Shown one piece after another: positions 1 to 64,000 of a stretch of 64,000 nt of DNA. Both the position numbers and the translations under genes were made by a program. This stretch comes from Gammaproteobacteria bacterium (lineage in GTDB: Bacteria; Pseudomonadota; Gammaproteobacteria; Ga0077554; Ga007554). Under the pieces are notes generated by a model. That model made no database searches. It was not told the DNA's origin and saw nothing but the letters and a program-made list of their open reading frames with translations. The stretch spans positions 1,400-65,399 of the forward strand of contig JACPOZ010000013.1 of the NCBI GenBank assembly GCA_016191235.1, given 5' to 3'. Within the stretch, counting starts at the first letter, position 1. Every line of letters starts with the position of its first letter.

Positions 1-962
1 TGATTAAGCCGGTCATACCACAAGGTGCGATTCGCAAGCCCTGTCAGAACATCGGTGGTTGCCAGATATTGCAGGCGCTCGATAGTTTGTTTTGATTCGG
101 TGATATCTTCCATCAGGCCGTCGATACGCACCACATTACCGTTAGTATCGAAAAAGGGATTGAATACCCTGCGGAACCAGCGCAACTCCCCCGTCGCCGT
201 GCGCATCCTGCTTTCCACTTCGATGCGCTCGCCTTTCAATGCCTGTTGCCAAGCAAGCTGAACGTTTTCCTTGTCCTCCACAATGGTGTTGTCAAGACAT
301 GGAATAGGACTCTCCATGTTGATATCGCAAATCTGCTGCGTGTTGGGGCTGATATACAAAAGCCGGTTTTGATTGCGCTGCTCTTCCTGCAATGCCTGGA
401 ATGCACTATCCCAGTAGCCTTTTAGCATCAGCCCCATGTCACGGAACAATAGTTTGATGAGTGTCGCTGTGAGTAGGGCACGATGTTCGTCACGAATTTC
501 GCCATCAGAGTTGACGATGGACTGCAGGTGGTCAAGATAGAGCCGGTAGGCTCCCATCACCTATTCGGGAGCAATTTTGGCCTGGTAATGAATCTTGCCG
601 ATGTGCATCAAGTGCGAGGCGGACTCATCATTTATATTCGCATCAAGAAAGGTAGAAAGGTGTTGTAATTGACTTTCTACCAGCATCGAAATCGAGTTGC
701 CGCGGCTCTGGTAGTCTTGCAATATGGCGGCGGTTGCCGGAGAAGACAGAAGATAATCGTAAAAGATCTTCGAGAAACAGGCGGCACCTTGCAGAAAATG
801 GTGATGGTAATGCTTTGTTAGCTGTATATCGTCATCGGTGAGTTGCAGAAAGGCGTTAAATTTCTTGTTAATAATTTGGCCGGTAATATTTGTTGAGGAA
901 ATGCTATTGGCAATGTCGTCTTCAAACCTGATTTTATCCATGGCCTGTTTTCTCGATACCAA
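1..962 (-). pseudogene. globin-coupled sensor diguanylate cyclase (sensor globin - PAS - start of GGDEF) interrupted by an in-frame TAG; 3' end runs off the window
   Basis: ORF 561..962 encodes a sensor-globin-like domain ending ...LMHIGKIHYQAKIAPE*. Reading through the TAG (complement of 561..563) in the same frame stays open to position 1. It gives VMGAYRLYLDH..., a PAS-like segment (...LRWFRRVFNPFFDTNGNVVRIDGLMEDITE...) and the linker typical of GGDEF domains (LATTDVLTGLANRTLWYDRLN). Confidence 0.7.
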
Positions 963-1318
963 GTGTGTTGGAAAAGCCGGTATTTTTTAAATCATCCAAA
1001 TAAAGAGTCTTCAGAAGGTCTCATATTCAGATGTCAAAAAAGGTCTTTGATAATAACTCACTGTACGTGCTATGGTGGCTTTTTTAAGCGTTGCGCTTCA
1101 TAAAGCGCGTCTCCAATGGGAGGCGAAAAAGAATGGGGTGATGATTGAGGTTTTAATGTTGCCGTATGTTTTTGTTTTAATAATTATGCAATTAATAATT
1201 CCTTCAATAATATCCACAATAATAGAGTGGATTATTTGGGGTGGGGCGATTACAGGAAAATAGGCATTTGCTTACAAGGGTACGGCGCGGATTGTTGCAG
1301 AAATATCATGTAGCAGAT

Positions 1319-2785
1319 TTACATTAAATCCGCATTCAATAAAAAATGCACCCAAATGCTGGCAGCATAGCCCAGCGCAATCGCCCAGGACCATTTCAGG
1401 TGGGCAAAGAAGGTGTAAGTGCCGCGGGCCTGGCCCATCACCGCCACACCTGCAGCAGAGCCAATCGAAAGCAGGGAACCGCCTACCCCGGCAGTCAGGG
1501 TCACCAGCAACCACTGGCCATGAGACATGTCCGGGTTCATGCTGAGTACGGCAAACATGACGGGGATGTTATCCACCACGGAAGACAGCAGGCCCACCAG
1601 AATATTGGCGGTGGTAGGGCCAAGATCGGCGTACATCGTTTGTGACAGCAGCGTGAGATAACCCAGCGCGCCCAACCCGCCCACACACAGAACCACCCCA
1701 TAGAAAAACAATAAGGTGTCCCACTCGACACGCCGTAGGCTGTTGAAAATGTCGAAGGGGCGGTCATGCGGGTTGGTGTAGATATCCAGGCCGAAGGGTT
1801 CCAGTTCGGGCTGGTTTGGCAGGGCACGTTGTCTGGCGTGATCGTTCCGTTTCAGAAAATAACCGTGGATTTGCAGCAAGCCCAGGCCAGTCATCATGCC
1901 CAGTGCAGGTGGCAGATGCAGGAATTGATGACAGGACACGGTCATGGCCAGGGTAAACACAAAGAGGCCAATGATGACGAAACCTCCCTGTTTTACATGA
2001 ATAGTCTCGCTCATGGCTTTAGGCTGTGCTTTCGGGATGGCAAACGACATGAGTATGGCCGGCACCAGCCAGTTCACCAGCGCCGGAAGAAACAAGTCGA
2101 AGAATTCATGAAATTTGACGATGCCTTTTTGCCACACCATCAACGTAGTAATGTCGCCGAATGGGCTGAATGCGCCCCCGGCATTGGCGGCCACCACGAT
2201 ATTGATGCACGACACTACGACGAAACCGGGATAACCGGTGCCCACTGCGAGCGTGATCGCCGCCATCAGCAAGGCAGTGGTCAAGTTGTCAGCGACGGAT
2301 GAGATAAAGAAGGCAAGTACGCCGGATATCCAGTAGATTTTACGCAGGGAATAACCGGCGGACACCATCCTGGCGCGCAAGGCATTGAAGACGTCACGTT
2401 CCTCCATGGTGTTGATGTAGGTCATGGCGGAAAGCAGAAACAGCATGATTTCCGCGTATTCAAGAATGTTATGGCGCAGGGCCGTGCCGGCGGTGACGCT
2501 ATCCCCGTGCATGAGATAGGCCATGCCCACCAGCATCCAGATTGCCCCGGCGGCGACGATGACCGGCTTGGACTTGCGCAAGTGAAGGAATTCTTCATTA
2601 ATGACCAGCGCGTAGGCGATCACGAAGAACAGCAACGCCAGGAGGCCAAAACCCGTGCCGGTGAGATCGAGTGGGGAAGCGCCTTCTCCGCCACTATTTG
2701 CGGCGAATGCGGCGCCAGCGCAGACAAGCCCCATATATAAAAACAAAAATAATTTAAAAATAATGGGATAAATTTTATTTTTCAT
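1319..2785 (-). CDS. nhaD: NhaD/ArsB-superfamily Na+/H+ antiporter-like permease
   Basis: 488-aa polytopic membrane protein with an N-terminal signal-like segment. Length and sequence pattern resemble NhaD-type antiporters. This is family-level recognition only. Confidence 0.65.
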   Translation of the reverse strand: MKNKIYPIIFKLFLFLYMGLVCAGAAFAANSGGEGASPLDLTGTGFGLLALLFFVIAYALVINEEFLHLRKSKPVIVAAGAIWMLVGMAYLMHGDSVTAGTALRHNILEYAEIMLFLLSAMTYINTMEERDVFNALRARMVSAGYSLRKIYWISGVLAFFISSVADNLTTALLMAAITLAVGTGYPGFVVVSCINIVVAANAGGAFSPFGDITTLMVWQKGIVKFHEFFDLFLPALVNWLVPAILMSFAIPKAQPKAMSETIHVKQGGFVIIGLFVFTLAMTVSCHQFLHLPPALGMMTGLGLLQIHGYFLKRNDHARQRALPNQPELEPFGLDIYTNPHDRPFDIFNSLRRVEWDTLLFFYGVVLCVGGLGALGYLTLLSQTMYADLGPTTANILVGLLSSVVDNIPVMFAVLSMNPDMSHGQWLLVTLTAGVGGSLLSIGSAAGVAVMGQARGTYTFFAHLKWSWAIALGYAASIWVHFLLNADLM

Positions 2786-2942
2786 TAAATACAGTAACTT
2801 TAGGGTTGGGCGCGGGGTTGATTTTTTCGTGTCTGATGGCGCTTGCGCGTATCTATGTGAAAGATGTTGAGATGGTTGTATATGTTACCCTGTCTACCGT
2901 GGCTGTGTCGCCCAATCCAGGAGCCTGGTTTACTCATTCGTT

Positions 2943-5639
2943 ATGATGCACGACATTTTTTTCGCGCTTGAACAGGGCGCAACATTATTGACCGCTAACA
3001 GGCGTCTGGCGCGTCATTTGTGCTGTATGTTTGATGCCCGTCAGGAGGCGAAAGGACGCGCGGCATGGCGAAGTGCCGACGTTCTGCCATTGCCCGCCTG
3101 GCTGGGGCGGTGTTGGGATGACATGGCGGAGAGCGCCACGCTGGGAGAGCATCCCGCGCTGCTAAATACCCAGCAGGAACTGACGCTGTGGGAACGGATC
3201 ATCACCGAGTCGCCGCAAGGGCAGGGGCTGTTGCGCGTTTCCGCTACGGCGCAGGACGCGCTGGAGGCATGGGCATTGCTCATGCAATGGAAGGTCATGC
3301 TTGATGGCAGGAATAATATCTTCAATGAGGATGTCCTGGCAGTCCAGCGATGGGCGCAGTCTTTTGAAGAACTCTGCCGTGTGTCTGGATGGATGGAGAA
3401 TGCCCGGTTGCCGGATTTTATCGCGCGGCAGATTCACGCCGGCGCATTGAAAGCGCCACGCCATCTCCTGTTGGCGGGATTTGATGAGTTGACTCCGCAG
3501 CAGCAGGCCCTGTTCGAGGCGTTGCGGGCGGCAGGCAGTGAAGTGAGCGAAGTTCAACTGCCGTCCTTCCCGCAGAGCCGGGCACGGCGCGTTGGATTTG
3601 CCGATTCCGATGCCGAGATCGCCTTCGCGGCACGTTGGTCTCGCCATCTGCTGGAACAGGGGCATGGCGGGGCGATAGGCGTGGTCATCCACGACCTGGG
3701 TACACTACGGGAAAAGGTGGCGCGAATTTTTAATGACGTGCTGTTGCCTGCCTCCATCATGCCCGGCGAGCCAGCGGATGTATCGCTCTACAATATCTCC
3801 TTGGGTACACCCCTGTCCGATCAGCCCCTTATCAATGCCGCCCTGCTGATTATCGAAATGGCGCAGGGAAAGTTGCCGCTGGAAAAGCTGGGGGCCTTGT
3901 TGTGCTCGCCGTTTTTGGCGGGAGGCGAGCAGGAAATGACACGCAGGGGGCTGCTGGATGCGCGGTTGCGCCGCTTTGGTGAGTTGACAGTCAGCGTGGA
4001 TGAGATAAAGCGCCACGCCCTCACTGCGGATGCCTGTCCGCTGCTCGGCGCGCGCCTGCGGCAGTGTATCGAGGTGATGCATACCTTGCCGCGCCATCAG
4101 CTTCCCAGTGCATGGGCGGCAACATTCCCTCGCTTGCTGGTGGCCATGGGCTGGCCGGGTGAACGCCCGCTGGATAGCCACGAATATCAAACGGTGATGG
4201 CCTGGCGTGAGCTACTGGCGGATTATGCGAGGCTGGATGAGGTGGTGGCAAGGCAAAGCCTCAACGAGGCACTGGCGCGTCTGCGGAAGATGGCCGCCGA
4301 CACGCTGTTTCAGCCGCAGGGGATGGATGCCCCAATACAGATCCTGGGCGTGATGGAGGCGGCGGGGATGCACTTTGATCACCTCTGGGTGATGGGCTTG
4401 CACGATGAGGTATGGCCGACGCCGCCGCGTCCCAATCCGTTTCTGCCGCTCTCGCTGCAACGCACGCAAGGCCTGCCGCATGCCTCTGCGCCGCGCGAAC
4501 TGGCATTCGCCCGGCGCATGACGGAAAGGTTGCTCGCCAGCGCTCCGGAAGTGGTGATGAGCTACCCGCAACGCGACGGCGATCGTCACCTGCGCCCCTC
4601 GCCGCTCATCGTCAGCCTGGAAGAAGCCGTGCCAGAGGGGCTGCCAGGCTATATGAGCGCGGCGCAAATACCTTCCTATGCGGCTGTCACGTACCAGGCA
4701 GCGGCTATCGAGAGTATGGGAGATTATCAGGCCCCTTCGTTGCCGGAAGGCTCGCTGGCCTCCGGCGGTACCGGAATTTTCAAGCAACAAGCCGCATGTC
4801 CATTTCGCGCCTTTGCCGAACATCGCCTGGGTGCGCGGCCATTGGCAACCACCCAGATCGGCTTGAATCCCATGGAGCGAGGGCAGCTTTTGCACGCGTC
4901 ATTGGAGCAGGCGTGGCAAAAACTTCACTCTTACGAAAGGCTGTGCAGCGCTTCCGACGAAGCGATAAACGATATCGTCACGCAGGCTGTTACGGCAGCC
5001 ATAGGCGCTATGGCAGAAAAACGGCGGCTTATCTTCACTGAAAAATTCACGGAACTGGAAAAAAACAGACTGGAGAAACTCGTCACCGCCTGGCTGGCGC
5101 TGGAAAAACAGCGTGCGCCTTTTACGGTGTTTGAGCCGGAACAGGAACGTGTGGTGCAGGTCGGCGGGATTAACGTGACCACCCGCATCGACCGCATTGA
5201 CCAACTGCCGGACGGTAGACAGGTCATCGTCGACTATAAGACGGGTGTTTCAGATACAGGCGGCTGGTTCGGTGATCGCCCGGACGAACCCCAGTTGCCT
5301 CTGTATTGCGCCTTTAATGAACAAGAGGTGGCGGCGCTGACGTTTGCGCAAGTCAGAAGCGGTGACATGAAATTCAAAGGCCTGGCGCAATATGACGGAA
5401 TAGCCCCCGGCATAAAGGCTATCGGCAAAATCGAAAGCATATCTTCGTGGCATGGCCTCGTCGAGGAATGGAGGGCGACGCTGCACAACCTGGGCGCAGC
5501 GTTCCGCACCGGCCATGCGCCGGTTGACCCGAAGAATCCGCCTCAGACATGCAAATTTTGCGCGCTTACACCGCTGTGCCGCATTCATGAGCATGATGGG
5601 GTGGGGCTTGAGGGCGACGCGCAAGAAGCTGGAGAATGA
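2943..5639 (+). CDS. PD-(D/E)XK nuclease family DNA repair protein (AddB-like, with Fe-S Cys cluster)
   Basis: 898 aa. The C-terminus has a RecB-type nuclease motif (IDRIDQLPDGRQVIVDYKTG ... QLPLY). It is bracketed by one upstream Cys (QQAACPFRAF) and CKFCALTPLC (C-X2-C-X5-C), as in AddB-type iron-staple nucleases. Confidence 0.7.
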   Translation: MMHDIFFALEQGATLLTANRRLARHLCCMFDARQEAKGRAAWRSADVLPLPAWLGRCWDDMAESATLGEHPALLNTQQELTLWERIITESPQGQGLLRVSATAQDALEAWALLMQWKVMLDGRNNIFNEDVLAVQRWAQSFEELCRVSGWMENARLPDFIARQIHAGALKAPRHLLLAGFDELTPQQQALFEALRAAGSEVSEVQLPSFPQSRARRVGFADSDAEIAFAARWSRHLLEQGHGGAIGVVIHDLGTLREKVARIFNDVLLPASIMPGEPADVSLYNISLGTPLSDQPLINAALLIIEMAQGKLPLEKLGALLCSPFLAGGEQEMTRRGLLDARLRRFGELTVSVDEIKRHALTADACPLLGARLRQCIEVMHTLPRHQLPSAWAATFPRLLVAMGWPGERPLDSHEYQTVMAWRELLADYARLDEVVARQSLNEALARLRKMAADTLFQPQGMDAPIQILGVMEAAGMHFDHLWVMGLHDEVWPTPPRPNPFLPLSLQRTQGLPHASAPRELAFARRMTERLLASAPEVVMSYPQRDGDRHLRPSPLIVSLEEAVPEGLPGYMSAAQIPSYAAVTYQAAAIESMGDYQAPSLPEGSLASGGTGIFKQQAACPFRAFAEHRLGARPLATTQIGLNPMERGQLLHASLEQAWQKLHSYERLCSASDEAINDIVTQAVTAAIGAMAEKRRLIFTEKFTELEKNRLEKLVTAWLALEKQRAPFTVFEPEQERVVQVGGINVTTRIDRIDQLPDGRQVIVDYKTGVSDTGGWFGDRPDEPQLPLYCAFNEQEVAALTFAQVRSGDMKFKGLAQYDGIAPGIKAIGKIESISSWHGLVEEWRATLHNLGAAFRTGHAPVDPKNPPQTCKFCALTPLCRIHEHDGVGLEGDAQEAGE

Positions 5640-5703
5640 AGTGCGGCGAGGGCGTGAAATTGTTAGAATGTTTCAAGTTATGAGTTGAACTGATGGAGTG
5701 TGT

Positions 5704-6960
5704 ATGGCCTACGATAAGATTACCGTCCCCGCTAATGGCGAGCGGATTACCGTCAATGCGGATTTTTCGCTGAATGTCCCGTCTCGCCCGATTATCCCAT
5801 TCATCGAAGGGGATGGCATCGGCGTGGATGTCACGCCAGTCATGTGTACTGTGGTCAATGCGGCGGTAGATAAAGCCTATAACGGTGCCAAATCCATCGC
5901 CTGGATGGAGGTGTATGCCGGGGACAAGGCGACGCAGGTCTATGGCAAGGATGTTTATCTGCCGGAAGAGACCATGCACGCGCTGCGTGAGTATCCCGTC
6001 TCCATCAAGGGGCCGCTGGCGACACCGGTGGGTGGCGGTATCCGCTCCCTGAATGTCGCCTTGCGGCAGGAGCTGGATCTTTATATCTGCCTGCGCCCGG
6101 TGCGTTATTTTACCGGCACCCCCAGCCCCGTGAAGGCGCCGGAGAAGGTGGACATGGTGATCTTCCGCGAAAACTCCGAGGATATCTACGCCGGTATCGA
6201 GTGGGCGGCGGGTACGCCCGAGGTGCAGAGGGTGATCGATTTTCTGCGCAATGAAATGGGCGTGAAAAAGATCCGTTTCCCCGATAGCTCCGCCATCGGC
6301 ATCAAGCCGGTGTCGCGCGAGGGCACCGAGCGTCTGGTGCGCAAGGCGTTACAGTATGCCATCGACAATGGACGTGACTCCGTGACCCTGGTGCATAAGG
6401 GCAATATCATGAAATTTACCGAAGGGGGATTCAAAAGCTGGGGTTATGAGCTGGCCAAGGCTGAATTCGGTGCCCAGGAGATCGGCAGCGGGCCGTGGTG
6501 CCGCATGAAAAACCCCAAGACTGGCGCTGAGATCCTCGTTAAGGACATTATCGCCGACGCCTTCCTCCAGGAGATCCTGTTGCGTCCCGAGGATTTCAGC
6601 GTGATCGCCACGCTCAACCTCAATGGCGATTACATCTCCGATGCGCTGGCCGCGCAGGTGGGCGGTATCGGCATCGCCCCCGGCGCCAATCTGTCCGATT
6701 CCATTGCCATGTTCGAGGCGACGCACGGCACCGCTCCCAAACATGCAGGCAAGAATGATGTCAATCCCAGTTCCGTGATCCTCTCTGCGGAGATGATGCT
6801 GCGACACATGGGCTGGTGTGAGGCGGCGGATCTGATCACCAGGGGCGTTGCAGGCGCCATTGCCAGCCATACCGTTACCCACGACCTGGCGCGATTGATG
6901 CCGGAAGCAACGCAGGTGAGCTGTTCCGGGTTTGGCGAGGCGGTTATTGCTAATATGTAA
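5704..6960 (+). CDS. icd: NADP-dependent isocitrate dehydrogenase
   Basis: [18 protein letters not shown]...[11 protein letters not shown]... is collinear with enterobacterial Icd. GGAG lies 5 nt upstream of the ATG at 5704. The track ORF starts 6 nt earlier at a GTG. Confidence 0.95.
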
Positions 6961-6964
6961 GCTG

Positions 6965-7131
6965 CTAGCAGCCTGTCTGACTTAGGTCGAATCTACTGCG
7001 AAAGCGGGAGAGCGGTCCATTTTTCCGCTATTTTTCGTTACACGTGCCAGCTATTCTCCTCAAAATAGCGGAAAACTGTCCTCGCTCCCCCACTTTCTCG
7101 CTACGACCCCCTAAGTCAGACAGGCTGCTAG
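6965..7131. repeat. 167-bp imperfect palindrome with perfect 22-bp terminal inverted repeats (MITE-like / bidirectional terminator)
   Basis: CTAGCAGCCTGTCTGACTTAGG at 6965..6986 is the exact reverse complement of 7110..7131. The interior also pairs imperfectly (…GCGAAAGCGGGAGAGCGG…TTTTCCGCTATTTT / AAAATAGCGGAAAA…CCTCGCTCCCCCACTTTCTCGC). Confidence 0.8.
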
Positions 7132-7163
7132 GGGCAGGCAGGGAATCTGTTTGCCCCTTGATT

Positions 7164-7379
7164 TTACCTGTTGTCTAGCGCAGCCTGTATGTTCTGCGCA
7201 TGCCTTCCCTTGGGGCCGTCGGTAACCTCGAACTCGACCTTTTGACCTTCGCGCAAGGTCTTGTAGCCGTCCATGGAGATTGCCGAGAAATGGGCAAAGA
7301 TATCTTCGCCGCCGCCCTCTGGGGCGATAAAGCCATACCCCTTGGCATTGCTGAACCATTTGACAGTGCCAGTCGCCAT
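7164..7379 (-). CDS. cspD: cold-shock domain protein, CspD-like
   Basis: [52 protein letters not shown]... contains RNP1/RNP2 motifs. It is divergent from clpS, as cspD is in E. coli. Confidence 0.9.
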
Positions 7380-7616
7380 ACTATATTACCTCGTGGATCG
7401 TGACGGGGTTTGCCGCAGTTGAATTGTCGTATGATGCCCGGTGACGGGTTGACTTTCCATTTCTATTGTGGTCTTGAATACTTTTATAACGATTTTTTGC
7501 GGATAGTCAAGCCCCATTTGAGAAAATAGATGGGGCTTGCACTGCGTTTATGATGTCCCAATAATGAGACGGCGTACTGGGAAAATTTTTCGGGTTTTGA
7601 GTACAATCGGATCACT

Positions 7617-7937
7617 ATGAAAGAAGGACAACAGGATAATCATGACGATGGATTGGCGCTGGAGGAGGCGAAGCCGAAGCTCAAACGCCCGCCCATGTAC
7701 AAGGTGCTGCTGCTGAACGACGACTACACGCCTATGGAGTTTGTCGTTCATGTATTGGAGGTCTTTTTTGCCATGAGCCGCGATCAGGCTACCCAGGTCA
7801 TGCTGCATGTGCATACGCGAGGGGTGGGGGTGTGCGGTTTTTTTACGCGTGATATCGCCGAGACCAAGGTGGCCCAGGTGACGCAATTTGCACAGGAAAA
7901 CCAGCACCCGTTGAAATGCACCATGGAAGAGGCATAG
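7617..7937 (+). CDS. clpS: ATP-dependent Clp protease adaptor ClpS
   Basis: [29 protein letters not shown] signature. It lies directly upstream of clpA. Confidence 0.95.
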
Positions 7938-8032
7938 ACTCAGTTCGGGTCCACGGATGGACGAGGTGAGCAACGCAGGGAGACAGTTGCTGGTACGTTT
8001 TTCATTAAGTCTTCGGACAAGAGGTTAATCCC

Positions 8033-10300
8033 ATGTTAAGCAAGGATCTCGAATTCACGCTTAATATCGCCTTCAGAGAGGCGCGTGAAAAATTGCACGA
8101 ATTCATGACAGTCGAGCACTTGCTGCTCGCCTTGCTTGATAATCCGGGAGCGGTCGCGGTGTTGCGTGCTTGCGGCGCCGATCTCGACAGGTTGAAGAAG
8201 GATCTTGCCACTTTTGTGGACGAGAGCACCCCTTTGCTGCCCTTGCAGGACAAGCGCGACACCCAGCCCACGCTGGGCTTCCAGCGGGTTCTGCAGCGCG
8301 CGGTGTTTCATGTGCAATCCTCCGGGAAAAATGAGGTGCAAGCCGCCAATGTACTGGTTGCCATTTTCGGCGAGCAAGATTCCCAGGCCGTTTACTTCCT
8401 CGGCCGGCAGAACGTCACGCGCCTGGACGTTGTGAATTATATCTCCCATGGCATCTCCAAGGTGCATGGCGAGGGCGAGGGAACGCCGCACACGCCCTCC
8501 AGCGAGGACGAGCCGGGGGCGGAGGCGCCCGCCAAAAGCCCGCTTGAACTCTATGCCGCCAATCTGAATCAATTGGCCAGGCAAGGCAAGATTGACCCTC
8601 TGATTGGCCGCAGGCACGAAATCCAGCGCACCGTCCAGATCCTGTGCCGCCGCCGCAAGAATAACCCGCTGTTCGTCGGCGAGGCGGGCGTGGGCAAGAC
8701 CGCGCTGGCCGAAGGCCTGGCGAAGATGATCGTCGATGGCGAGGTACCGGAGGTGCTGGCCCATAGCACAGTGTATTCGCTGGACCTGGGCGCGCTGCTG
8801 GCGGGCACCAAATATCGCGGTGATTTTGAAAAGCGCCTCAAAGGCGTGGTTAATCAGTTGCAGAAAGAGCCGGGCGCGATCCTGTTCATCGACGAGATTC
8901 ATACCATCATCGGCGCGGGCGCGGCCTCCGGGGGGGTGATGGACGCCTCCAACCTGATCAAGCCGGTGCTCGCCTCGGGTGCGCTGAAGTGTATCGGTTC
9001 CACTACCTATCAGGAATACCGTGGTGTTTTTGAGAAGGACCGTGCCCTGGCGCGACGCTTTCAGAAGATCGACGTGGCGGAACCCACGGTTGATGAGACG
9101 GTGCAGATCCTGGAGGGCCTGAAGTCACGTTTTGAAGAACACCACCATGTCAAATACTCCAAGCAGGCGCTGCGTGTGGCGGCGGAACTGGCGGCACGCT
9201 ATATCAATGATCGTTATTTGCCCGACAAGGCCATTGACGTGATCGACGAGGTGGGGGCGAATCAGCACTTGCTGCCTGCCTCCAAGCGCAAAAAGGTGAT
9301 CGGCGTCAAGGAGATCGAGGATATCGTCGCCAAGATTGCGCGCATCCCGCCCAAGAGCGTTTCCAGTTCCGACAAAGACGTGCTGCGCAATCTGGAACGT
9401 GACCTGAAGATGCTGGTGTTTGGCCAGAACGATGCCATCGAAGCATTGGCATCAGCAATCAAGATGTCGCGGGCTGGCCTGGGCAATGTGCAAAAACCCA
9501 TAGGTTCTTTCCTGCTCGCCGGCCCCACCGGCGTGGGCAAGACCGAGGTGACGCGCCAGCTTGCCAAGGTCATGGGGATCGAACTGATCCGCTTCGATAT
9601 GTCCGAATACATGGAGCGCCATACCGTATCACGCCTGATCGGTGCGCCACCGGGCTACGTGGGTTTTGATCAGGGCGGCCTGCTGACTGAGGCGGTCACC
9701 AAACACCCTCATGCAGTGCTGTTGCTGGATGAGATCGAGAAGGCGCACCCGGATGTTTTCAACATTCTATTGCAGGTAATGGATCACGGTACGCTCACGG
9801 ACAACAACGGGCGCAAGGCCGATTTCCGTAATGTGATCCTGATCATGACCACCAATGCCGGGGCGGATCAGATGAGCCGCAGTTCCATCGGTTTCGTGCA
9901 TCAGGACCATGCCAGCGACGGCACGGAGGCGATCAAGCGCCTGTTCAGCCCTGAATTCCGCAACCGCCTGGACGCCACTATCCAGTTCAAGCCGCTGGAC
10001 AGCGCCACTATCGCCTTCGTGGTGGACAAGTTCATCATTGAGCTGGAAGCCCAGTTGGAAGATAAAAACGTTACGCTCGAAGTCGATAGTACCGCCCGGC
10101 ACTGGCTGGCCGAGCATGGTTATGACGAGAAGATGGGTGCGCGCCCGATGGCGCGGATCATTCAGGAACACATCAAGCGCCCCCTTGCCGAAGAGCTGCT
10201 GTTCGGCAAACTCGCACGCGGCGGGCATATTCGCATCAGCGTGCGCGAAGGCAAGCTCGCCTTCGCACTGGAAGGCGCGGAGCAATTGCAGGAAAGTTAG
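8033..10300 (+). CDS. clpA: ATP-dependent Clp protease ATP-binding subunit ClpA
   Basis: 755 aa with two AAA+ modules (GEAGVGKTA and GPTGVGKTE Walker A) and a Clp N-domain. Confidence 0.95.
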
Positions 10301-10304
10301 TGTT

Positions 10305-10325
10305 GTAGGGTGGGTCACCCACCCT
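10305..10325. terminator. GTAG-prefixed hairpin between convergent clpA and infA
   Basis: GTAGGGTGGGTCACCCACCCT: AGGGTGGG pairs with CCCACCCT. It sits 5 nt after the clpA stop and 27 nt from the infA stop. There is no clear T-run. Confidence 0.45.
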
Positions 10326-10351
10326 GCTCAACCAGGCAGGTATATCCGGAC

Positions 10352-10570
10352 TCAGCGGGCGCGAAAAGTGATGCGTGCCTTGCTCAGGTCATAAGGGGTC
10401 ATTTCCACCGTAACCTTATCGCCGGTCAGAATGCGGATATAGTTCTTGCGCATTTTTCCCGAGATATGAGCTGTTACGACGTGCCCGTTATCAAGCTGTA
10501 CCCGGAACATGGTATTGGGCAGGGTTTCCAATATTGTCCCTTCCATTTCAATATGATCTTCTTTTGCCAT
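10352..10570 (-). CDS. infA: translation initiation factor IF-1
   Basis: [72 protein letters not shown], 72 aa. The track ORF carries a 10-codon upstream extension that I do not believe. Confidence 0.95.
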
Positions 10571-10739
10571 GCAAATAGAGTGCTCTTGATGAATAATCAT
10601 GAATGCCGTACCAGGTTTGCCCCGGCTTAATGAACCATTTTGCCTGAATCCGGTATGATTGGCAAAGTTTGTGTTATAAATTTGAGTTGCAATGTTATGA
10701 GCAGTAGCTGGCTAACGAAGCAAAACGGAGGGCTATGGC

Positions 10740-12575
10740 ATGGTTCGTCGCATGGGCAGTAGCGGAGGCGGAAAAATCCTGAGGGCGATGGTTGCCGTGT
10801 TCGCCGTGGTGTCAGGGATGCTGCTTGCGGGATGCGGCTCCAGTGGCGGTAGTTCAAGTGGCGGGGGTGACACCACCAAGCCTTCCGTCATACTCAGCAA
10901 TCCTGCCAAGGATGCTACTGGCGTACCCGTAGCTACCGTGCTTTCGGCTTCATTTTCCGAGGCAATGAAGCTTTCGACTATCTCCGATGTCACGCTTATC
11001 GTGACTGCGGGGAGCGACCAGGTTGCCGGGAAGGTCGGTTTCAGTACGGCCTCCAACGCTGCGACTTTCACGCCCGATGCCCCCCTAAAGTACGATACAA
11101 CCTATACCGTAACGATCAAAGCGGCATCTGTGACGGATATGTCAAACAATGCGTTGAACGCCAACTCGTCGGCGGGAGATTATGTCTGGAGCTTTACTAC
11201 TACCCGGTCTGGGTCGGTGGATAACAGCTTTGGTGGAGGTACAGGAGGTACAGGAGGTACAGGAGGTACAGGAGGTACAGGAGGTACAGGAGGTACAGGC
11301 AATGCCTCGGCTGTTATTACCCCATTTTTAAACAACGGCTCAAGTGAGGCCAGAGCCATCGCCATCCAGCCGGATGGCATGATCGTCGCCGCCGGTTCGG
11401 CCTGGAATGGTAAAGACTGGGATTTTGCGCTGGCGCGCTATAACCCGGATGGCGTCCTTGATAAGAATTTCGGTAAAGATGGCATCATGGTGCTTGATAT
11501 TGGCAGCGGCAGGGATGACATAGCAAATGCCGTAAAGATTGATTCGGACAGCAGGATTGTGGTGGCGGGATTTGTTTCCAAAGGCCCCAACGACAACGAC
11601 TTCGCCGTTGTTCGCTATAGTTCGGATGGCAGGCTTGATAACGCTTTCGGAACGAACGGTATCGTAATTACCGATTTTAGCGGGCGGAATGATGTGATTT
11701 ATGCGCTTGCGATTCAGCCGAAGGACAAAAAAATTGTCGTGGCGGGTTTTAACAGTTATCAGGGGGCTGCGACTGTTCCCATATTTGTCGATGTATATCA
11801 GGACAAGGCCGTGATATTTGGGGAACGCTTGACTGCTGTGGATTTTGCGCTGGCCCGCTACGACGAATCCGGCAGGTTGGATGAAGATTTTGGTGACGGC
11901 GGCACGGTAACCACGGCTGTTGGCAATAATGCCAGCATTGCCCGCGCCATTGCCCTCCAGGGGGACGACAAAATCGTTGTGGCGGGGTATGCCGATAACG
12001 ATGGCAAGGCCAATTTCGCGTTGGCCCGCTACAATTCGAACGGTAGCCCGGATAACAGTTTCTCGGTTGATGGTAAGGTAATTACGTCTGTCGCACAGGG
12101 GAAGGATAATGGCGCAATGTCTGTGGCCATCCAGTCGGATGGAAAAATTCTCGCGGCGGGTAATGTTGAGAATGATTATGGCGGTACGGATTTCAGCCTT
12201 GCCCGTTATAATGCGGATGGTAGCCTGGATAGCGGTTTCGCGGATGACGGCACAGTAATTACACCCGTTCCTGCGAAAGGCAATGCAGTGGCGTACGCTG
12301 TCACCATCCAGAAAGACGACAAAATCCTCGCGGTGGGGGTGGCCTCGAACGGCAATGACGACGATTTCACTATGGTTCGCTATCGTGCGAATGGCTCGCT
12401 GGACAACAGTTTTGGATTAGGTGGAAGGGTGATCACACCCGTACGTTCCCGAACGGATGTGGCATTTTCTGTGGCGATTCAGTCCGCGCCAGATAATAAG
12501 ATCATTATGGCAGGAAGAAGCTTACGTCCCACCGGTGTGCTCTATGATTTCGCCTTGGTCCGTTATTGGCCATAA
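10740..12575 (+). CDS. secreted lipoprotein: Ig-like (SbsA/Big-type) domain + (GGT)n linker + delta-60-repeat beta-propeller region
   Basis: Lipobox LLAGC at aa 28-32. An N-terminal Ig-like domain follows (…DATGVPVATVLSASFSEAM…TYTVTI…). Then about ten repeats of the DFALARYN.DGSLD..FG.DG type occur roughly every 50-60 aa. Confidence 0.75.
   Translation: MVRRMGSSGGGKILRAMVAVFAVVSGMLLAGCGSSGGSSSGGGDTTKPSVILSNPAKDATGVPVATVLSASFSEAMKLSTISDVTLIVTAGSDQVAGKVGFSTASNAATFTPDAPLKYDTTYTVTIKAASVTDMSNNALNANSSAGDYVWSFTTTRSGSVDNSFGGGTGGTGGTGGTGGTGGTGGTGNASAVITPFLNNGSSEARAIAIQPDGMIVAAGSAWNGKDWDFALARYNPDGVLDKNFGKDGIMVLDIGSGRDDIANAVKIDSDSRIVVAGFVSKGPNDNDFAVVRYSSDGRLDNAFGTNGIVITDFSGRNDVIYALAIQPKDKKIVVAGFNSYQGAATVPIFVDVYQDKAVIFGERLTAVDFALARYDESGRLDEDFGDGGTVTTAVGNNASIARAIALQGDDKIVVAGYADNDGKANFALARYNSNGSPDNSFSVDGKVITSVAQGKDNGAMSVAIQSDGKILAAGNVENDYGGTDFSLARYNADGSLDSGFADDGTVITPVPAKGNAVAYAVTIQKDDKILAVGVASNGNDDDFTMVRYRANGSLDNSFGLGGRVITPVRSRTDVAFSVAIQSAPDNKIIMAGRSLRPTGVLYDFALVRYWP
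11235..11297 (+). repeat. perfect tandem repeat, 7 x 9 bp (GGAGGTACA), encoding (GGT)7
   Basis: Seven identical units read directly at 11235..11297. They lie in frame inside the lipoprotein gene. Confidence 0.95.
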
Positions 12576-12618
12576 AATGCACAAAGGGCACGCAAAGTGG
12601 ATTCAACCCATAATCTCG

Positions 12619-13362
12619 TCATAAAGCCGGATCAATCGTGCTCCAATACCCGTCCAGGTATGCCTCCAGCGGGCGGTACTGGCTTTTATAGCGCATCTTG
12701 GGCGATTCCTTGATCCAGTAGCCCAGGTAGACCCATGGCAGGCCGAGGCGCCGGGCTTCATCGATCTGCCACAACACGGCATACACCCCGAGGCTGCGCG
12801 CAGTGTGGTCTGGGTCGAAGAAGGTGTAGACCGCCGATAGCCCCTGTTCGAGATGGTCGACCACGGCCACGGCCAGCAGATCGCCACCCAGGCGGAATTC
12901 ATAAAAGGCAGTGTCGATCCGGGGGTGCGTGAAAAAAGACAGATAATGCTCCGGGTCGGGGTCGTCCATGCCGCCGCCAGGGTGGCGGGTAGCGAGATAG
13001 CGCCGGTAAAGCGTGAAGTGTTCCTCGTTGCGCGTGGCGGCCACACGGCTTACTTGAAGGTCTTTATTGCGTTGCCAGGTGCGCTTCTGCGCGCGGTTGG
13101 GTTGAAATGCGGCGACGGGAACTCGCACCGGGATGCAGGCGTTGCAACTTTGGCAGTGGGGGCGGTATATGTGTTCGCCGCTACGCCGGAAGCCATGGTC
13201 AATAAGCTGGCTGTAGAGGTGTGTATCAACAGCCACGCGTGGATCGGGAAACAGGGTCGTTGCTGTGCGCCCCGGCAGGTAGCTGCAGGGGTGTGGCGTG
13301 CCGCTGTATAAGGCCAGGGTGCGGGTGGTCGGGCTGGTCATGTCACAGGGACTCGCATTCAA
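12619..13362 (-). CDS. bpt: arginyl/leucyl-tRNA--protein transferase (Bpt/Ate family)
   Basis: HPCSYLPGR…GFRRSGEHIYRPHCQSCNACIPVRV motifs of the ATE family. It overlaps the aat stop by 20 nt. Confidence 0.85.
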   Translation of the reverse strand: MNASPCDMTSPTTRTLALYSGTPHPCSYLPGRTATTLFPDPRVAVDTHLYSQLIDHGFRRSGEHIYRPHCQSCNACIPVRVPVAAFQPNRAQKRTWQRNKDLQVSRVAATRNEEHFTLYRRYLATRHPGGGMDDPDPEHYLSFFTHPRIDTAFYEFRLGGDLLAVAVVDHLEQGLSAVYTFFDPDHTARSLGVYAVLWQIDEARRLGLPWVYLGYWIKESPKMRYKSQYRPLEAYLDGYWSTIDPAL

Positions 13363-14053
13363 TTCGCCACGGCGCGGCGTGGCCGGGGATGTCGCGCCAT
13401 TGTTGCAATAACGTGTTGAAATCGGCGCGGCTGATATCTTCGGCCCCCAGGCTCTGCAAGTGGCCGGAGCCTACCTGGCAATCAATCACGGCATAGCCCC
13501 AGCGCTCCAGTTGGCGCACCAGATGGACAAACGCCACCTTGGAGGCGTCGGTGACGCGGCTGAACATGGATTCGCCGAAAAATACCCTGCCGATGGCGAC
13601 ACCATAGAGTCCGCCTACCAGATCATCCCCGCGCCAGGCCTCCACAGAGTGGGCAATGCCCAGATCATGCAGACGGCAATAGGCATCGAGCATCTCATCG
13701 GTGATCCACGTGCCTCCACCCTCTGTGCGCGGTGCGGCGCAGGCTTGCATCACCTGGCGGAAGGCGGTATCCAGCGTTACCTTGAATTCCCCCTTCTTGA
13801 GCGTCTTGCGCAGGCTGCGCGATACTTTTAAGCGTGATGGGTATAGAACGGCGCGGGGGTCTGGGGACCACCAGAGTATCGGTTGCCCTTCGCTGTACCA
13901 AGGGAAAATACCACTGCGGTAGGCATTGATCAGACGTGCGGTCGAGAGATCGCCACCCGCCGCCAGCAGGCCGTTCGGTTCGCGCAAGGCATATTCAACG
14001 GGGGGGAATGAATACGTGCCGTCGGTCGGGTTTATCCAGAATAACTTACTCAT
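13343..14053 (-). CDS. aat: leucyl/phenylalanyl-tRNA--protein transferase
   Basis: …ALREPNGLLAAGGDLSTARLINAYRSGIFPWYSEGQPILWWSPDPRAVL… is collinear with E. coli Aat. The start was chosen at MSKLFW (14053). The track ORF extends to 14086. Confidence 0.9.
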   Translation of the reverse strand: MSKLFWINPTDGTYSFPPVEYALREPNGLLAAGGDLSTARLINAYRSGIFPWYSEGQPILWWSPDPRAVLYPSRLKVSRSLRKTLKKGEFKVTLDTAFRQVMQACAAPRTEGGGTWITDEMLDAYCRLHDLGIAHSVEAWRGDDLVGGLYGVAIGRVFFGESMFSRVTDASKVAFVHLVRQLERWGYAVIDCQVGSGHLQSLGAEDISRADFNTLLQQWRDIPGHAAPWRIECESL

Positions 14054-14156
14054 GCCAGAATGCCGGTTCGCGGGACGCATTCCCAACTATATGAAATTAA
14101 TATAATTATTTCATTCAACTGGATTTGATTCCGATATCTTGAGACAATTGTAAAAG

Positions 14157-16532
14157 ATGTCATCTCAATCTTCTCAAAAACATTCGCCTTCCCCCCTTGG
14201 CCGTAACTGGTTTGCTCGCGGCTGGAGCAGCCCCGCAGTCAGGTATGCACTGCTCATGCTGCTGCTCGCGGCGGTGGGCTATATCGCCTATCTCGATCAT
14301 ACCGTGCGCAGCCAGTTCGAGGGTAATCGGTGGGCGCTGCCGGCGCAGGTTTATGCACGCCCGCTCGAGCTTGTCCCTGATGCCCGCCTAAGCAGCGCGC
14401 AATTCGCGGAAGAGTTGCAGATGCTGGGTTATCGCCAGACCGGGGGCGAAAGACTCACAGGCAGTTATGCGCGTAATGGGGACGAATTTCGGGTAGTGAC
14501 GCGCCCCTTTACCTTCGGCGACGGCAGGGAAAATTCAGTGGCCTTGCGGGCGGTATTTTCCGGTGATCGCCTGGTGAGTCTGCAACATCTGGGCAGCGGC
14601 AAGCCTCTGCCGCTGGTGCGTTTCGATCCTGTGCTGATTGGCAAAATCTACCCGGCGCACAACGAGGATCGGGTTTTTGTGCGCCTTAAAGAGGTGCCCG
14701 CGCCCCTTATCAAGGGTCTGCTTGCGGTCGAAGACCGTAATTTCCGTGAACATCACGGCATTGACCCCCTCGCTGTGGCGCGCGCCCTGTGGGCCGATGT
14801 GCGGGCGCGGGAGATGGTGCAGGGCGGCAGCACCTTGACCCAGCAGTTGGTGAAGAACTTTTTCCTCAGCAACGAACGCACCATGACGCGCAAGCTCAAG
14901 GAGGCCATCATGTCATGGCAGCTTGAGTGGCATTATGAGAAAGACGAGATCCTTGAAGCATATTGCAATGAAATCTATCTGGGACAGTCCGGCAAGCACG
15001 CCATACACGGTTTTGGGCGCGCTAGCTGGTTCTATTTTCGCCGCCCGCTGAGCGATCTGCAACTGCCCGAGCTGGCCCTGCTGGTGGGGTTGGTGCGCGG
15101 CCCGTCTTATTATGACCCGCGTCGCCATCCCCAGCGTGCTCTTGCACGGCGTAACCAGGTGCTGCAAATAATGGCAGGGCAGGGCGTCATTACCGAAGCG
15201 CAGGCGCGCACCGCTCAGGCCGCGCCGCTGGGTGTGACAGCCAAGGCGGCAAGCAGCGCAGCGCTTTCTCCGGCCTTCATAGATCTGGTGCGTCGCCAGT
15301 TACGGCGCGATTATCAGGAGCAAGACCTGAATTCGGCCGGTTTGCAAATCTTGACCACACTCGACCCGCTGGTGCAAAACGCCGTAGCAGGCGCGATTAA
15401 AGTCCGTGTTGAAAGTTTGGAAAAACAGCAGCGTTTGCCTGCGGGCAGTCTGGAAGGGGCTGCGATTGTCACCAGCAGTGACGGTGGAGAAGTGCTGGCG
15501 GTGGCGGGCGGGCGCGATGCCGACTCCGCTGGTTTTAACCGGGTGCTGGATGCCCGGCGCCCCATCGGATCTCTGGTCAAGCCCGCTGTCTATCTCACTG
15601 CACTGGCCGATCCCAAGAAATACACGCTGATCAGCCTGCTCGACGATGGTCCTCTGACGCTCAAGAATCCAGGTGGGAAGCCCTGGAGGCCGTACAATTA
15701 CGACCGGCAGTTTCATGGCTGGGTGCCTCTCAAAACCGCGCTGGCACGCTCCTACAACCTCGCCACCGTGCGGCTGGGCATGGGCGTTGGCGTAAAGAAT
15801 GTGCTGCATACGATGGAAAGTCTTGGGGTTAAGGAGAAGCTCAAGCCTTACCCTTCGGTGCTGCTTGGGGCTGCCGAACTGACGCCCTTTGAGGTCACCC
15901 AGATGTATCAGACACTGGCCAGTGGTGGCTTCAACACCCCATTGCGCGCTATCCGTGAGGTGTTGAGCGTGGAGGGTAAGCCGTTGCGCAGCTATGATGT
16001 GACCGTCAAGCAGGCCTTTGATCCCGCCCCGGTCTATTTGCTTAATCGCACACTGCAGGATGTCATGCATAGCGGCACCGGCGTGTCCCTGTACTCACGC
16101 GTGCCATGGTCATGGTCAGTGGCGGGAAAAACCGGCACTACCGATGATATGCGTGATAGCTGGTTTGCAGGGTTTACCGGCGACCGCCTGGCAGTGGTGT
16201 GGCTAGGCCGTGATGATAACCGTTCAACGGGGCTGAGCGGCGCGACCGGCGCACTCCAGGCATGGGGTGATGTTATGCTGCGCATTGGCGCGCAACCGTT
16301 GCGCCTGGAGGCGCCCAAAGGCATTGAGTGGGTCTGGATTGATCAACAGACGCGCTTGCGCAGTATGGAGGGATGCGCGGGTGCCGCGCAGATGCCGTTT
16401 ATGCGCGGCTCGGCCCCTATGGAGATGGCGTCTTGCCTTGAGGAACCCGCTATCCCTGCCGATGCTATTGGCGATACACTGAACAATGCGGTAGACAAAG
16501 CTGTTGACTGGCTCGACGAGGTATTGCAATGA
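14157..16532 (+). CDS. mrcB: penicillin-binding protein 1B (bifunctional glycosyltransferase/transpeptidase)
   Basis: 791 aa with an N-terminal TM anchor, a UB2H-like region, GT51 motifs (EDRNFREHHGID, GGSTLTQQLVKN) and a transpeptidase module (…GSLVKP…, KTGTT). Confidence 0.9.
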   Translation: MSSQSSQKHSPSPLGRNWFARGWSSPAVRYALLMLLLAAVGYIAYLDHTVRSQFEGNRWALPAQVYARPLELVPDARLSSAQFAEELQMLGYRQTGGERLTGSYARNGDEFRVVTRPFTFGDGRENSVALRAVFSGDRLVSLQHLGSGKPLPLVRFDPVLIGKIYPAHNEDRVFVRLKEVPAPLIKGLLAVEDRNFREHHGIDPLAVARALWADVRAREMVQGGSTLTQQLVKNFFLSNERTMTRKLKEAIMSWQLEWHYEKDEILEAYCNEIYLGQSGKHAIHGFGRASWFYFRRPLSDLQLPELALLVGLVRGPSYYDPRRHPQRALARRNQVLQIMAGQGVITEAQARTAQAAPLGVTAKAASSAALSPAFIDLVRRQLRRDYQEQDLNSAGLQILTTLDPLVQNAVAGAIKVRVESLEKQQRLPAGSLEGAAIVTSSDGGEVLAVAGGRDADSAGFNRVLDARRPIGSLVKPAVYLTALADPKKYTLISLLDDGPLTLKNPGGKPWRPYNYDRQFHGWVPLKTALARSYNLATVRLGMGVGVKNVLHTMESLGVKEKLKPYPSVLLGAAELTPFEVTQMYQTLASGGFNTPLRAIREVLSVEGKPLRSYDVTVKQAFDPAPVYLLNRTLQDVMHSGTGVSLYSRVPWSWSVAGKTGTTDDMRDSWFAGFTGDRLAVVWLGRDDNRSTGLSGATGALQAWGDVMLRIGAQPLRLEAPKGIEWVWIDQQTRLRSMEGCAGAAQMPFMRGSAPMEMASCLEEPAIPADAIGDTLNNAVDKAVDWLDEVLQ

Positions 16533-17020
16533 GTATGAGCAATCAGATCAAGTTTGCCGTTACTGGGGTAGCCACCGCGTTGTTGCTGGCAGGTTGTGCC
16601 TCGCAGATGAGCAAGGATAAGCCTGCCGCTGCTTCCAAAGAACCGTCTCCCGTTTCCAGGGAGCAGAAAGTCACACCTAAAGAAAACGCTGCCCCACCTC
16701 CTGTCGCATCATCGCCTGCGGCTGCACCTGCGCCGGAAGTCTCTCAAGTAACCAGCCCGGCTGTCGCCGATATGCTCAAGAAGGCGGAGCGGCTAGTAAA
16801 AGCAAAGAAATTGGGCAGCGCCGTCGCCACGTTGGAAAGGGCGCTGCGCCTGGAGCCCAAAAACCCTGTGATCTGGCATCGCCTGGCATCCGTTCGCCAG
16901 CAACAGGGACGCCTGGCGCAGGCGGCGGATCTGGCGGCGAAGTCCAATGCCTTGCTGGGGGAAAACAACCCCCTGCGCGCCCAAAACGATAGCATTATCG
17001 CCAAGGCGAGCAAGAAATAG
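16529..17020 (+). CDS. TPR-containing outer-membrane lipoprotein, LpoP-like candidate PBP1B activator
   Basis: Lipobox LLAGC, a Pro/Ala/Ser-rich disordered linker, and a C-terminal TPR-like helix pair (…AVATLERALRLEPKNPVIWHRLASVRQQQGRLAQAADLA…). Its start overlaps the mrcB stop in ATGA. Confidence 0.5.
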   Translation: MSMSNQIKFAVTGVATALLLAGCASQMSKDKPAAASKEPSPVSREQKVTPKENAAPPPVASSPAAAPAPEVSQVTSPAVADMLKKAERLVKAKKLGSAVATLERALRLEPKNPVIWHRLASVRQQQGRLAQAADLAAKSNALLGENNPLRAQNDSIIAKASKK

Positions 17021-17198
17021 TCTCAAATGCCAGGGCGGCACTGCGTGCGCCCTGATCTGCAGCTTTAACCCTTACTCCTCGTTCGCGGCAGCTTTTGGAT
17101 GCTAGCGCAAAGTAGTAATGTGCTAATATTCCTGGGTGGCATTTACCATCTCAACATGAGAAAATTTAAATCGACAAGCCCATGCGCGTTGCACACTT

Positions 17199-17846
17199 AT
17201 GAAATCAAAAGCTTTCGATAGAAGTGAACACGTATATAAAAACGACGCTTTTGCTGAACTCGTCAAAGACGCTATCAGGTTCTTTAACGGTACTCCCGTA
17301 CACACGCTGCCCCCGCCAGAGTCTTTCCTTGGCACAGGGGTTTACGCCATCTATTACACAGGCAAAAATCCCGCATACAAAAAATATGCAGAGTTGAATC
17401 GACTGTCTTACAGTTACCCAATATATGTCGGCAAGGCTGTACCAAAGGGCTGGCGTCAAGCGCGGGTTTCCGATAGCAATTTCGATCAGTCCAAAGAACT
17501 ATTTAACCGTCTGCGGGAGCACAGTCGAAGCATCAGTATTGCTCAAAGGCTAGAACTTCAAGACTTCAGGTGCCGGTTTGTCATCTTTGAGGACGCCAGC
17601 TCGGACATGATTAGCACCATCGAGGCTGCGTTAATCAAGTTGAATATGCCTCTCTGGAATACGGCTGTGGATGGCTTCGGAAATCACGACCCCGGAAGCG
17701 GGCGATATGAACAAGCAAAATCGGATTGGGATGTGATTCATCCGGGCCGAGCTTGGGCAGAAAAATGCAACGGCGCTCATGCTGAAGAAAGCACCATCCT
17801 TTCCAGAATCAAAAATCACTTCAAAAATATCGAGCGCAAGCCATGA
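17199..17846 (+). CDS. Eco29kI-family type II restriction endonuclease (GIY-YIG fold)
   Basis: 215 aa. GVYAIYYTG … YPIYVGKAVP … NRLREH is a GIY-YIG arrangement. The overall sequence (…FDRSEHVYKND…FNGTPVHTLPPPE…WNTAVDGFGNHDPGSGR…KSDWDVIHPGRAWAEK) matches my memory of R.Eco29kI. Confidence 0.8.
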   Translation: MKSKAFDRSEHVYKNDAFAELVKDAIRFFNGTPVHTLPPPESFLGTGVYAIYYTGKNPAYKKYAELNRLSYSYPIYVGKAVPKGWRQARVSDSNFDQSKELFNRLREHSRSISIAQRLELQDFRCRFVIFEDASSDMISTIEAALIKLNMPLWNTAVDGFGNHDPGSGRYEQAKSDWDVIHPGRAWAEKCNGAHAEESTILSRIKNHFKNIERKP

Positions 17847-19024
17847 AGTCACTAGAGATATTTTCTGGGGCTGGTGGGTTGGCTAAAGGGCTAGAGCTTG
17901 CTGGTTTTCAGCATTCTGCGTTTGTGGAATTTAATAAACATGCTTGCGCATCGCTCTATGAAAACTTTGAAGCGGGAAAAGTTTTCTTTGGCGATATTAA
18001 AGATTTTGACCTTAATGCCTTGGGCGAAGTTGATGTCGTAGCGGGCGGCCCGCCTTGCCAGCCATTTTCATTGGGTGGAAAACATAGGGCGGATCAAGAT
18101 AGCCGCGACATGTTCCCCTATGCAATTCGAGCGATTGAACAACTCACCCCAAAAGCCTTTGTATTCGAGAACGTCAAAGGCTTGCTCAGGGCATCATTTG
18201 CGGATTACTTCGAATACATAATCCTGAGGCTTACCTACCCCGGATTTATTGCGAAGCAAGATGTCGACTGGAAAGAACATTTGTCCGACCTCCGTAACAT
18301 TGGGCAGCTTCCCTATGCCGGAACAAAATACGACGTTTCGTTCAAGTTAATAAACGCAGCAAATTATGGTGTCCCGCAAACGCGGGAACGGGTTGTCATC
18401 GTAGGCACGAGAGCTGATCTGGGCTTGTCCTGGTTATTCCCCGCAGAAACACATTCTGAAGACAGATTGCTTTGGGAAATGTATGTTACCGGCGAATATT
18501 GGAAGCGCCACAACGTTGCAGAATCAGAGCGCGCACCGCTAACCGAGCTTCTGCAAGAGAAGGTTGTTCGCTTGAAAGATAAATACGGCATGTTTGAACC
18601 GGAGTGTGCGCCCTGGCGCACGGTGAGGGACGCGCTGCAAGGCATCCCGGATCCAGAGACCCAGCACGGCATTGACGATCATGTCTTCCACGACGGTGCG
18701 CGCACCTATCCCGGCCATACGGGCAGCGATATAGACTGGCCAGCAAAAACCATCAAGGCGGGAGGCCATGGCGTTCCCGGCGGAGAAAATATGATCCGCT
18801 ATCCGGATGGCAGCGTCCGTTATTTTACGGTGTGTGAGGCAAAACGAATTCAGACATTCCCAGACAGTTTCGTCATAAAAGGCGCCTGGGGCGAAGCCAT
18901 GCGCCAGATAGGGAATGCGGTTCCTGTATTGCTGGGCGAGACAATAGGCCGTGAGTTGGCGAGTAGACTGGGGGCGCGGAGCGATTTTATTAAGGCAAGA
19001 CAGCCGTACCAGGCAAAGCTTTAA
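17843..19024 (+). CDS. DNA (cytosine-5)-methyltransferase
   Basis: Motif I (EIFSGAGGLAKG), motif IV (GGPPCQPFS), motif VI (ENVKGL), motif VIII (QTRERVVIVG) and motif X (GNAVPVLL). Its start overlaps the REase stop (ATGA). Confidence 0.95.
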   Translation: MKSLEIFSGAGGLAKGLELAGFQHSAFVEFNKHACASLYENFEAGKVFFGDIKDFDLNALGEVDVVAGGPPCQPFSLGGKHRADQDSRDMFPYAIRAIEQLTPKAFVFENVKGLLRASFADYFEYIILRLTYPGFIAKQDVDWKEHLSDLRNIGQLPYAGTKYDVSFKLINAANYGVPQTRERVVIVGTRADLGLSWLFPAETHSEDRLLWEMYVTGEYWKRHNVAESERAPLTELLQEKVVRLKDKYGMFEPECAPWRTVRDALQGIPDPETQHGIDDHVFHDGARTYPGHTGSDIDWPAKTIKAGGHGVPGGENMIRYPDGSVRYFTVCEAKRIQTFPDSFVIKGAWGEAMRQIGNAVPVLLGETIGRELASRLGARSDFIKARQPYQAKL

Positions 19025-19075
19025 ACTTCCAAAAAATCAAGGTGAAATCCATCAATTCCACGGGGCGGGGAAACC

Positions 19076-20548
19076 ATGTATCGCAAAGAAACGCTATCTA
19101 TCACGCAGCTTGATCTCGATGTATCCAATCCTAGAACCAATCCAGAGGACAATCAGACTGAGGCCATGCAGAGTCTTTTATCCGTTGAGCACGACGGAGA
19201 AAAAGTTCTGGCACTTGCTTTCGATATTTGCGAGATTGGCATGCTTGACCCAGGCGACCGGCTTTATGTGATAGCCTCGAAGTACGAGTCCAATCGTTAC
19301 ATTGTACTTGACGGCAACCGTCGGTTAACCGCTTTGCGCTTGCTTTCTCAGCCGGGCCTGCTTGATCGGGATGACATCGGACTCAACACAGCGATGCGTC
19401 AGCGCTTCAAACGTCTTCAAACAGAGTTCCCGAATAAATGGCCTTCCGAAGCCGATGTTGTGATCTTTGATGACAGGGAGACTGCGAAACGTTTTATTCG
19501 TTTGCGTCACGCTGGTGAAAACGATGGGGCTGGTCGTAGTGCTTGGTCCGCTCTGCAGGTTGCACGATTTGACCACACGGGTCTTTGGCAGTGTGTCGAG
19601 CAGCTACGGCAAGCGCAAGTGCTTAATTTGGATGTAATCAATGAGCTGGATCGGAGCGCCTTTAAAATCACCAACTTCGAGCGAGTGGTGGGTAAGGTTC
19701 AGTTCCAGCAACGCTTTGGCTTTACTCTTGGACCCAAGAAATTTGAAATTGGCGCAGATAGGCAGCGCGCCTTGCAGGCGCTTTCCAAAGTCGCTAGTGA
19801 TGTGGTGTCTGGGCATGTACATACCCGTGATGAGTTTGCAAAAGCTGAATCCATGTCTAATTATTTCAACGAGGTTGAGGCCGCAATATCGCCAGTGACC
19901 GCACAGCCATCCACGCCGACAGAAGCCTCGCTTGAGCCAGCCAAGCACGACACTGATCAGTCGGCGCCCAAGCCCACGGGTTCATCCAGTGCGGCTCAAG
20001 CAGGTTCGAGGGCTTCGCAGCAGTACACCATGCCAAATGAGGCATCTGAGACGGCTCCAGTAATTGCTCGAAAAAAACGAACTTTGAAGTACCTGATCGA
20101 CAAAAGGGACTTGCAAACGGTAACCAATGCGAAATGTCGAGAGATTGTTATCGAGTTAAAGGAGGGAGTTGAGGTACAACGAGCCCCTTATGCCTGTGCT
20201 TTGCTGCTCCGCTCGCTACAGGAAATGACGGCAGAACTTTATTTGACGGCAATGCAACAAAAAGTTGGCAATAAAACCACGAACATCGATCAGGCGGCAA
20301 ATCACCTGCTTGGAAGCTCCCACCCAACTGATCCAGCCAATAAAACGGTGCTGGCTACGAGTTTTAAGAGTTCGGGGCAGATTTATGAGCAGCTTTGCCA
20401 AACAGCACATAACACAAACAGTGCCATTAGCCAAGATCATGTTCGTACCACGTGGCGCAATCTGAGCGGAGGGATGGATCTTCTCTGGAAGAGAATTTAC
20501 GCAGCTAGTCAACCCATTGTCCTACAACAATCAAATCCATTGAAATGA
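19076..20548 (+). CDS. ParB/Srx-fold N-terminal domain protein with low-complexity linker and unassigned C-terminal domain
   Basis: 490 aa. N-terminal …LDLDVSNPRTNP… and …RYIVLDGNRRLTALRLL… resemble ParB/sulfiredoxin-type (DGxxR) nuclease/NTPase domains. Residues around 265-335 are S/T/P/A/Q-rich. I cannot assign the last 150 aa or so. Confidence 0.6.
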   Translation: MYRKETLSITQLDLDVSNPRTNPEDNQTEAMQSLLSVEHDGEKVLALAFDICEIGMLDPGDRLYVIASKYESNRYIVLDGNRRLTALRLLSQPGLLDRDDIGLNTAMRQRFKRLQTEFPNKWPSEADVVIFDDRETAKRFIRLRHAGENDGAGRSAWSALQVARFDHTGLWQCVEQLRQAQVLNLDVINELDRSAFKITNFERVVGKVQFQQRFGFTLGPKKFEIGADRQRALQALSKVASDVVSGHVHTRDEFAKAESMSNYFNEVEAAISPVTAQPSTPTEASLEPAKHDTDQSAPKPTGSSSAAQAGSRASQQYTMPNEASETAPVIARKKRTLKYLIDKRDLQTVTNAKCREIVIELKEGVEVQRAPYACALLLRSLQEMTAELYLTAMQQKVGNKTTNIDQAANHLLGSSHPTDPANKTVLATSFKSSGQIYEQLCQTAHNTNSAISQDHVRTTWRNLSGGMDLLWKRIYAASQPIVLQQSNPLK

Positions 20549-20570
20549 TCAAGCGCAAACGGAAACAGTA

Positions 20571-21461
20571 ATGGCGAATTGCACCCCCCTACGGTATCCC
20601 GGTGGCAAGGCGCGACTGCGGCCTTACTTAGAAAAATTAATCGCTCAGAACAGACTATATGATGCTCATTATGTAGAACCGTTTTGCGGTGGATCGGGTT
20701 TGGCGCTTGATCTGCTATTGAGCTACGTGGTCAGTGCTATTCACATCAATGATTTTGACCGGGCTGTGTTCGCGTTCTGGGACAGCGCTGTATTTCACAC
20801 TGATGATTTATGCGCCAGAATTAGCGATACACCATGCAACATGGACACATGGCACGTTCAACGAACCATCTGGCGTAATCGCGACAAGAGCAATCTTCTG
20901 GAGCTTGGTTTTTCTACGTTCTTCCTCAATAGGACTAATCGTTCAGGCATTCTTGCAGCAGGTGTAATTGGGGGGAAGAACCAGACGGGTAAGTGGAAGA
21001 TCGATGCGCGCTATAACCGTGACGACCTGATTCAACGCATCCAAGCAATAGGAAAGTTTCGCTCCCGTATTAGTGTTTACAACTTAGAGGCACGTAATTT
21101 CCTCGAAGTGATTCAGCCAAAGTTACCCCAGAACGCACTGGTATATCTTGATCCGCCATACGTGGAGAAAGGGCCAGGGTTATATCTCAATCATTACAAC
21201 GAGAAAGATCACCGGGAACTCGCCACATGGGTAACGCAAAAGCTGCATCGCCCGTGGATGGTTTCTTATGACGATCATCCGTTGATACGAGAATGCTACG
21301 GAAAAAACACAGGGGCAGAGATGAATCTGCCATATAGCGCCTACGGCAATGCCCGACGTGGAACCGAGCTGGTATACTTCTCAAAGGGATTGAAGTCGCC
21401 AGATATGCGTGATCGCATTTCGAGGCATCATCAACCTTGGGAAGCATTTATAGCGACCTAA
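20571..21461 (+). CDS. Dam-type (D12 class) N6-adenine DNA methyltransferase
   Basis: N-terminal …PLRYPGGKARL…EPFCGGSG… (AdoMet binding) and catalytic LDPPY. Confidence 0.85.
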   Translation: MANCTPLRYPGGKARLRPYLEKLIAQNRLYDAHYVEPFCGGSGLALDLLLSYVVSAIHINDFDRAVFAFWDSAVFHTDDLCARISDTPCNMDTWHVQRTIWRNRDKSNLLELGFSTFFLNRTNRSGILAAGVIGGKNQTGKWKIDARYNRDDLIQRIQAIGKFRSRISVYNLEARNFLEVIQPKLPQNALVYLDPPYVEKGPGLYLNHYNEKDHRELATWVTQKLHRPWMVSYDDHPLIRECYGKNTGAEMNLPYSAYGNARRGTELVYFSKGLKSPDMRDRISRHHQPWEAFIAT

Positions 21462-21536
21462 AAAATATTTTTAAATTTGGCGTTATACCTTGTGTCCAGA
21501 TTAGATAGTTCTAGGGTTGACCCCTGACTTCCAGAT

Positions 21537-22229
21537 ATGGCCTCGCAAAAATATCCTCCAACCGTTTGGGACGTTGCAGCAGCGTTGAAAAACCGCTACC
21601 ACGACTTCAATCACTATAACCTCAAGGAACCGCTCGACGAATTGCTGTTCATCATTTGCAGTACCAGAACTGACGAAACGGGCTACCGTAGCACCTTCCG
21701 CTCACTGAAAGAAACCTTTCCCACCCATTTGCAGATTGCCGAAGCGCCAGCCGAATATATTGCACGGCCTATCGTTAGCGGTGGTCTATCGAACCAGAAA
21801 GCAAAGGCGATCCGCAATCTTTTCGATGTCATCGTGGCAAAGTTCGGTGAGCCGACTCTGAAGCCATTACGCAAGATGAGCGACAAGGATGCAGAAGTTT
21901 TCTTGTTGTCACTGCCGGGAGTTGGGAAGAAAATTGCGCGATGTGTTTTGATGTACTCGTTAGGCAGGCAAGTTTTTCCTGTGGACACGCATTGCTGGCG
22001 AATCGCCAGGCGTCTCGGCTGGGTCAGGCCGACGCAAAAAGACAAACACTGCGCGCCGCGAGACATGGATCGCCTGCAATCCAAAATCCCGCCCGAGCTT
22101 CGCTACTCGTTACACGTGAACATGATTTCTCTTGGGCGCGAGATTTGCGTCCCGACCACCCCCCGGTGCGATGAATGTCCAATATCGGCTTGGTGCCCCA
22201 AGATTGGCGTGCCACGGATAAGGAAATAA
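21537..22229 (+). CDS. endonuclease III-like HhH-GPD DNA glycosylase with [4Fe-4S] loop
   Basis: HhH motif LPGVGKKIARCVL has Lys at the EndoIII catalytic position. It is followed by VDTH (catalytic Asp) and a C-terminal CVPTTPRCDECPISAWC (C-X6-C-X2-C-X5-C). Confidence 0.8.
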   Translation: MASQKYPPTVWDVAAALKNRYHDFNHYNLKEPLDELLFIICSTRTDETGYRSTFRSLKETFPTHLQIAEAPAEYIARPIVSGGLSNQKAKAIRNLFDVIVAKFGEPTLKPLRKMSDKDAEVFLLSLPGVGKKIARCVLMYSLGRQVFPVDTHCWRIARRLGWVRPTQKDKHCAPRDMDRLQSKIPPELRYSLHVNMISLGREICVPTTPRCDECPISAWCPKIGVPRIRK

Positions 22230-22362
22230 CAAAGATGAACGTGGAGAGTCGCATAACGTTTGGTGTATTGCTGCGCCGTAGCTTTCGGATTTCTCAGAGG
22301 CCCGCCAACAGGTTATAATATCCCGCTTTGCCTTGTTTCCATATAACCGAAAGAAATCATCC

Positions 22363-25158
22363 ATGAGTGACAAAGAACTGCGGGAACGCGTCAGGCTGTT
22401 TGGCAATCTGTTGGGCAATATTCTCCATGCCCAGGCCGGAGAACGGGTGTTTGTCGCCGTGGAAACCTTGCGCAAAGGTTATCTTACCCTGCATGGAAAG
22501 GAAAATGTCCGTAAAAGACAGCAGCTTGCCGAATTTATCAGCGAACTGGACCCGGAGACGCTGACGCATGTGGTGCGCGCCTTCAGCACCTATTTCAGTC
22601 TGGTGAATATCGCCGAGGAGGCTTATCAGCATCGTCAGCGCCGCCTTCAGGTGCGCGCGGGTGGGCCGCTGTGGACAGGGTCGTTTGATGCGACGCTGCG
22701 CGAGTTTCACGACCAGGACATCAGCGCGCAGCAGTTGCAGACAGTGCTCGAACGGCTTGCCTATATCCCCGTGATTACTGCGCATCCCACGGAATCGAAG
22801 CGCCGCACCATCATGGAGGCGTTGCGGCGCATCTTTGTTACCAGTGAGCGTCTGGATGACCCGCGCGTCGGTCCCAACGAGCGTGACGAAATCATCGAAT
22901 TGCTGGAGGGCCAGATCCAGATCCTGTGGAAGACCGATGAGGTGCGTATCCATCGGCCTACGGTGCCCGACGAAATCAAAAACGGCATTTACTATTTTCA
23001 GGAATGCCTGTTCCAGGCGGTGCCGATTACTTATCGTTATCTGGAAAAGGCCATCAAAAAGACCTATGGCGCTGACCCATCCAATGGCAGGGCGATTGCC
23101 GCGCCGAGTTTTCTGCGCTTTGGGTCGTGGATCGGCGGTGACCGGGACGGTAATCCCAACGTCACCCCGGAGACCACGGCGCTTGCACTACGCTTTCAGG
23201 CGCGGGCCGTTCTGCTGGAATACATCAGCCGGGTGACACAGCTTAGCTATGTTCTGACGCACTCCGTGCTGTTGTGTCAGCCGTCCCTGGCGTTTCTGGC
23301 CAGCCTGAAACGGGATGATCACTTCCTGGACAAGGCCTTGCGCGATGCGCCTACCCGGTTCGCTAATGAGCCTTACCGGCGCAAGCTGTACGTGATGCGT
23401 TATCGTCTGGAGGCCAACCTCCTGCTGGTCAAAAAGCGTATCGAAAATAAAGAGGTGAATGATCTGGGGATGGGTTACGACTCCGAGGAGGAATTGCTCA
23501 CCGATCTTTATTTGATGCACGACTCTTTGATCAGTCACGGTGATGCCAGTGTCGCCGAAGGCGATCTTAAGGACCTGATACGGTTGGTGGAGACCTTCGG
23601 CTTTTTCCTGATGCATCTGGATGTGCGCCAGGAGTCATCGCGCCATACTGCGGCTGTTGCGGAATTGCTGGCTCAGCAGCCGGAAGCCGTTAATTATTTT
23701 GCGTTGTCCGAAGTGGAACGCATGGCGCTGCTGTCCGCGGTTATCGCTGAAGATCGCCCGCTGACGGCTGATGCGGATGTGTTGAGTCCCGCCACGCTTG
23801 AAACACTGGAGGTGTTCGCGGTAATGGCGCGGATGCGCCGTGAAATCAGCCCTAAGGCCTTCGGCAGCTATGTTATTTCAATGACCCACGCTGCCAGCCA
23901 CATCATGGAGGTGATGCTGCTGTCGCGCCAGGCGGGGCTGGCGGGTTGCAATGATGAAGGGTGGTTCTGCAATATTCATGTCGCGCCCCTGTTTGAAACT
24001 ATCAACGATCTGGCGCATATCGATCAGGTGCTGACGGCGCTACTCGATAATCCCACCTATGCCGCACTGCTCAAGGCGTCGGGCAACAAGCAGGAGGTGA
24101 TGCTGGGATATTCCGATTCCTGCAAGGACGGTGGGATTTTAACTTCTTCATGGTACCTCTACGAGGCACAGAAAAAGATCACCGCCATCACTACCTCGCG
24201 CGATATCGAATGCCGCCTCTTCCACGGGCGCGGCGGCACAGTTGGGCGTGGTGGTGGCCCTACGCACGAGTCCATTCTTTCCCAGCCTGCGGGCACGGTG
24301 TTCGGCCAGATCAAATTCACCGAACAGGGTGAGATGATCTCGTACAAGTACAGCAACACGGAAACGGCGGTCTATGAGCTTTCCATGGGTATCACCGGGC
24401 TGCTAAAAGCCAGCCGCGGGTTGATCCAAACGCCTGCCGCAGAGCAACGTGAGCATCTTGATACCATGGCCCAGTTGTCGCAGGCCGGAGAGGCGGCCTA
24501 CCGGAACTTGACGGACCATACCGCTGGCTTTCTCGACTATTTCTATGAGGCCACGCCCGTCAGCGAAATCGGCTTGCTCAACATCGGTTCCCGCCCGTCA
24601 CACCGTAACAAGGCTGATCGCTCGAAGAATTCAGTGCGCGCGATTGCCTGGGTATTTGGCTGGGGCCAGTCGCGTCACACATTACCGGCATGGTTTGGCA
24701 TCGGCACTGCGCTGGCGAGCTGGCGGAAAAATACGCCGGAGCGCTTTTCCCAGCTCCAGTCCATGTACAAGGAATGGCCGTTTTTCCGTGCCATGTTGAG
24801 CAATACCCAGATGGCGCTGTTCAAGGCGGATATGTCGATCGCACAGGAATATGCAGAGCTGTGCAATGATGCGGATGCGCGGCAGTGTGTCTATAACCTG
24901 ATCCTTGGTGAGTATGAGCAGACGGTTAGCCAGATTCTGGATGTGGCCGGGATAGAGTCACTGGTCGAGGAAAATCCGCTGCTGGCACTCTCCATGCGCC
25001 GCCGCAATCCTTACCTGGATCCGCTTAATCATATCCAGGTGACCCTGCTCAAACGCTACCGCGACACCTCCCTCAGCGATGCGGAACGCGCCGCCTGGCT
25101 GGACCCGTTATTGCGATCCATCAACGCGATTGCCGCAGGAATGCGCAATACGGGGTAA
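22363..25158 (+). CDS. ppc: phosphoenolpyruvate carboxylase
   Basis: About 930 aa with VITAHPTE, …GYSDSCKDGG…, FHGRGGTVGRGGGP and C-terminal …IAAGMRNTG. The track ORF starts 30 nt earlier (22333). MSDKELRERV… is the more typical N-terminus. Confidence 0.95.
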   Translation: MSDKELRERVRLFGNLLGNILHAQAGERVFVAVETLRKGYLTLHGKENVRKRQQLAEFISELDPETLTHVVRAFSTYFSLVNIAEEAYQHRQRRLQVRAGGPLWTGSFDATLREFHDQDISAQQLQTVLERLAYIPVITAHPTESKRRTIMEALRRIFVTSERLDDPRVGPNERDEIIELLEGQIQILWKTDEVRIHRPTVPDEIKNGIYYFQECLFQAVPITYRYLEKAIKKTYGADPSNGRAIAAPSFLRFGSWIGGDRDGNPNVTPETTALALRFQARAVLLEYISRVTQLSYVLTHSVLLCQPSLAFLASLKRDDHFLDKALRDAPTRFANEPYRRKLYVMRYRLEANLLLVKKRIENKEVNDLGMGYDSEEELLTDLYLMHDSLISHGDASVAEGDLKDLIRLVETFGFFLMHLDVRQESSRHTAAVAELLAQQPEAVNYFALSEVERMALLSAVIAEDRPLTADADVLSPATLETLEVFAVMARMRREISPKAFGSYVISMTHAASHIMEVMLLSRQAGLAGCNDEGWFCNIHVAPLFETINDLAHIDQVLTALLDNPTYAALLKASGNKQEVMLGYSDSCKDGGILTSSWYLYEAQKKITAITTSRDIECRLFHGRGGTVGRGGGPTHESILSQPAGTVFGQIKFTEQGEMISYKYSNTETAVYELSMGITGLLKASRGLIQTPAAEQREHLDTMAQLSQAGEAAYRNLTDHTAGFLDYFYEATPVSEIGLLNIGSRPSHRNKADRSKNSVRAIAWVFGWGQSRHTLPAWFGIGTALASWRKNTPERFSQLQSMYKEWPFFRAMLSNTQMALFKADMSIAQEYAELCNDADARQCVYNLILGEYEQTVSQILDVAGIESLVEENPLLALSMRRRNPYLDPLNHIQVTLLKRYRDTSLSDAERAAWLDPLLRSINAIAAGMRNTG

Positions 25159-25191
25159 GGCTGCTGGCTATTTCAAAGCATCAATTGTTAT

Positions 25192-25240
25192 TAGGGTGCA
25201 TCTTACGCACCAATGATTGTGGTGCGTAAGATGCACCCTA
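25192..25240. repeat. REP pair / perfect 20-bp-stem hairpin (GTAGGGTGC family) between convergent ppc and fabI
   Basis: TAGGGTGCATCTTACGCACC (25192..25211) is the exact reverse complement of 25221..25240, with a 9-nt loop. Confidence 0.9.
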
Positions 25241-25325
25241 CAACTTCACTATTCAGGTCAGGGAGCAAGCTTCCCTGACAAATCCTGCGGGGTGGTTTAG
25301 TGCCAGATACCCCCACGGACTCGCC

Positions 25326-26111
25326 CTAAGACAATCCACCCATCGCGGTGGTGTTGAATCCTCCATCGACATAGGTGATCTCTCCCGTGATGCCAGAGGC
25401 CAGATCGGAGCAGAGGAAGGCGGCGGCATTGCCGACTTCGTCAATGGTGACATTGCGTCGCATGGGCGCGTTCTTTTCCACGTGATCCAGTAGTTTTCTG
25501 AAATCCGCGATGCCGGCGGCGGCCAGCGTTTTGATGGGACCAGCGGAGATGGCGTTCACCCGGATGCCGTCAGGACCCAGGGTCTGGGCCATGTAGCGCA
25601 CATTGGCCTCCAGGCTGGCCTTGGCCAGGCCCATGACGTTGTAGTTGGGCATCGTGCGTTCTGCGCCGAGATAGCTGAGGGTGAGCAGCGCGCCGTTGCG
25701 TCCTTCCATCATGTTGCGCCCAGCCTTGGCCAGCGCAGCAAAGCTGTAGGAGCTGATTTCATGGGCAATGCGGAAGCCCTCGCGGGTTACGCTGTCCAGA
25801 TAGGGGCCTTCGAGCTGTTCGCGCGGGGCGTAGGCGACGGAGTGGACAATGATATCCAGGTGGTCCCAGAAATTATCCAGGTGCTGAAATGCGGCTTCGA
25901 TCTGTTCATCACTGCCCACATCGCATGGCATGGTGATCTCTGACCCGCACTGGGCAGCCATGTCCTCGACACGTTCACGGAGCTTCTCGTTCTGGTACGT
26001 GAATGCCAGCTCCGCTCCTTCGCGCTGCATGGCCTTGGCGATACCCCAGGCGATAGAGCGTGTGCTTGCCAATCCAACAATGAGCGCGCGTTTACCTGTT
26101 AAAAATCCCAT
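25326..26111 (-). CDS. fabI: enoyl-[acyl-carrier-protein] reductase (NADH) FabI
   Basis: [28 protein letters not shown]… with SDR-type FabI pattern (…SYLGAER…Y..M…K…). Confidence 0.95.
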
Positions 26112-26339
26112 GTTTCTGCCCTTTTCATAGAATGCCGAGTGACTATCAGGCTATAGTTTACCGTAATGTAAAAAAAGCGTAACTATTCAGCACTTTTTTC
26201 GTAAAAAGTGCAAAAAACACTTGACATGGTTTTTCGTGATTTTCTCCAGCTCCACACGCAGGGGGCCGCTTTGCATTAAAAGCCCCTTCCGGGAACTCAA
26301 GACAGCGAGTGTGCCCTGATTACCCTTGCGATAGTGCAG

Positions 26340-26381
26340 TCAATCGGGGTAACCCAATGCTGTTTCATCACCACCCGCCCA
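26340..26381 (-). pseudogene. 42-bp remnant of a RAYT gene 3' end
   Basis: TCAATCGGGGTAACCCAATGCTGTTTCATCACCACCCGCCCA matches the last 13 codons plus stop of the intact RAYT (26633..26674) with 1 mismatch. Confidence 0.8.
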
Positions 26382-26400
26382 ACGCGCGTAAGGCGTAATC

Positions 26401-26477
26401 GTAGGGTGCAATAGCATAGCGTATTGCACCGTATGCCGCGCCATTCGATGCAATGCCCTTCGGTTATTGCACCCTGC
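26401..26477. repeat. two REP units (GTAGGGTGCAAT… family) in opposite orientation
   Basis: GTAGGGTGCAATAGCATAGCGTATTGCACC is a hairpin. …GATGCAATGCCCTTCGGTTATTGCACCCTGC is the inverted copy, with its GTAG degenerated to GCAG. Confidence 0.8.
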
Positions 26478-26495
26478 CTGATTACATCACGCCCC

Positions 26496-26592
26496 TCAAT
26501 CCCAACTCAACGCCCCCCCACTCTGATACTCAATCACCCGCGTTTCGAAGAAGTTTTTCTCTTTTTTGAGGTCCACCACTTCGCTCATCCAG
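26496..26592 (-). pseudogene. duplicated 3' end of nrdB (last 31 codons + stop)
   Basis: Translates to [31 protein letters not shown], identical to the C-terminus of the intact nrdB (28017..28113). There are 5 nucleotide differences and all are synonymous. Confidence 0.9.
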
Positions 26593-26596
26593 TGCA

Positions 26597-27222
26597 GTAG
26601 GGCGCAATAACCGAAGGGCATTGCGCCGAATGTCAATCGGAGTAACCCAATGCTGTTTCATCACCACCCGCCCAGTCCTTCGGATAAACGCCTTGCTCCA
26701 CCAAATGATGAAACGTTGAATGCGGCCAGTCTGCCACGCGTTTAACCAAGCCATGTTTCATCGGATTGATATGAACATAATCCATGTGCGTACGAAAATC
26801 CGCTTTGTCGCGAATCAGGTGTTCCCAATAGCGGCGTTGCCAGATACCTCGTTCACCACGTCGTGCCCGAACCTCGGAAAGCCGCTCCGTTCGCGGCAAC
26901 GCTTTGGAAAAGTCCATTTTTATCAACCGCCAGCGAGTGGCGAAATCGGCATCGTTTTGTGGCAGTTCGATCACGCAATGCAGATGATCAGGCAACACCA
27001 CCCAGCCATGAATCGTAAAGGGGTGACGTCGCCGCACTGAACGCACGGTGTCGCGCAACAAGTCAACATGCCGTGTCAGTAGATCGTTGCCATGCCGTTG
27101 CAGCAAGTTGACAGTGAAGAAATAGGTGCCACCTGGGTGCCAGGCGCGACGGTAATCAGGCATGGTAGTAGTATCGTGGTAATTCGCATACGGCGCAATG
27201 CCCGTTGGTTATTGCGCCCTAC
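26597..27222 (-). mobile_element. REP - RAYT - REP unit
   Basis: The RAYT gene is flanked by GTAGGGCGCAATAACCGAAGGGCATTGCGCC (26597..26627). Its inverted counterpart GGCGCAATGCCCGTTGGTTATTGCGCCCTAC lies at 27192..27222. Confidence 0.85.
26633..27163 (-). CDS. REP-associated tyrosine transposase (RAYT; IS200/IS605 Y1-like)
   Basis: 176 aa with the HUH motif in VLPDHLHCVI and the catalytic Tyr region MDYVHINPMKHGLV. It is flanked by REPs. Confidence 0.9.
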   Translation of the reverse strand: MPDYRRAWHPGGTYFFTVNLLQRHGNDLLTRHVDLLRDTVRSVRRRHPFTIHGWVVLPDHLHCVIELPQNDADFATRWRLIKMDFSKALPRTERLSEVRARRGERGIWQRRYWEHLIRDKADFRTHMDYVHINPMKHGLVKRVADWPHSTFHHLVEQGVYPKDWAGGDETALGYSD

Positions 27223-27300
27223 GTGCTGGTCATCTGGCAAACCCTTTGACCCAAAAAAAATCGGTATTCAGGCTTGCGGAAAACCATAGGATTTACTCGC

Positions 27301-27918
27301 TCATGGCCCTTTTAGCCCGAGAATTTCCAAGAGAATGGCGGCAATGACTATTGCCGCAATACCAAACACCCACTTCATTAACGGGAGAGCGAAAAACCTC
27401 CAAATGCCATTACGCAAGCGTTTCCACCAAGGGGGCCTTTGTAGAAGGATCTCATCCAAAGCTGTCCTTACGCTTGAAATCCCACGGCGAGAGGCATTTA
27501 TTGCCCCGATCCTCATTGATGAGAGTGCAAGTTCAAAAGCCCGCTCGTGGAACTTGTTGGTGGGAATTGATCCTCCCTTGTAAACGTCCTTGATGTTTTG
27601 CGCCACACTCAAGAACCAATCTTCGGGGAAAGCTTTTGTGATCACAGCCATAATTTGGTCTGCGGCCTTCGGGGTAAGTATGTCTTTTATCGGGGAAATG
27701 GTCGAGACGATCACCTCTCGGGCAATTTTCGCCCTCTCAACGTGACCGCGCCCACAAGCATGATTTATTGCTTCCATCACATCACTAACATGAGGGCAAG
27801 TTGGCGCTGGTCTAATGCCATTACACGCGGTATCCACTGCCTCAAGCGTTACGGAATCAATTTTACGTAGCTCCTCGGCAAGTTTCTTATCGATAAGTTG
27901 AGCTAACTGTGTCTGCAT
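27301..27918 (-). CDS. hypothetical protein with C-terminal transmembrane anchor
   Basis: The ORF is open for 223 codons. The start was chosen at MQTQLAQL (27918) because the upstream extension runs into a REP. The C-terminus has WRFFALPLMKWVFGIAAIVIAAILLEILGL. GC is lower than the neighbours and I recognise no motif. Confidence 0.5.
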   Translation of the reverse strand: MQTQLAQLIDKKLAEELRKIDSVTLEAVDTACNGIRPAPTCPHVSDVMEAINHACGRGHVERAKIAREVIVSTISPIKDILTPKAADQIMAVITKAFPEDWFLSVAQNIKDVYKGGSIPTNKFHERAFELALSSMRIGAINASRRGISSVRTALDEILLQRPPWWKRLRNGIWRFFALPLMKWVFGIAAIVIAAILLEILGLKGP

Positions 27919-27967
27919 GATGGTCTCTTGAGAGTTAATCGGGAAACGCGCGTAAGGCGCGGGATAC

Positions 27968-27998
27968 GGCACAATTCCCTACGGTTATTGCACCCTAC
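27968..27998. repeat. REP unit (GTAGGGTGCAAT family, reverse orientation) just downstream of nrdB
   Basis: GGCACAATTCCCTACGGTTATTGCACCCTAC is the reverse complement of GTAGGGTGCAATAACCGTAGGGAATTGTGCC. Confidence 0.8.
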
Positions 27999-28016
27999 CT
28001 AATTGCATCACGCCCC

Positions 28017-29147
28017 TCAATCCCAACTCAAAGCCCCCCCGCTCTGATACTCAATCACCCGCGTTTCGAAGAAGTTTTTCTCTTTTTTTAGATCCACTAC
28101 TTCGCTCATCCAGGGGAAGGGGTTGGTGGCGCCGGGGTAGAGTTCGGCCAGGCCGATCTGGGCGCAGCGGCGGTTGGCGATGTATTTGAGGTATTCGTTG
28201 AACATCGCGGCGTTGAGGCCGAGCACGCCGCGTGGCATGGTGTCGATGGCGTAGCGGTATTCGAGTTCCACGGCCTCGCGGATCATGTGGGCGATTTCTT
28301 CCTGGAATTCGCGGCTCCACAGGTGCGGGTTTTCGATTTTGATCTGGTTGATGACGTCGATGCCGAAGTTCATGTGCATGCTTTCGTCACGCATGATGTA
28401 TTGGAACTGTTCGGAGGCGCCGATCATTTTGTTGCGGCGGCCGAAGGTGAGCATCTGCACGAAGCCGACATAGAAGAAGATGCCTTCGAAGATTACGTAA
28501 AACGCGATCAGGTCGCGCAGCAGGCGCCGGTCTGTTTCGGGCGTGCCGGTGTGGAAGTTGGGGTCGGCGAGGCTTTGGGTGTAGGGGAGGGACCAGGCGG
28601 CTTTGTTGTGGATCGCGGGTACTTCGCGGTACATGTTGAATACCTCGGCTTCGTCCAGGCCCAGGCTTTCCACCACGTATTGGTAGGCGTGGGTGTGCAG
28701 CGCTTCTTCGAAGGCCTGGCGCAGCAGGTATTGGCGGCATTCGGGGTTGGTGATGTGGCGGTACACGGCCAGCACCAGGTTGTTTGCCACCAGGGAGTCA
28801 GCGGAGGAGAAGAATCCCAGGCTGCGCTTGATGATGAGGCGCTCGTCCTCGGTGAGGCCGGTGGGGCTTTTCCACAGGGCGATGTCGGCGGACATGTTGA
28901 TTTCCTGCGGCATCCAGTGATTGGCGCAGGCGTCGAGGTATTTCTGCCAGGCCCAGGTGTATTTGAACGGCACCAGTTGGTTCAGGTCGGCGCGGCAGTT
29001 GATGATTTTCTTGTCATCCACACGGATGCGCGAGGCGCCCATTTCAAGGTCTTCCAGGCCGATGACGCCGTGCTGGTCTTCCAGCGGCAGGGTGGGCTGC
29101 AGCGGTTTGGGTGGGGTGATGGATAGGGGTTCGTCCCAGTTCAACAT
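28017..29147 (-). CDS. nrdB: class Ia ribonucleotide reductase beta subunit
   Basis: 376 aa with di-iron/tyrosyl radical motifs (…EEALHTHAY…, …IFEGIFFY…, …[10 protein letters not shown]…). Confidence 0.95.
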
Positions 29148-29182
29148 GTTTTTGATCCTCTGTTCGGTTGTGTTTTGTGCTG

Positions 29183-29257
29183 TCGGGTCCGCTGCGCTTG
29201 ACCCGACCTACATTCTTGCATCCCCTCACCCTGGCCCTCTCCCCGGCGGGGAGAGGG
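29183..29257. repeat. two different REP-like hairpins in the nrdA-nrdB spacer
   Basis: TCGGGTCCGCTGCGCTTGACCCGACCTAC belongs to the GGGTC…GACCC family. CCCTCTCCCCGGCGGGGAGAGGG belongs to the CCTCTCCCC…GGGGAGAGG family. Confidence 0.75.
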
Positions 29258-29284
29258 GATGTCTTTGGGGAAGGGCAGACTTGC

Positions 29285-32167
29285 TTACTGGCACGCCTCA
29301 CACTCAGGGTTGTCAATCGCGCACACTTGCGGCAAGGCGCTCACGGCGTTCAGTGCGCCATCGGTGATGGTGGTTTTTTCCGACGCCGTTGCACCCATGC
29401 TACGCAAGTAGTAAGTTGTTTTGAGGCCTTTGATCCAGGCGTGGCGGTACAGTGTGTCGAGTTTTTTGCCGGAGGGCTCGGCCATGTAGAGGTTGAGCGA
29501 TTGGGACTGGTCGATCCATTTCTGGCGGCGGCTGCCGGCATCCACGAGCCAGGACGAGTCAACCTCGAAGGCGGTGGCGTACAGGGTTTTGAGGTCCTGG
29601 GGAATGCGGTCGATGCGCTGCACACTGCCGTCGAAATATTTGAGATCGTTGACCATCACGGAATCCCACAGCTTGCGTGCTTTGAGGTCGCGTACCAGGT
29701 AGGGGTTCACCACGGTGAAGTCACCCGACAGGTTGGATTTCACGTACAGGTTTTGGAAAGTGGGCTCGATGGACTGGCTCACGCCGCAGATGTTGGAGAT
29801 AGTGGCGGTAGGCGCAATCGCCAGGCAATTGGAGTTGCGCATGCCGACGGTTTTTACGCGCTCGCGCAGGCTGTCCCAGTCCAGTGTCGAGGACTCGTCG
29901 CATTCCAGATAGCCGCCGCGCGCTTCGCGCAGCAGTTTGATGGAGTCCAGGGGCAGTATGCCCTTGCTCCACAGCGAGCCCGTATAAGTGGAGTAGCTGC
30001 CGCGTTCCTCGGCGAGGTCGGTGGAACCCTGGATGGCGTAATAGCTGATCGCTTCCATCGACCGGTCGGCAAACTCGACCGCCGCATCCGAGGCATAGGG
30101 GATGCGCAGTTCATGCAGGGCGTCCTGAAAACCCATTATCCCCAGGCCCACCGGGCGATGGCGCAGGTTGGAGTTGCGTGCCTGTGGCACGGAGTAGTAA
30201 TTGATGTCGATGACGTTATCCAGCATGCGCATCGCGGTGCGGATAGTGGCGGCGAGCTTGTTGAGGTCCAATCCAACTTGATTACTTGCTCCTCCATCCT
30301 TGGAGTCGCATGGTGTGACGTGCGCGGCCAGGTTGACGGAGCCGAGGTTGCACACCGCAATCTCCTTGTCGGAGGTGTTGAGGGTGATCTCGGTGCACAG
30401 GTTGGAGCTGTGTACCACGCCGACATGCTGCTGCGGCGAGCGCAGGTTGCATGGATCTTTGAATGTTACCCAGGGATGGCCGGTTTCAAATACCAGGCTC
30501 AACATCTTGCGCCACAGGGTGAGGGCGGGCAGGCGCTTGGTGTTCTTGATCTCGCCGCGCGCGGCCTTTTCCTCGTAGCGGGCGTAGGCCGCTTCGAAGG
30601 CCTGGCCATAGAGGTCGTGCAGGTCGGGAACATCGTTTGGCGAGAACAGTGTCCAGTCGCCATTCTCATGGACGCGCTTCATGAACAGATCCGGCACCCA
30701 GTTGGCGGTATTCATGTCATGGGTGCGGCGGCGCTCATCGCCGGTATTCTTGCGCAGTTCCAGGAATTCCTCGATGTCGAGATGCCAGGTTTCGAGATAG
30801 GCGCACACCGCGCCCTTGCGTTTGCCACCCTGATTGACAGCCACGGCCGTGTCGTTGGCGACCTTGAGGAAGGGCACGACGCCCTGCGACTGGCCGTTGG
30901 TGCCCTTGATGCGGGCGCCCATGGCGCGCACGCGGGTCCAGTCATTGCCCAGGCCACCGGCGTATTTGGAGAGCAGGGCGTTGTCACGGATGGCGGTGAA
31001 GATACCATCCAGATCGTCCGGGATCGAGGTGAGGTAGCAACTGGAGAGCTGCGGGCGCAGCGTGCCGGCGTTGAAAAGCGTGGGCGTCGAACTCATGAAG
31101 TCGAAGCTCGACAGCAACTGATAGAACTCGATGGCGCGCGCCTCGCGGTCGATCTCATTGATCGCCAGACCCATCGCTACACGCATGAAAAACGCCTGTG
31201 GCAGCTCGAAGCGGTGGCCGTTGGAGTGCAGGAAATAGCGGTCGTAAAGGGTTTGCAGGCCCAGGTAGCTGAACAGCATGTCGCGCTCGGGGAGCAGGGC
31301 GCGGCCCAGCTTTTCAAGGCTGAATTCCTTGAGGCGCGGATCGAGCAGTTCCAGTTCGATGCCGCGCTGTACGTAATCAGAAAAATATTGGGGATAGCGC
31401 TCGGCCATTTGCGCAGCGGTGGCGGCTGACGGGGAGCCCGCCACAAAGCTGAGCGCCTCGCGGCGCGAGTCATCGAGCAGCAGACGCGCGGCAACGTAGG
31501 TGTAGTTGGGTTCGTTTTCAATCAGGGTGCGCGCTACCATTACCACGGCGCGGCCTACATCCTGCTCGGAAACGCCGTCGAACAGGTTACGCTGTACATC
31601 GTCGAGGATTTCGTTGGGGGCTACGCCGTCTAGATTGCGGCATGCCTCGGTCACAACCGTGGTGAGGCGCGCAACATCCAGCGGACGCAGACTACCGTCC
31701 GCCATCGTTACATGGATGACCGGAGGGGTGGCCTGTTGTGCGGCGTGGGCGTGCGCACTACGCTCGCGGGCGCGCTCTTCACGGTAAAGCACGTAGGCGC
31801 GCGCGGCCTTGTGTTCACCGGAGCGCATCAGCGCCAGTTCCACCTGATCCTGGATATCCTCGATATGGATGGTGCCGCCGCCCTTCGTGCGCCGGGTCAG
31901 CGAGTCCACCACCTGTGCTGTCAGGGTCTGCACAGTATCGTGAATGCGGCGCGATGCGGCTGCGTTGCCACCTTCCACGGCAAGAAAGGCCTTGGTCAGG
32001 GCGACAGCAATCTTGGAGGCATCGAAGCTGGTGAGCTTGCCGTTGCGGCGAATTACGTGGAATTGGCCAGGAGCGGTGCTGGCCAGCGCCACGCTGGTGC
32101 TATCGCCCATTGACATTCCTTGGGGTGGAATGTGGCCTGTCTGGTTCGCGACGGTATCTGTCTGCAT
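29285..32167 (-). CDS. nrdA: class Ia ribonucleotide reductase alpha subunit
   Basis: 960 aa with an ATP-cone N-terminus, …SNLCTEI… and a C-terminal Cys pair (…CEACQ). Confidence 0.95.
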   Translation of the reverse strand: MQTDTVANQTGHIPPQGMSMGDSTSVALASTAPGQFHVIRRNGKLTSFDASKIAVALTKAFLAVEGGNAAASRRIHDTVQTLTAQVVDSLTRRTKGGGTIHIEDIQDQVELALMRSGEHKAARAYVLYREERARERSAHAHAAQQATPPVIHVTMADGSLRPLDVARLTTVVTEACRNLDGVAPNEILDDVQRNLFDGVSEQDVGRAVVMVARTLIENEPNYTYVAARLLLDDSRREALSFVAGSPSAATAAQMAERYPQYFSDYVQRGIELELLDPRLKEFSLEKLGRALLPERDMLFSYLGLQTLYDRYFLHSNGHRFELPQAFFMRVAMGLAINEIDREARAIEFYQLLSSFDFMSSTPTLFNAGTLRPQLSSCYLTSIPDDLDGIFTAIRDNALLSKYAGGLGNDWTRVRAMGARIKGTNGQSQGVVPFLKVANDTAVAVNQGGKRKGAVCAYLETWHLDIEEFLELRKNTGDERRRTHDMNTANWVPDLFMKRVHENGDWTLFSPNDVPDLHDLYGQAFEAAYARYEEKAARGEIKNTKRLPALTLWRKMLSLVFETGHPWVTFKDPCNLRSPQQHVGVVHSSNLCTEITLNTSDKEIAVCNLGSVNLAAHVTPCDSKDGGASNQVGLDLNKLAATIRTAMRMLDNVIDINYYSVPQARNSNLRHRPVGLGIMGFQDALHELRIPYASDAAVEFADRSMEAISYYAIQGSTDLAEERGSYSTYTGSLWSKGILPLDSIKLLREARGGYLECDESSTLDWDSLRERVKTVGMRNSNCLAIAPTATISNICGVSQSIEPTFQNLYVKSNLSGDFTVVNPYLVRDLKARKLWDSVMVNDLKYFDGSVQRIDRIPQDLKTLYATAFEVDSSWLVDAGSRRQKWIDQSQSLNLYMAEPSGKKLDTLYRHAWIKGLKTTYYLRSMGATASEKTTITDGALNAVSALPQVCAIDNPECEACQ

Positions 32168-32223
32168 ACGCTTTCTCCTTGCGGTTATGGTTGTTCATGG
32201 CTGTTTCATTGCGGCAGAATGAA

Positions 32224-32270
32224 ACACAATCGGTAGTATGCGTTAAACATCTAGGCACAACATAATGTGT
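32224..32270 (-). promoter_or_regulatory. candidate tandem NrdR boxes upstream of nrdA
   Basis: ACACAATCGGTAGTAT (32224..32239) and GCACAACATAATGTGT (32255..32270) match about 12/16 and 13/16 of the acaCwAtATaTwGtgt consensus. Their centres are 31 bp apart. Confidence 0.4.
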
Positions 32271-32351
32271 TTAATGGGGGATTGCAAGGCGTTTTGCGAG
32301 GGTGTTTGTTAAGAGCTTGAAGCGGTGGGAATTTCAGTACTTTTGACCTGA

Positions 32352-33269
32352 TCAGGCGGGCTGAATACCCGCCAATGTGCGGAAGGAAGTCTCCGTGGCG
32401 GTCTCGATAAAGTCCCGCACATAAGGTGTGTTGCGGTCATCCGTGCGTAGCGCGGCGTAGAGCGTGCCCCATAGCCCCTGTTTCCCTAATGGCCGTGCAG
32501 TGACGTAATCCTGCTCCAGATAATCAGTCAATACCCAGTTGGGGAGGGCTGCCACACCGCGTTTGCTTGCCACCAGTTGCAGGATGATCAATGTCAGTTC
32601 GGCGGTGCGCCGCCCGGCAGGTTCGATGCCCGCAGGTTCCAGAAAATGGCGGAAGATATCGAGGCGCGAGCGATCCACCGGGTAGGTGATGAGGGTCTCG
32701 GTGGCGAGGTGCGGCGGCTCAATCCAGGCATGGCTGGCGAGTGGGTGGTCTTTAGCCAGGGTGAGCAGGGCTTCATAGCGGAACAATGGTTCATAGATGA
32801 TGCCTGCGATTTCCTGAGGGTCTGAGGTGATAACCAGATCAATGTCGCCACGGACCAGCGCGGGCAGGGGGTCGAAACTGAAACCGGTGGACAGGTCCAT
32901 CTCCACTTCCGGCCAGTGGTCACGGTAGCTGTCGATGGTCGGCATCAACCATTCGAAACAACTGTGGCACTCGATGGCGATGTGCAAACGCCCGGTTTCA
33001 CCACCTGCCAGGCGCGCCAGCTCACGCTCCATGGCTTGCACCGCTGGGACAACCTGTTCGGCGAGTTCGAGCATGCGTGTACCGGCGGGCGTGAAGCGCA
33101 GGGGGCGGCTTTTGCGCGCAAACAGCGTGCAGTTGAACTGCTCTTCCAGCGCCTTGATCTGATGCGACAGGGCCGATTGCGTCAGATGCAGGCGTTCGGC
33201 GGCGCGGGCGAGGCTGCCGCTGTCGCGGATCACTCTAAGCGTATAAAGATGGCGGACTTCCAGATACAT
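32352..33269 (-). CDS. metR: LysR-family transcriptional activator MetR
   Basis: N-terminal wHTH (…LARAAERLHLTQSALSHQIKALEEQF…). It is divergent from metE. Confidence 0.85.
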   Translation of the reverse strand: MYLEVRHLYTLRVIRDSGSLARAAERLHLTQSALSHQIKALEEQFNCTLFARKSRPLRFTPAGTRMLELAEQVVPAVQAMERELARLAGGETGRLHIAIECHSCFEWLMPTIDSYRDHWPEVEMDLSTGFSFDPLPALVRGDIDLVITSDPQEIAGIIYEPLFRYEALLTLAKDHPLASHAWIEPPHLATETLITYPVDRSRLDIFRHFLEPAGIEPAGRRTAELTLIILQLVASKRGVAALPNWVLTDYLEQDYVTARPLGKQGLWGTLYAALRTDDRNTPYVRDFIETATETSFRTLAGIQPA

Positions 33270-33296
33270 TCGACAGTTTATGAAAAACCATTAACA

Positions 33297-33309
33297 TGAA
33301 TAATATTCA
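33297..33309. promoter_or_regulatory. MetR-type operator TGAA-N5-TTCA
   Basis: TGAATAATATTCA read at 33297..33309 in the metR-metE divergent spacer. Confidence 0.6.
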
Positions 33310-33414
33310 AGTTTAACATTAAAAAATAGAAATTGATTCATGTCTTGATTGCCATCACACTTTGCGGCATCGCAGTAAACGCGAATACCTGAAAAAATTT
33401 AAGGAATTTAAGAC

Positions 33415-35712
33415 ATGACCATAGTACATACCCTCGGCTTTCCGCGCATTGGCGCGCAGCGGGAGATGAAGCGCGCCGTGGAGGCGTATTGGGCGGGCAA
33501 CCTGGATCGCGATGGCCTGGAACAGGTGGGTCGCGAACTGCGTGCACGGCACTGGGCCATTCAGGCGGAGGCCGGGCTGGATCTGCTGCCAGTGGGGGAT
33601 TTTTCCTGGTATGACCATGTGCTGGATATGTCCACACTGCTGGGTGTGGTGCCGTCCCGCTTTGGGAAAGTTGGTCGGCATGTGGATCTTGACACCTATT
33701 TTCGCATGGCGCGTGGGCGCGCCCCGACCGGCGTGGATGTACCCGCCTGCGAGATGACCAAATGGTTTGACACCAATTACCACTACATCGTCCCCGAATT
33801 TGGCGCCGATCAGCAGTTCAGCGTAGCTTCTCACAAGTTGTTCGACGAGGTGGAGGAGGCCATCACTTCAGGTTACAAGGTTAAACCGGTGCTGATAGGT
33901 CCGCTCACCTATCTGTGGCTGGGCAAGATCAAGGGCGCGGAGTTCGACAAGCTGGCGCTGCTCGACCGGCTGCTGCCCGTGTATGGCGAGATTCTCGCGC
34001 GGCTCAAGGGCCAGGGCGTGGAGTGGGTGCAAATTGACGAGCCGATATTGGTGCTGGATCTCCCTCGGGCGTGGAAAAATGCCTTTGAATCCGCCTATGC
34101 CCGTCTCCAGCAACCCGGCCTGAAGCGCCTGCTCGCCACGTATTTCGGTGCGTTGGAAGACAACACGGCGCTGGCCTGTCAGCTACCCGTCGACGGGTTG
34201 CATGTGGATCTGGTGCGCGCCCCGGAACAATTGACCGCAGTACTCGATCAGTTGCCTGCATACAAAGTGTTCTCTGCGGGCGTGGTGGACGGGCGTAACA
34301 TCTGGCGCGCCGATTTTGAGAAGGCGCTGGATCTCCTGGAACCCGTACGGCAGCGGCTGGGCAGCCGTTTATGGGTTGCGCCGTCTTGTGCGCTGTTACA
34401 CAGTCCGGTGGATCTTGCGTTGGAGGATGAACTGGACGGCGAGTTGAAATCCTGGCTTGCCTTCGCCACACAAAAGGTTCAGGAGGTGGTGACACTTAAA
34501 TGCGCCTTGGGCGAAGGTCGCGCGGCTGTGGCAGCAGATCTGGATGCAAACCGCACGGCCAACGAGGCGCGCCGCAACTCACGGCGTATTCACCGGGCCG
34601 AGGTGAAGAAGCGCGCCGCCGTTGTAACACCAGACATGGCACGGCGAACCCATGCCTATCCCGTAAGACGTACCGCTCAACAGCAGCTGGGTCTGCCACT
34701 GTTCCCGACGACAACCATCGGTTCCTTCCCGCAGACCACGGAGATCCGCAATGCACGCCGCGACTTCAAGGCAGGCACGATCACCGGTCAGGAATACACC
34801 ACCGCCATGCGCGAACAGATTGCTTACGCCGTGCGTAAACAGGAAGAACTGGGTCTGGACGTGTTGGTGCATGGCGAGGCGGAGCGCAATGACATGGTAG
34901 AGTATTTCGGCGAGCTTCTTGATGGATTTGCCTTCACTCGCAACGGCTGGGTGCAGAGCTACGGTTCGCGCTGCGTAAAACCACCGGTCATTTTCGGCGA
35001 TGTCAGCCGTCCGCAGCCCATGACGGTGGAGTGGACCGTCTATGCCCAGTCGCTCACCTCACGCCCCATGAAGGGCATGCTGACTGGCCCCGTCACCATC
35101 CTGCAGTGGTCCTTCGTGCGCGACGACCAGCCGCGCTCGGAGACGGCGTTGCAAATCGCGCTTGCGTTGCGTGATGAAGTGTGTGATCTGGAAAAGGCCA
35201 GGATTCATATCATCCAGATCGACGAACCGGCGTTGCGCGAAGGCTTGCCATTGCGTAAAAAACACTGGCAGGCATATCTCGACTGGGCGGTGCGCGCCTT
35301 TCGCATTACCGCCAGCGGCGTACGCGACCATACCCAGATCCATACCCATATGTGTTATGCGGAGTTCAACGATATCATCGAGTCGATCGCCGCCCTGGAT
35401 GCCGATGTCATCACCATCGAGACTTCACGTTCCGACATGGAATTGCTGGATGCGTTCGCACACTTTGCTTACCCTAACGAAATTGGGCCGGGTGTCTACG
35501 ATATTCATTCGCCGCGCGTGCCCACTGTCGCGGAGATCGAGGCGCTGCTGGAGAAGGCCGCTGCCGTGATTCCCGCCGAACGCCTGTGGGTCAACCCCGA
35601 CTGCGGACTCAAGACTCGCAACTGGCCGGAGACCGAGGCCGCATTGAGCGATATGGTGGCGGCGGCCAAGAATATGCGCAAGCGATACGCCGCGCAGTGT
35701 GGACCGCAATAA
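33415..35712 (+). CDS. metE: cobalamin-independent methionine synthase
   Basis: 765 aa: [17 protein letters not shown]…, C-terminal Zn-site region …HTHMCY…, …NPDCGLKTR…. Confidence 0.95.
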
Positions 35713-35798
35713 GGGAGTCCTGACTCCGGCAGGCTTTTCAAGAGCCACCCATTGCTGTGCCCGATGCGGTATTCTTTGCACGAAACAGCAGTGGGATA

Positions 35799-35983
35799 AT
35801 CCTGAAAACGGCAGTTGGACGGGGTGGAGTGTGCGGTTTTCGGGGTGCAGGGCAAGGCGCGACGACGCGGAATGGTTGTTCCATTCCAAGGAGTTGCAAC
35901 GCTGCCATGCGCACTGAAAACCGTGCAATCCACCTCGTAGCGGGCAGCCGTACAGGGAAGCGGTCAACTGCCGTTTTTAGGAT
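35799..35983 (+). other. 185-nt nested-stem element (candidate cis-regulatory leader RNA or MITE) ending 5 nt before the next start codon
   Basis: The outer stem ATCCTGAAAACGGCAGTTG (35799..35817) pairs with CAACTGCCGTTTTTAGGAT (35965..35983) over 19 bp with one G-U. The inner stem GGTGGAGTGTGCGGTTTTC (35823..35841) pairs with GAAAACCGTGCAATCCACC (35916..35934). Internal hairpins include GGAATGG-TTGTT-CCATTCC. Confidence 0.55.
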
Positions 35984-35988
35984 AAGGG

Positions 35989-38139
35989 TTGATGAAGATG
36001 CGGATGTTGGCGAAGATGTTTCTGGTGGCGGTAGCTATCGCAGTTGTCTATGTGTTTTTCACGCAGGATTTAGGCCGCTATTTCACCCTGGATTACCTCA
36101 AGTCCCAGCAAACGGCATTCGCCAGCTACTATCAGCAGCACACGCTCCGCACTCTGCTCATCTACATGGGGGCCTATGTCGCCATGGCCGCTCTCTCGTT
36201 GCCTGGGGCGACGATGATGACGCTCGCGGGCGGGGCTTTGTTCGGGTTCGCGGCCGGCACCGTTGTCGTCTCCTTTGCCAGCACTATCGGGGCGACACTG
36301 GCGCTGCTCGCCGCACGCTTTTTATTCCGGGATGGGGTGCAGGCGCGTTTTGGCGAGCGTCTGCGTGCCATAGACGCGGGGATGGCGCGCGAGGGGGCCT
36401 TTTATCTGTTCACCCTGCGTCTCATTCCCCTCTTTCCTTTCTTCGTGATCAATCTGGTGATGGGGCTCACCACCATTCGCGCCACCACCTTTTTCTGGGT
36501 GAGCCAACTGGGCATGTTGCCGGCTACCCTTGTCTATGTAAACGCCGGCACCCAGTTGGCGCGTATCGATTCCTTGCAGGGCATCTTGTCGCCGAGCCTA
36601 TTGCTGTCCTTCGCTCTGCTGGGCGTTTTCCCCTTGGTTACGAAGAAGATAGCGGATTACGTCAAGGGCAGACAGGCGTTGCGCCGCTATCCCCGGCCGC
36701 GGCGTTTCGATTACAACCTGATCGTGATCGGCGCCGGTTCGGGCGGTCTGGTGACGGCCTATATCGCCGCTGCGGTGAAGGCCAAGGTGGCCCTGATCGA
36801 GCGTCACAAGATGGGTGGCGATTGTTTGAATTCCGGCTGTGTACCCAGCAAGGCGTTGATCCGCTCCGCTAAAATACTGTCCTATGCGCGCCGCGCCCAG
36901 CAGTTCGGATTTAAGAAAGCGGCGGTGGACTATGACTTTGCTGATGTGATGGAGCGGGTGCAGCGGGTGATCAGGACGATTGCGCCTCACGACTCGGTAG
37001 AGCGCTACACCGCCCTGGGTGTTGATTGTATCCGGGGTGAGGCGCATGTCCGCTCGCCCTATGAGGTGGAGGTGAATGGGCGCGTACACACCACCCGCAA
37101 TATCGTCATCGCCACCGGCGCACGGCCCGCCGTGCCTTTTATCCCTGGACTGGAAGACGTGGGTTATCTCACCTCGGACACAATATGGGATTTGCGCGAA
37201 AGGCCATCGAGGCTGCTGGTGCTGGGCGGTGGGCCAATAGGTTGCGAGCTGGCCCAGGCCTTTCAGCGCCTGGGTGTGCAGGTCACGCTGGTGGAACGCT
37301 CGAACCGCATCATGAACAAGGAGGACGATGAGGTTTCGGTCTTCATCGCCGAGCGCCTGCGCGCCGAGGGTGTCATCGTTCTGCTCGACCATAATCCACT
37401 CGCTGTCCGCACCGAGGGGGAAACCAAATACTTGATCTGTGAGCATGGTGGCAACGAGGTGAAAATTGCATTCGACAAGCTGATCGTCGCTTTGGACCGC
37501 CGCGCCAATGTGCATGGCTTCGGCCTCGAAGAGTTGGGCGTAAATCTTGCTGACAACGGCACCATCGCCGCCGATCCCTACCTGCGCACCAACTACCCCA
37601 ATATCTATGTGTGCGGTGACGTCACCGGGCCGTACCAATTTACCCACACTGCCGCCCATCAGGCTTGGTATGCCGCAGTGAACGCCTTGTTCAACCCGTT
37701 CAAGCAATACAAGGCGGACTATCGCGTCATCCCGCGGGTTACCTACACTGACCCGGAAGTAGCGCGTGTCGGTCTCAACGAGCAGGAGGCGCAGGCGCAG
37801 GGTATCCCCTACGAAGTCACTCATTACGGTATCGACGATCTGGATCGCGCCATCACCGAGGAGGAGGCCCACGGCTTCGTGAAAGTGCTCACACCGCCCG
37901 GCAAGGACAAGATTCTGGGCGTCACCATCGTGGGCGCCCATGCCGGTGAGTCGCTGGCAGAATTCGTGCTGGCCATGAAGCACGGCCTGGGACTAAATAA
38001 GATCCTGGGCACGGTGCATCCCTATCCGACGCTGGCGGAGGCCAACAAATACGCCGCCGGCGCCTGGCGCCGTGCTCATGCCCCGCAGGGGTTGCTGCGC
38101 GTTCTTGCACGGTTTCATGCGTGGCGGCGCGGCGGGTGA
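35989..38139 (+). CDS. fusion protein: TVP38/TMEM64 (DedA-like) membrane domain + FAD-dependent pyridine nucleotide-disulfide oxidoreductase
   Basis: The N-terminal 230 aa or so are polytopic membrane. They are followed by NLIVIGAGSGG (FAD), the redox-active GGDCLNSGCVPSK, a second Rossmann motif (LLVLGGGPIGCE) and a dimerisation domain. The first codon in the track is TTG, with an ATG at 35992. Confidence 0.8.
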   Translation: MMKMRMLAKMFLVAVAIAVVYVFFTQDLGRYFTLDYLKSQQTAFASYYQQHTLRTLLIYMGAYVAMAALSLPGATMMTLAGGALFGFAAGTVVVSFASTIGATLALLAARFLFRDGVQARFGERLRAIDAGMAREGAFYLFTLRLIPLFPFFVINLVMGLTTIRATTFFWVSQLGMLPATLVYVNAGTQLARIDSLQGILSPSLLLSFALLGVFPLVTKKIADYVKGRQALRRYPRPRRFDYNLIVIGAGSGGLVTAYIAAAVKAKVALIERHKMGGDCLNSGCVPSKALIRSAKILSYARRAQQFGFKKAAVDYDFADVMERVQRVIRTIAPHDSVERYTALGVDCIRGEAHVRSPYEVEVNGRVHTTRNIVIATGARPAVPFIPGLEDVGYLTSDTIWDLRERPSRLLVLGGGPIGCELAQAFQRLGVQVTLVERSNRIMNKEDDEVSVFIAERLRAEGVIVLLDHNPLAVRTEGETKYLICEHGGNEVKIAFDKLIVALDRRANVHGFGLEELGVNLADNGTIAADPYLRTNYPNIYVCGDVTGPYQFTHTAAHQAWYAAVNALFNPFKQYKADYRVIPRVTYTDPEVARVGLNEQEAQAQGIPYEVTHYGIDDLDRAITEEEAHGFVKVLTPPGKDKILGVTIVGAHAGESLAEFVLAMKHGLGLNKILGTVHPYPTLAEANKYAAGAWRRAHAPQGLLRVLARFHAWRRGG

Positions 38140-38171
38140 ATCCCCCCTTTTTCAAAGGGGGGCAGGGGGAT

Positions 38172-38765
38172 TTAGAGTCGCTCAAGATCCGCCGGGCGGT
38201 CTACGTCCCAGCGTGTCGCCAGTTCGCGCCATGTCCAGCCGAGGGCGTGCAGACGCTGGCGTGTGACAGCCAGCACCTGTTCGCTGCCCCATTCGATATC
38301 GCGGAACAACGCCGCATCGTGATGCCGCAAGCCCAATAACCAGTAGCCGCCATCTGTCGCTGGCCCCAGCACAGCATCCGCCGTGAGTAGCGCCGTCTGG
38401 GCTGCGTGCAAATCTTCGGCGCACAATGTCGGGCAGTCGGTGCCGACGAGGATCACCGCTGTGGCTCGGCGCAGTGCCATGGTGGCGGCATGCTGCATAC
38501 GCTCCCCCAAGCCTTCACCTTGCTGTGCATACAAGGTGACAGGAAAGCGTGCCTGACATGCCGCGAACCAGGAGTGCTGTGTATCAGGCGCACACCATAA
38601 TTCGACATTGCCGGCGTTGGCAGCGCATACCGTATGCAGCGTGTGCAGCATCAATTCACCGTGCAGGCGGGCCGCCGCTTCGGCATCGAGTGCGGGAATC
38701 AGGCGTGTCTTTACTTCCCCTGCGACGGGGGCCTTGGCGAAGACGAGGATATGCGCAGTATCCAT
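38172..38765 (-). CDS. DUF2064-family glycosyltransferase-like protein (TIGR04282-type)
   Basis: MDTAHILVFAKAPVAGEVKTRL… N-terminus typical of DUF2064. It abuts the GT2 gene with no gap. Confidence 0.6.
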   Translation of the reverse strand: MDTAHILVFAKAPVAGEVKTRLIPALDAEAAARLHGELMLHTLHTVCAANAGNVELWCAPDTQHSWFAACQARFPVTLYAQQGEGLGERMQHAATMALRRATAVILVGTDCPTLCAEDLHAAQTALLTADAVLGPATDGGYWLLGLRHHDAALFRDIEWGSEQVLAVTRQRLHALGWTWRELATRWDVDRPADLERL

Positions 38766-39446
38766 TTACAGGCGATGGTACAGGCGGGCCAGGCGCGCCG
38801 GGTCGGCGCCCAGGAAGTAGGCGAGACGCAGGCGCCACATGAGCAGGATGGTGGAACACACGCCGTTTTGTTCCCAACGCCGGCTCGACGTGGTGACCTT
38901 GGCACGCAGGCACAGGGGGCGGCCATGATGTTTTAATGTCCGGGACAGTGCGATGTCTTCCATCAAGGGCTGCTCGGGAAACCCACCCACCGCCAGGAAC
39001 AAGGCCCGCTCGACGAACAACGCCTGGTCCCCAGTGGTGATGCCCGTGAGGCGCGAGCGCAGGTTCATCATGCTCTCCACGATGCGTAGCAGGGGATGAG
39101 TGCCCGATAAGCGCACGTCAAAACGGCCCCAGTGGTGATTGTGGCCGGCGGTGATGTGCGCCGCGGCATCGAGGGGCAGCATGGTGTCGGCGTGCAGAAA
39201 CAGCAGCACGTCTCGCGTCGCCGCGACAGCACCGGCATTCATCTGGCAGGCCCGCCCGCGTGGTGCTGTCACAAGACGGTCTGCCAGCGGCGCAGCATGT
39301 GCCACAGTGTCGTCCGTACTGCCGCCATCCACCACGATGACCTCGTGCCAGGCCTGACGCAGCGCTTGCAAGCGAGTCAGCGTGGCGGTGATGCCGTGCG
39401 CCTCATTCAGTGTTGGCATAATGATGGAGATGTTGCGTTTTCCCAT
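38766..39446 (-). CDS. family 2 glycosyltransferase (TIGR04283-type)
   Basis: …ISIIMPTLNEA…VIVVDGGSTD…LHADT… GT-A fold motifs. Confidence 0.7.
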   Translation of the reverse strand: MGKRNISIIMPTLNEAHGITATLTRLQALRQAWHEVIVVDGGSTDDTVAHAAPLADRLVTAPRGRACQMNAGAVAATRDVLLFLHADTMLPLDAAAHITAGHNHHWGRFDVRLSGTHPLLRIVESMMNLRSRLTGITTGDQALFVERALFLAVGGFPEQPLMEDIALSRTLKHHGRPLCLRAKVTTSSRRWEQNGVCSTILLMWRLRLAYFLGADPARLARLYHRL

Positions 39447-39448
39447 GA

Positions 39449-40413
39449 TTAACTCTTTAGCGCGCCACCGCAGCTCGAACCCTGGCCCGCAGTGCAGCCG
39501 TAGCAGTGATCGCCAACCACGATGGAATCACCTTGCACATCACTCCCAGCCAGATCATTGATATGGACGCGCGGCCGGCCATTGCGCCGCAGCGGCAGGC
39601 CAAGCATCTGGTTGAAGTCGCAGTCGTAGACATAGCCCTGCCAGTCCACGCTGAGCAGCGTGCGGCACATAACCCCTTTCAGATTGGCATCCTGGTGGGC
39701 CGTGCGCAGCAGAGCCATGTAGTTATGAAACTGGCCCTTCGACACCAGCATGCTGCCGAAACGGTGGATGGGCATGTTGGCCAGTGTGTAGAGACGGTTG
39801 AAAACAATGCCGTAGTGCTCGCCGAGGTGTTCCTTGTAGTCTGCCTCCAGTTGGGCTTGCGGCGGCGGCAGCGTGGGCCTTGCGGGTTGTAGACCAGGTT
39901 CAAAACGTGGCCGGAGTTCTCTTGGCCATAGCCCAGGGCGTTGAGCTTGCGCAGGGCGCGGATGCTCGCCGTGAACACGCCCTTGCCGCGTTGCTGATCG
40001 ACATTCTCTTCGAGATAGCATGGCAGCGAGGCTGTTATCTCCACCTGTTGCGCAACGAGAAACCCGGCGAGATCTTCTTGTCCCGGTTCCTCGATGATGG
40101 TGAGGTTGCATCGGTCGATCACGCGCATGCCCAGATCGCGGGCGCGCTGCACCAGGTAACGGAAGTGGGGATTGAGTTCCGGTGCGCCGCCCGTCAGGTC
40201 CAACGTGGACACACCCGATGCCTGTATGAAGGAGATTACATCGTCGATGGTTTCCCGCGACATCATCTCCTTGCGCTGTGGCCCGGCATTGACATGGCAA
40301 TGCACGCACTGCTGGTTACAGCGGTAGCCCAGGTTGACTTGCAGTGTTTCGAGCCGTGCGCGGCGCAGCGGCGGGAAATTGGTCTGTTCCAGAAGCGGTA
40401 AGGTTGCATGCAT
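39449..40413 (-). pseudogene. arsS: radical SAM / Cys-rich domain protein (ArsS-type), split by a 1-nt frameshift
   Basis: The N-terminal frame (39679..40413) has the CNQQCVHC radical-SAM cluster motif and runs sensibly to …LNLVYNPQGP. The family continues in the other frame (39449..) as …TLPPPQAQLEADYKEHLGEHYGIVFNRLYTLANMPI…CYGCTAGQGSSCGG. The switch maps to the GGG run at 39875..39877. Confidence 0.75.
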
Positions 40414-40506
40414 ACAGCCATTCCTTTTTCAAAATAAAGCCACGGTTTTACTGCTCCGGCCTGATTAATCCCGGACTGTCCCACGCCCCTAAATTGTTCA
40501 CTTAAA

Positions 40507-40594
40507 GTAGGTTGGGTCAAGCGAAGCGGACCCAACATTGTCTGAAGTGATGATTTTATTGGGTCCGGAGTTTGCGCTCCTTGACCCAATCTAC
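40507..40594. repeat. inverted pair of REP units (GTAGGTTGGGTC…GACCCAA family)
   Basis: GTAGGTTGGGTCAAGCGAAGCGGACCCAA (40507..40535) and TTGGGTCCGGAGTTTGCGCTCCTTGACCCAATCTAC (40559..40594). GTAG and CTAC sit at the outer ends. Confidence 0.8.
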
Positions 40595-40782
40595 ACATGG
40601 AGCCTGTCGAGGAGCCATTCATGATTCGATAAGCTCACCACGAACGGCAGTGTAAACCCTATTTCGTTTAATAAACAATCTGGATTAAGCTCGTTTGACC
40701 ACTTGAAAAATGTGTTCTTTCGCTCCATTGTATATATTGCATCCAGAAGGTTTTTTGTACCAACATTGCAAGGGAGGTTGTT

Positions 40783-41064
40783 ATGGAAGCGCGCGTAGAA
40801 ACTCATCCCACGACTGACAAAGTCGCCAAGACGGCGCATGAAGCCGTCGACAAGGCGTCCGGCCCGGCCGGACATGCTGAAGAGCGTCTCAGGGAAACTG
40901 CCCAGAAGGCCCAGGAAACGCTGAAGGAAACCACGCTGAAAGTCCAGGAGAGCACCAAGGAACTGGGGCATTCCATGACAGAATACATCAAACAGAATCC
41001 GATGACTTCTGTTGGCATCGCTGCGGCTGCGGGGCTGGTGATTGGCGCGTTGCTCAGACGCTAA
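40783..41064 (+). CDS. DUF883 / ElaB-YqjD-type ribosome-associated membrane-anchored protein
   Basis: 93 aa with a helical charged N-terminus and the C-terminal …NPMTSVGIAAAAGLVIGALLRR anchor typical of YqjD/ElaB. Confidence 0.7.
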   Translation: MEARVETHPTTDKVAKTAHEAVDKASGPAGHAEERLRETAQKAQETLKETTLKVQESTKELGHSMTEYIKQNPMTSVGIAAAAGLVIGALLRR

Positions 41065-41079
41065 CGGGCGCATAACCTG

Positions 41080-41493
41080 ATGTCTTCAACCGCTCCGCCG
41101 ACCCCGCCATCGGATGGGTCGAAAGGTGCGGCGGAGGAATCCCTGGCGAGCGCCGGGGTTTCCCTGCTGCGCACCTTTCGCTCCATCGTTGGCGATATCT
41201 TGGGATTGGTCGCGCTCGAAGCCCGTCTCGCGGGTTTGAGCATCGCAGCCATGCTGGGTTTGGGCGTGGCTGCGGCATTGTTATTCATTACGGCATGGCT
41301 GCTGTTTGTGGCAGGTATCGCGTTCTCATTGGTTGACCTGGGGCTGGGATGGGGATTGGCGCTGTTAATCACCGCGCTGCTCAATATTGCCCTGGGGGTG
41401 ATCCTGATCAGGCTTATATTCGTTTTCAGCCGGAACCTGTTGTTCAAAGCCACCCGCCGCCAGATCGCGCCACACGCAAGGGAAGGGGAATGA
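41080..41493 (+). CDS. YqjE-like (phage-holin-3/DUF1469) inner membrane protein
   Basis: 137 aa with two long hydrophobic helices. Its position after the yqjD-like gene matches the E. coli yqjD-yqjE-yqjK order. Confidence 0.55.
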   Translation: MSSTAPPTPPSDGSKGAAEESLASAGVSLLRTFRSIVGDILGLVALEARLAGLSIAAMLGLGVAAALLFITAWLLFVAGIAFSLVDLGLGWGLALLITALLNIALGVILIRLIFVFSRNLLFKATRRQIAPHAREGE

Positions 41494-41494
41494 A

Positions 41495-41845
41495 ATGCGG
41501 CATCTCAAAAAAGCGATTGATGAACTCGAATCGCAAATAGATCAAAACAAGGCGCTGGCGTGTGGACAAGCCTGCTCACTGAAGCAGACTTTTTACCGCA
41601 AAATCACCACACCAAAAGTCTTGATCGCAAGCCTCGCAGGAGGGCTGGTGCTGGGCTTGTTTGCAGCAAGGCGCGGCCGGCGCGATAAAGTGGCTGATAA
41701 GTCCAGTGCTGCGAAATGTCATGCTGTGGGCTGGTCAAGCAAACTGGATGCGTTTCTTCCCCTGATACCGCTGATAATGTCCACCGTGCATGCGTGCTGC
41801 GGTAAGGATAGGCTCAAATGCAAAAGTGATGTGCCTTGTTGTTAG
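41495..41845 (+). CDS. YqjK-like small membrane protein
   Basis: 116 aa with a coiled N-terminus and one TM helix (VLIASLAGGLVLGLF). It is third in the yqjDEK-like arrangement. Confidence 0.45.
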   Translation: MRHLKKAIDELESQIDQNKALACGQACSLKQTFYRKITTPKVLIASLAGGLVLGLFAARRGRRDKVADKSSAAKCHAVGWSSKLDAFLPLIPLIMSTVHACCGKDRLKCKSDVPCC

Positions 41846-43014
41846 CCAGGCGGATTCAATTTCAGCATGCGTGTATTCGCAATGATCTTGCGCTGTGGCA
41901 GAGCGGATTCGATCTTCTGCATGACCCGCTCTGCGGTGACACGATAGGCGGTGAGTTTGCCGCCATAAACAGTCAGTAGCCGGGGCAGGGCGGCATGCAG
42001 CGTGGTGTCGCGTGGCCGCCCAAACGCCGTACCGGTGCCGGAGGGCAGCACGCGCAGACCGGCAAAAGCGGACAGGATTTCGCGTTGCTGAGGTGAGCGA
42101 TAGCGCGGAAAATAATGCGCCAGGGTTTCCAGCAGATAATCTTTTTCTCCCGGCAGCGGCTGCACGCTGGCAGGGTCGCAGTGATATGCGGTTTCGGTCG
42201 TGCCCACCATCACCTTTCCTTGCCAGGGCATGACAAATACCGCGCGCTGGTCGCGCGGAGCCTCCACATAGTAGATGCCCTGGGTGATTTTGCCACTCAC
42301 GATAATGTGCGTGCCTTGTACCAGTTCAACCTGGAGTTGCGCCGGGGCAGGGGTGATCTTGTCTAGCACGTGGTTGACCCAAGGCCCTGCGGCATTGACC
42401 AGAATCGACGCCTCGCAGCTTTGCGGTTGGCCGTTATGCGCATAATGAACCGTGCAGCCTTGTGCGCCAATCTCCGCGCCAGTGAAGGTTGAAGGCATGC
42501 TCAACTGGGCGCCCAATTCCAGGGCCGAGTGCATCACGGCGCGGGTGAGTGCTGCGTCATCGGTCTGGCCGTCCCAGTATTGGAATACACCCTGGAGCCG
42601 GGTGGTGTCCAGACCGTCGAGATTGGCCCAGGCCCGGCGGGGCAGGGTGTGAAAGTGTGTTGACTTGTCCATCCCGCCCAGCACGGCGTACAGACTCAGG
42701 CCCGCGCGCAATTGCCAGGGGCGGCGTGTGGTATTGTGGTAGACGGGGATATAAAACGGTTGCAGCCGGACCAGATCGGGTGCCAGCTTGAGCAGCAAGG
42801 CGCGTTCCTGCAAGCATTCGCGCACCAGCCCAAACTGTCCGCTCTCCAGATAACGCAGACCGCCATGAATGAGCTTGCTGGAGCGGCTGGACGTGCCGCT
42901 GGCGAGTCCGCTTTGCTCCAGTACCAGTACCGAAAAACCCCGCGCGGCGGCTGCCTGGGCGATGCCCGCGCCATGAATGCCGCCGCCTATGACGGCCAGG
43001 TCATATTTCATCAT
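41842..43014 (-). CDS. FAD-dependent glycerol-3-phosphate dehydrogenase/oxidase-like oxidoreductase
   Basis: YDLAVIGGGIHGAGIA (FAD fold) and GTSSRSSKLIHGGLRYLE (GlpD-family signature). Confidence 0.75.
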   Translation of the reverse strand: MMKYDLAVIGGGIHGAGIAQAAAARGFSVLVLEQSGLASGTSSRSSKLIHGGLRYLESGQFGLVRECLQERALLLKLAPDLVRLQPFYIPVYHNTTRRPWQLRAGLSLYAVLGGMDKSTHFHTLPRRAWANLDGLDTTRLQGVFQYWDGQTDDAALTRAVMHSALELGAQLSMPSTFTGAEIGAQGCTVHYAHNGQPQSCEASILVNAAGPWVNHVLDKITPAPAQLQVELVQGTHIIVSGKITQGIYYVEAPRDQRAVFVMPWQGKVMVGTTETAYHCDPASVQPLPGEKDYLLETLAHYFPRYRSPQQREILSAFAGLRVLPSGTGTAFGRPRDTTLHAALPRLLTVYGGKLTAYRVTAERVMQKIESALPQRKIIANTRMLKLNPPG

Positions 43015-43027
43015 GGTCAGAAAAATT

Positions 43028-43088
43028 TGTAGGGTGCGCCGTGCGCACCGTTCATCTTTATGATGCGGTGCGCACGGCGCACCCTACA
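43028..43088. repeat. inverted REP pair, perfect 23-bp arms (GTAGGGTGCG family)
   Basis: TGTAGGGTGCGCCGTGCGCACCG (43028..43050) is the exact reverse complement of 43066..43088. Each arm is itself a hairpin (GGTGCGC-CGT-GCGCACC). Confidence 0.9.
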
Positions 43089-43102
43089 AATACAGAGGAA
43101 GA

Positions 43103-43864
43103 TCATTTATCTGAAGCAAAACAGCCTCGTTTGCGCAACGGCGGATATTTCAGCATCTCACCGATGGCCATGGTTTCGATCAAGTCAGCGCCGCGGTTGC
43201 CTAGCACCATGGCTATCTCGGGATTGGTAACTTCATACAACGCCCAGCGCCAGGGGCCTGGCCAGAGGATATCAGTGGCAGGTATCTTGGTGTGATTGCA
43301 GAACAGATAATTCGGAGCCAGTTCAGTGGCGGTGGCACGGCTGGCATTATTCCATTCATGCAGCACCCAGCCGATACGATGCACACCCATGGCCCGCGCA
43401 CAGCGTATGGCAAGTTTGTCATAAGAAATCAGCACACATTGTTTACGGGCAGGCTCCAGCACTTTCATCACTGCCTTCACTGTGTTCTCAATGCCAAACT
43501 CCCGGAGACTCTCCTCCTTGACTTCGACAAAAGCCGTGGCGTGTGGCCAGCGCTGTATTAATCCGACCATCTCTGCGAGGGTAGGGATGGCAACGTCTTT
43601 AAACGCATCCCCGAAGCGGGCGCTTTCGTTGACATGAATGCCTTCGAGTTGCGCCAGGCTTAGCGATAACAGACGCAGCTCAACGCCTGCGGTGCGTGTG
43701 AGTGTGTCGTCGTGGCACAGCACCGGCACACCATCCTTGGTGAGCTGCACATCAAATTCAATAAAGCAGGCCCCGGCCTGCAATGCGGCTTCGATACCGG
43801 TCAGGGTATTTTCGGGATAATGTTTGGCGTAGCCACGGTGGGCGATCAGGCGAGGTGTATTCAT
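43103..43864 (-). CDS. ugpQ: glycerophosphodiester phosphodiesterase
   Basis: …LIAHRGYAKHYPENT…FDVQLTKDGVPVLCHD… GDPD signature. Confidence 0.85.
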   Translation of the reverse strand: MNTPRLIAHRGYAKHYPENTLTGIEAALQAGACFIEFDVQLTKDGVPVLCHDDTLTRTAGVELRLLSLSLAQLEGIHVNESARFGDAFKDVAIPTLAEMVGLIQRWPHATAFVEVKEESLREFGIENTVKAVMKVLEPARKQCVLISYDKLAIRCARAMGVHRIGWVLHEWNNASRATATELAPNYLFCNHTKIPATDILWPGPWRWALYEVTNPEIAMVLGNRGADLIETMAIGEMLKYPPLRKRGCFASDK

Positions 43865-43896
43865 CGAATTATATTAACCGGTTTTGTGGCCATGTG

Positions 43897-44556
43897 CTAT
43901 GCAGTAGTTTTCGAAGGACAGATATCTGCAAGACAGCAGCGTGAACATAGCGGCCGCTTACGGCACACGTCCTTCGCGTGATTGACGATCAGGGCGTGGT
44001 ATTCGTTGAACAGGCGCGCGTCGGCATTGGTATTGTCGCTGCCCAGTTCTGTCTCGAAGGTATGGCGCAGTGTCTCGTAGCCTTCATCGCCCTTGATCAG
44101 GCCGAGGCGGGAAAATAGCCGCCGGGTATAGGTGTCGATGACGAATACGGGGCGGTTAAAGGCGTAAAGCAGTATGTCGTCGGCGGTTTCAGGGCCAATG
44201 CCATGCACGGCCAACAAGGCATGGCGCAGTGCATGTATATCCAGCGTCGATAACGTTTCCAGCCCTCCCTGCGCCATGTACCAGACGCAGAAACTTCTTA
44301 GGCGCTGTGCCTTGATGTTGAAATAGCCCGAGGGCCTTAGCCACTGAGCAAGATGCTCATGTGAAACATGGGTAATGCGCGCGGGATCGAGATGATCTTG
44401 CGCCTTGAGATTGGCGATGGCTTTTTCGACGTTGGTCCACGCGGTGTTTTGTGTCAACACCGCGCCGACCATGATTTCAAAAGGGGTATCCCCTGGCCAC
44501 CAGTGCTGCGGGCCGTAGTATGCGTAAAGGGTGTCGTAGACCTTTGTGAAGCCCAT
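43897..44556 (-). CDS. endonuclease III-related HhH-GPD protein (COG2231-like)
   Basis: …YGPQHWWPGDTPFEIMVGAVLTQNTAW…, an HhH region (…VHGIGPETADDILLYAF…) and a C-terminal Cys cluster (CRKRPLCSRCCLADIC). The start was chosen at MGFTKVY. The track ORF extends 82 codons into the antisense of rluB. Confidence 0.75.
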   Translation of the reverse strand: MGFTKVYDTLYAYYGPQHWWPGDTPFEIMVGAVLTQNTAWTNVEKAIANLKAQDHLDPARITHVSHEHLAQWLRPSGYFNIKAQRLRSFCVWYMAQGGLETLSTLDIHALRHALLAVHGIGPETADDILLYAFNRPVFVIDTYTRRLFSRLGLIKGDEGYETLRHTFETELGSDNTNADARLFNEYHALIVNHAKDVCRKRPLCSRCCLADICPSKTTA

Positions 44557-44557
44557 G

Positions 44558-45589
44558 TTACCGCTGGGTTTTGGATGGCTTACGCTGCGGGCTACGGGCG
44601 TCGGGTTTTGAATTGCGCGTTTCACGCTGTGGGCTACGTGTTTTACTTTGTGGACCGCGTGCTTCACGTTGCGGGCTACGAGTTTCACGCTGTAGGCTAT
44701 GTGTTTCACGTTGGGATTCTCGGCCTCGGGCCGTTGTTCCCCTGCCCCTGGCACCATGTTTCCGATCCCTCGTCTGCGGCTGGCTATCAGGCACGGCGAC
44801 ATCTTCCAGCCCTGCCGCCTGCATCAATTTTGCGATGCCACCGGCATCAAGCTCCTCCATTTGTCCGGTGCGCATCCCTTTGCGCAGCAGGATGGGGCCA
44901 TAGCGCACGCGCATCAGGCGGCTGACTTTCACGCCCTGGCTTTCCCATAGGCGCCGCACTTCGCGGTTACGACCCTCTTTGAGTACCACGTGATACCAGC
45001 GATTGCTCCCTTCGCCGCCGGCGTCCTCGATGGCATCGAAATTCGCCATGCCGTCATCCAGCATTACGCCCTGCTTCAGGCGCGCCAGCATCGCATCATC
45101 CACCTTGCCCAGCACGCGCACCGCGTACTCGCGTTCCACCTCTGTGGAAGGGTGCATGAGCCTGTTGGCCAGCTCGCCATCGGTGGTCAGTAAAATCAGC
45201 CCGGCGGTATTGATGTCGAGACGCCCCACGGCGACCCAGCGTGCGCTAGGCAGCCTGGGGAGGTGGCCAAAAATAGTGGGGCGTCCTTCGGTGTCGGAGC
45301 GTGTACAGACCTCGCCTTCCGGTTTGTAGTAGACCAATACGCGACGTTTGATTGGCTCCAGCTTATAGGTCTGCACCTCGCGGCCATCGATGGCGATCTT
45401 GTCTTGTAGTGTCACGCGGTCGCCCAATTTGGCGAGGCTGTCGTTGACGGCAATGCGTCCGGCCTCTATCCACTCTTCGATCTGACGGCGTGAGCCGAGA
45501 CCTGCGTTGGCGAGTACCTTTTGCAGTCTTTCGGCAGGTGTCTGGGGGGGCGTGGTTTGAGTCTTGTTGAGGGGCGGGCGTTTTTTCAT
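44558..45589 (-). CDS. rluB: 23S rRNA pseudouridine synthase RluB with repetitive basic C-terminal tail
   Basis: S4 domain (ERLQKVLANAGLGSRRQIEEWI), catalytic VGRLD and a tail of RETRSPQ-like heptads. Confidence 0.9.
   Translation of the reverse strand: MKKRPPLNKTQTTPPQTPAERLQKVLANAGLGSRRQIEEWIEAGRIAVNDSLAKLGDRVTLQDKIAIDGREVQTYKLEPIKRRVLVYYKPEGEVCTRSDTEGRPTIFGHLPRLPSARWVAVGRLDINTAGLILLTTDGELANRLMHPSTEVEREYAVRVLGKVDDAMLARLKQGVMLDDGMANFDAIEDAGGEGSNRWYHVVLKEGRNREVRRLWESQGVKVSRLMRVRYGPILLRKGMRTGQMEELDAGGIAKLMQAAGLEDVAVPDSQPQTRDRKHGARGRGTTARGRESQRETHSLQRETRSPQREARGPQSKTRSPQRETRNSKPDARSPQRKPSKTQR
44565..44715 (-). repeat. degenerate 21-bp tandem repeats encoding the RluB tail
   Basis: About 6-7 units of TTCACGCTGTGGGCTACGTGT-like sequence. 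They translate to RETHSLQ/RETRSPQ/REARGPQ/SKTRSPQ/RETRNSK/PDARSPQ. Confidence 0.75.
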
Positions 45590-46257
45590 GGTGTGTGATT
45601 GTATTGTTCAGTTGTCATCGCGGAAACGACGGTGTCATTTGCTGCATCTTCTGCAACATCGGGTAGGTTTGCAACGATGGACTCAGCCTCGGGCAGCTCT
45701 TCAAAAAGCTCCGCTGACAGTTCATCGAGGTTGCGAATTTCGGCCAGCGGCGGCAGATCATTCAGGCTCTTGAGATTGAAGGAATCCAGAAACTGGCGGG
45801 TCGTGCCGTAAAGGGCAGGGCGGCCCGGCACTTCACGATGCCCCACTACGCGTATCCATTCGCGCTCCAGCAGGGTTTTTATGATATTGGAACTGACGGC
45901 GACACCGCGAATATCTTCGATTTCGGCACGCGTGATCGGCTGGCGGTAGGCCATCAAGGCCAGCGTTTCCAGCAGCGCGCGTGAATAGCGTGTAGGGCGC
46001 TCGTCCCACAGCCGGGAAACCCACGGCGCAAACTCTTCCTTTACCTGGAAACGGTAACCGCTGCTGACTTCCTTCAGCTCGATGCCGCGCTGCGCGCAAT
46101 CCTGGCGTAATTCGTCCAGGGCAGTGCGAAGTTCTTCGCGCGCCGGTTGTTCGCCTTCGGCAAATAGCGCCGTCAGTTGCTCCAGCGTCAAAGGATGCCC
46201 AGCCGCCAGCAGTGCCGCTTCGATAATGTTCTTAAGATGCTGCGAGTTCATTAACAT
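45586..46257 (-). CDS. scpB: segregation and condensation protein B
   Basis: …IIEAALLAAGHPLTLEQL… with two wHTH repeats. It overlaps the rluB start and the scpA end. Confidence 0.9.
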   Translation of the reverse strand: MLMNSQHLKNIIEAALLAAGHPLTLEQLTALFAEGEQPAREELRTALDELRQDCAQRGIELKEVSSGYRFQVKEEFAPWVSRLWDERPTRYSRALLETLALMAYRQPITRAEIEDIRGVAVSSNIIKTLLEREWIRVVGHREVPGRPALYGTTRQFLDSFNLKSLNDLPPLAEIRNLDELSAELFEELPEAESIVANLPDVAEDAANDTVVSAMTTEQYNHTP

Positions 46258-47095
46258 GACCTGGTACTTTCACATAAATTGGACCAAAGGATTCAGTCTG
46301 GATCAACTCAATAAGCGTTTCTTTTACCAGCTCCAGGATGGCGAGCAATGTTACCACTACGCCGCGGCGTCCCTCCTCGATCGTGAACAGCGTGGTGAAC
46401 TCGGTAAATTTTTCGGCGCTGATGCTGTTGAGTATATTGGACATGCGTTCACGCACCGACAGTGGTTCGAGCTGGATGTGGTGGTGCGAAAACATATCGG
46501 CCCGCGCGAGCACATCTTTCAGCGCGAGCAGTACCTCGTGCAGCGTCACGGTGGGTGCGATTTTCAATGCCTGCGCATCTGGCTTGTCCACCTGCGCGGT
46601 GAAGATATCCCGCCCCATCTGCGGCAGGGTGTCGATATCCAATGCGGCTTTTTTGTAACGCTCGTATTCCTGCAGGCGCCGCACCAGTTCCGCACGCGGG
46701 TCGCCTTCCTCGCCTTCCGCCACGCCTGCCGGGCGCGGCAGCAGCATGCGCGATTTGATCTCCACCAGCATCGCCGCCATCACCAGATATTCGGCCACCA
46801 ACTCCAGGCGCAGCGTCTTCATCAGCTCAATGTACACCATGTACTGGCGGGTGATTTCGGCAATCGGTATGTTCAGGATGTCCAGATTCTGGCGTTTGAT
46901 CAGGTACAGCAGCAGATCCAGCGGACCCTCGAACGTCTCTAAAAACACCTCGAGTGCATCCGGGGGGATATAGAGATCCTGCGGCAGCAGGGTCATCGCC
47001 TCGCCATTCACCGTGGCAAACGGCAGTTCCTGCTGCTGCGGCGTTTCCGTCACTTGGCTTTCAGCGTTGGCGGTGGATGATACGCGGCCACTCAT
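46232..47095 (-). CDS. scpA: segregation and condensation protein A (kleisin)
   Basis: …FEGPLDLLLYLIKRQNLDILNIPIAEITRQY… signature. Confidence 0.9.
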   Translation of the reverse strand: MSGRVSSTANAESQVTETPQQQELPFATVNGEAMTLLPQDLYIPPDALEVFLETFEGPLDLLLYLIKRQNLDILNIPIAEITRQYMVYIELMKTLRLELVAEYLVMAAMLVEIKSRMLLPRPAGVAEGEEGDPRAELVRRLQEYERYKKAALDIDTLPQMGRDIFTAQVDKPDAQALKIAPTVTLHEVLLALKDVLARADMFSHHHIQLEPLSVRERMSNILNSISAEKFTEFTTLFTIEEGRRGVVVTLLAILELVKETLIELIQTESFGPIYVKVPGHVNELAAS

Positions 47096-47097
47096 GG

Positions 47098-48315
47098 TTA
47101 TAGATACTGTAGCCCCATCGCCTGGCGCACCTCGGTCAGCGTCTCGCGCGCCACATCGCGCGCCGCCTCGCAGCCGTCGGCAATGATGTTGCGCACCAGG
47201 TTGGGATTGGTGATGAATTCCTGCGCCCGTTCACGGATCGGCACCTGTTCGGCAAGCACTGCATCAATCACCGGCTGTTTGCATTCCAGGCAACCGATGC
47301 CGGCGGAACGGCAGCCCTGCTGCGCCCAGCCTTTTACCTCATCCGTCGAATAGACCTGGTGGAGCTGCCACACCGGGCATTTTTCCGGATCGCCGGGGTC
47401 GTTGCGGCGTACCCTGGCGGGATCGGTGGGCATGGTGCGCAGCTTGTGTTGCACCGATTCCGGTGCCTCGCGCAAGGTGATGGTGTTGCCATACGACTTG
47501 GACATCTTCTGGCCATCCAGTCCCGGCATTTTGGACATCGGCGTCAACAATGCCTGGGGTTCAGGCAGGATGATCCTGCCGCCACCTTCAAGATAGCCGA
47601 ACAGGCGTTCGCGGTCACCCAGCGTGATGTTTTGCTGCGCCTCCAGCAGGGCGTGCGCGGTTTCCAATGCTTCGTGATCGCCTTGCTCCTGATAACGCTT
47701 GCGCAAGTCCTGATAAAGTTTGGCGTTCTTCTTGCCCATCTTTTTGGCGGCGGCCTCGGCCTTCCCGGCAAAATCGGCTTCGCGTCCATAGAAATGATTG
47801 AAGCGCCGCGCGATTTCACGGGTCAGTTCGATATGCGGCACCTGGTCTTCGCCCACCGGCACCAGCCCTGCCTTGTAGATAAGCACGTCGGCGCTTTGCA
47901 GCAGTGGATAACCGAGAAAACCGTAGGTGGCAAGATCCTTCTCCTTGAGCTTTTCCTGCTGATCCTTGTAGGTCGGCACCCGCTCCAGCCAACCCAGTGG
48001 GGTGATCATCGACAACAGCAGATGCAGTTCGGCATGTTCCGGCACGTGTGACTGAATGAAAAGTTTCGCCGCACCAGGATCAACCCCCGCCGCCAGCCAG
48101 TCAATCACCATATCCCACACGCTGTTGGCAATGATGGCCGGATTTTCATATTCCGTGGTCAGTGCGTGCCAATCGGCAACCATGAAAAAACATTCATATT
48201 CGTGCTGCAGGCGCGCCCAGTTTTTCAGCACGCCATGATAGTGGCCGAGGTGTAACTGGCCGCTGGAACGCATGCCCGACAGCACGCGCTGATGTTGTGT
48301 CGCCAAGGAATTCAA
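47098..48315 (-). CDS. trpS: tryptophan--tRNA ligase (long form)
   Basis: HIGH-type motif (GQLHLGHYHG) and KMSKS. Confidence 0.95.
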   Translation of the reverse strand: MNSLATQHQRVLSGMRSSGQLHLGHYHGVLKNWARLQHEYECFFMVADWHALTTEYENPAIIANSVWDMVIDWLAAGVDPGAAKLFIQSHVPEHAELHLLLSMITPLGWLERVPTYKDQQEKLKEKDLATYGFLGYPLLQSADVLIYKAGLVPVGEDQVPHIELTREIARRFNHFYGREADFAGKAEAAAKKMGKKNAKLYQDLRKRYQEQGDHEALETAHALLEAQQNITLGDRERLFGYLEGGGRIILPEPQALLTPMSKMPGLDGQKMSKSYGNTITLREAPESVQHKLRTMPTDPARVRRNDPGDPEKCPVWQLHQVYSTDEVKGWAQQGCRSAGIGCLECKQPVIDAVLAEQVPIRERAQEFITNPNLVRNIIADGCEAARDVARETLTEVRQAMGLQYL

Positions 48316-48387
48316 AGGTTGCTCCGAAGTAATGGTGTCACGCAGCCTGGGTCAGGCATGCGGACCCAATGCCATCATTAATAATTA

Positions 48388-48440
48388 TGTAGGGTGCGTC
48401 TTACACACCACAATTATTGGTGCGTAGGACGCACCCTACG
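48388..48440. repeat. inverted REP pair (GTAGGGTGCG family), imperfect
   Basis: TGTAGGGTGCGTCTTACACACCA … TGGTGCGTAGGACGCACCCTACG. Confidence 0.85.
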
Positions 48441-48466
48441 ATTCTACTGTTGATTTAGAAATGAAA

Positions 48467-49168
48467 TTACAGCCCCATTATAAAAAACAGCGCCCCCTGC
48501 ACCATATTCACCACAGGCAGCATGATAGAGCCGAGCACCCCTGTTGCCAGCAGCCCGAGCAGGATAAAAAAACCATACGGTTCGATGCGATTGAAGGTAT
48601 AGGCGGCGCGATCCGGCAACAGGCCGGACATTACTCGCCCGCCATCCAGCGGCGGCAGCGGCAAGAGGTTGAGCACCATCAGCATGACATTGATGGAAAT
48701 GCCCGCGCTCCCCATATATACCAATGGCCGCGCCAGCCAGTCGAGTTGTCCGCCCAGCACCAGCCCCAGCTTCATGACCACCGCCCAGAATATCGCCATC
48801 AGCAGGTTGGCGGTGGGTCCCGCCAGCGCCACCAGCGCCATGTCGCGTTTGGGGTTTTTCAGGTTTTCCCATGTCACCGGCACCGGCTTGGCCCAGCCAA
48901 AAAGAAAACCGCCGAAATAGAGCAGCAGGGCAGGCACCAGTAGCGTGCCTACCGGATCAATATGCTTGATGGGATTGAGGGTCAGGCGGCCCAGCATCCT
49001 CGCCGTGGGGTCCCCAAAGCGTTGCGCCACCCAGCCGTGAGCGACTTCGTGGACGGTGATGGCAAATAACACTGGCAGTGCCCACACCGCCAGGCGCTGC
49101 ATTATATTTAGTTCTTCCATAGGCAGAGTATAGCTGTTTTGAGGGGGTTGCTGTAATTGTCCAGACAA
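48467..49168 (-). CDS. site-2 protease (M50) family membrane metalloprotease
   Basis: HEVAHGW (HExxH) in the first TM helix and several further hydrophobic helices. The true start may be one of the internal Met codons (MEELNIMQ…). Confidence 0.75.
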   Translation of the reverse strand: MSGQLQQPPQNSYTLPMEELNIMQRLAVWALPVLFAITVHEVAHGWVAQRFGDPTARMLGRLTLNPIKHIDPVGTLLVPALLLYFGGFLFGWAKPVPVTWENLKNPKRDMALVALAGPTANLLMAIFWAVVMKLGLVLGGQLDWLARPLVYMGSAGISINVMLMVLNLLPLPPLDGGRVMSGLLPDRAAYTFNRIEPYGFFILLGLLATGVLGSIMLPVVNMVQGALFFIMGL

Positions 49169-49204
49169 TCAAAGGGATTAATTATCCTGGCAATAACTCC
49201 TAGA

Positions 49205-49828
49205 TTAAGTCTCAAAAGGCGCCGCATCGCCCAGACCGTGTCGGGCAACGACAGGGACTCCTTCGGTGAATTCCACCACCGTGGTAGGTATGGAACCGCA
49301 ATTGCCGCCATTGATAACGAGATCGACCTGATGTCCAAGCGTGTCATACATTTCCTGCGGGTCGGTCATGGGCATGTCGTCGTCCGGCAGGATCAGGGTG
49401 GAACTCATCAGCGGCTCCCCCAGCTCTTTCAATATGGCCTGAGCAATCGGGTTGCCTGGGATGCGCAAGCCGATCGTTTTACGCTTGGGGTGTTGCAAGC
49501 GCCGGGGAACTTCATGGGTTGCCTTGAGGACAAAGGTATAAGGGCCGGGTGTGTGCGTTTTCAGCAGCCGGTATGCGGCGTTATCCACCATTGCATAGGT
49601 GGCGATTTCAGAAAGGTCACTGCAGACGAGGGTGAAGTTATGCTTCTCGCCCAGTTTGCGTATCGCCCGGATGCGGTCCATCGCATTCTTGTTGCCGATT
49701 TGGCAGCCCAGGGCATAACACGAATCGGTTGGGTAAATAACCACACCACCGGCGCGGATGATGTCCACTGCCTGCTTGACCAGGCGTGGTTGAGGATTGT
49801 CGGGGTGGATTTCTATAAATAGGGCCAT
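49205..49828 (-). CDS. yciO: YciO / Sua5-YrdC-family threonylcarbamoyl-AMP synthase-like protein
   Basis: MALFIEIHPDNPQPRLVKQAVDIIRAGGVVIYPTDSCYALGCQIGNKNAMDRIRAIR… is collinear with E. coli YciO. Confidence 0.85.
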   Translation of the reverse strand: MALFIEIHPDNPQPRLVKQAVDIIRAGGVVIYPTDSCYALGCQIGNKNAMDRIRAIRKLGEKHNFTLVCSDLSEIATYAMVDNAAYRLLKTHTPGPYTFVLKATHEVPRRLQHPKRKTIGLRIPGNPIAQAILKELGEPLMSSTLILPDDDMPMTDPQEMYDTLGHQVDLVINGGNCGSIPTTVVEFTEGVPVVARHGLGDAAPFET

Positions 49829-49941
49829 ATATAACCATACAGTGACGGGACAGCTTCGTGCCGGTACAATATCACGATAACGCTGTCATCCCAAATGTGG
49901 CCGGGCATTAATGCCGGCATTACAGGAAACCAAACCCAAGC

Positions 49942-50511
49942 ATGAAGATTCTTTTTGATTTTCTTCCTATTTTTCTTTTCTTTGTCGCCTATAAGTTGTA
50001 CGGCATCTATACCGCGACAGTCGTGGCGATAGTCGCATCGTGCCTGCAAGTCGGCTTCTTTTGGCTGAAACATCGCCGCGTTGAAATGATGCACGTGATT
50101 ACCATGGTACTCATCGTCGTGCTGGGTGGCGCAACATTGCTGCTGCAAGATGAGACCTTTATCAAATGGAAACCCACCGGGGTGAACTGGCTGTTTGCCG
50201 CAGTCTTCCTCGGCAGTCTGTTCATCGGCAAAAAGACCATGCTGGAGCGCATGATGGGCGCCAATGTTGCGCTGCCCAAGCTGATCTGGTCGCGCCTGAC
50301 CATGAGCTGGGCGATATTTTTCTTCGGTCTTGGCGTGCTCAACCTCTATGTCGCCTACAACTTCGATACCGATACCTGGGTCAATTTCAAGCTGTTTGGC
50401 ATGATGGGACTGATGTTGGTATTTGTCATCATGCAGGCCATCTACCTCTCGCGCCACGTTCAACCCGCAGCGGAACCGGTAGCGCAGGATTCCACTAATA
50501 AGGAGGGTTGA
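49942..50511 (+). CDS. yciB: intracellular septation protein A
   Basis: [26 protein letters not shown]… and five TM helices. Confidence 0.9.
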
Positions 50512-50512
50512 A

Positions 50513-50812
50513 GTGTTATACGCCATCATCAGCCAGGATGTGGAAGAAAGCCTGGCGCTGCGCATGTCCGCGCGTCCTGAACACCTCAAACGTCTGGAGG
50601 CGCTGCGTGATGCAGGGCGCCTGGTGATCGCAGGCCCCCATCCTGCCATCGACAGCGAAACCCCTGGCCCCGCCGGTTTTAGCGGCAGCCTGGTGATTGC
50701 CGAATTCCCTTCCCTGGAGGAGGCGCAGGCCTGGGCAGATGCGGATCCTTACGTGGCGGGGGGTGTTTACGCCCGCGTCATCGTCAAACCCTTCAAGAAG
50801 GTCTTGCCCTGA
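50513..50812 (+). CDS. yciI: YciI-family protein
   Basis: 99 aa with …[22 protein letters not shown]….DPYVAGGVY… pattern. Confidence 0.8.
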
Positions 50813-51096
50813 TGTCGAATCCCGGCCGCATCGCCATGATCCGCGAACGCCTCACCACCGCGCTGTCTCCCATCAAAGTGGATATCATCGACGACAGCCA
50901 CAAACACGCCGGCCATGCCGGTGCCAGGGGAGGCGGTGGCCACTTTAACGTCACTATCGTGGCCGATGTGTTTGAGGGCAAGGGACTGCTGCAACGCCAC
51001 CGCATGGTTTACGCCGCTCTTGGCAACGCCATGCAGAGCGAGATACATGCGCTGAGCATACAAGCATACACCCCGCAAGAAGCGCCATCGTCATAG
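50812..51096 (+). CDS. BolA-family protein
   Basis: …IDDSHKHAGHAG…FEGKGLLQRHRMVY…IHALSIQAYTP…. Confidence 0.85.
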   Translation: MSNPGRIAMIRERLTTALSPIKVDIIDDSHKHAGHAGARGGGGHFNVTIVADVFEGKGLLQRHRMVYAALGNAMQSEIHALSIQAYTPQEAPSS

Positions 51097-51133
51097 TCCT
51101 ACGGTGCCGTAAAGCGCTGGTCACCGGCGCCTC

Positions 51134-51676
51134 TTACAACTGTTTATCCCGCAATACCCGCTGTTTCCTCTTCTTCAAATAACGCATGATGTGCCAATGC
51201 CAGACCCCGCGCATCAGCAGGTTGCCGAGTACTGCGCTGCTGACGGAAAGTACCAGCGTGCCGAGCAGGAAAGGGCCTCCGATGGTGTTTAACTGTCCCC
51301 ATAACCAGTCAATCGACATCTCGATTTTGAAGGGATGCTCCGGCATGCGCAGAATCCAGGTACCAATTTTGTAGGAAAAATAGGCGATCGGCGGTACCGT
51401 GAACGGGTTGGTGATGAATGTCAGCGCCACGGACAGCGGCATGTTGACCCGGAACATCACCGCCCCGGCCGCCGCGATCAGCATTTGCACCGGGCCGGGG
51501 ATAAATGCTGCGAACAGTCCCACTGAAACCGCGCCGGGCACGGAGTGCCGGTTCAGGTGCCACAGATTGGGCGCGTGCAGCAGCGCGCCGAGGAACTGCA
51601 AGTGCTTGTGGTCGCGAATCGTTTTGTGATCGGGGACGTAACGCTTGATAAAGCGTTTGATAAACTGTTTTGGCAT
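51134..51676 (-). CDS. DUF2062-family membrane protein
   Basis: A basic N-terminus (…KRFIKRYVPDHKTIRDHK…) is followed by …SVGLFAAFIP.P.Q… and three TM helices. Confidence 0.6.
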   Translation of the reverse strand: MPKQFIKRFIKRYVPDHKTIRDHKHLQFLGALLHAPNLWHLNRHSVPGAVSVGLFAAFIPGPVQMLIAAAGAVMFRVNMPLSVALTFITNPFTVPPIAYFSYKIGTWILRMPEHPFKIEMSIDWLWGQLNTIGGPFLLGTLVLSVSSAVLGNLLMRGVWHWHIMRYLKKRKQRVLRDKQL

Positions 51677-51766
51677 AAATTAATGTAATTCCCACCCTGT
51701 TCGATATAGGGTAGATCGACGCCTCCCTATTTCCGATTATCCACACTTTTGGGCCATAACTAAAGC

Positions 51767-54196
51767 ATGCGCTTGGGTACGCTCGCATTCCTGGCTGGAA
51801 TTCTTGCTTTTCAGCAACTTACTGAGCTGCCGGATCAGCGTTGGTGCCTGCTGTTGGTGCCGTTGCTGCTGGCGGTGGTGTTTAGCAAATGGCTGCGTTT
51901 TCCGGCACTGGTGGCCTGCGGTTTCCTTTGGGCTTTATTTGGTGTGACGGGTTCCCTGTCCATGGGTATTGCGCCTGGCGTGGAAGGTGAAGACGTCATA
52001 GCGGAGGGGGTGATAGCCTCTATCCCCAGCCATTTAGCCGGGAGCGTAATGTGGCGGCCAAAGGATGCCCAAAAGATAGTTGCCACGGACGGTGATGACT
52101 CCCGTGGTCTGCGTTTTGAATTTGACGTTATTTCTCTGCATCAGGGCGCGACACAGCATCCCACGCCTGGCCGTATTTTGCTCAGTTGGCAAGAGGCACC
52201 GCCCGATTTACGGGTGGGGGATACCTGGCGCTTGCAGGTGCGCCTCAAACGTGCGCGCGGGTTGATGAATCCTGGCGGATTCGATTACGAGGGGTGGTTG
52301 TTCCGCCACCACCTGCATGCCACGGGTTATGTCAGGCCAAGCGGCCCTCATCTACGCATAGCCTCGAACGCCGACGGCTATACCATTGACAGGGTGCGCC
52401 AACGGATAGCGGCGGGCATTGCCGCAGCCCTGCCCACCAGCCCCTATGCCGGGATTGTCACCGCACTGACAATAGGCGAACAGCGCGCCATCTCCAGCAC
52501 GCAATGGGAGGTGTTCTCGCGCACCGGGACCACCCATCTGGTGGCGATTTCCGGCTCGCACATCACGCTGGTGGCGGGGCTGCTGTTCTTCCTGGCGCGC
52601 TGGGGGTGGACCCGCCTGGGATCGTTGGCGCTGCGTTGGCCCGCGCCCAAGGCCGCCGCCGTAATCGCCCTGCTGGGAGCGGTTTACTATGCCGCCCTGG
52701 CCGGATTTTCCGTGCCGGTACAGCGCGCGCTGATCATGGTCTTGGTGGTCATGATGGGGATATTGTTGCAGCGTAACCGCGCACTCAGCCACACCCTGGC
52801 GGTGGCGCTGCTGCTGGTGCTGGTGTATGACCCGCTGGCGGTCATGGAGGCGGGATTCTGGCTGTCGTTCGGCACCGTGGCGCTGATCCTGTTCGCCATG
52901 GGCAATCGCCTGGCGCCAGAGGGGATGTTGATCGCCATCCATGGCGATCACCCTTCGGGCGTGCTGCGCACGACTCGTTTCGCTCCTGTCGAAACGGTGT
53001 GGTGGAAGTGGGGGCGGTTGCACTGGCTGATTACCATCGGCCTTGCACCGGTGATGCTGATCCTGTTCCAGCGTGTCTCGCTGATCTCACCTGTGGCAAA
53101 TTTTATTGCAGTGCCCTGGGTGAATGTGCTGGTGGTGCCCCCTGCGCTGGTGGGCGCGTTGCTGACGCTGATATCACCGCTTCTGGGAGGCTGGGTGCTA
53201 GCATTGGTGGATCTCGCCGTGGCGGGGCTGTGGCCGATCCTGAAGTGGCTTTCCGATCTTGATGTGGCGCAATGGACGCAACATGCCCCGCCGTGGTGGG
53301 CGCTGTTGCCGGGATTGGTGGGCACCGCCCTGCTGCTTGCGCCCAAGGGGTTGCCGGGGCGCTGGCTGGGGGTGGTGTGGCTGCTGCCGATGTTTTTCCT
53401 GCCCATTCCCAAGCCCGCCACTGGGGAGGTATGGTTTACCCTGTTGGATGTTGGCCAGGGGCTGGCGGCGGTAGTGCGCACGCGTGATCACGCGCTGGTG
53501 TTTGATACCGGCCCGCGTATCAGTCAAAGTTTCGATACCGGCGAGGCGGTCGTCACACCGTTTTTGCGCGCTGTTGGTGTGACGCAGCTTGATACGTTGA
53601 TCGTCAGCCACGGCGATAACGACCACATCGGTGGTGCGCAATCAATTATCAAAGAGATGGCAGTCAAGAGCGCGTTGACGGGTGTTCCGCACCAGATGCG
53701 GTGGGCGCGGGCGCAACAGTGTTCGAGCGGGCAAGCGTGGCGCTGGGATGGGGTGGAGTTTCAAATCCTCAATCCGCCCGCTGATATGGCCAGCGACGAC
53801 AACGATGGTTCATGCGTATTGCGCATCACCAACGCGGCAGGCAGTGTTTTGATCCCCGGCGACATCGAAAAAGGCGCGGAACGGCGCCTGCTCGACATCA
53901 CGCCCGACGCTTTGTCGGCACGCATCCTGGTTGCGCCGCATCACGGCAGCAAAACCTCGTCCACCCAGGATTTTCTGGATGCCGTGCATCCGGATTATGT
54001 GCTATTTCCCGCCGGTTACCGCAACCGCTACGGTCACCCCAAGCCCGAAGTCGTGGCGCGTTACCGGGCCATGAATGTGCATATGTACGACTCCGCGCAG
54101 CACGGCGCCATCACATTCAAGCTCGATGCGCATGGCAAGATTGCGCCGCCGGAGACCTACCGCCAGTCGGGGCGGCGGTATTGGCATGCAGGTTAA
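51767..54196 (+). CDS. comEC: DNA internalization-related competence protein ComEC/Rec2
   Basis: 809 aa with an OB-like N-terminus, a polytopic competence domain (…THLVAISGSHI…) and a C-terminal metallo-beta-lactamase (…VSHGDNDHIGG…). Confidence 0.9.
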   Translation: MRLGTLAFLAGILAFQQLTELPDQRWCLLLVPLLLAVVFSKWLRFPALVACGFLWALFGVTGSLSMGIAPGVEGEDVIAEGVIASIPSHLAGSVMWRPKDAQKIVATDGDDSRGLRFEFDVISLHQGATQHPTPGRILLSWQEAPPDLRVGDTWRLQVRLKRARGLMNPGGFDYEGWLFRHHLHATGYVRPSGPHLRIASNADGYTIDRVRQRIAAGIAAALPTSPYAGIVTALTIGEQRAISSTQWEVFSRTGTTHLVAISGSHITLVAGLLFFLARWGWTRLGSLALRWPAPKAAAVIALLGAVYYAALAGFSVPVQRALIMVLVVMMGILLQRNRALSHTLAVALLLVLVYDPLAVMEAGFWLSFGTVALILFAMGNRLAPEGMLIAIHGDHPSGVLRTTRFAPVETVWWKWGRLHWLITIGLAPVMLILFQRVSLISPVANFIAVPWVNVLVVPPALVGALLTLISPLLGGWVLALVDLAVAGLWPILKWLSDLDVAQWTQHAPPWWALLPGLVGTALLLAPKGLPGRWLGVVWLLPMFFLPIPKPATGEVWFTLLDVGQGLAAVVRTRDHALVFDTGPRISQSFDTGEAVVTPFLRAVGVTQLDTLIVSHGDNDHIGGAQSIIKEMAVKSALTGVPHQMRWARAQQCSSGQAWRWDGVEFQILNPPADMASDDNDGSCVLRITNAAGSVLIPGDIEKGAERRLLDITPDALSARILVAPHHGSKTSSTQDFLDAVHPDYVLFPAGYRNRYGHPKPEVVARYRAMNVHMYDSAQHGAITFKLDAHGKIAPPETYRQSGRRYWHAG

Positions 54197-55071
54197 AGCT
54201 TCTCCCCCCAGCGCAACTTGGTGCGCAGGATTTTATAGTGGTCGTGATCCGCCGGGTGAATGAGCCGGATCGGGCAAGCATTTCTCCTGATATGGATGTG
54301 ATCGCCCTCGAACAGGTCGAAATTCATCTGCCCATCGCAGGTAAGCTGCGCCCGCTCGTGATTGCAGTCAGTAATGACGACATCAATCTGGCTGTCACTG
54401 TTGACGACAATCGGGCGGCTGCTCAAGGTGTGAGGGCAGATCGGCACCAAGGCGATTGCGCAGAGTGTAGGATGAAGAATCGGCCCGCCCCCGGACAGCG
54501 CATACGCGGTAGAGCCGGTCGGCGTGGCGACGATAAGTCCGTCGGCGCGCTGGCTGTTGACGAACTGGCCGTTGATGTAGGTCTCAAATTCAATCATGCG
54601 TGCCATGTTCCATTTGTGGACAACTACATCATTGAAGGCGCAGCTTTCATTGATTTCTTTGTCGCCACGTTTGATGGCGCTGCGTAGCAGGCAGCGCTCT
54701 TCCAGCAGGTAATGCCCGCGCAGGATTTCCGCCATTATTTCGATCATACGATCGGGAGAAATATCGGCGAGAAAACCCAGCCTGCCGAGATTGATGCCAA
54801 CCAGGGGAATGCCGGTATCCGCCAGCGAGCGCGCGGCATTAAGCAATGTGCCGTCTCCGCCAATGACAATCACAAGATCGCAGTGTGTGCCAATGATCTG
54901 GCGGCTGGCGGTTTCTATTCCTTGTCCGGCAAAGGTTTGGGCAGTAACTTCGTCCAGCATAACCCGTAACTCCTGCGCTTGCAGGTAGGCGCTAAGAGTG
55001 CTGAGCGTTTCATTGACGCTCGGGTCGCCGTATTTCCCAATCAGGCCGATGGTAGTAAATGCCAATGGCAT
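54193..55071 (-). CDS. nadK: NAD+ kinase
   Basis: …DLVIVIGGDGTLLNAAR… and …ATPTGSTAYALSGGGPI…. Confidence 0.95.
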   Translation of the reverse strand: MPLAFTTIGLIGKYGDPSVNETLSTLSAYLQAQELRVMLDEVTAQTFAGQGIETASRQIIGTHCDLVIVIGGDGTLLNAARSLADTGIPLVGINLGRLGFLADISPDRMIEIMAEILRGHYLLEERCLLRSAIKRGDKEINESCAFNDVVVHKWNMARMIEFETYINGQFVNSQRADGLIVATPTGSTAYALSGGGPILHPTLCAIALVPICPHTLSSRPIVVNSDSQIDVVITDCNHERAQLTCDGQMNFDLFEGDHIHIRRNACPIRLIHPADHDHYKILRTKLRWGEKL

Positions 55072-55184
55072 GACGTTTTTTTGCTCCCTGCTTGAAAGAT
55101 TTTAATGAGCGGCAAAGTTATCATGACCGGCATACGGGTGCCAACTGATCATTTGATGTTATCTATACCAACAACCCCCCTATT

Positions 55185-55222
55185 TTTTCGTGCCTTTCGT
55201 GCCTTTCGTGTTTTTCGTGGAT
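55185..55222. repeat. four tandem 9-bp units containing TTTCGTG
   Basis: TTTCGTGCC TTTCGTGCC TTTCGTGTT TTTCGTGGA. The last 17 nt (TTCGTGTTTTTCGTGGA) also occur at the outer end of the 61.4-kb inverted-repeat arm. Confidence 0.8.
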
Positions 55223-55298
55223 CACGTCTTCCCACTGGATGTGCGTCACATTGGCCGCACGTTTTCTTGACAGGCTGGGGTGGGAATTGGTAGTGTTT

Positions 55299-55325
55299 CT
55301 GGCACTCGTTTGGCATGAGTGCTAA
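55299..55325 (+). promoter_or_regulatory. CIRCE operator (HrcA binding site) upstream of hrcA
   Basis: CTGGCACTC-GTTTGGCAT-GAGTGCTAA versus consensus TTAGCACTC-N9-GAGTGCTAA, with 16/18 arm positions matching. It is preceded by TTGACA (55266..55271) and a weak -10 (TAGTGT). Confidence 0.8.
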
Positions 55326-55446
55326 TATTGGGGTGCTGGCTGAAATTTAATTATTATTAATAAGTTGCTGTCGCCTAATGAGGCATTGCAAGAGATTTTT
55401 ATCAGTAGGGGTATGTTTGGCGGCCCAATAATCAGTTGGTTGAGAT

Positions 55447-56535
55447 GTGACACAAGAGATCGGCGAACGCGCGCAGCTTATATTAAAGACCCTGGTTGAA
55501 TCCTACATTCGTGAGGGGCAGCCGGTAGGGTCGCGCCTGCTCGCGCGTGATTCCGGGCTGGATTTGAGTCCGGCGACGATCCGTAACATCATGATCGACC
55601 TCGAAGAATTGGGGATGGTTGCATCTCCGCATACCTCGGCGGGAAGGATCCCCACGGCCAAGGGCTACCGTTTGTTTGTGGATGCCTTGCTTACCGTCCA
55701 GCCGCCAGACAGCGGCGACATGGTGCGCCTGAAGAACCAGCTTAATCCCGGTGTCAGTGCGGAAAATTTGCTGGAATCGGCGTCCTCGATGCTGTCGAGC
55801 ATTACGCGCATGGCGGGCCTGGTGATGGTGCCGCGTCGTGAGCATACCGTACTGCGCCAGATAGAGTTTCTGCCCCTGTCGGGAGACAACCGTGTCCTGG
55901 TGATCGTGGTAATCAACGGTCATGAGGTGCAAAACCGAGTCATCCAGCCCCGGCGGCGCTATTCGGAATCCGAGTTGCAGCAGGCGGCAAATTATCTGAA
56001 TACGATGTTTGCCGGCAAGGATTTGCCTACGATCCGGAATTGCCTGTTGTCCGAGATGGGCGCGGCACGCGAGACCCTGAACGGGATGATGCAAACCGCC
56101 GTCGAGATGGCGGAAGAGATCTTCGCCCCTGTGCCTTCCGACGCGCAGGGGCGTGCTAGTGCCGTGGGAGGCAGGATGCCGGGGGCGGCTGAACCCGGCT
56201 ACCTGCTTGCAGGGCAGACTAATTTGATGGATTTTGCGGAGCTGTCGAGTGTAGACAAGCTGCGCCAGCTCTTTGAGGCATTCAATCAGAAGCGTGACAT
56301 GCTGGATTTGCTTGACCAGTGTATGCGCGCCGAAGCGGCGCAGGTGTTCATCGGCGCGGAATCCGGCTACAAGGCGCTGGATGAGTGCAGTATCGTGACC
56401 GCCCCTTATGAGGTCGAGGGACAAGTAGTAGGGGTGCTGGGGGTGATCGGCCCGACCCGCATGGCCTACCATCGCGTGATCCCCCTGGTTGACGTGACGG
56501 CAAAATTGCTGGGAGCGGCCTTGAATCAGCGATAA
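55447..56535 (+). CDS. hrcA: heat-inducible transcription repressor HrcA
   Basis: …LKTLVESYIREGQPVGSRLLARDSGLDLSPATIRNIMIDLEELGMV… with a GTG start. Confidence 0.95.
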   Translation: MTQEIGERAQLILKTLVESYIREGQPVGSRLLARDSGLDLSPATIRNIMIDLEELGMVASPHTSAGRIPTAKGYRLFVDALLTVQPPDSGDMVRLKNQLNPGVSAENLLESASSMLSSITRMAGLVMVPRREHTVLRQIEFLPLSGDNRVLVIVVINGHEVQNRVIQPRRRYSESELQQAANYLNTMFAGKDLPTIRNCLLSEMGAARETLNGMMQTAVEMAEEIFAPVPSDAQGRASAVGGRMPGAAEPGYLLAGQTNLMDFAELSSVDKLRQLFEAFNQKRDMLDLLDQCMRAEAAQVFIGAESGYKALDECSIVTAPYEVEGQVVGVLGVIGPTRMAYHRVIPLVDVTAKLLGAALNQR

Positions 56536-56602
56536 TTGCCCATATTTGGAACTTGCCTGTCCGCGCGGCAGGCTTCGTTTTTAGCCTACGGGAGAAGTAA
56601 AA

Positions 56603-57157
56603 GTGACAAGTACCGAGAACCTTTCTCAAGAAACAGCGCATCAAGCGGAAGGCGCACAACCGGAGGCTGCCGCTGAAACGGTGTCGTATGAGCAACTGGC
56701 GCTGACCCTGCAGGATGCGCAAACCAAGGCGGATGATTACTGGAATCAATTACTGCGTGTCCGCGCGGATATGGAAAACCTGCGCCGCCGTGCCGAGCGA
56801 GACCTGGAAAACGCCCACAAGTATGCGCTGGAGCGATTTGTCGGCGAGTTGCTGCCGGTGAAGGACAGCCTGGAGATGGGGCTGGTGGCGGCCAGCGACG
56901 AGACGGCGGACATCGTTAAAGTCCGCGAAGGACTCGAGCTGACAGTGAAAATGATGCAGTCGGCCGTGCAAAAGGCAGGCGTGCGGGAGATCGATCCGCA
57001 GGGTGAAAAATTCAATCCGGAATTGCATCAGGCCATGACCACCCAGGAAAACGCGGATGTGGAACCCAATACGGTAGTGGCTGTGTACCAGAAGGGCTAC
57101 CTGCTCAATGACAGAGTGGTCCGCCCGGCGATGGTAGTAGTGTCCAAAAAACCTTAA
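56603..57157 (+). CDS. grpE: nucleotide exchange factor GrpE
   Basis: …YWNQLLRVRADMENLRRRAERDLENAHKYALERF… with a GTG start. Confidence 0.95.
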   Translation: MTSTENLSQETAHQAEGAQPEAAAETVSYEQLALTLQDAQTKADDYWNQLLRVRADMENLRRRAERDLENAHKYALERFVGELLPVKDSLEMGLVAASDETADIVKVREGLELTVKMMQSAVQKAGVREIDPQGEKFNPELHQAMTTQENADVEPNTVVAVYQKGYLLNDRVVRPAMVVVSKKP

Positions 57158-57171
57158 CCCGCTCCTACAAC

Positions 57172-57200
57172 CTTGAAATCACCCTGAAAACCCCAATTTA
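57172..57200 (+). promoter_or_regulatory. sigma-32-type heat-shock promoter upstream of dnaK
   Basis: CTTGAAA (57172..57178), then a 12-nt spacer, then CCCCAATTTA (57191..57200). The consensus is CTTGAAA-N13/14-CCCCATnTA. Confidence 0.6.
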
Positions 57201-57274
57201 AGCAGACATACGTGGCGGTTTCTAGCCCGCCTGCTGAGCAATTTATAGAAAATTCATACTGGAGATAGAGAAAA

Positions 57275-59200
57275 ATGGGAAAAATTATCGGAATTGACCT
57301 GGGTACCACTAACTCCTGCGTTGCGGTGATGGAAGGCGGGCAGCCCCGCGTCATCGAAAATGCCGAGGGAGGCCGTACCACTCCTTCCATTATCGCCTAT
57401 TCCGATGACGCCGAGATCCTGGTTGGACAGGCCGCCAAACGGCAGGCCGTGACCAACCCGGAGAGCACGCTGTTTGCCGTGAAGCGCCTGATCGGCCGCA
57501 AATTCAGTGACGATGTGGTGCAGCGCGACATCAAAATGGTGCCCTACAAGATTATGGCCGCCGACAATGGCGATGCCTGGGTAGAGGCCAAAGGCAGAAA
57601 AATGGCACCGCCGGAGATCTCCGCGCGCGTGCTGATGAAAATGAAAAAGACCGCCGAGGATTATCTGGGCGAGCCTGTCACCGAGGCGGTGATCACCGTG
57701 CCTGCCTATTTCAACGACTCGCAGCGTCAGGCCACCAAAGATGCCGGGCGTATTGCCGGGCTGGATGTGAAGCGCATCATCAACGAGCCGACCGCAGCGG
57801 CGCTGGCCTATGGTATGGACAAGAAGCCGGGCGAGAGCAAGGTTGCGGTGTTTGATTTGGGTGGCGGCACGTTTGATATCTCCATCATTGAAATCGCCGA
57901 AGTCGATGGCGAGCACCAGTTCGAGGTGCTGTCCACCAACGGCGACACCTTCCTGGGTGGCGAAGACTTCGATATGCGCCTGATAGACTACCTGGCGGCG
58001 GAATTCAAGAAAGACAGCGGCATTGATCTGCACAATGATGCGCTGGCCCTGCAACGCCTCAAGGAGGCCGCCGAAAAGGCCAAGATCGAGCTTTCTTCCA
58101 GTCAGCAGACCGATGTGAATCTGCCTTATATCACGGCGGATGCCAAAGGTCCGAAACACCTGAACATCAAGCTAACACGCGCCAAGCTGGAATCGCTGGT
58201 GGACGATCTGATTGAACGCACCATCGCCCCCTGCCGGATTGCCATGAAGGATGCCGGGGTGCAGGCGTCGGACATCGATGACGTGATTCTTGTCGGTGGA
58301 CAGACCCGCATGCCCAAGGTGCAGGAGAAAGTGAAAGAGTTCTTCGGCAAGGAGCCGCGTAAGGACGTCAACCCTGACGAGGCCGTTGCCGTCGGCGCCG
58401 CGATCCAGGCCGGTGTGCTGGGTGGCGAGGTGAAGGACGTGCTGTTGCTCGACGTAACCCCACTGTCACTGGGAATTGAAACCCTGGGCGGCGTGATGAC
58501 CAAGCTGATCGAGAAGAACACCACCATCCCGACCAAGGCAGCCCAGGTGTTTTCGACCGCAGAAGACAACCAGAACGCCGTCACCGTGCACGTGTTGCAG
58601 GGTGAGCGCGAAATAGCCGCCGCCAATAAATCACTGGGGCGCTTTGACCTGGCCGACATCCCGCCCTCGCGGCGTGGCATGCCCCAGATCGAGGTCGCCT
58701 TCGACATCGACGCCAACGGTATCCTGAACGTGTCCGCCAAGGACAAGGCCACCGGCAAACAGCAGTCGATTGTCATCAAGGCCTCCAGCGGTCTCTCCGA
58801 GGATGAAATCAAGCGCATGGTAAAGGATGCCGAGGCGCATGCCGAAGAGGACCGCAAATTCCATGAGCTGGTGCAGGCCCGCAATCATGCGGACAACCTG
58901 ATTCACAGCACCCTCAAATCCTTGAAGGATCTGGAGAGCCAGGTGGAGGCCGATGAAAAGCAGCGCATTGAGACTGCTGCTGAAGCCCTCAAGGAAGCCA
59001 TCAAGGGCGATGACAAAGCTGATATCGAGGCCAAGACCAATGCCTTGATGGAAGTGGCCAGCAAACTCGCCGAACGCGCCTATGCACAGGCAGCGCAAAG
59101 CGAGGCCGGGCAGCAGGGCGAGCCGGCAAGTGCATCCGGCAGCAAGGATGATGTGGTCGACGCCGAGTTTGAAGAAGTCAAAGACGATAAAAGCAAGTAA
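57275..59200 (+). CDS. dnaK: molecular chaperone DnaK
   Basis: [22 protein letters not shown]…, 641 aa. Confidence 0.98.
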
Positions 59201-59222
59201 ATTGCTGATACCAGAAACTTCC

Positions 59223-59283
59223 CCCTCTCCCGCTTGCGGGGAGAGCGCAGCGAGGGGGGCGAAGCCGTTGGGGAGAGGGTGAA
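59223..59283. repeat. CCTCTCCC…GGGGAGAGG-family REP-like element downstream of dnaK
   Basis: CCCTCTCCCGCTTGCGGGGAGAG hairpin plus GGGGAGAGGGTGAATGA. It belongs to the same family as 29235..29257. Confidence 0.7.
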
Positions 59284-59389
59284 TGATTTTTAACAAGGGT
59301 ACGCTGAGCCGTGCCCTTGTCTTGTTTAAGCTGTAAATCAGGCTGTGCGTAGCATTGCCTGGCAACTAACCAGGTGGAATTTATACCGA

Positions 59390-60532
59390 ATGGCGAAACG
59401 CGATTATTACGAAGTGCTGGAGGTGGCGCGCAATGCCAGCGAGGCCGAGATCAAAAAGGCATACCGGCGCCTCGCCATGAAACACCACCCCGACCGCAAT
59501 CCTGATGACAGTGCGGCGGAGGAGCAGTTCAAGGAAGCCAAAGAAGCCTATGAAGTGCTTAGCGATGAACGCAAGCGCGCCGCTTACGACCAGTTCGGCC
59601 ATGCCGGCGTAGATCCTTCCGCAGCGGCGGCGGGTGGCGCGGCCGGGGGCGGCAACTTTGGTGACATCTTCGGTGACATCTTTGGGGACATCTTTGGCGG
59701 TGCAGCAGGGGGTCGGGCGGGCGGTAGCCGTGTCCACCGTGGCGCGGATTTGCGCTACAACATGGAGCTGGATCTGGAAGAGGCGGTGCATGGCACCACT
59801 ACCAAGGTGCGTATCCCCACCCTGGTCGCGTGCTCGGTGTGTGAAGGCTCGGGCGCCAAGAAAGGCACCAGCGCGACAACCTGCACAACCTGCGGCGGCC
59901 ATGGCCAGGTGCGTATGCAGCAAGGCTTTTTCTCGTTGCAGCAGACCTGCCCCAAATGCCGTGGTGCCGGGAAAATCATCGCCAATCCCTGCGGGACGTG
60001 CCATGGGCATGGGCGTGTGCAGGAGCAAAAAACCCTGTCAGTCAAGATTCCTGCCGGGGTGGATAACGGCGATCGCATCCGTCTGACTGGCGAGGGCGAG
60101 GCGGGTGAGAGCGGTGGGCCACCCGGTGATCTTTATGTCCATATCCACGTGCGGGAACACGCCATCTTCACGCGTGAGGATAATCACCTGATGTGTGAGG
60201 TACCCATCAGTTTTGTTACCGCAACGCTGGGCGGCGAGCTGGAAGTGCCGACGCTGGGTGGCCAGGTTGTCTTGAAAATACCGGCGGAAACCCAGTCCGG
60301 CAAGATGTTCCGCCTGCGCGGCAAGGGTGTCAAATCCGTTCGCGGTGGAGATGTCGGCGACCTGTTGTGCAGGGTGGTTGTCGAAACCCCGGTAAAACTC
60401 ACGCGCCAGCAAAAGGATCTGCTGATCGAGTTTGAAAAAAGCATGAAAGAAGACAGCGCCATTAAGCACAGCCCACGCTCGAGCTCCTGGCTTGATGGGG
60501 TGAAGAAATTTTTTGATGCGATGAAATTTTGA
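59390..60532 (+). CDS. dnaJ: molecular chaperone DnaJ
   Basis: J-domain ([12 protein letters not shown]…HPDRN), G/F-rich region and four CxxCxGxG repeats. The track ORF starts 45 nt earlier. Confidence 0.97.
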
Positions 60533-60553
60533 GTAGCGGGGCCGATGTCACGG

Positions 60554-60706
60554 CCTCTTTTTGTCCACGAAAAACACATTGTCACGAAATAAAACAAAAA
60601 CATGGATTGCTTCAGCGCAATTCACCGGATGGGTGGAAAGTAACACGCGATATGTATTTGAATATTCCCGTGTTTTTTTCGTGACTTTCGTGGATAACTG
60701 AGTTTT
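60554..60706. repeat. left arm of a roughly 150-bp inverted repeat (MITE-like unit)
   Basis: Its reverse complement aligns along its whole length with 61316..61457, at roughly 90% identity by eye with one 8-nt and one 1-nt indel. The arm itself begins (TCCACGAAAAACAC) and ends (GTGACTTTCGTGGA) with an inverted motif. Confidence 0.85.
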
Positions 60707-60721
60707 TTAGCAAAATAACTG

Positions 60722-61270
60722 TCAGGGATTGCCGGTTTCTTTGTCCGTACATGACGGCTCCACTTCAAATCCAAGATGGTAGTAGGCGTGCCAGCGGCTT
60801 TTTTCCTTGAGGGGCAATCCTGACCATACGCTAAGGTGTATGCCTTCCTTGCTGGTGCATTGAGAAAAATACGCAGGTTTTTTTTCGAGGCCAAAGCGGG
60901 CCTGTACCGTGCCATTTTTCTCTTTCAATACGACATGCTTTACAATAATTCCGAATCCAAAGGCGGCAGCCTGATCGTTTTGAAGTAATTTGAGCGCATA
61001 GCGTGTTTGCGGCTTACCGCCGTCTATCGAGACCGTTTGCGTACCATTATCGTTACATGATGACCCCAACACTTCGGCCTTAATCAACGATTGCGGTTCG
61101 CCTGGGCCGCCTGGCGTTACAATCATGACCCGCATGCCTTTGATCAGGTCCGCGCGTTGAGTTTCCAGGCATTGCAGGCCATCTTTCTGGGTGAAGACCA
61201 CACCCACAAGAGATGCATAGCGGGAGGCGTGCGATTTGCCCGCCGTTGCCGCGATGGATGGCGCTGTCAT
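60722..61270 (-). CDS. hypothetical protein (orphan ORF inside the inverted-repeat cassette)
   Basis: 182-codon ORF filling the space between the two arms. GC is lower than the neighbours and I recognise no motif or signal peptide. Coding status is unproven. Confidence 0.45.
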   Translation of the reverse strand: MTAPSIAATAGKSHASRYASLVGVVFTQKDGLQCLETQRADLIKGMRVMIVTPGGPGEPQSLIKAEVLGSSCNDNGTQTVSIDGGKPQTRYALKLLQNDQAAAFGFGIIVKHVVLKEKNGTVQARFGLEKKPAYFSQCTSKEGIHLSVWSGLPLKEKSRWHAYYHLGFEVEPSCTDKETGNP

Positions 61271-61315
61271 AGCCGTGTGAGCAGCGCTGTGAAGATCAGT
61301 CCGCGTTTCAACCTG

Positions 61316-61457
61316 AAAACTCAGTTATCCACGAAAGTCACGAAAAAACACGAAAATATTCAAATACATATCGCGTGTTACCTGTCACCCATCCGATCAA
61401 TTGATGAAGCCATCCATGTTTTTGTTTTATTTCGTGTTTTTCGTGGACAAAAAGAGG
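61316..61457. repeat. right arm of the inverted repeat
   Basis: AAAACTCAGTTATCCACGAAAGTCACGAAAAAACACG…TTTCGTGTTTTTCGTGGACAAAAAGAGG is the inverted copy of 60554..60706. Confidence 0.85.
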
Positions 61458-61466
61458 TTTTAAGGC

Positions 61467-62750
61467 TCAAGAATCAGTCAGCTCGTACACAATCTTGCCT
61501 GCCAGCAGCGTATGCGTCACGCGGCCTTTGAATTCCCACCCCATGAATGGCGTGTTACGGCCGCGGCTTAGCAGGGTGCTTTCCGTCAATTCCCAATAGC
61601 GTTGCGGGTCGAAAATGCAGATGTCCGCAGGCGCCCCCGAGCTTAGCGTGCCTGCCTCAATGCCGAGGATTTGCGCGGGTTTATGGGTCAGGCACGCCAG
61701 AACTTCGCTGAGCGTGAGCACGTCTTCATCCACCAGCCGCAGGCTGAGCGGCAGCAGGGTATCAAGGGAGGATATGCCCGGCTCAGTGGCGCTGAAGGGG
61801 GCCAGCTTGGCATCCGGTTCATGCGGCTGGTGGTCGGAGCAGATCGCCGCCACAGCGCCACGCGCCAGGCCTGCGCGCAAGCCGTCACGGTCGCGTTGGG
61901 TGCGCAACGGCGGGGTGACATGGCATTGGCTGTTGAAGTCGGCCACGTCCATCTCCGTGAGATATAGATGATGCGCGCTCACGTCCGCGCTGACCGGCAG
62001 ACCCTCGTAACGTGCGCGCGCCACCATGCGTACTGCGCGTGCCGTAGACAGCCTGCAAAAGTGCGCGCGCACCCCGGTCTGTTCGATTAGCATCAGATCG
62101 CGCGCTACCGCCGCAGTCTCGGCGGACTCGGGGATGGCGGGCAAGCCAAGGCGCGTGCTGACAGCGCCTTCGTGCATGCAGCCCTTATTGCGCAGCCAGG
62201 GGTCTTCGGGGTTTAGAAATACCGTCAGGCCATGCGTGGCTGCGTATTCCATGGCGCAGCGCAACACGTGGGCATTGGTGACAGGGTGCAGAGCATTGCT
62301 GACCCCGGCGCAGCCTGCCGCTTTTAGTGCCGCCATTGCGCTCAAACTTTCCCCCGCCAACCCTTCGGTGAGTGCGCCCAGCGGTACAACCCGTGCGTAT
62401 CCTGCCGCCTCGGCGCGGTTGCGGATGAGCTCGATGACTGCGGGGGTGTCGATCACGGGGTCAGTATCCGGCGGGCAACACAGGGTAGTGATGCCCGCGC
62501 TGGCTGCCGCGAAGGTTTCGCTGGCGATGGTGCCCTTATGTTCCTGGCCAGGTTCGCGCAGGCGTGCGCACAGGTCTACCAGGCCGGGGCAAACGATCAG
62601 GCCGGTGGCGTCGATCTCGCGTTCCGCAGTAAAGCCTTGAAAATCGCTGCCGATGGCCTGGATGCGGCCGTCGGCGATGAAAACATCCTGCACGCCATCA
62701 ATGGCGTTGGCAGGGTCGATAACACGTCCGTTGGTAATGCGCAGGCGCAT
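61467..62750 (-). CDS. pyrC': dihydroorotase-like protein, probably the non-catalytic PyrC' partner of aspartate carbamoyltransferase
   Basis: 427-aa amidohydrolase fold directly downstream of pyrB, with a 1-nt overlap (TGATG). The position of the metal-binding DxHxH motif reads GLVDLCARLREPG, so both His are missing. Confidence 0.75.
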   Translation of the reverse strand: MRLRITNGRVIDPANAIDGVQDVFIADGRIQAIGSDFQGFTAEREIDATGLIVCPGLVDLCARLREPGQEHKGTIASETFAAASAGITTLCCPPDTDPVIDTPAVIELIRNRAEAAGYARVVPLGALTEGLAGESLSAMAALKAAGCAGVSNALHPVTNAHVLRCAMEYAATHGLTVFLNPEDPWLRNKGCMHEGAVSTRLGLPAIPESAETAAVARDLMLIEQTGVRAHFCRLSTARAVRMVARARYEGLPVSADVSAHHLYLTEMDVADFNSQCHVTPPLRTQRDRDGLRAGLARGAVAAICSDHQPHEPDAKLAPFSATEPGISSLDTLLPLSLRLVDEDVLTLSEVLACLTHKPAQILGIEAGTLSSGAPADICIFDPQRYWELTESTLLSRGRNTPFMGWEFKGRVTHTLLAGKIVYELTDS

Positions 62751-63730
62751 CAGATGATCTCTCCTTCAAGATTCGCGCGAGAGGACATGGCCATCGACAT
62801 GATCGCCATGCGAACCGCGATGCCATGTGTGACCTGCTCAAGGATCACGGAGCGTGTGCCGTCGGCAACCGCCGAGTCGATCTCGACGCCGCGATTGATG
62901 GGGCCGGGGTGCATGACGATGACATCCGGCTTGGCGAGTGCAAGTTTTTCTTCAGTCAGCCCGTAAAGACGAAAGTATTCATGTTCACTGGGCAGCAAAG
63001 CGCCGCGCATGCGTTCGTGTTGCAGGCGCAGCGTGATCACCACATCAACATCGCGCAATCCCTCGCGCAGATCGTGGTGGACATGCACACCGAGGGCCTC
63101 GACATCAGCGGGCATCAGGGTTTCAGGCCCGATGACGCGCACCTCGTTGACGCCGAGCGTGGTCAGTGCATGTATCTGCGAGCGCGCCACTCGCGAATGC
63201 AGAATGTCGCCGACGATGGCGATATTGAGCGGCGCAAAGTCCTTTTTATGGCGGCGAATGGTGAACATGTCCAGCATCGCCTGGGTAGGATGCGCATGGC
63301 GGCCATCACCGGCATTGATCACGCTGATGTGCGGTGCCACATGCTGGGCGATAAAGTGCGCCGCACCGCTGCGGTCGTGGCGCACCACGAACATATCGCA
63401 GTGCATCGCCTGAAGGTTGTGCAGCGTGTCGAGCAGGCTTTCGCCCTTGCTTGTCGCCGAGGCCGCGACATTGATGTTAAGCACGTCCGCTGAGAGGCGC
63501 TTGGCGGCGAGTTCAAAGGTGGTGCGGGTGCGCGTGCTGGCTTCGAAGAACAGATTGACGATGGTCTTGCCGCGCAGCAGGGGGACTTTCTTGATGGATT
63601 GCGCGGTGACGCCGGAAAACGATTCGGCGGTGTCCAGTATCTCCACCAGCAGTTTGCGGTTCAGACCCTCAATGGTTAGAAAGTGGCGCAGACGGCCGTT
63701 TTTGTCGAGCTGTATATTGTGGCGTCTCAT
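62750..63730 (-). CDS. pyrB: aspartate carbamoyltransferase catalytic subunit
   Basis: …[13 protein letters not shown]… (STRTR carbamoyl-phosphate motif), …HPTQA…, …MHPGP…. Confidence 0.95.
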
Positions 63731-63768
63731 GTCGCGTATTCTGTATCTATTGGGCTATATGGATGTTG

Positions 63769-64000
<232 letters not shown>

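Follow-up and report, generated by a model that had tools for sequence, protein, structure and literature searches.

PD-λ-5 is a two-gene anti-phage system that was validated in E. coli, where it is 'RM+Abi'-like and requires an mrr-deleted host (Vassallo et al. 2022, PMC9519451). The supplementary table of that study annotates it as 'ParB/HEPN, methyltransferase', with two proteins encoded over 2.46 kb (PMC9519451). No description of its mechanism was found in the literature. Repair enzymes (base-excision or nicking) are also encoded beside C5-cytosine methylases, as in the cases of Mig.MthI, a T/G mismatch glycosylase of the EndoIII family, and Vsr; on plasmid pFV1, the Mig.MthI gene is linked to that for the m5C methylase M.MthTI. 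Mig.MthI has Tyr126 at the position of the lyase Lys (PMC9945173). In addition, base-excision folds take part in phage defence, as in Brig1 and the END nucleases, which are encoded in defence islands (PMC12191111); according to the same paper, the predicted structure of Brig1 is unlike an EndoIII/Ogg1-like domain.

The window, which is the whole stretch of 64,000 nucleotides analysed here, comes from a betaproteobacterium with Sulfuricella and Gallionella among its relatives and carries a defence island of five co-directional genes with short gaps (Table 1). The GC content is 45-53% over ~17.1-22.3 kb, compared with 57-61% for the PBP1b and PEP-carboxylase genes on either side, and blastn homology to the islands of other genomes begins at 17134-17139 and ends at 22210-22268. 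The first two genes have the features of an Eco29kI-family type II R-M system, with an endonuclease and a C5 methylase joined by a 4-nt gene overlap, and the methylase scores above the cut-off of TIGR00675. The three genes that follow, referred to here as genes 1, 2, and 3, are separated by 22 and 75 nt. An earlier note on this DNA had proposed them as a candidate for an undescribed, modification-dependent defence module of three genes, lying in a lower-GC island after a complete R-M pair. Its ORF coordinates are exact, its gaps of 23 and 76 nt differ from ours through counting, and the GC profile and the PF09517 and PF00145 matches agree with its description of the surroundings.

Table 1. Positions of the defence island, its genes, and the regions of protein A in the window
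Feature	Positions	Strand	Basis
Low-GC defence island	17134..22268	.	Between TPR gene (ends 17020) and PEP carboxylase gene (starts 22333)
Eco29kI-family type II restriction endonuclease, 215 aa	17199..17846	+	PF09517 E 2e-73; PADLOC REase_II E 4e-114
C5-cytosine DNA methyltransferase, 393 aa	17843..19024	+	PF00145 E 1e-58; PADLOC MTase_II E 1e-166
Variable slot of island, holding PD-λ-5 here	19030..21530	.	Homology breaks versus other loci
Gene 1: PD-λ-5 protein A, 490 aa, predicted ParB/HEPN-type effector	19076..20548	+	PADLOC PD-Lambda-5_A; Vassallo table
Protein A, ParB/Srx-like N-terminal region, aa 1-270, with G80-N81-R82-R83 box	19076..19885	+	Foldseek; weak GmrSD_N and 6ryk matches
Protein A, disordered S/T/P/A-rich linker, aa 275-325	19898..20050	+	pLDDT <50
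Protein A, C-terminal five-helix bundle, aa 335-480, HEPN-like	20078..20515	+	Domain model
Gene 2: PD-λ-5 protein B, 296 aa, predicted D12-class N6-adenine DNA methyltransferase	20571..21461	+	PADLOC, Pfam
Gene 3: EndoIII-like HhH-GPD/[4Fe-4S] DNA glycosylase, 230 aa, terminal gene of island, outside PD-λ-5	21537..22229	+	PF00730, PF10576

By homology, genes 1 and 2 are a copy of PD-λ-5. Gene 1 matches the PADLOC model PDLC04012 (PD-Lambda-5_A) with an E value of 9.9e-218 over residues 1-478 of 490 and profile positions 1-483 of 494, and 26 PD-Lambda-5_A models match it in all. Gene 2 matches PDLC04018 (PD-Lambda-5_B; E 6e-116) and PF02086 (E 6e-17) and contains the FxGxG and DPPY motifs, in agreement with the D12-class methyltransferase that the earlier note had read there. 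The pair spans 2.39 kb, and in the window, as in the founder from E. coli ECOR7, a protein of ~490 aa, of the type annotated as ParB/HEPN, is adjacent to a D12 methyltransferase of ~290 aa, with agreement in both size and annotation. The window pair, which is known from sequence, is chromosomal and lies within an R-M island of a betaproteobacterium, whereas the founder lies in a prophage of E. coli. A D12 methyltransferase adjoins the homologue of protein A in 72 of 87 loci. An EndoIII-like gene is present at one of these 87 loci, L055, a nearly identical relative of the window, and A-B pairs that lack a glycosylase are found in Burkholderia gladioli, in Achromobacter xylosoxidans, and, beside transposon genes, in another assembly. 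Since PD-λ-5 is named, validated, and modelled in PADLOC, the module is not an undescribed one.

Searches of gene 1 against Pfam and NCBIfam gave no matches, its two halves matched GmrSD_N alone in Pfam at E values up to 10 (E 0.024), and only a marginal match, to a ParB-like nuclease (6ryk; E 0.02), came from searching PDB sequences with gene 1 and its family profile. The relatives found in phage records were distant (23-31%) hypothetical proteins only. The layout suggested earlier, with a ParB-like N terminus, a low-complexity linker, and a C-terminal domain, is recovered by Foldseek and in the AlphaFold model (pLDDT 85). The N-terminal ~270 aa match ParB, Noc, and KorB (Foldseek probability 1.0, E 3e-3), and the 'DGNRR' box is invariant among 49 homologues. 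This N-terminal fold and a GxxRR-type box are shared with the N-terminal DUF262 domain of GmrSD and with ParB CTPases, although protein A lacks significant sequence membership in these groups (E 0.02). The linker is poorly conserved in the family consensus. The C-terminal bundle, modelled with a pLDDT of 88.5 and a pTM of 0.81, has E360, R379, and H445 as invariant residues, and its top target-normalised TM-scores are with the HEPN proteins 2hsb (0.52) and 1wwp (0.47), at Foldseek E values above 1; Foldseek on the isolated domain gave no significant match. Because the bundle has no significant Foldseek or Pfam score, the HEPN label is taken from the literature. The invariant G80-N81-R82-R83, H145, E360, R379, and H445 are direct mutagenesis targets. 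Homology, architecture, and obligatory A-B pairing are the observed part of the PD-λ-5 assignment, and we infer every mechanistic step. Protein B, a Dam-like D12 methyltransferase, would presumably mark host adenines, and protein A would presumably be the effector, triggered by the entry of unmarked DNA and acting by DNA binding or cleavage through its ParB-like part and/or by HEPN RNA cleavage (abortive infection).

The Eco29kI methylase and the glycosylase flank a variable slot of the island, which PD-λ-5 fills here. Homology to four other loci (L054, L013, L005, and L027) extends no further than ~19024-19029, up to the methylase stop codon or short of it, and is regained at 21531-21537, at the glycosylase start; in these loci, the slot is empty or holds either an HNH_2 gene or another R-M system. 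The Eco29kI R-M genes and the glycosylase also recur elsewhere with differing slot contents. Direct or inverted repeats, att-like sites, promoters, and terminators were not found above chance at the borders of the island and the slot. No convincing terminator was predicted for the five genes, and gene 3 may be co-transcribed with PD-λ-5.

Gene 3 is the regular end gene of R-M islands in this lineage and not a part of PD-λ-5. In a survey of 50 gene 3 loci from other species (75-90% identity, one at 52%), neither protein A nor protein B of PD-λ-5 was present at any locus. A C5-cytosine methyltransferase lies upstream of gene 3 in 29 of the 35 informative loci (Nitrosomonadales loci with at least 4 kb upstream), which is the arrangement also seen with Mig.MthI and Vsr, and the gene 3 loci with a C5-methylase contain 47 methylase ORFs in 16 clusters. 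The terminal position is kept behind HNH_2, EcoO109I R, MvaI R, RhuM, and Bro-N genes, and the glycosylase belongs to the backbone of the island, as the last gene of Nitrosomonadales R-M islands whatever precedes it. Its downstream neighbours are of 28 different kinds, indicating that gene 3 moves with the island. Distant relatives (~50% identity) lie behind N6-adenine or N6/N4 methylase systems and not behind C5 ones; their contexts are Hma (HmaB/HmaC), an N6_N4 methylase with MTaX1/HNH_2, and an N6_N4-Bpu10I fusion, and in these unrelated contexts they are packed 3-50 nt behind the defence genes. R-M or defence genes directly precede gene 3 in every context examined. Type IV-like neighbours (HNH_2, McrC-like) were observed at some gene 3 loci. 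Viral contigs, phage records, and plasmids contained no close relatives of the family, just Nth genes of ~30% identity. No description of a glycosylase that trails methylase-based defence modules was found in the literature.

The earlier description of gene 3 as an EndoIII-type protein with the lyase Lys, the Asp, and the Fe-S cysteines is upheld by its HhH-GPD match and by an alignment of 121 sequences. Gene 3 matches PF00730 (E 2e-10) and PF10576, and it has the domain, the catalytic Asp, and the C-X6-C-X2-C-X5-C cluster of the HhH-GPD/Fe-S superfamily. All 121 sequences of the alignment (gene 3 and 120 homologues) have K132, D150, C204, and C211, and C214 and C220 are each present in 120; these residues presumably align with K120, D138, and the Fe-S cysteines of E. 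coli Nth. Gene 3 scores under the curated equivalog cut-offs for orthologues of Nth (TIGR01083, 76.9 versus 211.7 bits; PRK10702, 45 versus 405). The best solved-structure and NCBIfam match is EndoIII-1 of Deinococcus radiodurans (DR2438; 4unf, 8a5c; E 5e-27), which has the HhH-GPD plus Fe-S architecture in common with gene 3 and a different genomic context, and gene 3 is no DR2438 orthologue, since its score of 112 bits falls short of the family cut-off of 400. The matches to Mig.MthI (1kea) and to the PADLOC model for a REBASE 'Type II nicking endonuclease' are full-length but weak. Mig (E 3e-10) is no nearer to gene 3 than Nth is, whereas EndoIII-1 is nearer. The Tyr site of the monofunctional Mig.MthI is absent from gene 3, whose K132 is invariant. 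Unlike the END nucleases, in which an inactive EndoIII domain is fused to a nuclease, gene 3 is a stand-alone protein with its catalytic residues intact. A PabI-like restriction glycosylase paired to one methylase was rejected, as an 85-90%-identical protein stands behind at least 16 methylase clusters. A 5mC-excising ROS1-like enzyme, considered from a ROS1 match in the PDB (E 2e-18), was judged implausible and rejected, since 5mC is a product of the host island itself.

The locus is very probably a composite defence island, made up of an Eco29kI-type R-M system, PD-λ-5 in the variable slot, and a backbone glycosylase, and not one three-gene system. It is extremely unlikely that the three genes are one dedicated system, a lineage-specific variant of PD-λ-5 with a recruited glycosylase as third component or second effector. 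Their common direction, their short gaps, and the same A-B-glycosylase order in L055, at 88% nucleotide identity, would fit such a system, and glycosylases such as Brig1 can be defence effectors (cited in PMC12191111); however, the co-occurrence counts (a glycosylase at 1/87 A loci and PD-λ-5 at 0/50 glycosylase loci) largely refute it, the glycosylase is terminal behind unrelated genes too, and L055 offers no independent support because one insertion event is shared. Of the earlier proposal, the methylation-based defence module with a ParB-like effector holds for genes 1 and 2 by their homology to PD-λ-5, and the membership of the glycosylase does not; a match to a known component and the absence of the trio elsewhere, save in the close relative, were among the outcomes that the note itself had named as speaking against a new system. 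Any tie of the EndoIII-like enzyme to defence would be to R-M/methylase modules generally and not to PD-λ-5. The lack of any such tie, with gene 3 as a housekeeping EndoIII paralogue that borders an integration hotspot, is improbable. Gene 3 neighbours the core gene for oligopeptidase A in 16 of 48 loci (DHOase-PepM3 site), and its median pairwise identity of 85% is only moderately above the 78-80% of the flanking core genes, both of which favour such a paralogue; on the other side are its varied downstream neighbours, the different chromosomal sites at which the window, L013, and L054 carry the unit of R-M genes and glycosylase, the close packing of distant relatives behind defence genes in unrelated contexts, and the score under the nth equivalog cut-off.

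Base-excision work linked to methylation-based defence is the most likely predicted function of gene 3. The preferred reading, with slightly less than an even chance, is a Vsr- or Mig-like role in the repair of lesions caused by methylation, for example the T:G or U:G that would arise when 5mC or C is deaminated. In contrast to Mig.MthI and Vsr, the distant gene 3 clade trails non-C5 methylases, which weakens a role purely in the repair of 5mC deamination. Vsr itself co-exists with a gene 3 relative at L014. More tentatively, gene 3 may represent an undescribed clade of EndoIII-like glycosylases, predicted to be catalytically intact, that end methylase-based defence modules (C5 R-M, PD-λ-5, Hma, and N6_N4 plus HNH) in several bacterial lineages and act as a repair accessory or attack modified phage bases. 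A role as an anti-phage enzyme that excises non-canonical bases (5hmU, dU, or 5hmC derivatives) from the DNA of phages escaping R-M, and that for this reason accompanies methylase-based modules as their last gene in several phyla, is rather unlikely. It is favoured by the direct position behind R-M or defence genes, by the conserved active-site residues, by the type IV-like neighbours, and by the precedents of Brig1 and of the END nucleases with their EndoIII-like sensor domain (PMC12191111), but no copy was found on the viral contigs, phages, and plasmids searched, and the PADLOC match, to a REBASE-type nicking-enzyme model, is weak. In addition, the association in Nitrosomonadales is almost only with C5 methylases, and a repair role therefore fits gene 3 better than an anti-phage role.

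As it stands, the finding changes little for PD-λ-5, adding one more homologue, from an environmental betaproteobacterium, and it shows that a defence system can fill a gene-bounded slot within an older R-M island. A glycosylase that accompanies methylation-based defence of many kinds could matter more than the PD-λ-5 homologue. Should gene 3 repair lesions induced by methylation, Vsr would have a widespread counterpart that makes R-M less costly in mutations; should it instead excise modified bases from phage DNA, the HhH-GPD fold would have yielded a new defence enzyme of the stand-alone type.

The three genes described in the earlier note were recovered on the plus strand by the ORF listing, with intergenic gaps of 22 nt (genes 1 and 2) and 75 nt (genes 2 and 3), and all of the motifs quoted there are found in their translations. 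They follow, as had been claimed, a complete restriction-modification (R-M) pair, comprising an Eco29kI-family endonuclease and a C5-cytosine methyltransferase, and the lower-GC island was also borne out (45-53% GC at about 17.1-22.3 kb, compared with 57-61% outside). Housekeeping genes lie on both sides of the island, with PBP1b and a TPR protein upstream and PEP carboxylase and FabI downstream.

Features of the island and of related loci in the window
Feature	Position	Strand	Basis
Conserved block, R-M	17134-19029		blastn
Eco29kI-family restriction endonuclease	17199-17846		PF09517, E 2e-73
C5-cytosine methyltransferase	17843-19024		PF00145, E 1e-58; overlaps endonuclease gene
Gene 1 (protein A), 490 aa	19076-20548	+	ORF listing; PD-λ-5 A
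Gene 2 (protein B), 296 aa	20571-21461	+	ORF listing; PD-λ-5 B
Conserved block, glycosylase	21531-22268		blastn
Gene 3, 230 aa	21537-22229	+	ORF listing; EndoIII-like glycosylase
HhH-GPD/Fe-S glycosylase paralogue, 301 aa	43897-44802	-
DHOase gene	61470-62765

Judged by profile matches, genes 1 and 2 are a homologue of the already known PD-λ-5 system. In PADLOC-DB, gene 1 matched PD-Lambda-5_A over its full length (E 9.9e-218) and gene 2 matched PD-Lambda-5_B (E 6e-116), so that the ParB-like protein does belong with a known system, a point that the earlier note had left to be checked. Gene 1 matched nothing in sequence searches of Pfam, NCBIfam and the PDB, and gene 2 was confirmed as a D12-class methyltransferase (PF02086, E 6e-17; FxGxG and DPPY present). 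PD-λ-5, which originates from E. coli ECOR7, was obtained in a functional selection and then validated; its protection was broad (9 of 10 phages affected, one spared), its cloning needed an mrr-deleted host, and its supplementary-table entry reads "ParB/HEPN, methyltransferase", for two proteins encoded in 2.46 kb of DNA (Vassallo et al. 2022, PMC9519451). The A-B pair of the window spans 2.39 kb, compared with these 2.46 kb. The proposal of a methylation-based defence module therefore stands, and its description as undescribed and three-gene does not, the module being a named, validated two-gene system without the glycosylase.

The three genes are not a conserved unit. In the loci of close gene 1 homologues (54-64% identity), from Burkholderia gladioli, Achromobacter xylosoxidans and one further assembly, the D12 methyltransferase is always present and the glycosylase is absent, and the A-B pair is neighboured by an AIPR gene, T4SS/relaxase genes or TniQ/TniB transposon genes. 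With 80 more loci (21-38% identity) from a profile-seeded scan of metagenome contigs, the methyltransferase is directly adjacent to A in 72 of 87 loci, and most of the others are broken off by contig ends. An EndoIII-like gene is present in only one of the 87, the 3.8-kb contig L055. The gene order there is identical (methylase 3' end, A, B, glycosylase) and the DNA is 88% identical to the window, so that L055 represents a close relative with the same insertion; among these loci, synteny of the trio is kept only in this contig. Conversely, PD-λ-5 A or B homologues were found in 0 of 50 gene 3 loci taken from one-genome-per-species GTDB contigs. L055 also has about 307 bp (150-456) between the methylase stop and A that are missing in the window and carry an oppositely oriented ORF of 99 aa. 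In another contig, L056 (4965-8769), a convergent PD-λ-5 methyltransferase has an A-like gene on each side, of which one shares 62% identity with gene 1 and the other is distant, and the adjoining TniQ, TniB and Mu-type transposase genes suggest that PD-λ-5 is transposon cargo there. In three B. gladioli loci (L057-L059, 8080-9789), an AIPR (abortive-infection) protein is encoded about 680 nt downstream of the pair.

An alignment-based AlphaFold model of protein A (pLDDT 85) is compatible with the "ParB/HEPN" annotation and supports its ParB-like part. The best Foldseek matches of the N-terminal ~270 residues are the N-terminal regions of Noc, ParB and KorB (probability 1.0, E about 3e-3), and the GNRR box (G80-R83) is invariant across 49 homologues. 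Residues 275-325, corresponding to the low-complexity linker noted earlier, are disordered in the model, and residues ~335-480 form a five-helix bundle in which E360, R379 and H445 are invariant. When this C-terminal domain was modelled alone (pLDDT 88.5), the top target-normalised TM-scores were with the HEPN proteins 2hsb and 1wwp at a statistically non-significant level, and the HEPN label is therefore taken from the literature annotation. The publications found by a literature search on PD-λ-5 describe no mechanism. In the scheme that we infer, protein B would methylate adenines within a host motif, for which the mrr requirement in E. coli gives indirect support, and protein A would act as the effector through two modules, an N-terminal one of ParB/Srx type that binds DNA or NTP (or is a nuclease) and a C-terminal one of HEPN type that is a putative RNase.

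Gene 3 is assigned by domain search to the HhH-GPD/Fe-S superfamily and has the EndoIII Fe-S loop, in keeping with its earlier description as EndoIII-type. Its K132 and D150 align with K120 and D138 of E. coli Nth, and C204/C211/C214/C220 with the four Fe-S cysteines of that enzyme. Among 121 aligned sequences (gene 3 and 120 homologues), K132, D150, C204 and C211 are present in all, and C214 and C220 are each substituted in one. Gene 3 scores under the NCBIfam cut-offs for Nth and the DR2438 family. Its relatives comprise >120 protein clusters at 82-90% identity, and 49 of the 50 loci are from Nitrosomonadales-type betaproteobacteria, including Sulfuricella, Sulfurimicrobium, Gallionella, Sideroxydans, Ferrigenium, Sulfuriferula and Nitrotoga. 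Five loci (L046, L047, L048, L050 and L052) have a frameshifted, fragmented or truncated glycosylase gene, and two of these, L047 and L048, have also lost the C5 methylase, with no clear correlation. The second glycosylase of the window is only distantly related to gene 3 (E 4e-10), and its best NCBIfam match, under cut-off, is a 3-methyladenine glycosylase model.

In the 50 loci, the gene 3 homologue is the terminal gene of an R-M island. C5-cytosine methyltransferases occur within 7 kb upstream in 29 of the 35 informative loci (at least 4 kb of upstream sequence), and the 47 C5-methylase ORFs fall into 16 clusters at >=50% identity. Of the 50 loci from other species, 13 have the full Eco29kI pair (14 loci when the window is counted) and several more have parts of it. 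Amino-methylase families are absent from the 25 commonest Pfam families of 119 island ORFs, and amino-methyltransferase motifs were seen in one substantial unassigned ORF only, in L045, where a second ORF of 103 aa has DPPY. The gene directly upstream of the glycosylase varies: HNH_2 nuclease, EcoO109I or MvaI/BcnI endonuclease (once with Vsr), a GHKL-ATPase-type restriction enzyme with a second C5 methylase, a McrC-like protein, RhuM or Bro-N, or none at all. The commonest arrangement is DHOase-[island]-glycosylase-oligopeptidase A (16 loci), with 28 different downstream neighbours in total, and the R-M and glycosylase unit occupies other sites in the window (TPR/PEPC), L013 (DUF3683/LigT) and L054 (DbpA upstream). 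The DHOase gene, the island neighbour in many Gallionellaceae, is followed in the window by other conserved sequence common to L013, indicating that this genome has no island, or a rearrangement, at the usual DHOase-PepM3 site.

Comparison of the window with L054, L013, L005 and L027 delimited two conserved blocks. The first stops at the methylase stop codon or shortly before it, and the second begins at the glycosylase start codon. The intervening 2.5 kb form a variable slot, filled by PD-λ-5 in the window; in other species it is empty or contains an HNH_2 nuclease or a second R-M system, this one with a C5 methylase and a GHKL-ATPase-type endonuclease. In several loci, an EcoO109I or MvaI R-M system separates the Eco29kI pair from the glycosylase. 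Median pairwise identities of the glycosylase (85-86%), methylase (87%) and endonuclease (88%), compared with 78-80% for flanking core genes, indicate that the backbone is old in the lineage or exchanged within it.

A search seeded with a Nitrospirae copy 52% identical to gene 3 revealed a large distant clade (Nitrospirota, Thermodesulfovibrionales, Dissulfurispiraceae and others) that shares the invariant residues with the gene 3 clade. Neighbourhoods of five of these proteins gave 12 loci (L142-L153), and in all 12 a methylase-based defence module lies 3-50 nt upstream of the glycosylase (~50% identity to gene 3): a DUF1156 methylase with a DUF499 ATPase (PADLOC HmaB/HmaC), an N6_N4 methylase with MTaX1/HNH_2 (two different neighbourhoods), or an N6_N4 methylase fused to a Bpu10I-type nuclease. 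A 2026 survey places the HmaB/HmaC-type system as type-1 BREX-related and mentions no glycosylase. The general rule is a terminal position behind a defence module that contains a methylase, rather than a position next to C5 methylases. The methylase-HNH_2-glycosylase trio recurs in this set and may itself be a unit.

Gene 3 is predicted to be an active glycosylase. An additional AP lyase activity is uncertain: the Lys is retained, yet its nearest characterised relative, D. radiodurans EndoIII-1, is labelled monofunctional in NCBIfam. We give a little less than even weight to a role as a repair accessory for methylation-linked lesions, analogous to Vsr, the repair nuclease beside C5 methylases, or to Mig.MthI, an EndoIII-family T/G mismatch glycosylase. 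The near-exclusive C5-methylase association in Nitrosomonadales argues for this role, whereas it is weakened by the partners other than C5 methylases in other lineages, by the retained Lys, in which gene 3 differs from the Mig active site, and by the presence of glycosylase and Vsr together in L014. A stand-alone anti-phage glycosylase acting on modified bases, for which Brig1 and the END nucleases are precedents, seems rather unlikely. The varied sites and downstream neighbours indicate that the glycosylase moves with the island, and it is unlikely that gene 3 is a housekeeping paralogue beside a hotspot. A sequence-matched "restriction glycosylase" was excluded, because one and the same glycosylase is found with methylases that differ widely in specificity.

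None of the literature searched describes an intact EndoIII-like gene that recurs at the end of defence modules. This recurrent terminal position is the only part of the locus with some novelty, and these proteins might, as a tentative and somewhat doubtful proposal, constitute a defence-module-associated clade of EndoIII-like glycosylases.

Follow-up and report, generated by a model that had tools for sequence, protein, structure and literature searches.

A second nrdB 3' end beside a REP–RAYT–REP cassette in a gammaproteobacterial contig

Described systems closest to the locus

RAYT proteins are viewed as domesticated transposases, and their activity in the cell is inferred mainly from REP and REPIN copy numbers together with cleavage in vitro. 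In vitro they make single-strand cuts at C↓T (the arrow marks a cut or joint throughout), near to or far from REPs, with strand transfer (PMC3333891, PMC8266576). For TnpA_REP, the published picture includes C↓T cleavage, a 5'-phosphotyrosine intermediate, strand transfer and a model for tandem amplification (PMC3333891, PMC8266576). The locus described here lies in a 64-kb stretch of gammaproteobacterial DNA (the window, meaning the whole stretch that was analyzed) and resembles TnpA_REP/BIME amplification (Ton-Hoang et al. 2012; Corneloup et al. 2021) in having a homologous enzyme, inverted GTAG REP hairpins flanking its gene, a C↓T on the downstream parental side of the joints and copies arranged head to tail. 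The published units, however, are REPs or BIMEs of tens of bases handled in vitro, whereas here the unit measures 1.5 kb, one putative cut falls within a coding sequence, the copies differ from each other and catalysis is predicted. The IS200/IS605 elements, which move by peel-and-paste, likewise carry a Y1 HUH gene between subterminal hairpins and form discrete units in varied contexts with no target duplications. Unlike them, RAYT cassettes end in near-identical REPs in inverted orientation and are considered to be single-copy and inherited vertically (PMC5581495), and the left end of the cassette described here shows no conserved target tetranucleotide.

A different kind of precedent comes from the e14 element and phage 21 in the icd gene of E. 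coli, where the displaced gene end survives downstream as the icdC pseudogene with mostly synonymous differences (PMC13626634). In both cases an essential or central gene stays working because DNA at its 3' end provides a substitute end, the old end persists as a short downstream pseudogene, and a direct repeat places the gene end on both sides (here 163 nt, 89% identity, period 1521). In the icd case the incoming DNA is a 15-kb prophage, the enzyme is a site-specific integrase and the empty site is genuine, none of which is found here; instead, the intervening DNA consists of the locus's own neighbors plus a RAYT cassette, and the second copy is a trimmed duplicate of the unit. REP-associated join points were reportedly described by Shyamala, Schneider and Ames in 1990 for spontaneous tandem duplications in Salmonella and E. 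coli. In those cases, as in this one, a REP marks the joint of a chromosomal tandem duplication, but there two REPs recombine, while here one cassette end meets a 3-nt match in nrdB. Finally, in homology-facilitated illegitimate recombination during natural transformation, a homologous anchor combined with a microhomology joint adds foreign DNA, and an illegitimate end placed upstream of where the anchor ends leaves a duplicated stretch, with two alleles side by side. CTG microhomology is present at the joint here and the allele pattern implies a foreign origin, but no breakpoint for a homologous anchor was found and no sign of competence or of a donor is seen; the joint lies at the terminus of a transposase cassette and not at a random site.

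Anatomy of the nrdB–RAYT locus

Table 1. Features of the nrdB–RAYT locus, with positions in the window
Feature	Position	Strand	Description
nrdB, intact	28017..29147	-	376 aa, class Ia ribonucleotide reductase small subunit; Pfam Ribonuc_red_sm 305 bits
Tail A	28017..28113	-	Working last 31 codons plus stop of nrdB (pairwise alignment)
nrdB site at joint			CCCCTGGATGAGC
Unit A spacer	27945..28016	-	Holds REP5 and orphan-leader motif
REP5, degenerate	27963..27998		In unit A spacer; weak hairpin
Orphan-leader motif, unit A	27945..27959	-	CGCCTTACGCGCGTT
Orphan ORF	27301..27918	-	205 aa, C-terminal hydrophobic helix; conserved nrdB neighbor in clade
REP–RAYT–REP cassette	26590..27229	-	640 bp
CCAGCAC plus REP4	REP4 27187..27222		5' part of cassette
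RAYT gene	26633..27163	-	176 aa
RAYT-internal site			GGACTGGGCGG
REP3	26597..26632		3' REP of cassette
Terminal TGCACTG of cassette	26590..26596	-	
Joint J1	26590..26592	-	...TGCACTG of the cassette end meets GATGAGC... of tail B; 28-mer GCGCCCTACTGCACTGGATGAGCGAAGT
Tail B	26496..26592	-	Remnant of nrdB codons 346–376 plus stop, without nrdB body upstream
Unit B spacer	26396..26495	.	REP2 and extra REP1, an inverted REP pair
REP2	26442..26477	minus	Unit B
REP1, extra	26401..26437	plus	Unit B
Orphan-leader motif, unit B	26381..26395	-	Joined directly to RAYT tail (joint J2)
RAYT 3' remnant and cassette flank TGCACT	26333..26381	-	43 nt at 26339..26381; TGCACT at 26333..26338
fabI	25326..26111	-	Unique flank downstream of duplicated units; Pfam adh_short_C2 306 bits

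The initial annotation of this DNA reported that the last 31 codons and the stop of nrdB recur nearby with five differences, all synonymous. Pairwise alignment and a repeat search bear this out: 26496..26592 is a copy of 28017..28113 with five differences in 97 nt (GTG/GTA, GAC/GAT, CTC/CTA, AGT/AGC and GCG/GCT, all at third positions) and no indel, and realignment of the coding part turned up no replacement difference or frameshift. The full direct repeat comprises 26430–26592 and 27951–28113, with its copies arranged as DR–1358 bp–DR and the joint at the cassette end; in its non-coding part, 13 of 66 bases differ (~20%). Past a 46-nt extra REP in the left copy, the 15-mer AACGCGCGTAAGGCG is found at 26381 and 27945 and at no other place in the window. 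The homology had been described as stopping exactly at the GTAG-REP at 26597. Its boundary does coincide with a REP/RAYT landmark but falls at 26592/26593, 4 nt before the GTAG of that REP. A 42-bp RAYT remnant had also been taken as the sign of a further nested event. This remnant is 43 nt long (26339..26381 against 26632..26674, with one difference, CCC Pro versus TCC Ser, a replacement) and does record further events; the older nrdB end that nested insertions predict beyond it was looked for and not found.

Unit B carries tail, spacer, REP, leader motif, RAYT tail and TGCACT in turn, repeating the sequence of parts in unit A head to tail. Relative to unit A, it has one 1,270-bp deletion (at joint J2), one 35-nt deletion (joint J3, where the 3' REP is exactly absent between the RAYT tail and the TGCACT flank) and one gained REP. 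Neither a third nrdB end nor a further RAYT or REP of this family occurs in the 64 kb, the intact RAYT being present once beside its 43-nt remnant; the five cognate REPs found in the 64 kb searched all lie within the nrdB/RAYT locus. Duplicated ends were also sought in 88 other nrdB loci, where the only match was a genuine tandem paralogue in L028. The orphan ORF has no match in Pfam, NCBIfam or PADLOC.

The RAYT belongs to the Y1 HUH tyrosine transposase family, scoring 203 bits against the NCBIfam REP_Tyr_transpos equivalog (cut-off 80) and aligning with the E. coli TnpArep structure 4er8 (phmmer E about 2e-49), including the HLH (HUH) motif and the position equivalent to Tyr115; the Pfam Y1_Tnp score of 22.1 falls below its cut-off of 23. 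The gene is flanked by inverted, GTAG-tagged REP hairpins (REP4 read as 27222..27187 against REP3 as 26597..26632, 88% complementary), and the REP hairpins fold at -10 to -12.6 kcal/mol, with z of about -2.4 to -3. Four other contexts also hold the cassette at 88–97% identity, giving five with the window. The 640 bp are 96–97% identical in L087 and L090 and 88% identical in L091, all in unrelated contexts, and the limits of the cassette are the same in these three and in the window. These shared limits mark the cassette out as a discrete unit. The RAYT has a dS of 0.12 between the window and L087, about a third of the 0.41 for the adjacent nrdB; the low cassette divergence in unrelated contexts suggests movement or exchange. 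Partial copies abut the cassette ends in L091 and L087 too. A target-site duplication was looked for, and the cassette has GATGA flanks in the window with nothing comparable in L087, L090 or L091. The sequence common to the five contexts is TGCACTG and not just TGCAC, and therefore the true cut made by RAYT may be after CTG and not at C↓T.

Two apparent alleles of one gene end, and the locus in relatives

The Nei–Gojobori method counts 5 synonymous and 0 replacement differences between tails A and B (S=16.5, N=76.5). The probability that five of five random differences would be synonymous is 2e-4 to 9e-4, varying with transition bias, and about 0.002–0.009 if the remnant alone had decayed freely. 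Neutral decay predicts 3.4–15 changes in tail B, and none that is private is seen, because every state in tail B occurs in at least one functional allele. Tail A carries four derived states: GTA and GAT are common to L084, and CTA and GCT are private. At the GTA and GAT sites tail B keeps the ancestral states. The two nrdB ends look like different functional alleles, both under purifying selection until recently, much as had been proposed when the repeat was first noticed. This allelic reading rests on eight variable sites, with AGC/AGT homoplasious. Compared with L081, tail A has seven synonymous differences where 2.9 are expected from the rate of the nrdB body and tail B has four, a slightly better fit of tail B to the body. 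The tail B peptide is specific to the 99% clade.

Four relatives (L081, L082, L089 and L084) are 92–94% identical in nucleotide sequence overall, with nrdB products 99% identical in amino acids. In all four, nrdB, a REP and the orphan ORF are contiguous, an arrangement matching that of the functional copy here. The layout of REP5 and the leader in the unit A spacer matches L081, L082 and L084, and L084, from SRR22105543, additionally carries CCAGCAC–REP4. The remnant is absent from all three relatives with contigs that read far enough. The synonymous divergence to relatives is the same for the orphan ORF and nrdA as for the nrdB body, and therefore the supposed insert shares the history of nrdB. 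Over 26381..25150 the window is matched at 100% identity by L088, a separate Logan contig that terminates at the repeat boundary. A scan of metagenome contigs for the shared tail core gave one contig, of the L081 type. A scan of genome contigs gave relatives at no more than 84% amino acid identity, of no use at the DNA level.

How the arrangement may have arisen

The explanation favored here, held at about even confidence, is a head-to-tail duplication joined at the cassette end, through C↓T strand transfer by RAYT or through microhomology, with exchange with a related lineage during or after the event. A unit of 1,521 bp, running from nrdB codon 346 to the stop and on through a REP, the orphan ORF and the REP–RAYT–REP cassette, stands twice. 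Two copies of the locus would have been joined, one by its cassette end and the other at C↓TGGATG in its nrdB, the joining agent being either RAYT (a Y1 HUH enzyme whose catalysis is predicted) or a REP-provoked break repaired through the 3-nt microhomology. The upstream copy is complete and provides the working nrdB end. The downstream copy was trimmed by two further joints, one taking out 1,270 bp with the orphan ORF and the greater part of the RAYT gene and the other taking out the 3' REP exactly, and it gained one REP. The anatomy, the limits of the cassette, the pattern of alleles and the layout in relatives are seen directly; the catalyst and the order of these events are what we infer, and either copy may be the resident one.

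Duplication of this kind needs a second ingredient, because copies made in place should be identical at formation and then diverge neutrally, whereas the differences found are all synonymous and the remnant has no private change. As the two nrdB ends are different alleles, the partners may have been the resident chromosome and DNA of a closely related lineage, or the upstream copy may have been replaced later by homologous recombination with a relative. Besides duplication, inter-lineage exchange or an assembly chimera is required; why the copies differ is shown in part. Sliding-window identity and per-segment dS reveal no recombination breakpoint in nrdA–nrdB–orphan ORF, which counts against the favored reading. 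The locus is a tidy, not an extraordinary, footprint of REP/RAYT-linked recombination. More generally, where a short pseudogene lacks replacement changes, the cause can be recent recombination between lineages and not selection, a reading that is useful for annotating gene-end remnants in metagenome-assembled genomes.

At J1, CTG is common to the cassette end (...CCCTAC TGCACTG↓GATGAGC...) and nrdB (CCCCTG↓GATGAGC); the joint sits at the cassette terminus with C↓T in both parents, and the 3-nt microhomology fits equally. C↓T is found in the downstream parent of each of the three novel joints (CCCC↓TGG, GGAC↓TGG and CTAC↓TGC), for which a rough, post hoc estimate of chance is about 0.006. The joints also have 1–3 nt of microhomology and C↓T itself is frequent; plain illegitimate recombination would fit them as well. 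It is a bolder and doubtful proposition that RAYT acts in vivo on a non-REP C↓T site in an essential gene, moving or duplicating as one unit 1.5 kb of adjacent host DNA that takes in the gene end, the neighboring gene and the cassette of the RAYT itself, with the cassette autonomous and spreading between lineages. Three joints do fall at landmarks of the cassette, one of them inside an essential gene with the reading frame preserved. If reads confirm the structure, the locus would be a natural record of substrate and product that could be used to define RAYT cut sites in vivo. Were RAYT indeed active here, the locus would show from nature that "domesticated" RAYTs can still rearrange and transduce the genes beside them while leaving the target gene intact.

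The source contig may come from a metagenome bin, and it is conceivable, if unlikely, that it is chimeric, with a joint that is real in at least one strain and an assembler that switched strains inside the 640-bp cassette, making the pairing of two alleles artefactual. The cassette is a repeat longer than short reads, the close relatives are all metagenome-derived, and the fabI side is 100% identical in Logan run SRR12113392 while look-ups of the exact nrdB, RAYT and 46-aa remnant ORF products gave no match elsewhere. A graph walk could not have made J1, where only 3 nt are shared, and misassembly of that kind was rejected as the source of J1. Therefore the remnant beside the cassette exists in some real genome, which would still need an nrdB that is complete, and the simplest place for it is upstream, arranged as here. 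The 64 kb also lack a second cassette.

Rather improbable is the true insertion originally proposed, in which the 1.5 kb between the copies entered at the nrdB 3' end with its own gene end, coming from the locus of another lineage and displacing the resident end (tail B). One route would be excision as a single-stranded circle, with cuts at C↓T in nrdB and at the end of the cassette, followed by pasting at the same C↓T of the resident nrdB. The exact DR–1358 bp–DR structure with its joint at the cassette end, the slightly better fit of tail B to the nrdB body (four versus seven differences to L081), the evident mobility of the cassette between contexts and the analogy of e14 in icd (PMC13626634) all agree with such an event. 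The proposal falters on the relatives, all of which carry the orphan ORF and REP5 contiguously as ancestral neighbors of nrdB with dS matching the nrdB body, and in none of which (L081, L082, L089 and L084) is there an empty site with nrdB followed by the fabI flank. The remnant heads a second copy of the 1,521-bp unit, unit B, which contains the orphan-leader motif and a RAYT tail; therefore the "resident" locus already held the same content. There is no integrase, as the only genes enclosed by the repeats are that of the RAYT and the 205-aa orphan ORF, which matches no family, and we know of no precedent for RAYT-mediated transfer of 1.5 kb between genomes.

Duplication in place with no outside DNA, the remnant then decaying and the all-synonymous pattern arising by chance, would be the simplest event, and the RAYT tail copies do differ at only 1 of 43 nt. 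It is already disfavored and seems very unlikely, given P=0.0025–0.009 for five of five synonymous differences, four derived states in the functional copy (two common to L084) against no private change in the remnant, and a divergence of 20% in non-coding DNA where replacement sites show 0%.

Peptides from the R2 C-terminus are known to compete for binding to R1, but it is highly improbable that selection keeps the remnant as such an NrdA-binding peptide, translated for example from a 46-codon ORF (26496..26636): this ORF, with a TTG start, spans the remnant, and replacement changes are lacking, yet no promoter-like site was found, the ORF is out of frame with the RAYT gene and nowhere on record as a called gene, the 88 nrdB loci hold no second example, and recency accounts for the pattern without selection. 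Read-through from the RAYT gene into the remnant was rejected, the frames being off by one base, and no Rfam family, promoter or terminator accounts for the remnant. The nrdB gene itself is intact, its product having 99% amino acid identity to P0002–P0004, and the locus is without wider physiological implication.

Repeated nrdB end and its surroundings

The end of nrdB is found twice in the window, as a working copy (tail A) and a remnant (tail B). Pairwise alignment bore out what the initial annotation had seen in the last 31 codons: the tails differ at five of 97 nt (GTG/GTA, GAC/GAT, CTC/CTA, AGT/AGC and GCG/GCT), all third-position and synonymous, with no replacement differences, indels or frameshifts (Nei–Gojobori S=16.5, N=76.5; five synonymous differences, zero replacement). 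The direct repeat reaches past the coding part (26430-26592 and 27951-28113; 163 nt, 89% identity, period 1521), and it diverges by ~20% over 66 noncoding bases and by 5% across the coding stretch, with replacement sites at 0%. A third nrdB end was looked for in the 64-kb window and not found, and nothing comparable to the remnant turned up among 88 other nrdB loci. A distant relative does have a tandem pair of full nrdB paralogues (L028 4701-7260), and a TARA contig encodes a 608-aa product that matches Ribonuc_red_sm twice (P0001; L083 2435-4261); neither is related to the remnant.

Features at the nrdB locus
Feature	Position	Strand	Remarks
nrdB	28017..29147	minus	376 aa; Pfam Ribonuc_red_sm
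nrdB last 31 codons + stop (tail A)	28017..28113	minus	working end
second copy (tail B)	26496..26592		remnant
orphan ORF	27918..27301	minus	205 aa
RAYT gene	27163..26633	minus	176 aa
RAYT 3' remnant	26339..26381	minus	43 nt; one replacement difference

Along the minus strand, in which nrdB reads, the locus runs from nrdA and the nrdB body through a full unit (A) and a cut-down unit (B) to the fabI promoter and fabI. Unit A holds tail A, a 15-nt spacer, the degenerate REP5, the motif CGCCTTACGCGCGTT, the orphan ORF and a cassette consisting of CCAGCAC with REP4, the gene for a REP-associated transposase (RAYT), REP3 and TGCACTG. Unit B holds tail B, a spacer, REP2, an extra REP1, CGCCTTACGCGCGTT, 43 nt from the 3' end of the RAYT gene (first measured as 42 bp) and TGCACT. 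Because the order is the same, and the 15-mer CGCCTTACGCGCGTT occurs in the 64 kb only at 26381 and 27945, unit B is a second copy of the 1,521-bp unit. It has gained one REP and has lost 1,270 bp at joint J2 (the orphan ORF together with the bulk of the RAYT gene) and exactly the 35-nt 3' REP at joint J3. The window contains five REPs of the cassette family, every one of them at the nrdB locus; REP3, REP4 and REP1 form good hairpins, and REP5 and REP2 have degraded. No other RAYT was found in the 64-kb window.

The best label for the locus is a gene-end tandem duplication that is heteroallelic and partly deleted and whose joint lies at a RAYT cassette terminus. The outcome is similar to that in icd, where e14 sits and an icdC pseudogene remains (PMC13626634), but e14 has an integrase and an empty site; the nrdB locus has no integrase, and no empty site was found among relatives. 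It is like REP/RAYT-linked tandem duplications in layout and joint position, differing in that its copies are not identical.

G+C is ~0.50 across 26100-28100, the REP, RAYT and orphan stretch, against ~0.60 in nrdA, nrdB and fabI. A second, unrelated palindromic family, TAGGGTGCATCTTACGCACCA (a perfect inverted pair with a 7-nt spacer), is found at 25192-25240 in the ppc/fabI spacer and at 48390-48438 (zero sites expected by chance), and between nrdA and nrdB in relatives (L081 4911-4970).

Relatives and the origin of the two copies

Among GTDB representatives the closest NrdB has 84% amino acid identity; 99%-identical proteins came from a protein search, and their contigs were used. In L081, L082 and L089 (GCA_022842345.1 and two metagenomes; 92% nucleotide identity over 32346..27300), nrdB is followed by a REP, the orphan ORF, a hybrid REP and then unrelated genes, with neither RAYT nor nrdB remnant downstream of nrdB. 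The Logan contig L084 (93.6% overall, 98% in nrdB) continues with a REP, the orphan ORF and CCAGCAC-REP4 before it ends. In L087 (GCA_033717875.1), metE-lysR-nrdA is syntenic upstream, nrdB is ~90% identical in nucleotides, and 260 nt separate it from a REP-RAYT-REP cassette with more RAYT fragments close by. The dS of the nrdB body (0.20 to L081, 0.07 to L084) is matched by that of the orphan ORF (0.15-0.20 and 0.10) and of nrdA (0.25 to L081). Given this layout and the matching dS, REP5 and the orphan ORF are old neighbors of nrdB that share its history and did not come as an insert, contrary to the proposal that the whole 1.5 kb had entered at the nrdB 3' end. Strict insertion, in which nrdB would have received a 1.5-kb circle at C^T (the caret marking the cut), is possible, but both the arrangement in relatives and what unit B contains weaken it.

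A chimeric contig would be a crossover between co-occurring strains inside the 640-bp cassette, making the heteroallelism artificial, and the exact nrdB product is indeed found nowhere else on record, while the B side was seen independently in L088, which is 100% identical over 26381..25150 and stops at the repeat boundary. However, joint J1, between the cassette and tail B, cannot itself be a graph artefact because the shared stretch is only 3 nt.

Codons at the eight variable synonymous sites of the nrdB tail (outgroups: comparable codons only)
Allele	1	2	3	4	5	6	7	8
A (functional)	GTA	GAT	CTA	TTC	GAA	AGC	GGG	GCT
B (remnant)	GTG	GAC	CTC	TTC	GAA	AGT	GGG	GCG
L081	GTG	GAC	CTC	TTT	GAG	AGC	GGA	GCG
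L084	GTA	GAT	CTC	TTC	GAA	AGT	GGG	GCG
Outgroups		GAC			GAG		GGG	GCG

Allele B has no private state and A has two (CTA, GCT); A and L084 have two derived states in common, and L084 has a private replacement at a ninth site (AAT for AGT). Since B branched off before A and L084 split, neutral decay predicts 3.4-15 changes in its 97 nt, and at most one is seen. Chance is disfavored as the source of the all-synonymous pattern: under decay of B in situ and constraint on A, any one difference has a P of 0.30-0.39 of being synonymous, and five of five have P=0.0025-0.009. The peptide encoded by B, WMSEVVDL...QSGGALSWD, is found in the 99% clade only. Together these results back the earlier view of two functional alleles and support, on few sites and with AGC/AGT homoplasious, the conclusion that until recently B belonged to a functioning nrdB in a very close lineage. 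There is no support for the remnant being selected as a free R2 C-terminal peptide.

Joints and a possible role for the RAYT

At J1 the last base of the cassette runs straight into GATGAGC of tail B, with CTG belonging to both cassette end and nrdB (CCCCTG^GATGAGC). The homology boundary seen in the initial annotation is therefore the cassette terminus (TGCACTG, 3' of REP3). TnpArep cuts single-stranded DNA at C^T, next to inverted REPs and even hundreds of bases off, through a 5'-phosphotyrosine intermediate; strand transfer has been shown, and a tandem-amplification model was proposed from these activities (PMC3333891, PMC8266576). All three novel joints have C^T in the downstream parent: nrdB CCCC^TGGATG at J1, RAYT GGAC^TGGGCGG at J2 and cassette flank CCTAC^TGCACT at J3 (chance ~0.006, a rough, post hoc estimate). 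This fits joints made by the RAYT, although C^T is common and microhomology is 1-3 nt per joint. The true cut may lie after CTG, because TGCACTG, not TGCAC, is common to five contexts.

Joining the cassette end of one locus copy to nrdB of another would yield the observed head-to-tail structure with nrdB kept intact. The allelic difference between the copies could have come about in two ways. The resident chromosome may have joined incoming DNA of a related lineage, anchored by homology on one side and linked on the other by an illegitimate or RAYT-made joint; or duplication in place may have been followed by replacement of the upstream copy by homologous recombination. No recombination breakpoint was found in nrdA-nrdB-orphan, and either A or B may be the resident unit. 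The locus offers a natural record of RAYT-associated joints.

The cassette at other places

The 176-aa protein is a bona fide RAYT: it matches NCBIfam REP_Tyr_transpos (203 bits) and E. coli TnpArep (4er8; E=2e-49), and in the latter alignment both the HUH motif and the position of the catalytic Tyr line up. The 640-bp cassette, from CCAGCAC-GTAGGG... to ...CCCTAC-TGCACTG, has identical limits elsewhere, with unrelated flanks each time: L087 (96% identity), L090 (97%, adjoining a RelA/SpoT-like gene) and L091/L092 (88%, with an extra RAYT 3' part ending ...CCCTAC-CGCACTG). Between the window and L087, dS is 0.12 in the RAYT and 0.41 in the adjacent nrdB. This apparent mobility contrasts with the picture of RAYTs as single-copy and vertically inherited (PMC5581495).

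The L091 cassette behaves like that in the window: its end runs directly into other sequence, a second RAYT paralogue truncated at the 5' end, and 320 bp upstream there is another copy of the left end. Nested RAYT debris fills 758-2465 (the same in L092): an extra cassette left end with leader, a main RAYT gene with an in-frame insertion (193 aa), and its 3' end joined to the truncated paralogue (~55% identity), followed by a RAYT 3' part and REP. GATGA is found on both sides of the window cassette (minus strand, 27230-27234 and 26585-26589) and resembles a target duplication of 5 bp; the cassettes of L087, L090 and L091 lack flanking repeats of this kind, and the pair is possibly due to chance.

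Where the window has the cassette, one hybrid hairpin is found at L081 6874-6925 (also in L082 and L089), bounded by GTAG and CTAC and followed by CCC TGCACTACCG; it looks like the footprint of RAYT gene loss between its two REPs. TGCACTAYCG also lies 3' of the RAYT remnant in the window (26329-26338). The orphan ORF (window 27301-27918; L081 6225-6842; L084 1437-2153), conserved directly after nrdB in the 99% clade, has no family match, a dN/dS of roughly 0.3-0.5 and a C-terminal hydrophobic helix; in L084 unrelated sequence takes over at ~residue 160, for about the final third. In L087, a small ORF and a ParE-family toxin gene lie between nrdA and nrdB (5506-5987), and downstream of the cassette a REP and a RAYT 3' fragment in inverted orientation cut off the start of a ParA-like gene (8040-8490).

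Follow-up and report, generated by a model that had tools for sequence, protein, structure and literature searches.

A resident gene of the pyr operon probably flanked by two separately inserted copies of a short non-coding MITE

The window, by which we mean the whole 64-kb stretch of gammaproteobacterial DNA that was analyzed, carries from 51.7 kb to its end the genes comEC, ppnK, hrcA, grpE, dnaK, dnaJ, pyrC', pyrB, and pyrR. According to the ORF list, a 182-codon ORF meets the convergent dnaJ and has a 427-aa dihydroorotase-like gene on its other side. Two repeated arms, one on either side of the ORF, are the subject of this analysis. The features of the locus and the two related elements of the window are as follows:

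59345-60532, plus strand: dnaJ, convergent with the ORF
60538-60557, plus strand: intrinsic-terminator hairpin of dnaJ (terminator scan; compared with the empty site of contig L002, GGGGCCGTTGACACCGGCCCC, and with contig L014)
60554-60711, plus strand: downstream copy of the MITE (type A), located between the ORF and dnaJ, with the inner end ...CGTGGATAACTGAGTTTTTTAG(C)
60722-61270, minus strand: 3' 182 codons of the resident gene, for a predicted secreted all-beta protein; the intact gene in relatives encodes 196 aa
61267-61311, minus strand: 5' remnant of the resident gene, with a TTG start at 61311-61309 followed by the signal-peptide codons MKRGLIFTALLT (alignment of six orthologues)
61307-61311, minus strand: right 5-bp target-site duplication, TTGAA, which includes the regenerated TTG start of the ORF
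61312-61465, minus strand: upstream MITE copy, type A, 154 bp, in the overlap of the pyrC' stop and the ORF start, with the termini CCTTAAAACC... / ...GAGTTTTCAGG
61466-61470, minus strand: left 5-bp target-site duplication, TTGAG, in which the TGA stop of pyrC' lies (TCTTGAA in the empty site)
61467-62750, minus strand: dihydroorotase-like gene pyrC' of 427 aa, with pyrB (62750-63730) upstream; relatives show Amidohydro_1 and DHOase as Pfam context
35801-35981, minus strand: 181-bp element with like outer termini (CCTAAAAACGGCAGTTGAC ... GTCCAACTGCCGTTTTCAGG) and a CTTAT/ATTAT duplication, without heptamer arrays
55152-55252, no strand assigned: short related element in the ppnK-hrcA spacer, whose outer flanks are of the TGATGTTA type and whose single array comprises four TTTCGTG heptamers with a period of 9 bp

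The first-pass annotation had described 60554-60706 and 61316-61457 as inverted copies of each other that enclose a single ORF of lower GC content. BLASTN of one arm against the window recovered the other on the opposite strand (60554-60706 versus 61457-61316, 86.9% identity over 153 columns, E 5e-49), with an identity of 91.8% when gap columns are left out. Indels of 8 nt and 1 nt had been recorded; the alignment contains gaps of 8-9 nt, 2 nt, and 1 nt, the second of which had been overlooked. The arm ends had been placed correctly, except that the elements extend slightly further, to 60554-60711 and 61312-61465. The GC content of the 182-codon ORF is 52.1%, compared to 37-39% in the arms and 56.6% in the window. 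Each arm also has a terminal inverted repeat of its own (TCCACGAAA.../...TTTCGTGGA; inverted-repeat pairs I4 and I9), which bears out the earlier impression that each is MITE-like. In total, two full copies of the arm element and two related elements are present in the 64-kb window. No Rfam match was obtained around the cassette at E≤1, nor across the whole window at gathering scores, and BLASTN of the arm against plasmid and phage collections returned no match. A scan of 60300-61700 for sigma-70-like consensus sequences detected no promoter, and the only notable terminator-like site in this interval was the dnaJ hairpin.

The ORF had been considered an orphan, but a profile search matched it to 784 clusters at E≤1e-3. 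In every related contig with upstream sequence, it is the last gene of a pyrR-pyrB-pyrC' operon and lies directly after pyrC'. In L001, L002, L004, L011, L013, L014, and L135, the ORF begins with a TTG that overlaps the TGA stop of pyrC' (TTGA), and the pyrB/pyrR synteny is kept. In L002 the full synteny of the window (ppnK-hrcA-grpE-dnaK-dnaJ, convergent with ORF-pyrC') is found without any arm and with a 58-bp spacer. The dN/dS ratios among the orthologues range from 0.14 to 0.33. Alignment with six orthologues placed the true TTG start in the window at 61311, out of frame with the 182-codon ORF owing to a 1-nt deletion in the signal-peptide region (between 61275 and 61274), which leads to a premature TGA at 61269-61267. 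Judging from the sequence, the ORF is here probably a decaying pseudogene, or else the result of a contig assembly error. Its family is predicted to comprise widespread, uncharacterised, secreted proteins of ~196 aa with a signal peptide and an all-beta fold. Neither the ORF nor its distant homologues matched Pfam or NCBIfam, and a PDB sequence search gave nothing significant (best E 0.53). An AlphaFold model derived from 7 near-identical sequences was uninformative (pLDDT 45); a better model reached a pLDDT of 87, and Foldseek comparison of the latter to the PDB yielded no convincing match (best E 0.046, all TM-scores ≤0.32). The gene neighbourhoods of two distant homologues showed no association with pyr genes.

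Each arm represents a single copy of a ~155-165-bp MITE with the termini CCTTAAAACC... and ...TTTTTAGG (ending TTTTAGG). The terminal inverted repeats are imperfect, ~45 nt long, and contain three CACGAAA heptamers per end spaced 9-10 bp, so that the two ends of the element align across ~45 nt (CCTTAAAACCTCTTTTTGTCCACGAAAAACACGAAA versus CCTAAAAAACTCAGTTATCCACGAAAGTCACGAAA). The terminus consensus of the elements is CCT(T/A)AAAAC and GTTTT(N)AGG, also written CCTWAAAAC / GTTTTNAGG. As a repeat unit, the heptamer array can be written (CACGAAANN)3. The length of a copy is 154-165 bp, and 192-215 bp where an internal insert is present. The copies are AT-rich, with no ORFs beyond short spurious ones of ≤51 aa, and the self-fold of each element gives z-scores of -3.3 to -4.9. 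Their target-site duplications are AT-rich and 5 bp long. Leaving out the downstream copy of the window, whose outer end is deleted, the duplications are perfect in two copies (TTAAG/TTAAG in L130 and ATGAA/ATGAA in L070) and match at 4 of 5 positions in five others (the upstream copy of the window, with TTGAG/TTGAA, and those of L007, L008a, L008b, and L010). We calculated that a match of at least 4/5 would arise by chance at one site with a probability of ~1.6%.

The first-pass annotation had named arms unique to this locus and a spacer conserved in relatives as grounds for doubting its description, and neither was found. The dnaJ-pyrC' spacer is not conserved among relatives, and a search with the arm sequence retrieved the element from further loci. 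In the sister metagenome-assembled genome CAMTYI01 there are about five copies at unrelated loci (parE/parC, aroK/aroB, ferredoxin-like/ABC ATPase gene, DUF3426 gene/prmA, and beside pnp). A search for an autonomous element or a transposase with these termini was negative for the window, the related loci, and 678 kb of metagenome loci bearing the end motif. Only in L124 and L025 are inverted ends separated by more than 600 bp, and there they enclose ordinary genes (Mg-chelatase-like and FAD oxidoreductase-like), and thirty long ORFs beside solo ends were judged by eye to be housekeeping-like. The MITE is presumably moved by a transposase supplied in trans, which could belong to the IS1380 family, judging by the termini and the duplication length. 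ISEcp1, a member of this family, has the inverted repeats CCTAGATTCTACGT (IRL) and ACGTGGAATTTAGG (IRR) and direct repeats of 4-5 bp, such as TCATA, GATAA, and ATTTC (PMC7864471). The elements described here have CC... termini and a 5-bp duplication, as would be expected of an IS1380 derivative, sharing with ISEcp1 the outermost CCTA... / ...TTTAGG (CCTAGA... in ISEcp1) and AT-rich target duplications, but the resemblance is short, as only ~4-6 terminal bases agree. No IS1380-type transposase was detected beside any of the copies, and to our knowledge no heptamer arrays have been reported for ISEcp1.

The two copies at this locus have separate relatives. The upstream one inserted exactly at the TTGA overlap and duplicated TTGA(A), thereby regenerating both the pyrC' stop and the TTG start of the ORF; with the two genes now 155 bp apart, their translational coupling would have been lost. 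Besides the window, this copy is seen only in L006, at the same site (5838-5999), whereas the site is empty in L001, L002, L011, L013, L014, and L135. The downstream copy inserted into the ORF-dnaJ spacer. A later small deletion would have taken its outer terminus CCTTAAAA and ~20 nt of flank, joining its T-run to the dnaJ terminator hairpin, and the 3' side and T-run of this terminator now come partly from the truncated outer end. The downstream copy is orthologous to L014 3607-3758 and L001 6607-6723, with the same junctions and the diagnostic CAGCGCAATTCACC indel in common, and is absent from L002-L005. The arms are thus not a matched pair, since the left one has the indel of the L014 and L001 downstream copies and the right one shares its diagnostic changes with the upstream copy of L006.

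Both insertion sites of the window are found in filled and empty form among relatives, which have no arm, the upstream arm only, the downstream arm only, or another small element in the ORF-dnaJ spacer (a different element in L006, L011, L012, and L013). Only this one genome has both arms together. These filled, empty, and alternative alleles do not track how similar the flanking genes are. L011 is the closest relative of the window (identity of 94.5% for pyrC' and 96% for the 3' end of dnaJ), but it has the other element and lacks an upstream copy. Therefore, recombination between lineages or recurrent insertion at a hot spot must be invoked. The ORF, on the other hand, has the same locus and the same orientation in all related contigs, including the armless and one-armed ones.

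This constancy bears on the earlier suggestion of a composite mobile unit, in which the two inverted MITE copies would act as composite-transposon ends that move the ORF. Pairs of MITEs are known to mobilise the DNA between them, as in the MITE-flanked class 1 integrons of Acinetobacter, and, as in these and in composite transposons, a gene is bracketed here by two inverted copies of a mobile element with the same end type pointing outward. However, the gene is resident at its ancestral locus and the copies inserted separately. The upstream copy has its own 5-bp duplication and so inserted alone, the left copy has lost its outer terminus, and each arm has an orthologue that is a solo insertion in a different relative. 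Half-filled sites exist, instead of a block that moves as a unit with one flanking duplication. A composite unit is therefore extremely improbable.

A role of the arms as a selected switch (by inversion or excision of the ORF) or as an insulator (a long RNA stem that would shield the ORF against convergent transcription) is also very unlikely. The minimum-free-energy fold of a 931-nt transcript does pair arm with arm (-406 kcal/mol, z -24), but any long inverted repeat would fold so, and no evidence of a selected RNA insulator was obtained. As for inversion or excision, the arms share 150 bp at 87-92% identity, which suffices for homologous recombination. Against this stand the single orientation across all related contigs, the restriction of the arm pair to this genome, and the frameshift in the enclosed gene. 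A site-specific invertible segment would be expected to have an adjacent recombinase and both orientations, and neither was found; the first-pass annotation had rightly noted that there is no recombinase nearby, the neighbours from comEC through pyrR being all housekeeping genes. Were the operon transcript to extend across both copies, it could fold into a ~140-bp stem and undergo cleavage there, but this would be a by-product and not a function.

The heptamer-array ends have a distribution that goes well beyond this locus. More than 120 metagenome contigs, with 37-67% GC, share the conserved motif G-TCCACGAAA-NN-CACGAAA-NN-CACGAAA. Cores enclosed by array ends are mostly unrelated (49 clusters among 63 cores), outer flanks of at least three kinds accompany the array ends, and outer termini of the window type also accompany another heptamer (CNCAGAG) or stand without any array. 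The conservation of the array across mostly unrelated cores and several kinds of flank suggests a constraint on the array itself. A full-text literature search for heptamer-array strings produced no relevant match. We tentatively propose that the end module G-TCCACGAAA-(NN-CACGAAA)n, present in inverted copies on the two sides of an arbitrary core, may define a very widespread but so far undescribed class of small palindromic elements of bacteria, whose arrays with 9-bp spacing would be a portable module selected in its own right and not simply the inverted repeats of one insertion-sequence family. Such arrays could bind a transposase or a host protein, or act as a slippage-proof hairpin former.

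The same breadth of GC content, cores, and outer flanks would also be compatible with host regulatory DNA, that is, with arrays that bind a host protein and arms that are regulatory and not selfish; the ends TTATCCACG / TTGTCCACG resemble DnaA boxes. We consider this improbable. The target-site duplications and the presence/absence polymorphism amount to insertion behaviour, and like outer termini are carried by the array-less element at 35801-35981 and by an element with different heptamers. The TTTCGTG-array element is absent from the orthologous ppnK-hrcA spacer of L002, for which reason its array was dropped as a candidate for a conserved regulatory site upstream of hrcA. Likewise, the DnaA-box match covers just 7-8 of 9 positions, and this candidate was abandoned on account of the variable bases outside TCCACG.

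We conclude, with a probability of roughly 0.85, that the region consists of a resident chromosomal gene flanked by two independently acquired copies of one small non-coding MITE. The inverted orientation of the copies is a coincidence of two insertions and not a designed pair, and the locus is a routine mobile-DNA footprint instead of a new mobile or switchable unit.

A general literature search for MITEs returned reviews only. A close parallel is Chunjie of Geobacter uraniireducens, a bacterial MITE found within operons (reviewed in PMC10969869). Chunjie-type MITEs and the elements described here are small and non-coding, with terminal inverted repeats, target-site duplications, and size variants, and both are intergenic, also between co-directional operon genes, leaving the flanking reading frames intact. 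They differ in sequence, which is unrelated as far as could be checked, in copy number, which looks low here (about five, from the sister genome), and in the terminal inverted repeats, which here are made of heptamers spaced 9 bp. The Correia elements (CREE) of Neisseria and the ERIC/IRU elements of enterobacteria are likewise palindromic and ~100-200 bp long; they are transcribed together with adjacent genes and form long hairpins. RNase III cuts the Correia RNA at its terminal inverted repeats (PMC10969869), and by analogy a cleavage of this type is plausible for the elements described here. Correia elements, however, duplicate TA and have promoters and an IHF site; the elements described here make a 5-bp duplication and gave no sigma-70-like promoter in the consensus scan. 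REP/REPIN sequences (RAYT-mobilised) are also short, widespread intergenic palindromes, often located between convergent genes or in operons. Nevertheless, REPs are GC-rich hairpins of 20-40 nt that have a conserved tetranucleotide and lack a target-site duplication, whereas these elements are AT-rich (37-39% GC) and ~160 bp long, with long array-type terminal repeats and 5-bp duplications.

The array-end motif is very common in environmental bacteria and, if a dedicated binding protein exists, it would represent a large overlooked family of mobile or structural DNA. For annotation, the consequence is that the gene between the arms should be regarded as a frameshifted operon gene and not as a mobile orphan. 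The upstream copy clearly illustrates, in a natural case, the insertion of a transposable element into a 4-nt overlap of stop and start with both codons regenerated by the target duplication, and it shows how operons can tolerate such insertions.

The two arms of the cassette are inverted copies of each other that flank a 182-codon reading frame (the ORF) between dnaJ and the dihydroorotase-like gene pyrC'. The features are:

dnaJ, plus strand, ending at 60532, neighbour of the ORF
60554-60711, downstream copy of the arm element (left arm, 60554-60706)
60722-61270, minus strand, ORF of 182 aa, between dnaJ and pyrC'
61312-61465, upstream copy (right arm, 61316-61457), between TTGAG at 61470-61466 (with the pyrC' stop) and TTGAA at 61311-61307 (with the TTG start of the ORF)
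pyrC', minus strand, ending at 61467, product of 427 aa, next after pyrB

The only hits of a word-indexed search with the ORF were seven proteins, none below 84% identity. Six have 196 aa, including an N-terminal signal-peptide-like segment absent from the window ORF. In seven contigs of related genomes (L001, L002, L004, L011, L013, L014 and L135) the gene lies immediately 3' of pyrC' on the same strand, and its TTG start overlaps the TGA stop of pyrC' (TCTTGAA). L002 has the full neighbourhood of the window, with ppnK, hrcA, grpE, dnaK and dnaJ converging on ORF-pyrC'-pyrB, no arm, and an ORF-dnaJ spacer of 58 bp that holds a single bidirectional terminator hairpin. Flanking genes share 91-96% nucleotide identity between these genomes, which we take as sister species of one uncultured lineage labelled "Gammaproteobacteria bacterium" in the records. 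With dN/dS of 0.14-0.33 between orthologues, purifying selection acts on the gene. The ORF is a resident gene and not cargo.

The first-pass annotation had called this ORF an orphan. A profile search of the resident protein against 1.84 billion cluster representatives instead placed it in a large unannotated family (784 clusters at E<=1e-3, 356 at E<=1e-10), with lengths of 170-240 aa for most of the best 150 of the 784 matches and two distant members in unrelated gene neighbourhoods. Across an alignment of 78 sequences, G37, C152, E156, G157 and C188 are invariant, and C86, Y105, F149, S154, H159, W163, G165, W174, H175, Y177 and D183 are nearly so. AlphaFold gave a confident all-beta model with this alignment (pLDDT 87.2, pTM 0.81), for which no convincing structural neighbour was found in the PDB (best E 0.046, all TM-scores <=0.32). 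Neither Pfam nor NCBIfam matched the protein, and no hit of a PDB sequence search was significant (best E 0.53). All that can be said is that the protein would be secreted or periplasmic, with conserved cysteines. The family (about 190 aa, signal peptide, conserved Cys/His/Trp/Glu, predicted all-beta) is a candidate new domain family.

BLASTN against the window confirmed the two arms: 60554-60706 aligns over 153 columns with the other strand of 61457-61316 (86.9% identity, E 5e-49). The repeat finder breaks this pair into I1, I2, I3 and I5. Besides scattered substitutions, the arms differ by the two indels already noticed (1 nt and 8 nt, the latter 8-9 nt here) and by a further one of 2 nt. 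Terminal inverted repeats internal to each arm (pairs I4 and I9) are made of CACGAAA/TTTCGTG heptamers, which occur 18 times in the window versus 8.5 expected, 13 of them in three small patches. GC content is 37-39% in the arms and, as first noted, lower in the ORF (52.1%) than in the window (56.6%).

Occupancy of the two arm sites in the window and related contigs
Upstream site (pyrC'/ORF junction): filled in window, L006; empty in L001, L002, L004, L011, L013, L014, L135
Downstream site (ORF-dnaJ spacer): arm element in window, L014, L001; empty in L002-L005; other small element in L006, L011, L012, L013

When ten copies were aligned, the left arm had a diagnostic CAGCGCAATTCACC indel in common only with the downstream copies of L014 and L001, and the diagnostic changes of the right arm recurred in the upstream copy of L006. 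The arms therefore have separate histories, each predating the split of these genomes, and their 87-92% identity is ordinary family-level similarity. The L001 downstream copy is truncated by a C-terminal fragment of an IS66-family transposase (L001 6740-7030; Pfam DDE_Tnp_IS66, E 1.3e-10). This fragment coincides with a synteny break, Wzy_C and glycosyltransferase genes standing in place of dnaJ. The other element in the ORF-dnaJ spacer is a second MITE type, with termini CCTAAAAACGGCGATT...TTTTTTTAGG and CTCTGCG/CGCAGAG heptamer arrays of 9-bp spacing (L006 6594-6790; L011 about 3600-3760; L013 about 3600-3770; L012, incomplete at the contig end). The spacer is an insertion hot spot. At both sites, filled, empty and alternative alleles are discordant with the similarity of the flanking genes (pyrC', ORF and dnaJ 3' end in L011, L014, L001 and L006): L011 is closest to the window, yet has neither window copy. 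The pattern points to recombination between lineages or to sites that were hit more than once.

The earlier reading of arms and ORF as one cassette is not supported. Each arm is found alone in other genomes while the gene is constant at its locus, the upstream arm is bounded by a duplication of its own, and an outer terminus has been lost; a composite mobile unit was therefore rejected. Against an invertible or excisable segment, all contigs show a single orientation, the two-arm state exists only in this genome, and there is no recombinase nearby, as had been observed; RecA-driven inversion in a subpopulation is possible. As for a long RNA stem insulating the ORF from convergent transcription, the arms do pair with each other when the minus-strand transcript of 931 nt is folded to minimum free energy (-406 kcal/mol, z -24), but such a fold is expected from any long inverted repeat and nothing indicates selection for pairing.

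The empty upstream site reads TCTTGAA, and its 5-bp duplication thus regenerated both the pyrC' stop and the ORF start. The insertion moved apart two genes that would have been translationally coupled before. In L006 the right-hand duplication copy is now GTGAA and the gene starts with GTG. The downstream copy begins one or two bases past an ATTTTG belonging to the native spacer. Its far end lacks CCTTAAAA, along with about 20 nt of that spacer, in the window and L014, from which, by comparison with the empty site, we infer a deletion. The element's ...AAAGAGG now adjoins CCG of the terminator stem, and the dnaJ hairpin (60538-60557) therefore has an element-derived T-run.

The window copy of the gene lacks one base between 61275 and 61274 (CACAC-GGCT, versus CACACTAGCT or CACTGGCC in orthologues), within the signal-peptide codons. 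Translation from TTG 61311 therefore ends at TGA 61269-61267, and the annotated 182-aa ORF uses an internal ATG start without signal peptide. The copy also has three private synonymous and six private amino-acid changes (including P14H, P47R, G110V and H134Y), several at otherwise conserved prolines and glycines, which weakly suggests relaxed selection. The frameshifted gene is probably decaying; the alternatives are a pseudogene and an error in the assembly.

Scanning one genome per species for an exact pattern turned up four additional loci, all in the sister metagenome-assembled genome CAMTYI01, and local BLAST added a fifth copy that is more diverged. They lie at parE/parC, aroK/aroB, a ferredoxin-like/ABC ATPase gene, a DUF3426 gene/prmA and a cytochrome c-like gene/pnp. 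Copies are intergenic, often within operons, and run with or against transcription. The consensus spans about 165 bp (CCTTAAAACCTCTTTTTGTCCACGAAAAACACGAAATTCACGAAATAAAAC ... TTTTCGTGTTTTTTCGTGACTTTCGTGGATAACTGAGTTTTTTAGG), with a GC-rich extra insert of about 55 nt in two copies, and each element folds on itself via its terminal repeats (z -3.3 to -4.9). Flanking 5-mers are duplicated.

Flanking 5-mers of element copies (left / right)
L130: TTAAG / TTAAG
L070: ATGAA / ATGAA
Window upstream copy: TTGAG / TTGAA
L007: ATCAA / ATCAT
L008a: TCCAT / TTCAT
L008b: GTCAT / TTCAT
L010: ATAAA / ATAAG

The element is small and dispersed, it has terminal inverted repeats and target-site duplications, and orthologous sites are filled or empty. 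Together these features make it a MITE by the working definition (PMC10969869), in support of the MITE-like units that the first-pass annotation saw in the arms. Rfam, plasmid and phage collections and a full-text search for the array strings gave no match to the element, and no transposase was found between or beside any ends in the loci fetched. ISEcp1 (IS1380 family) has ends CCTAGATTCTACGT / ACGTGGAATTTAGG and direct repeats such as TCATA (PMC7864471). The arm element resembles it in its termini and 5-bp AT-rich duplication, a lead towards possible IS1380-family membership.

A metagenome scan found the end motif TCCACGAAA-NN-CACGAAA-N2-3-CACGAAA in at least 120 contigs; no description of it was found by full-text search for the array strings. 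The 120 fetched loci range from 37 to 67% GC and contain, under a relaxed pattern, 97 inverted end pairs, mostly 50-150 bp apart; the cores that reach 40 nt, 63 in number, sort into 49 unrelated clusters. CACGAAA arrays of 9-bp spacing make up both ends of small palindromic elements in L015-L134 (e.g., L039 from 2069, L101 from 2874 and L130 9057-9220), and some are expanded to seven or more units. A G precedes TCCACG in 76% of ends, and at least three kinds of outer flank occur beyond the arrays: CCTWAAAAC about 18 nt outside the array (18 of 151 ends), TGATGTTAC-type (20/151) and other (113/151). CCTWAAAAC...GTTTTNAGG are likewise the termini of the CTCTGCG-array element in the relatives and of an array-less 181-bp element in the window (35801-35981). 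Because the same termini come with other arrays or none, and the arrays with other flanks, transposon termini and heptamer arrays look like separable modules.

The 35801-35981 element (minus strand) is MITE-like. Its terminal inverted repeats match almost perfectly over 19 nt (CCTAAAAACGGCAGTTGAC / GTCCAACTGCCGTTTTCAGG), its outermost termini are of the arm type, its core is GC-rich and its target duplication reads CTTAT/ATTAT; it lies directly upstream of a plus-strand gene start. A short element at 55152-55252, in the divergent ppnK-hrcA spacer, has four TTTCGTG heptamers that recur exactly every 9 bp, between outer flanks of the TGATGTTA type; it was rejected as a conserved heat-shock regulatory site, the orthologous L002 spacer lacking it. 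At 11235-11299 a perfect 9-bp tandem repeat (GGAGGTACA, 7.2 copies) may be an in-frame coding repeat.

The locus thus consists of two MITE insertions, an ordinary pair, on either side of a resident operon gene. Its chief points are the stop/start overlap regenerated by target duplication and the tie to a very widespread heptamer-array end motif.
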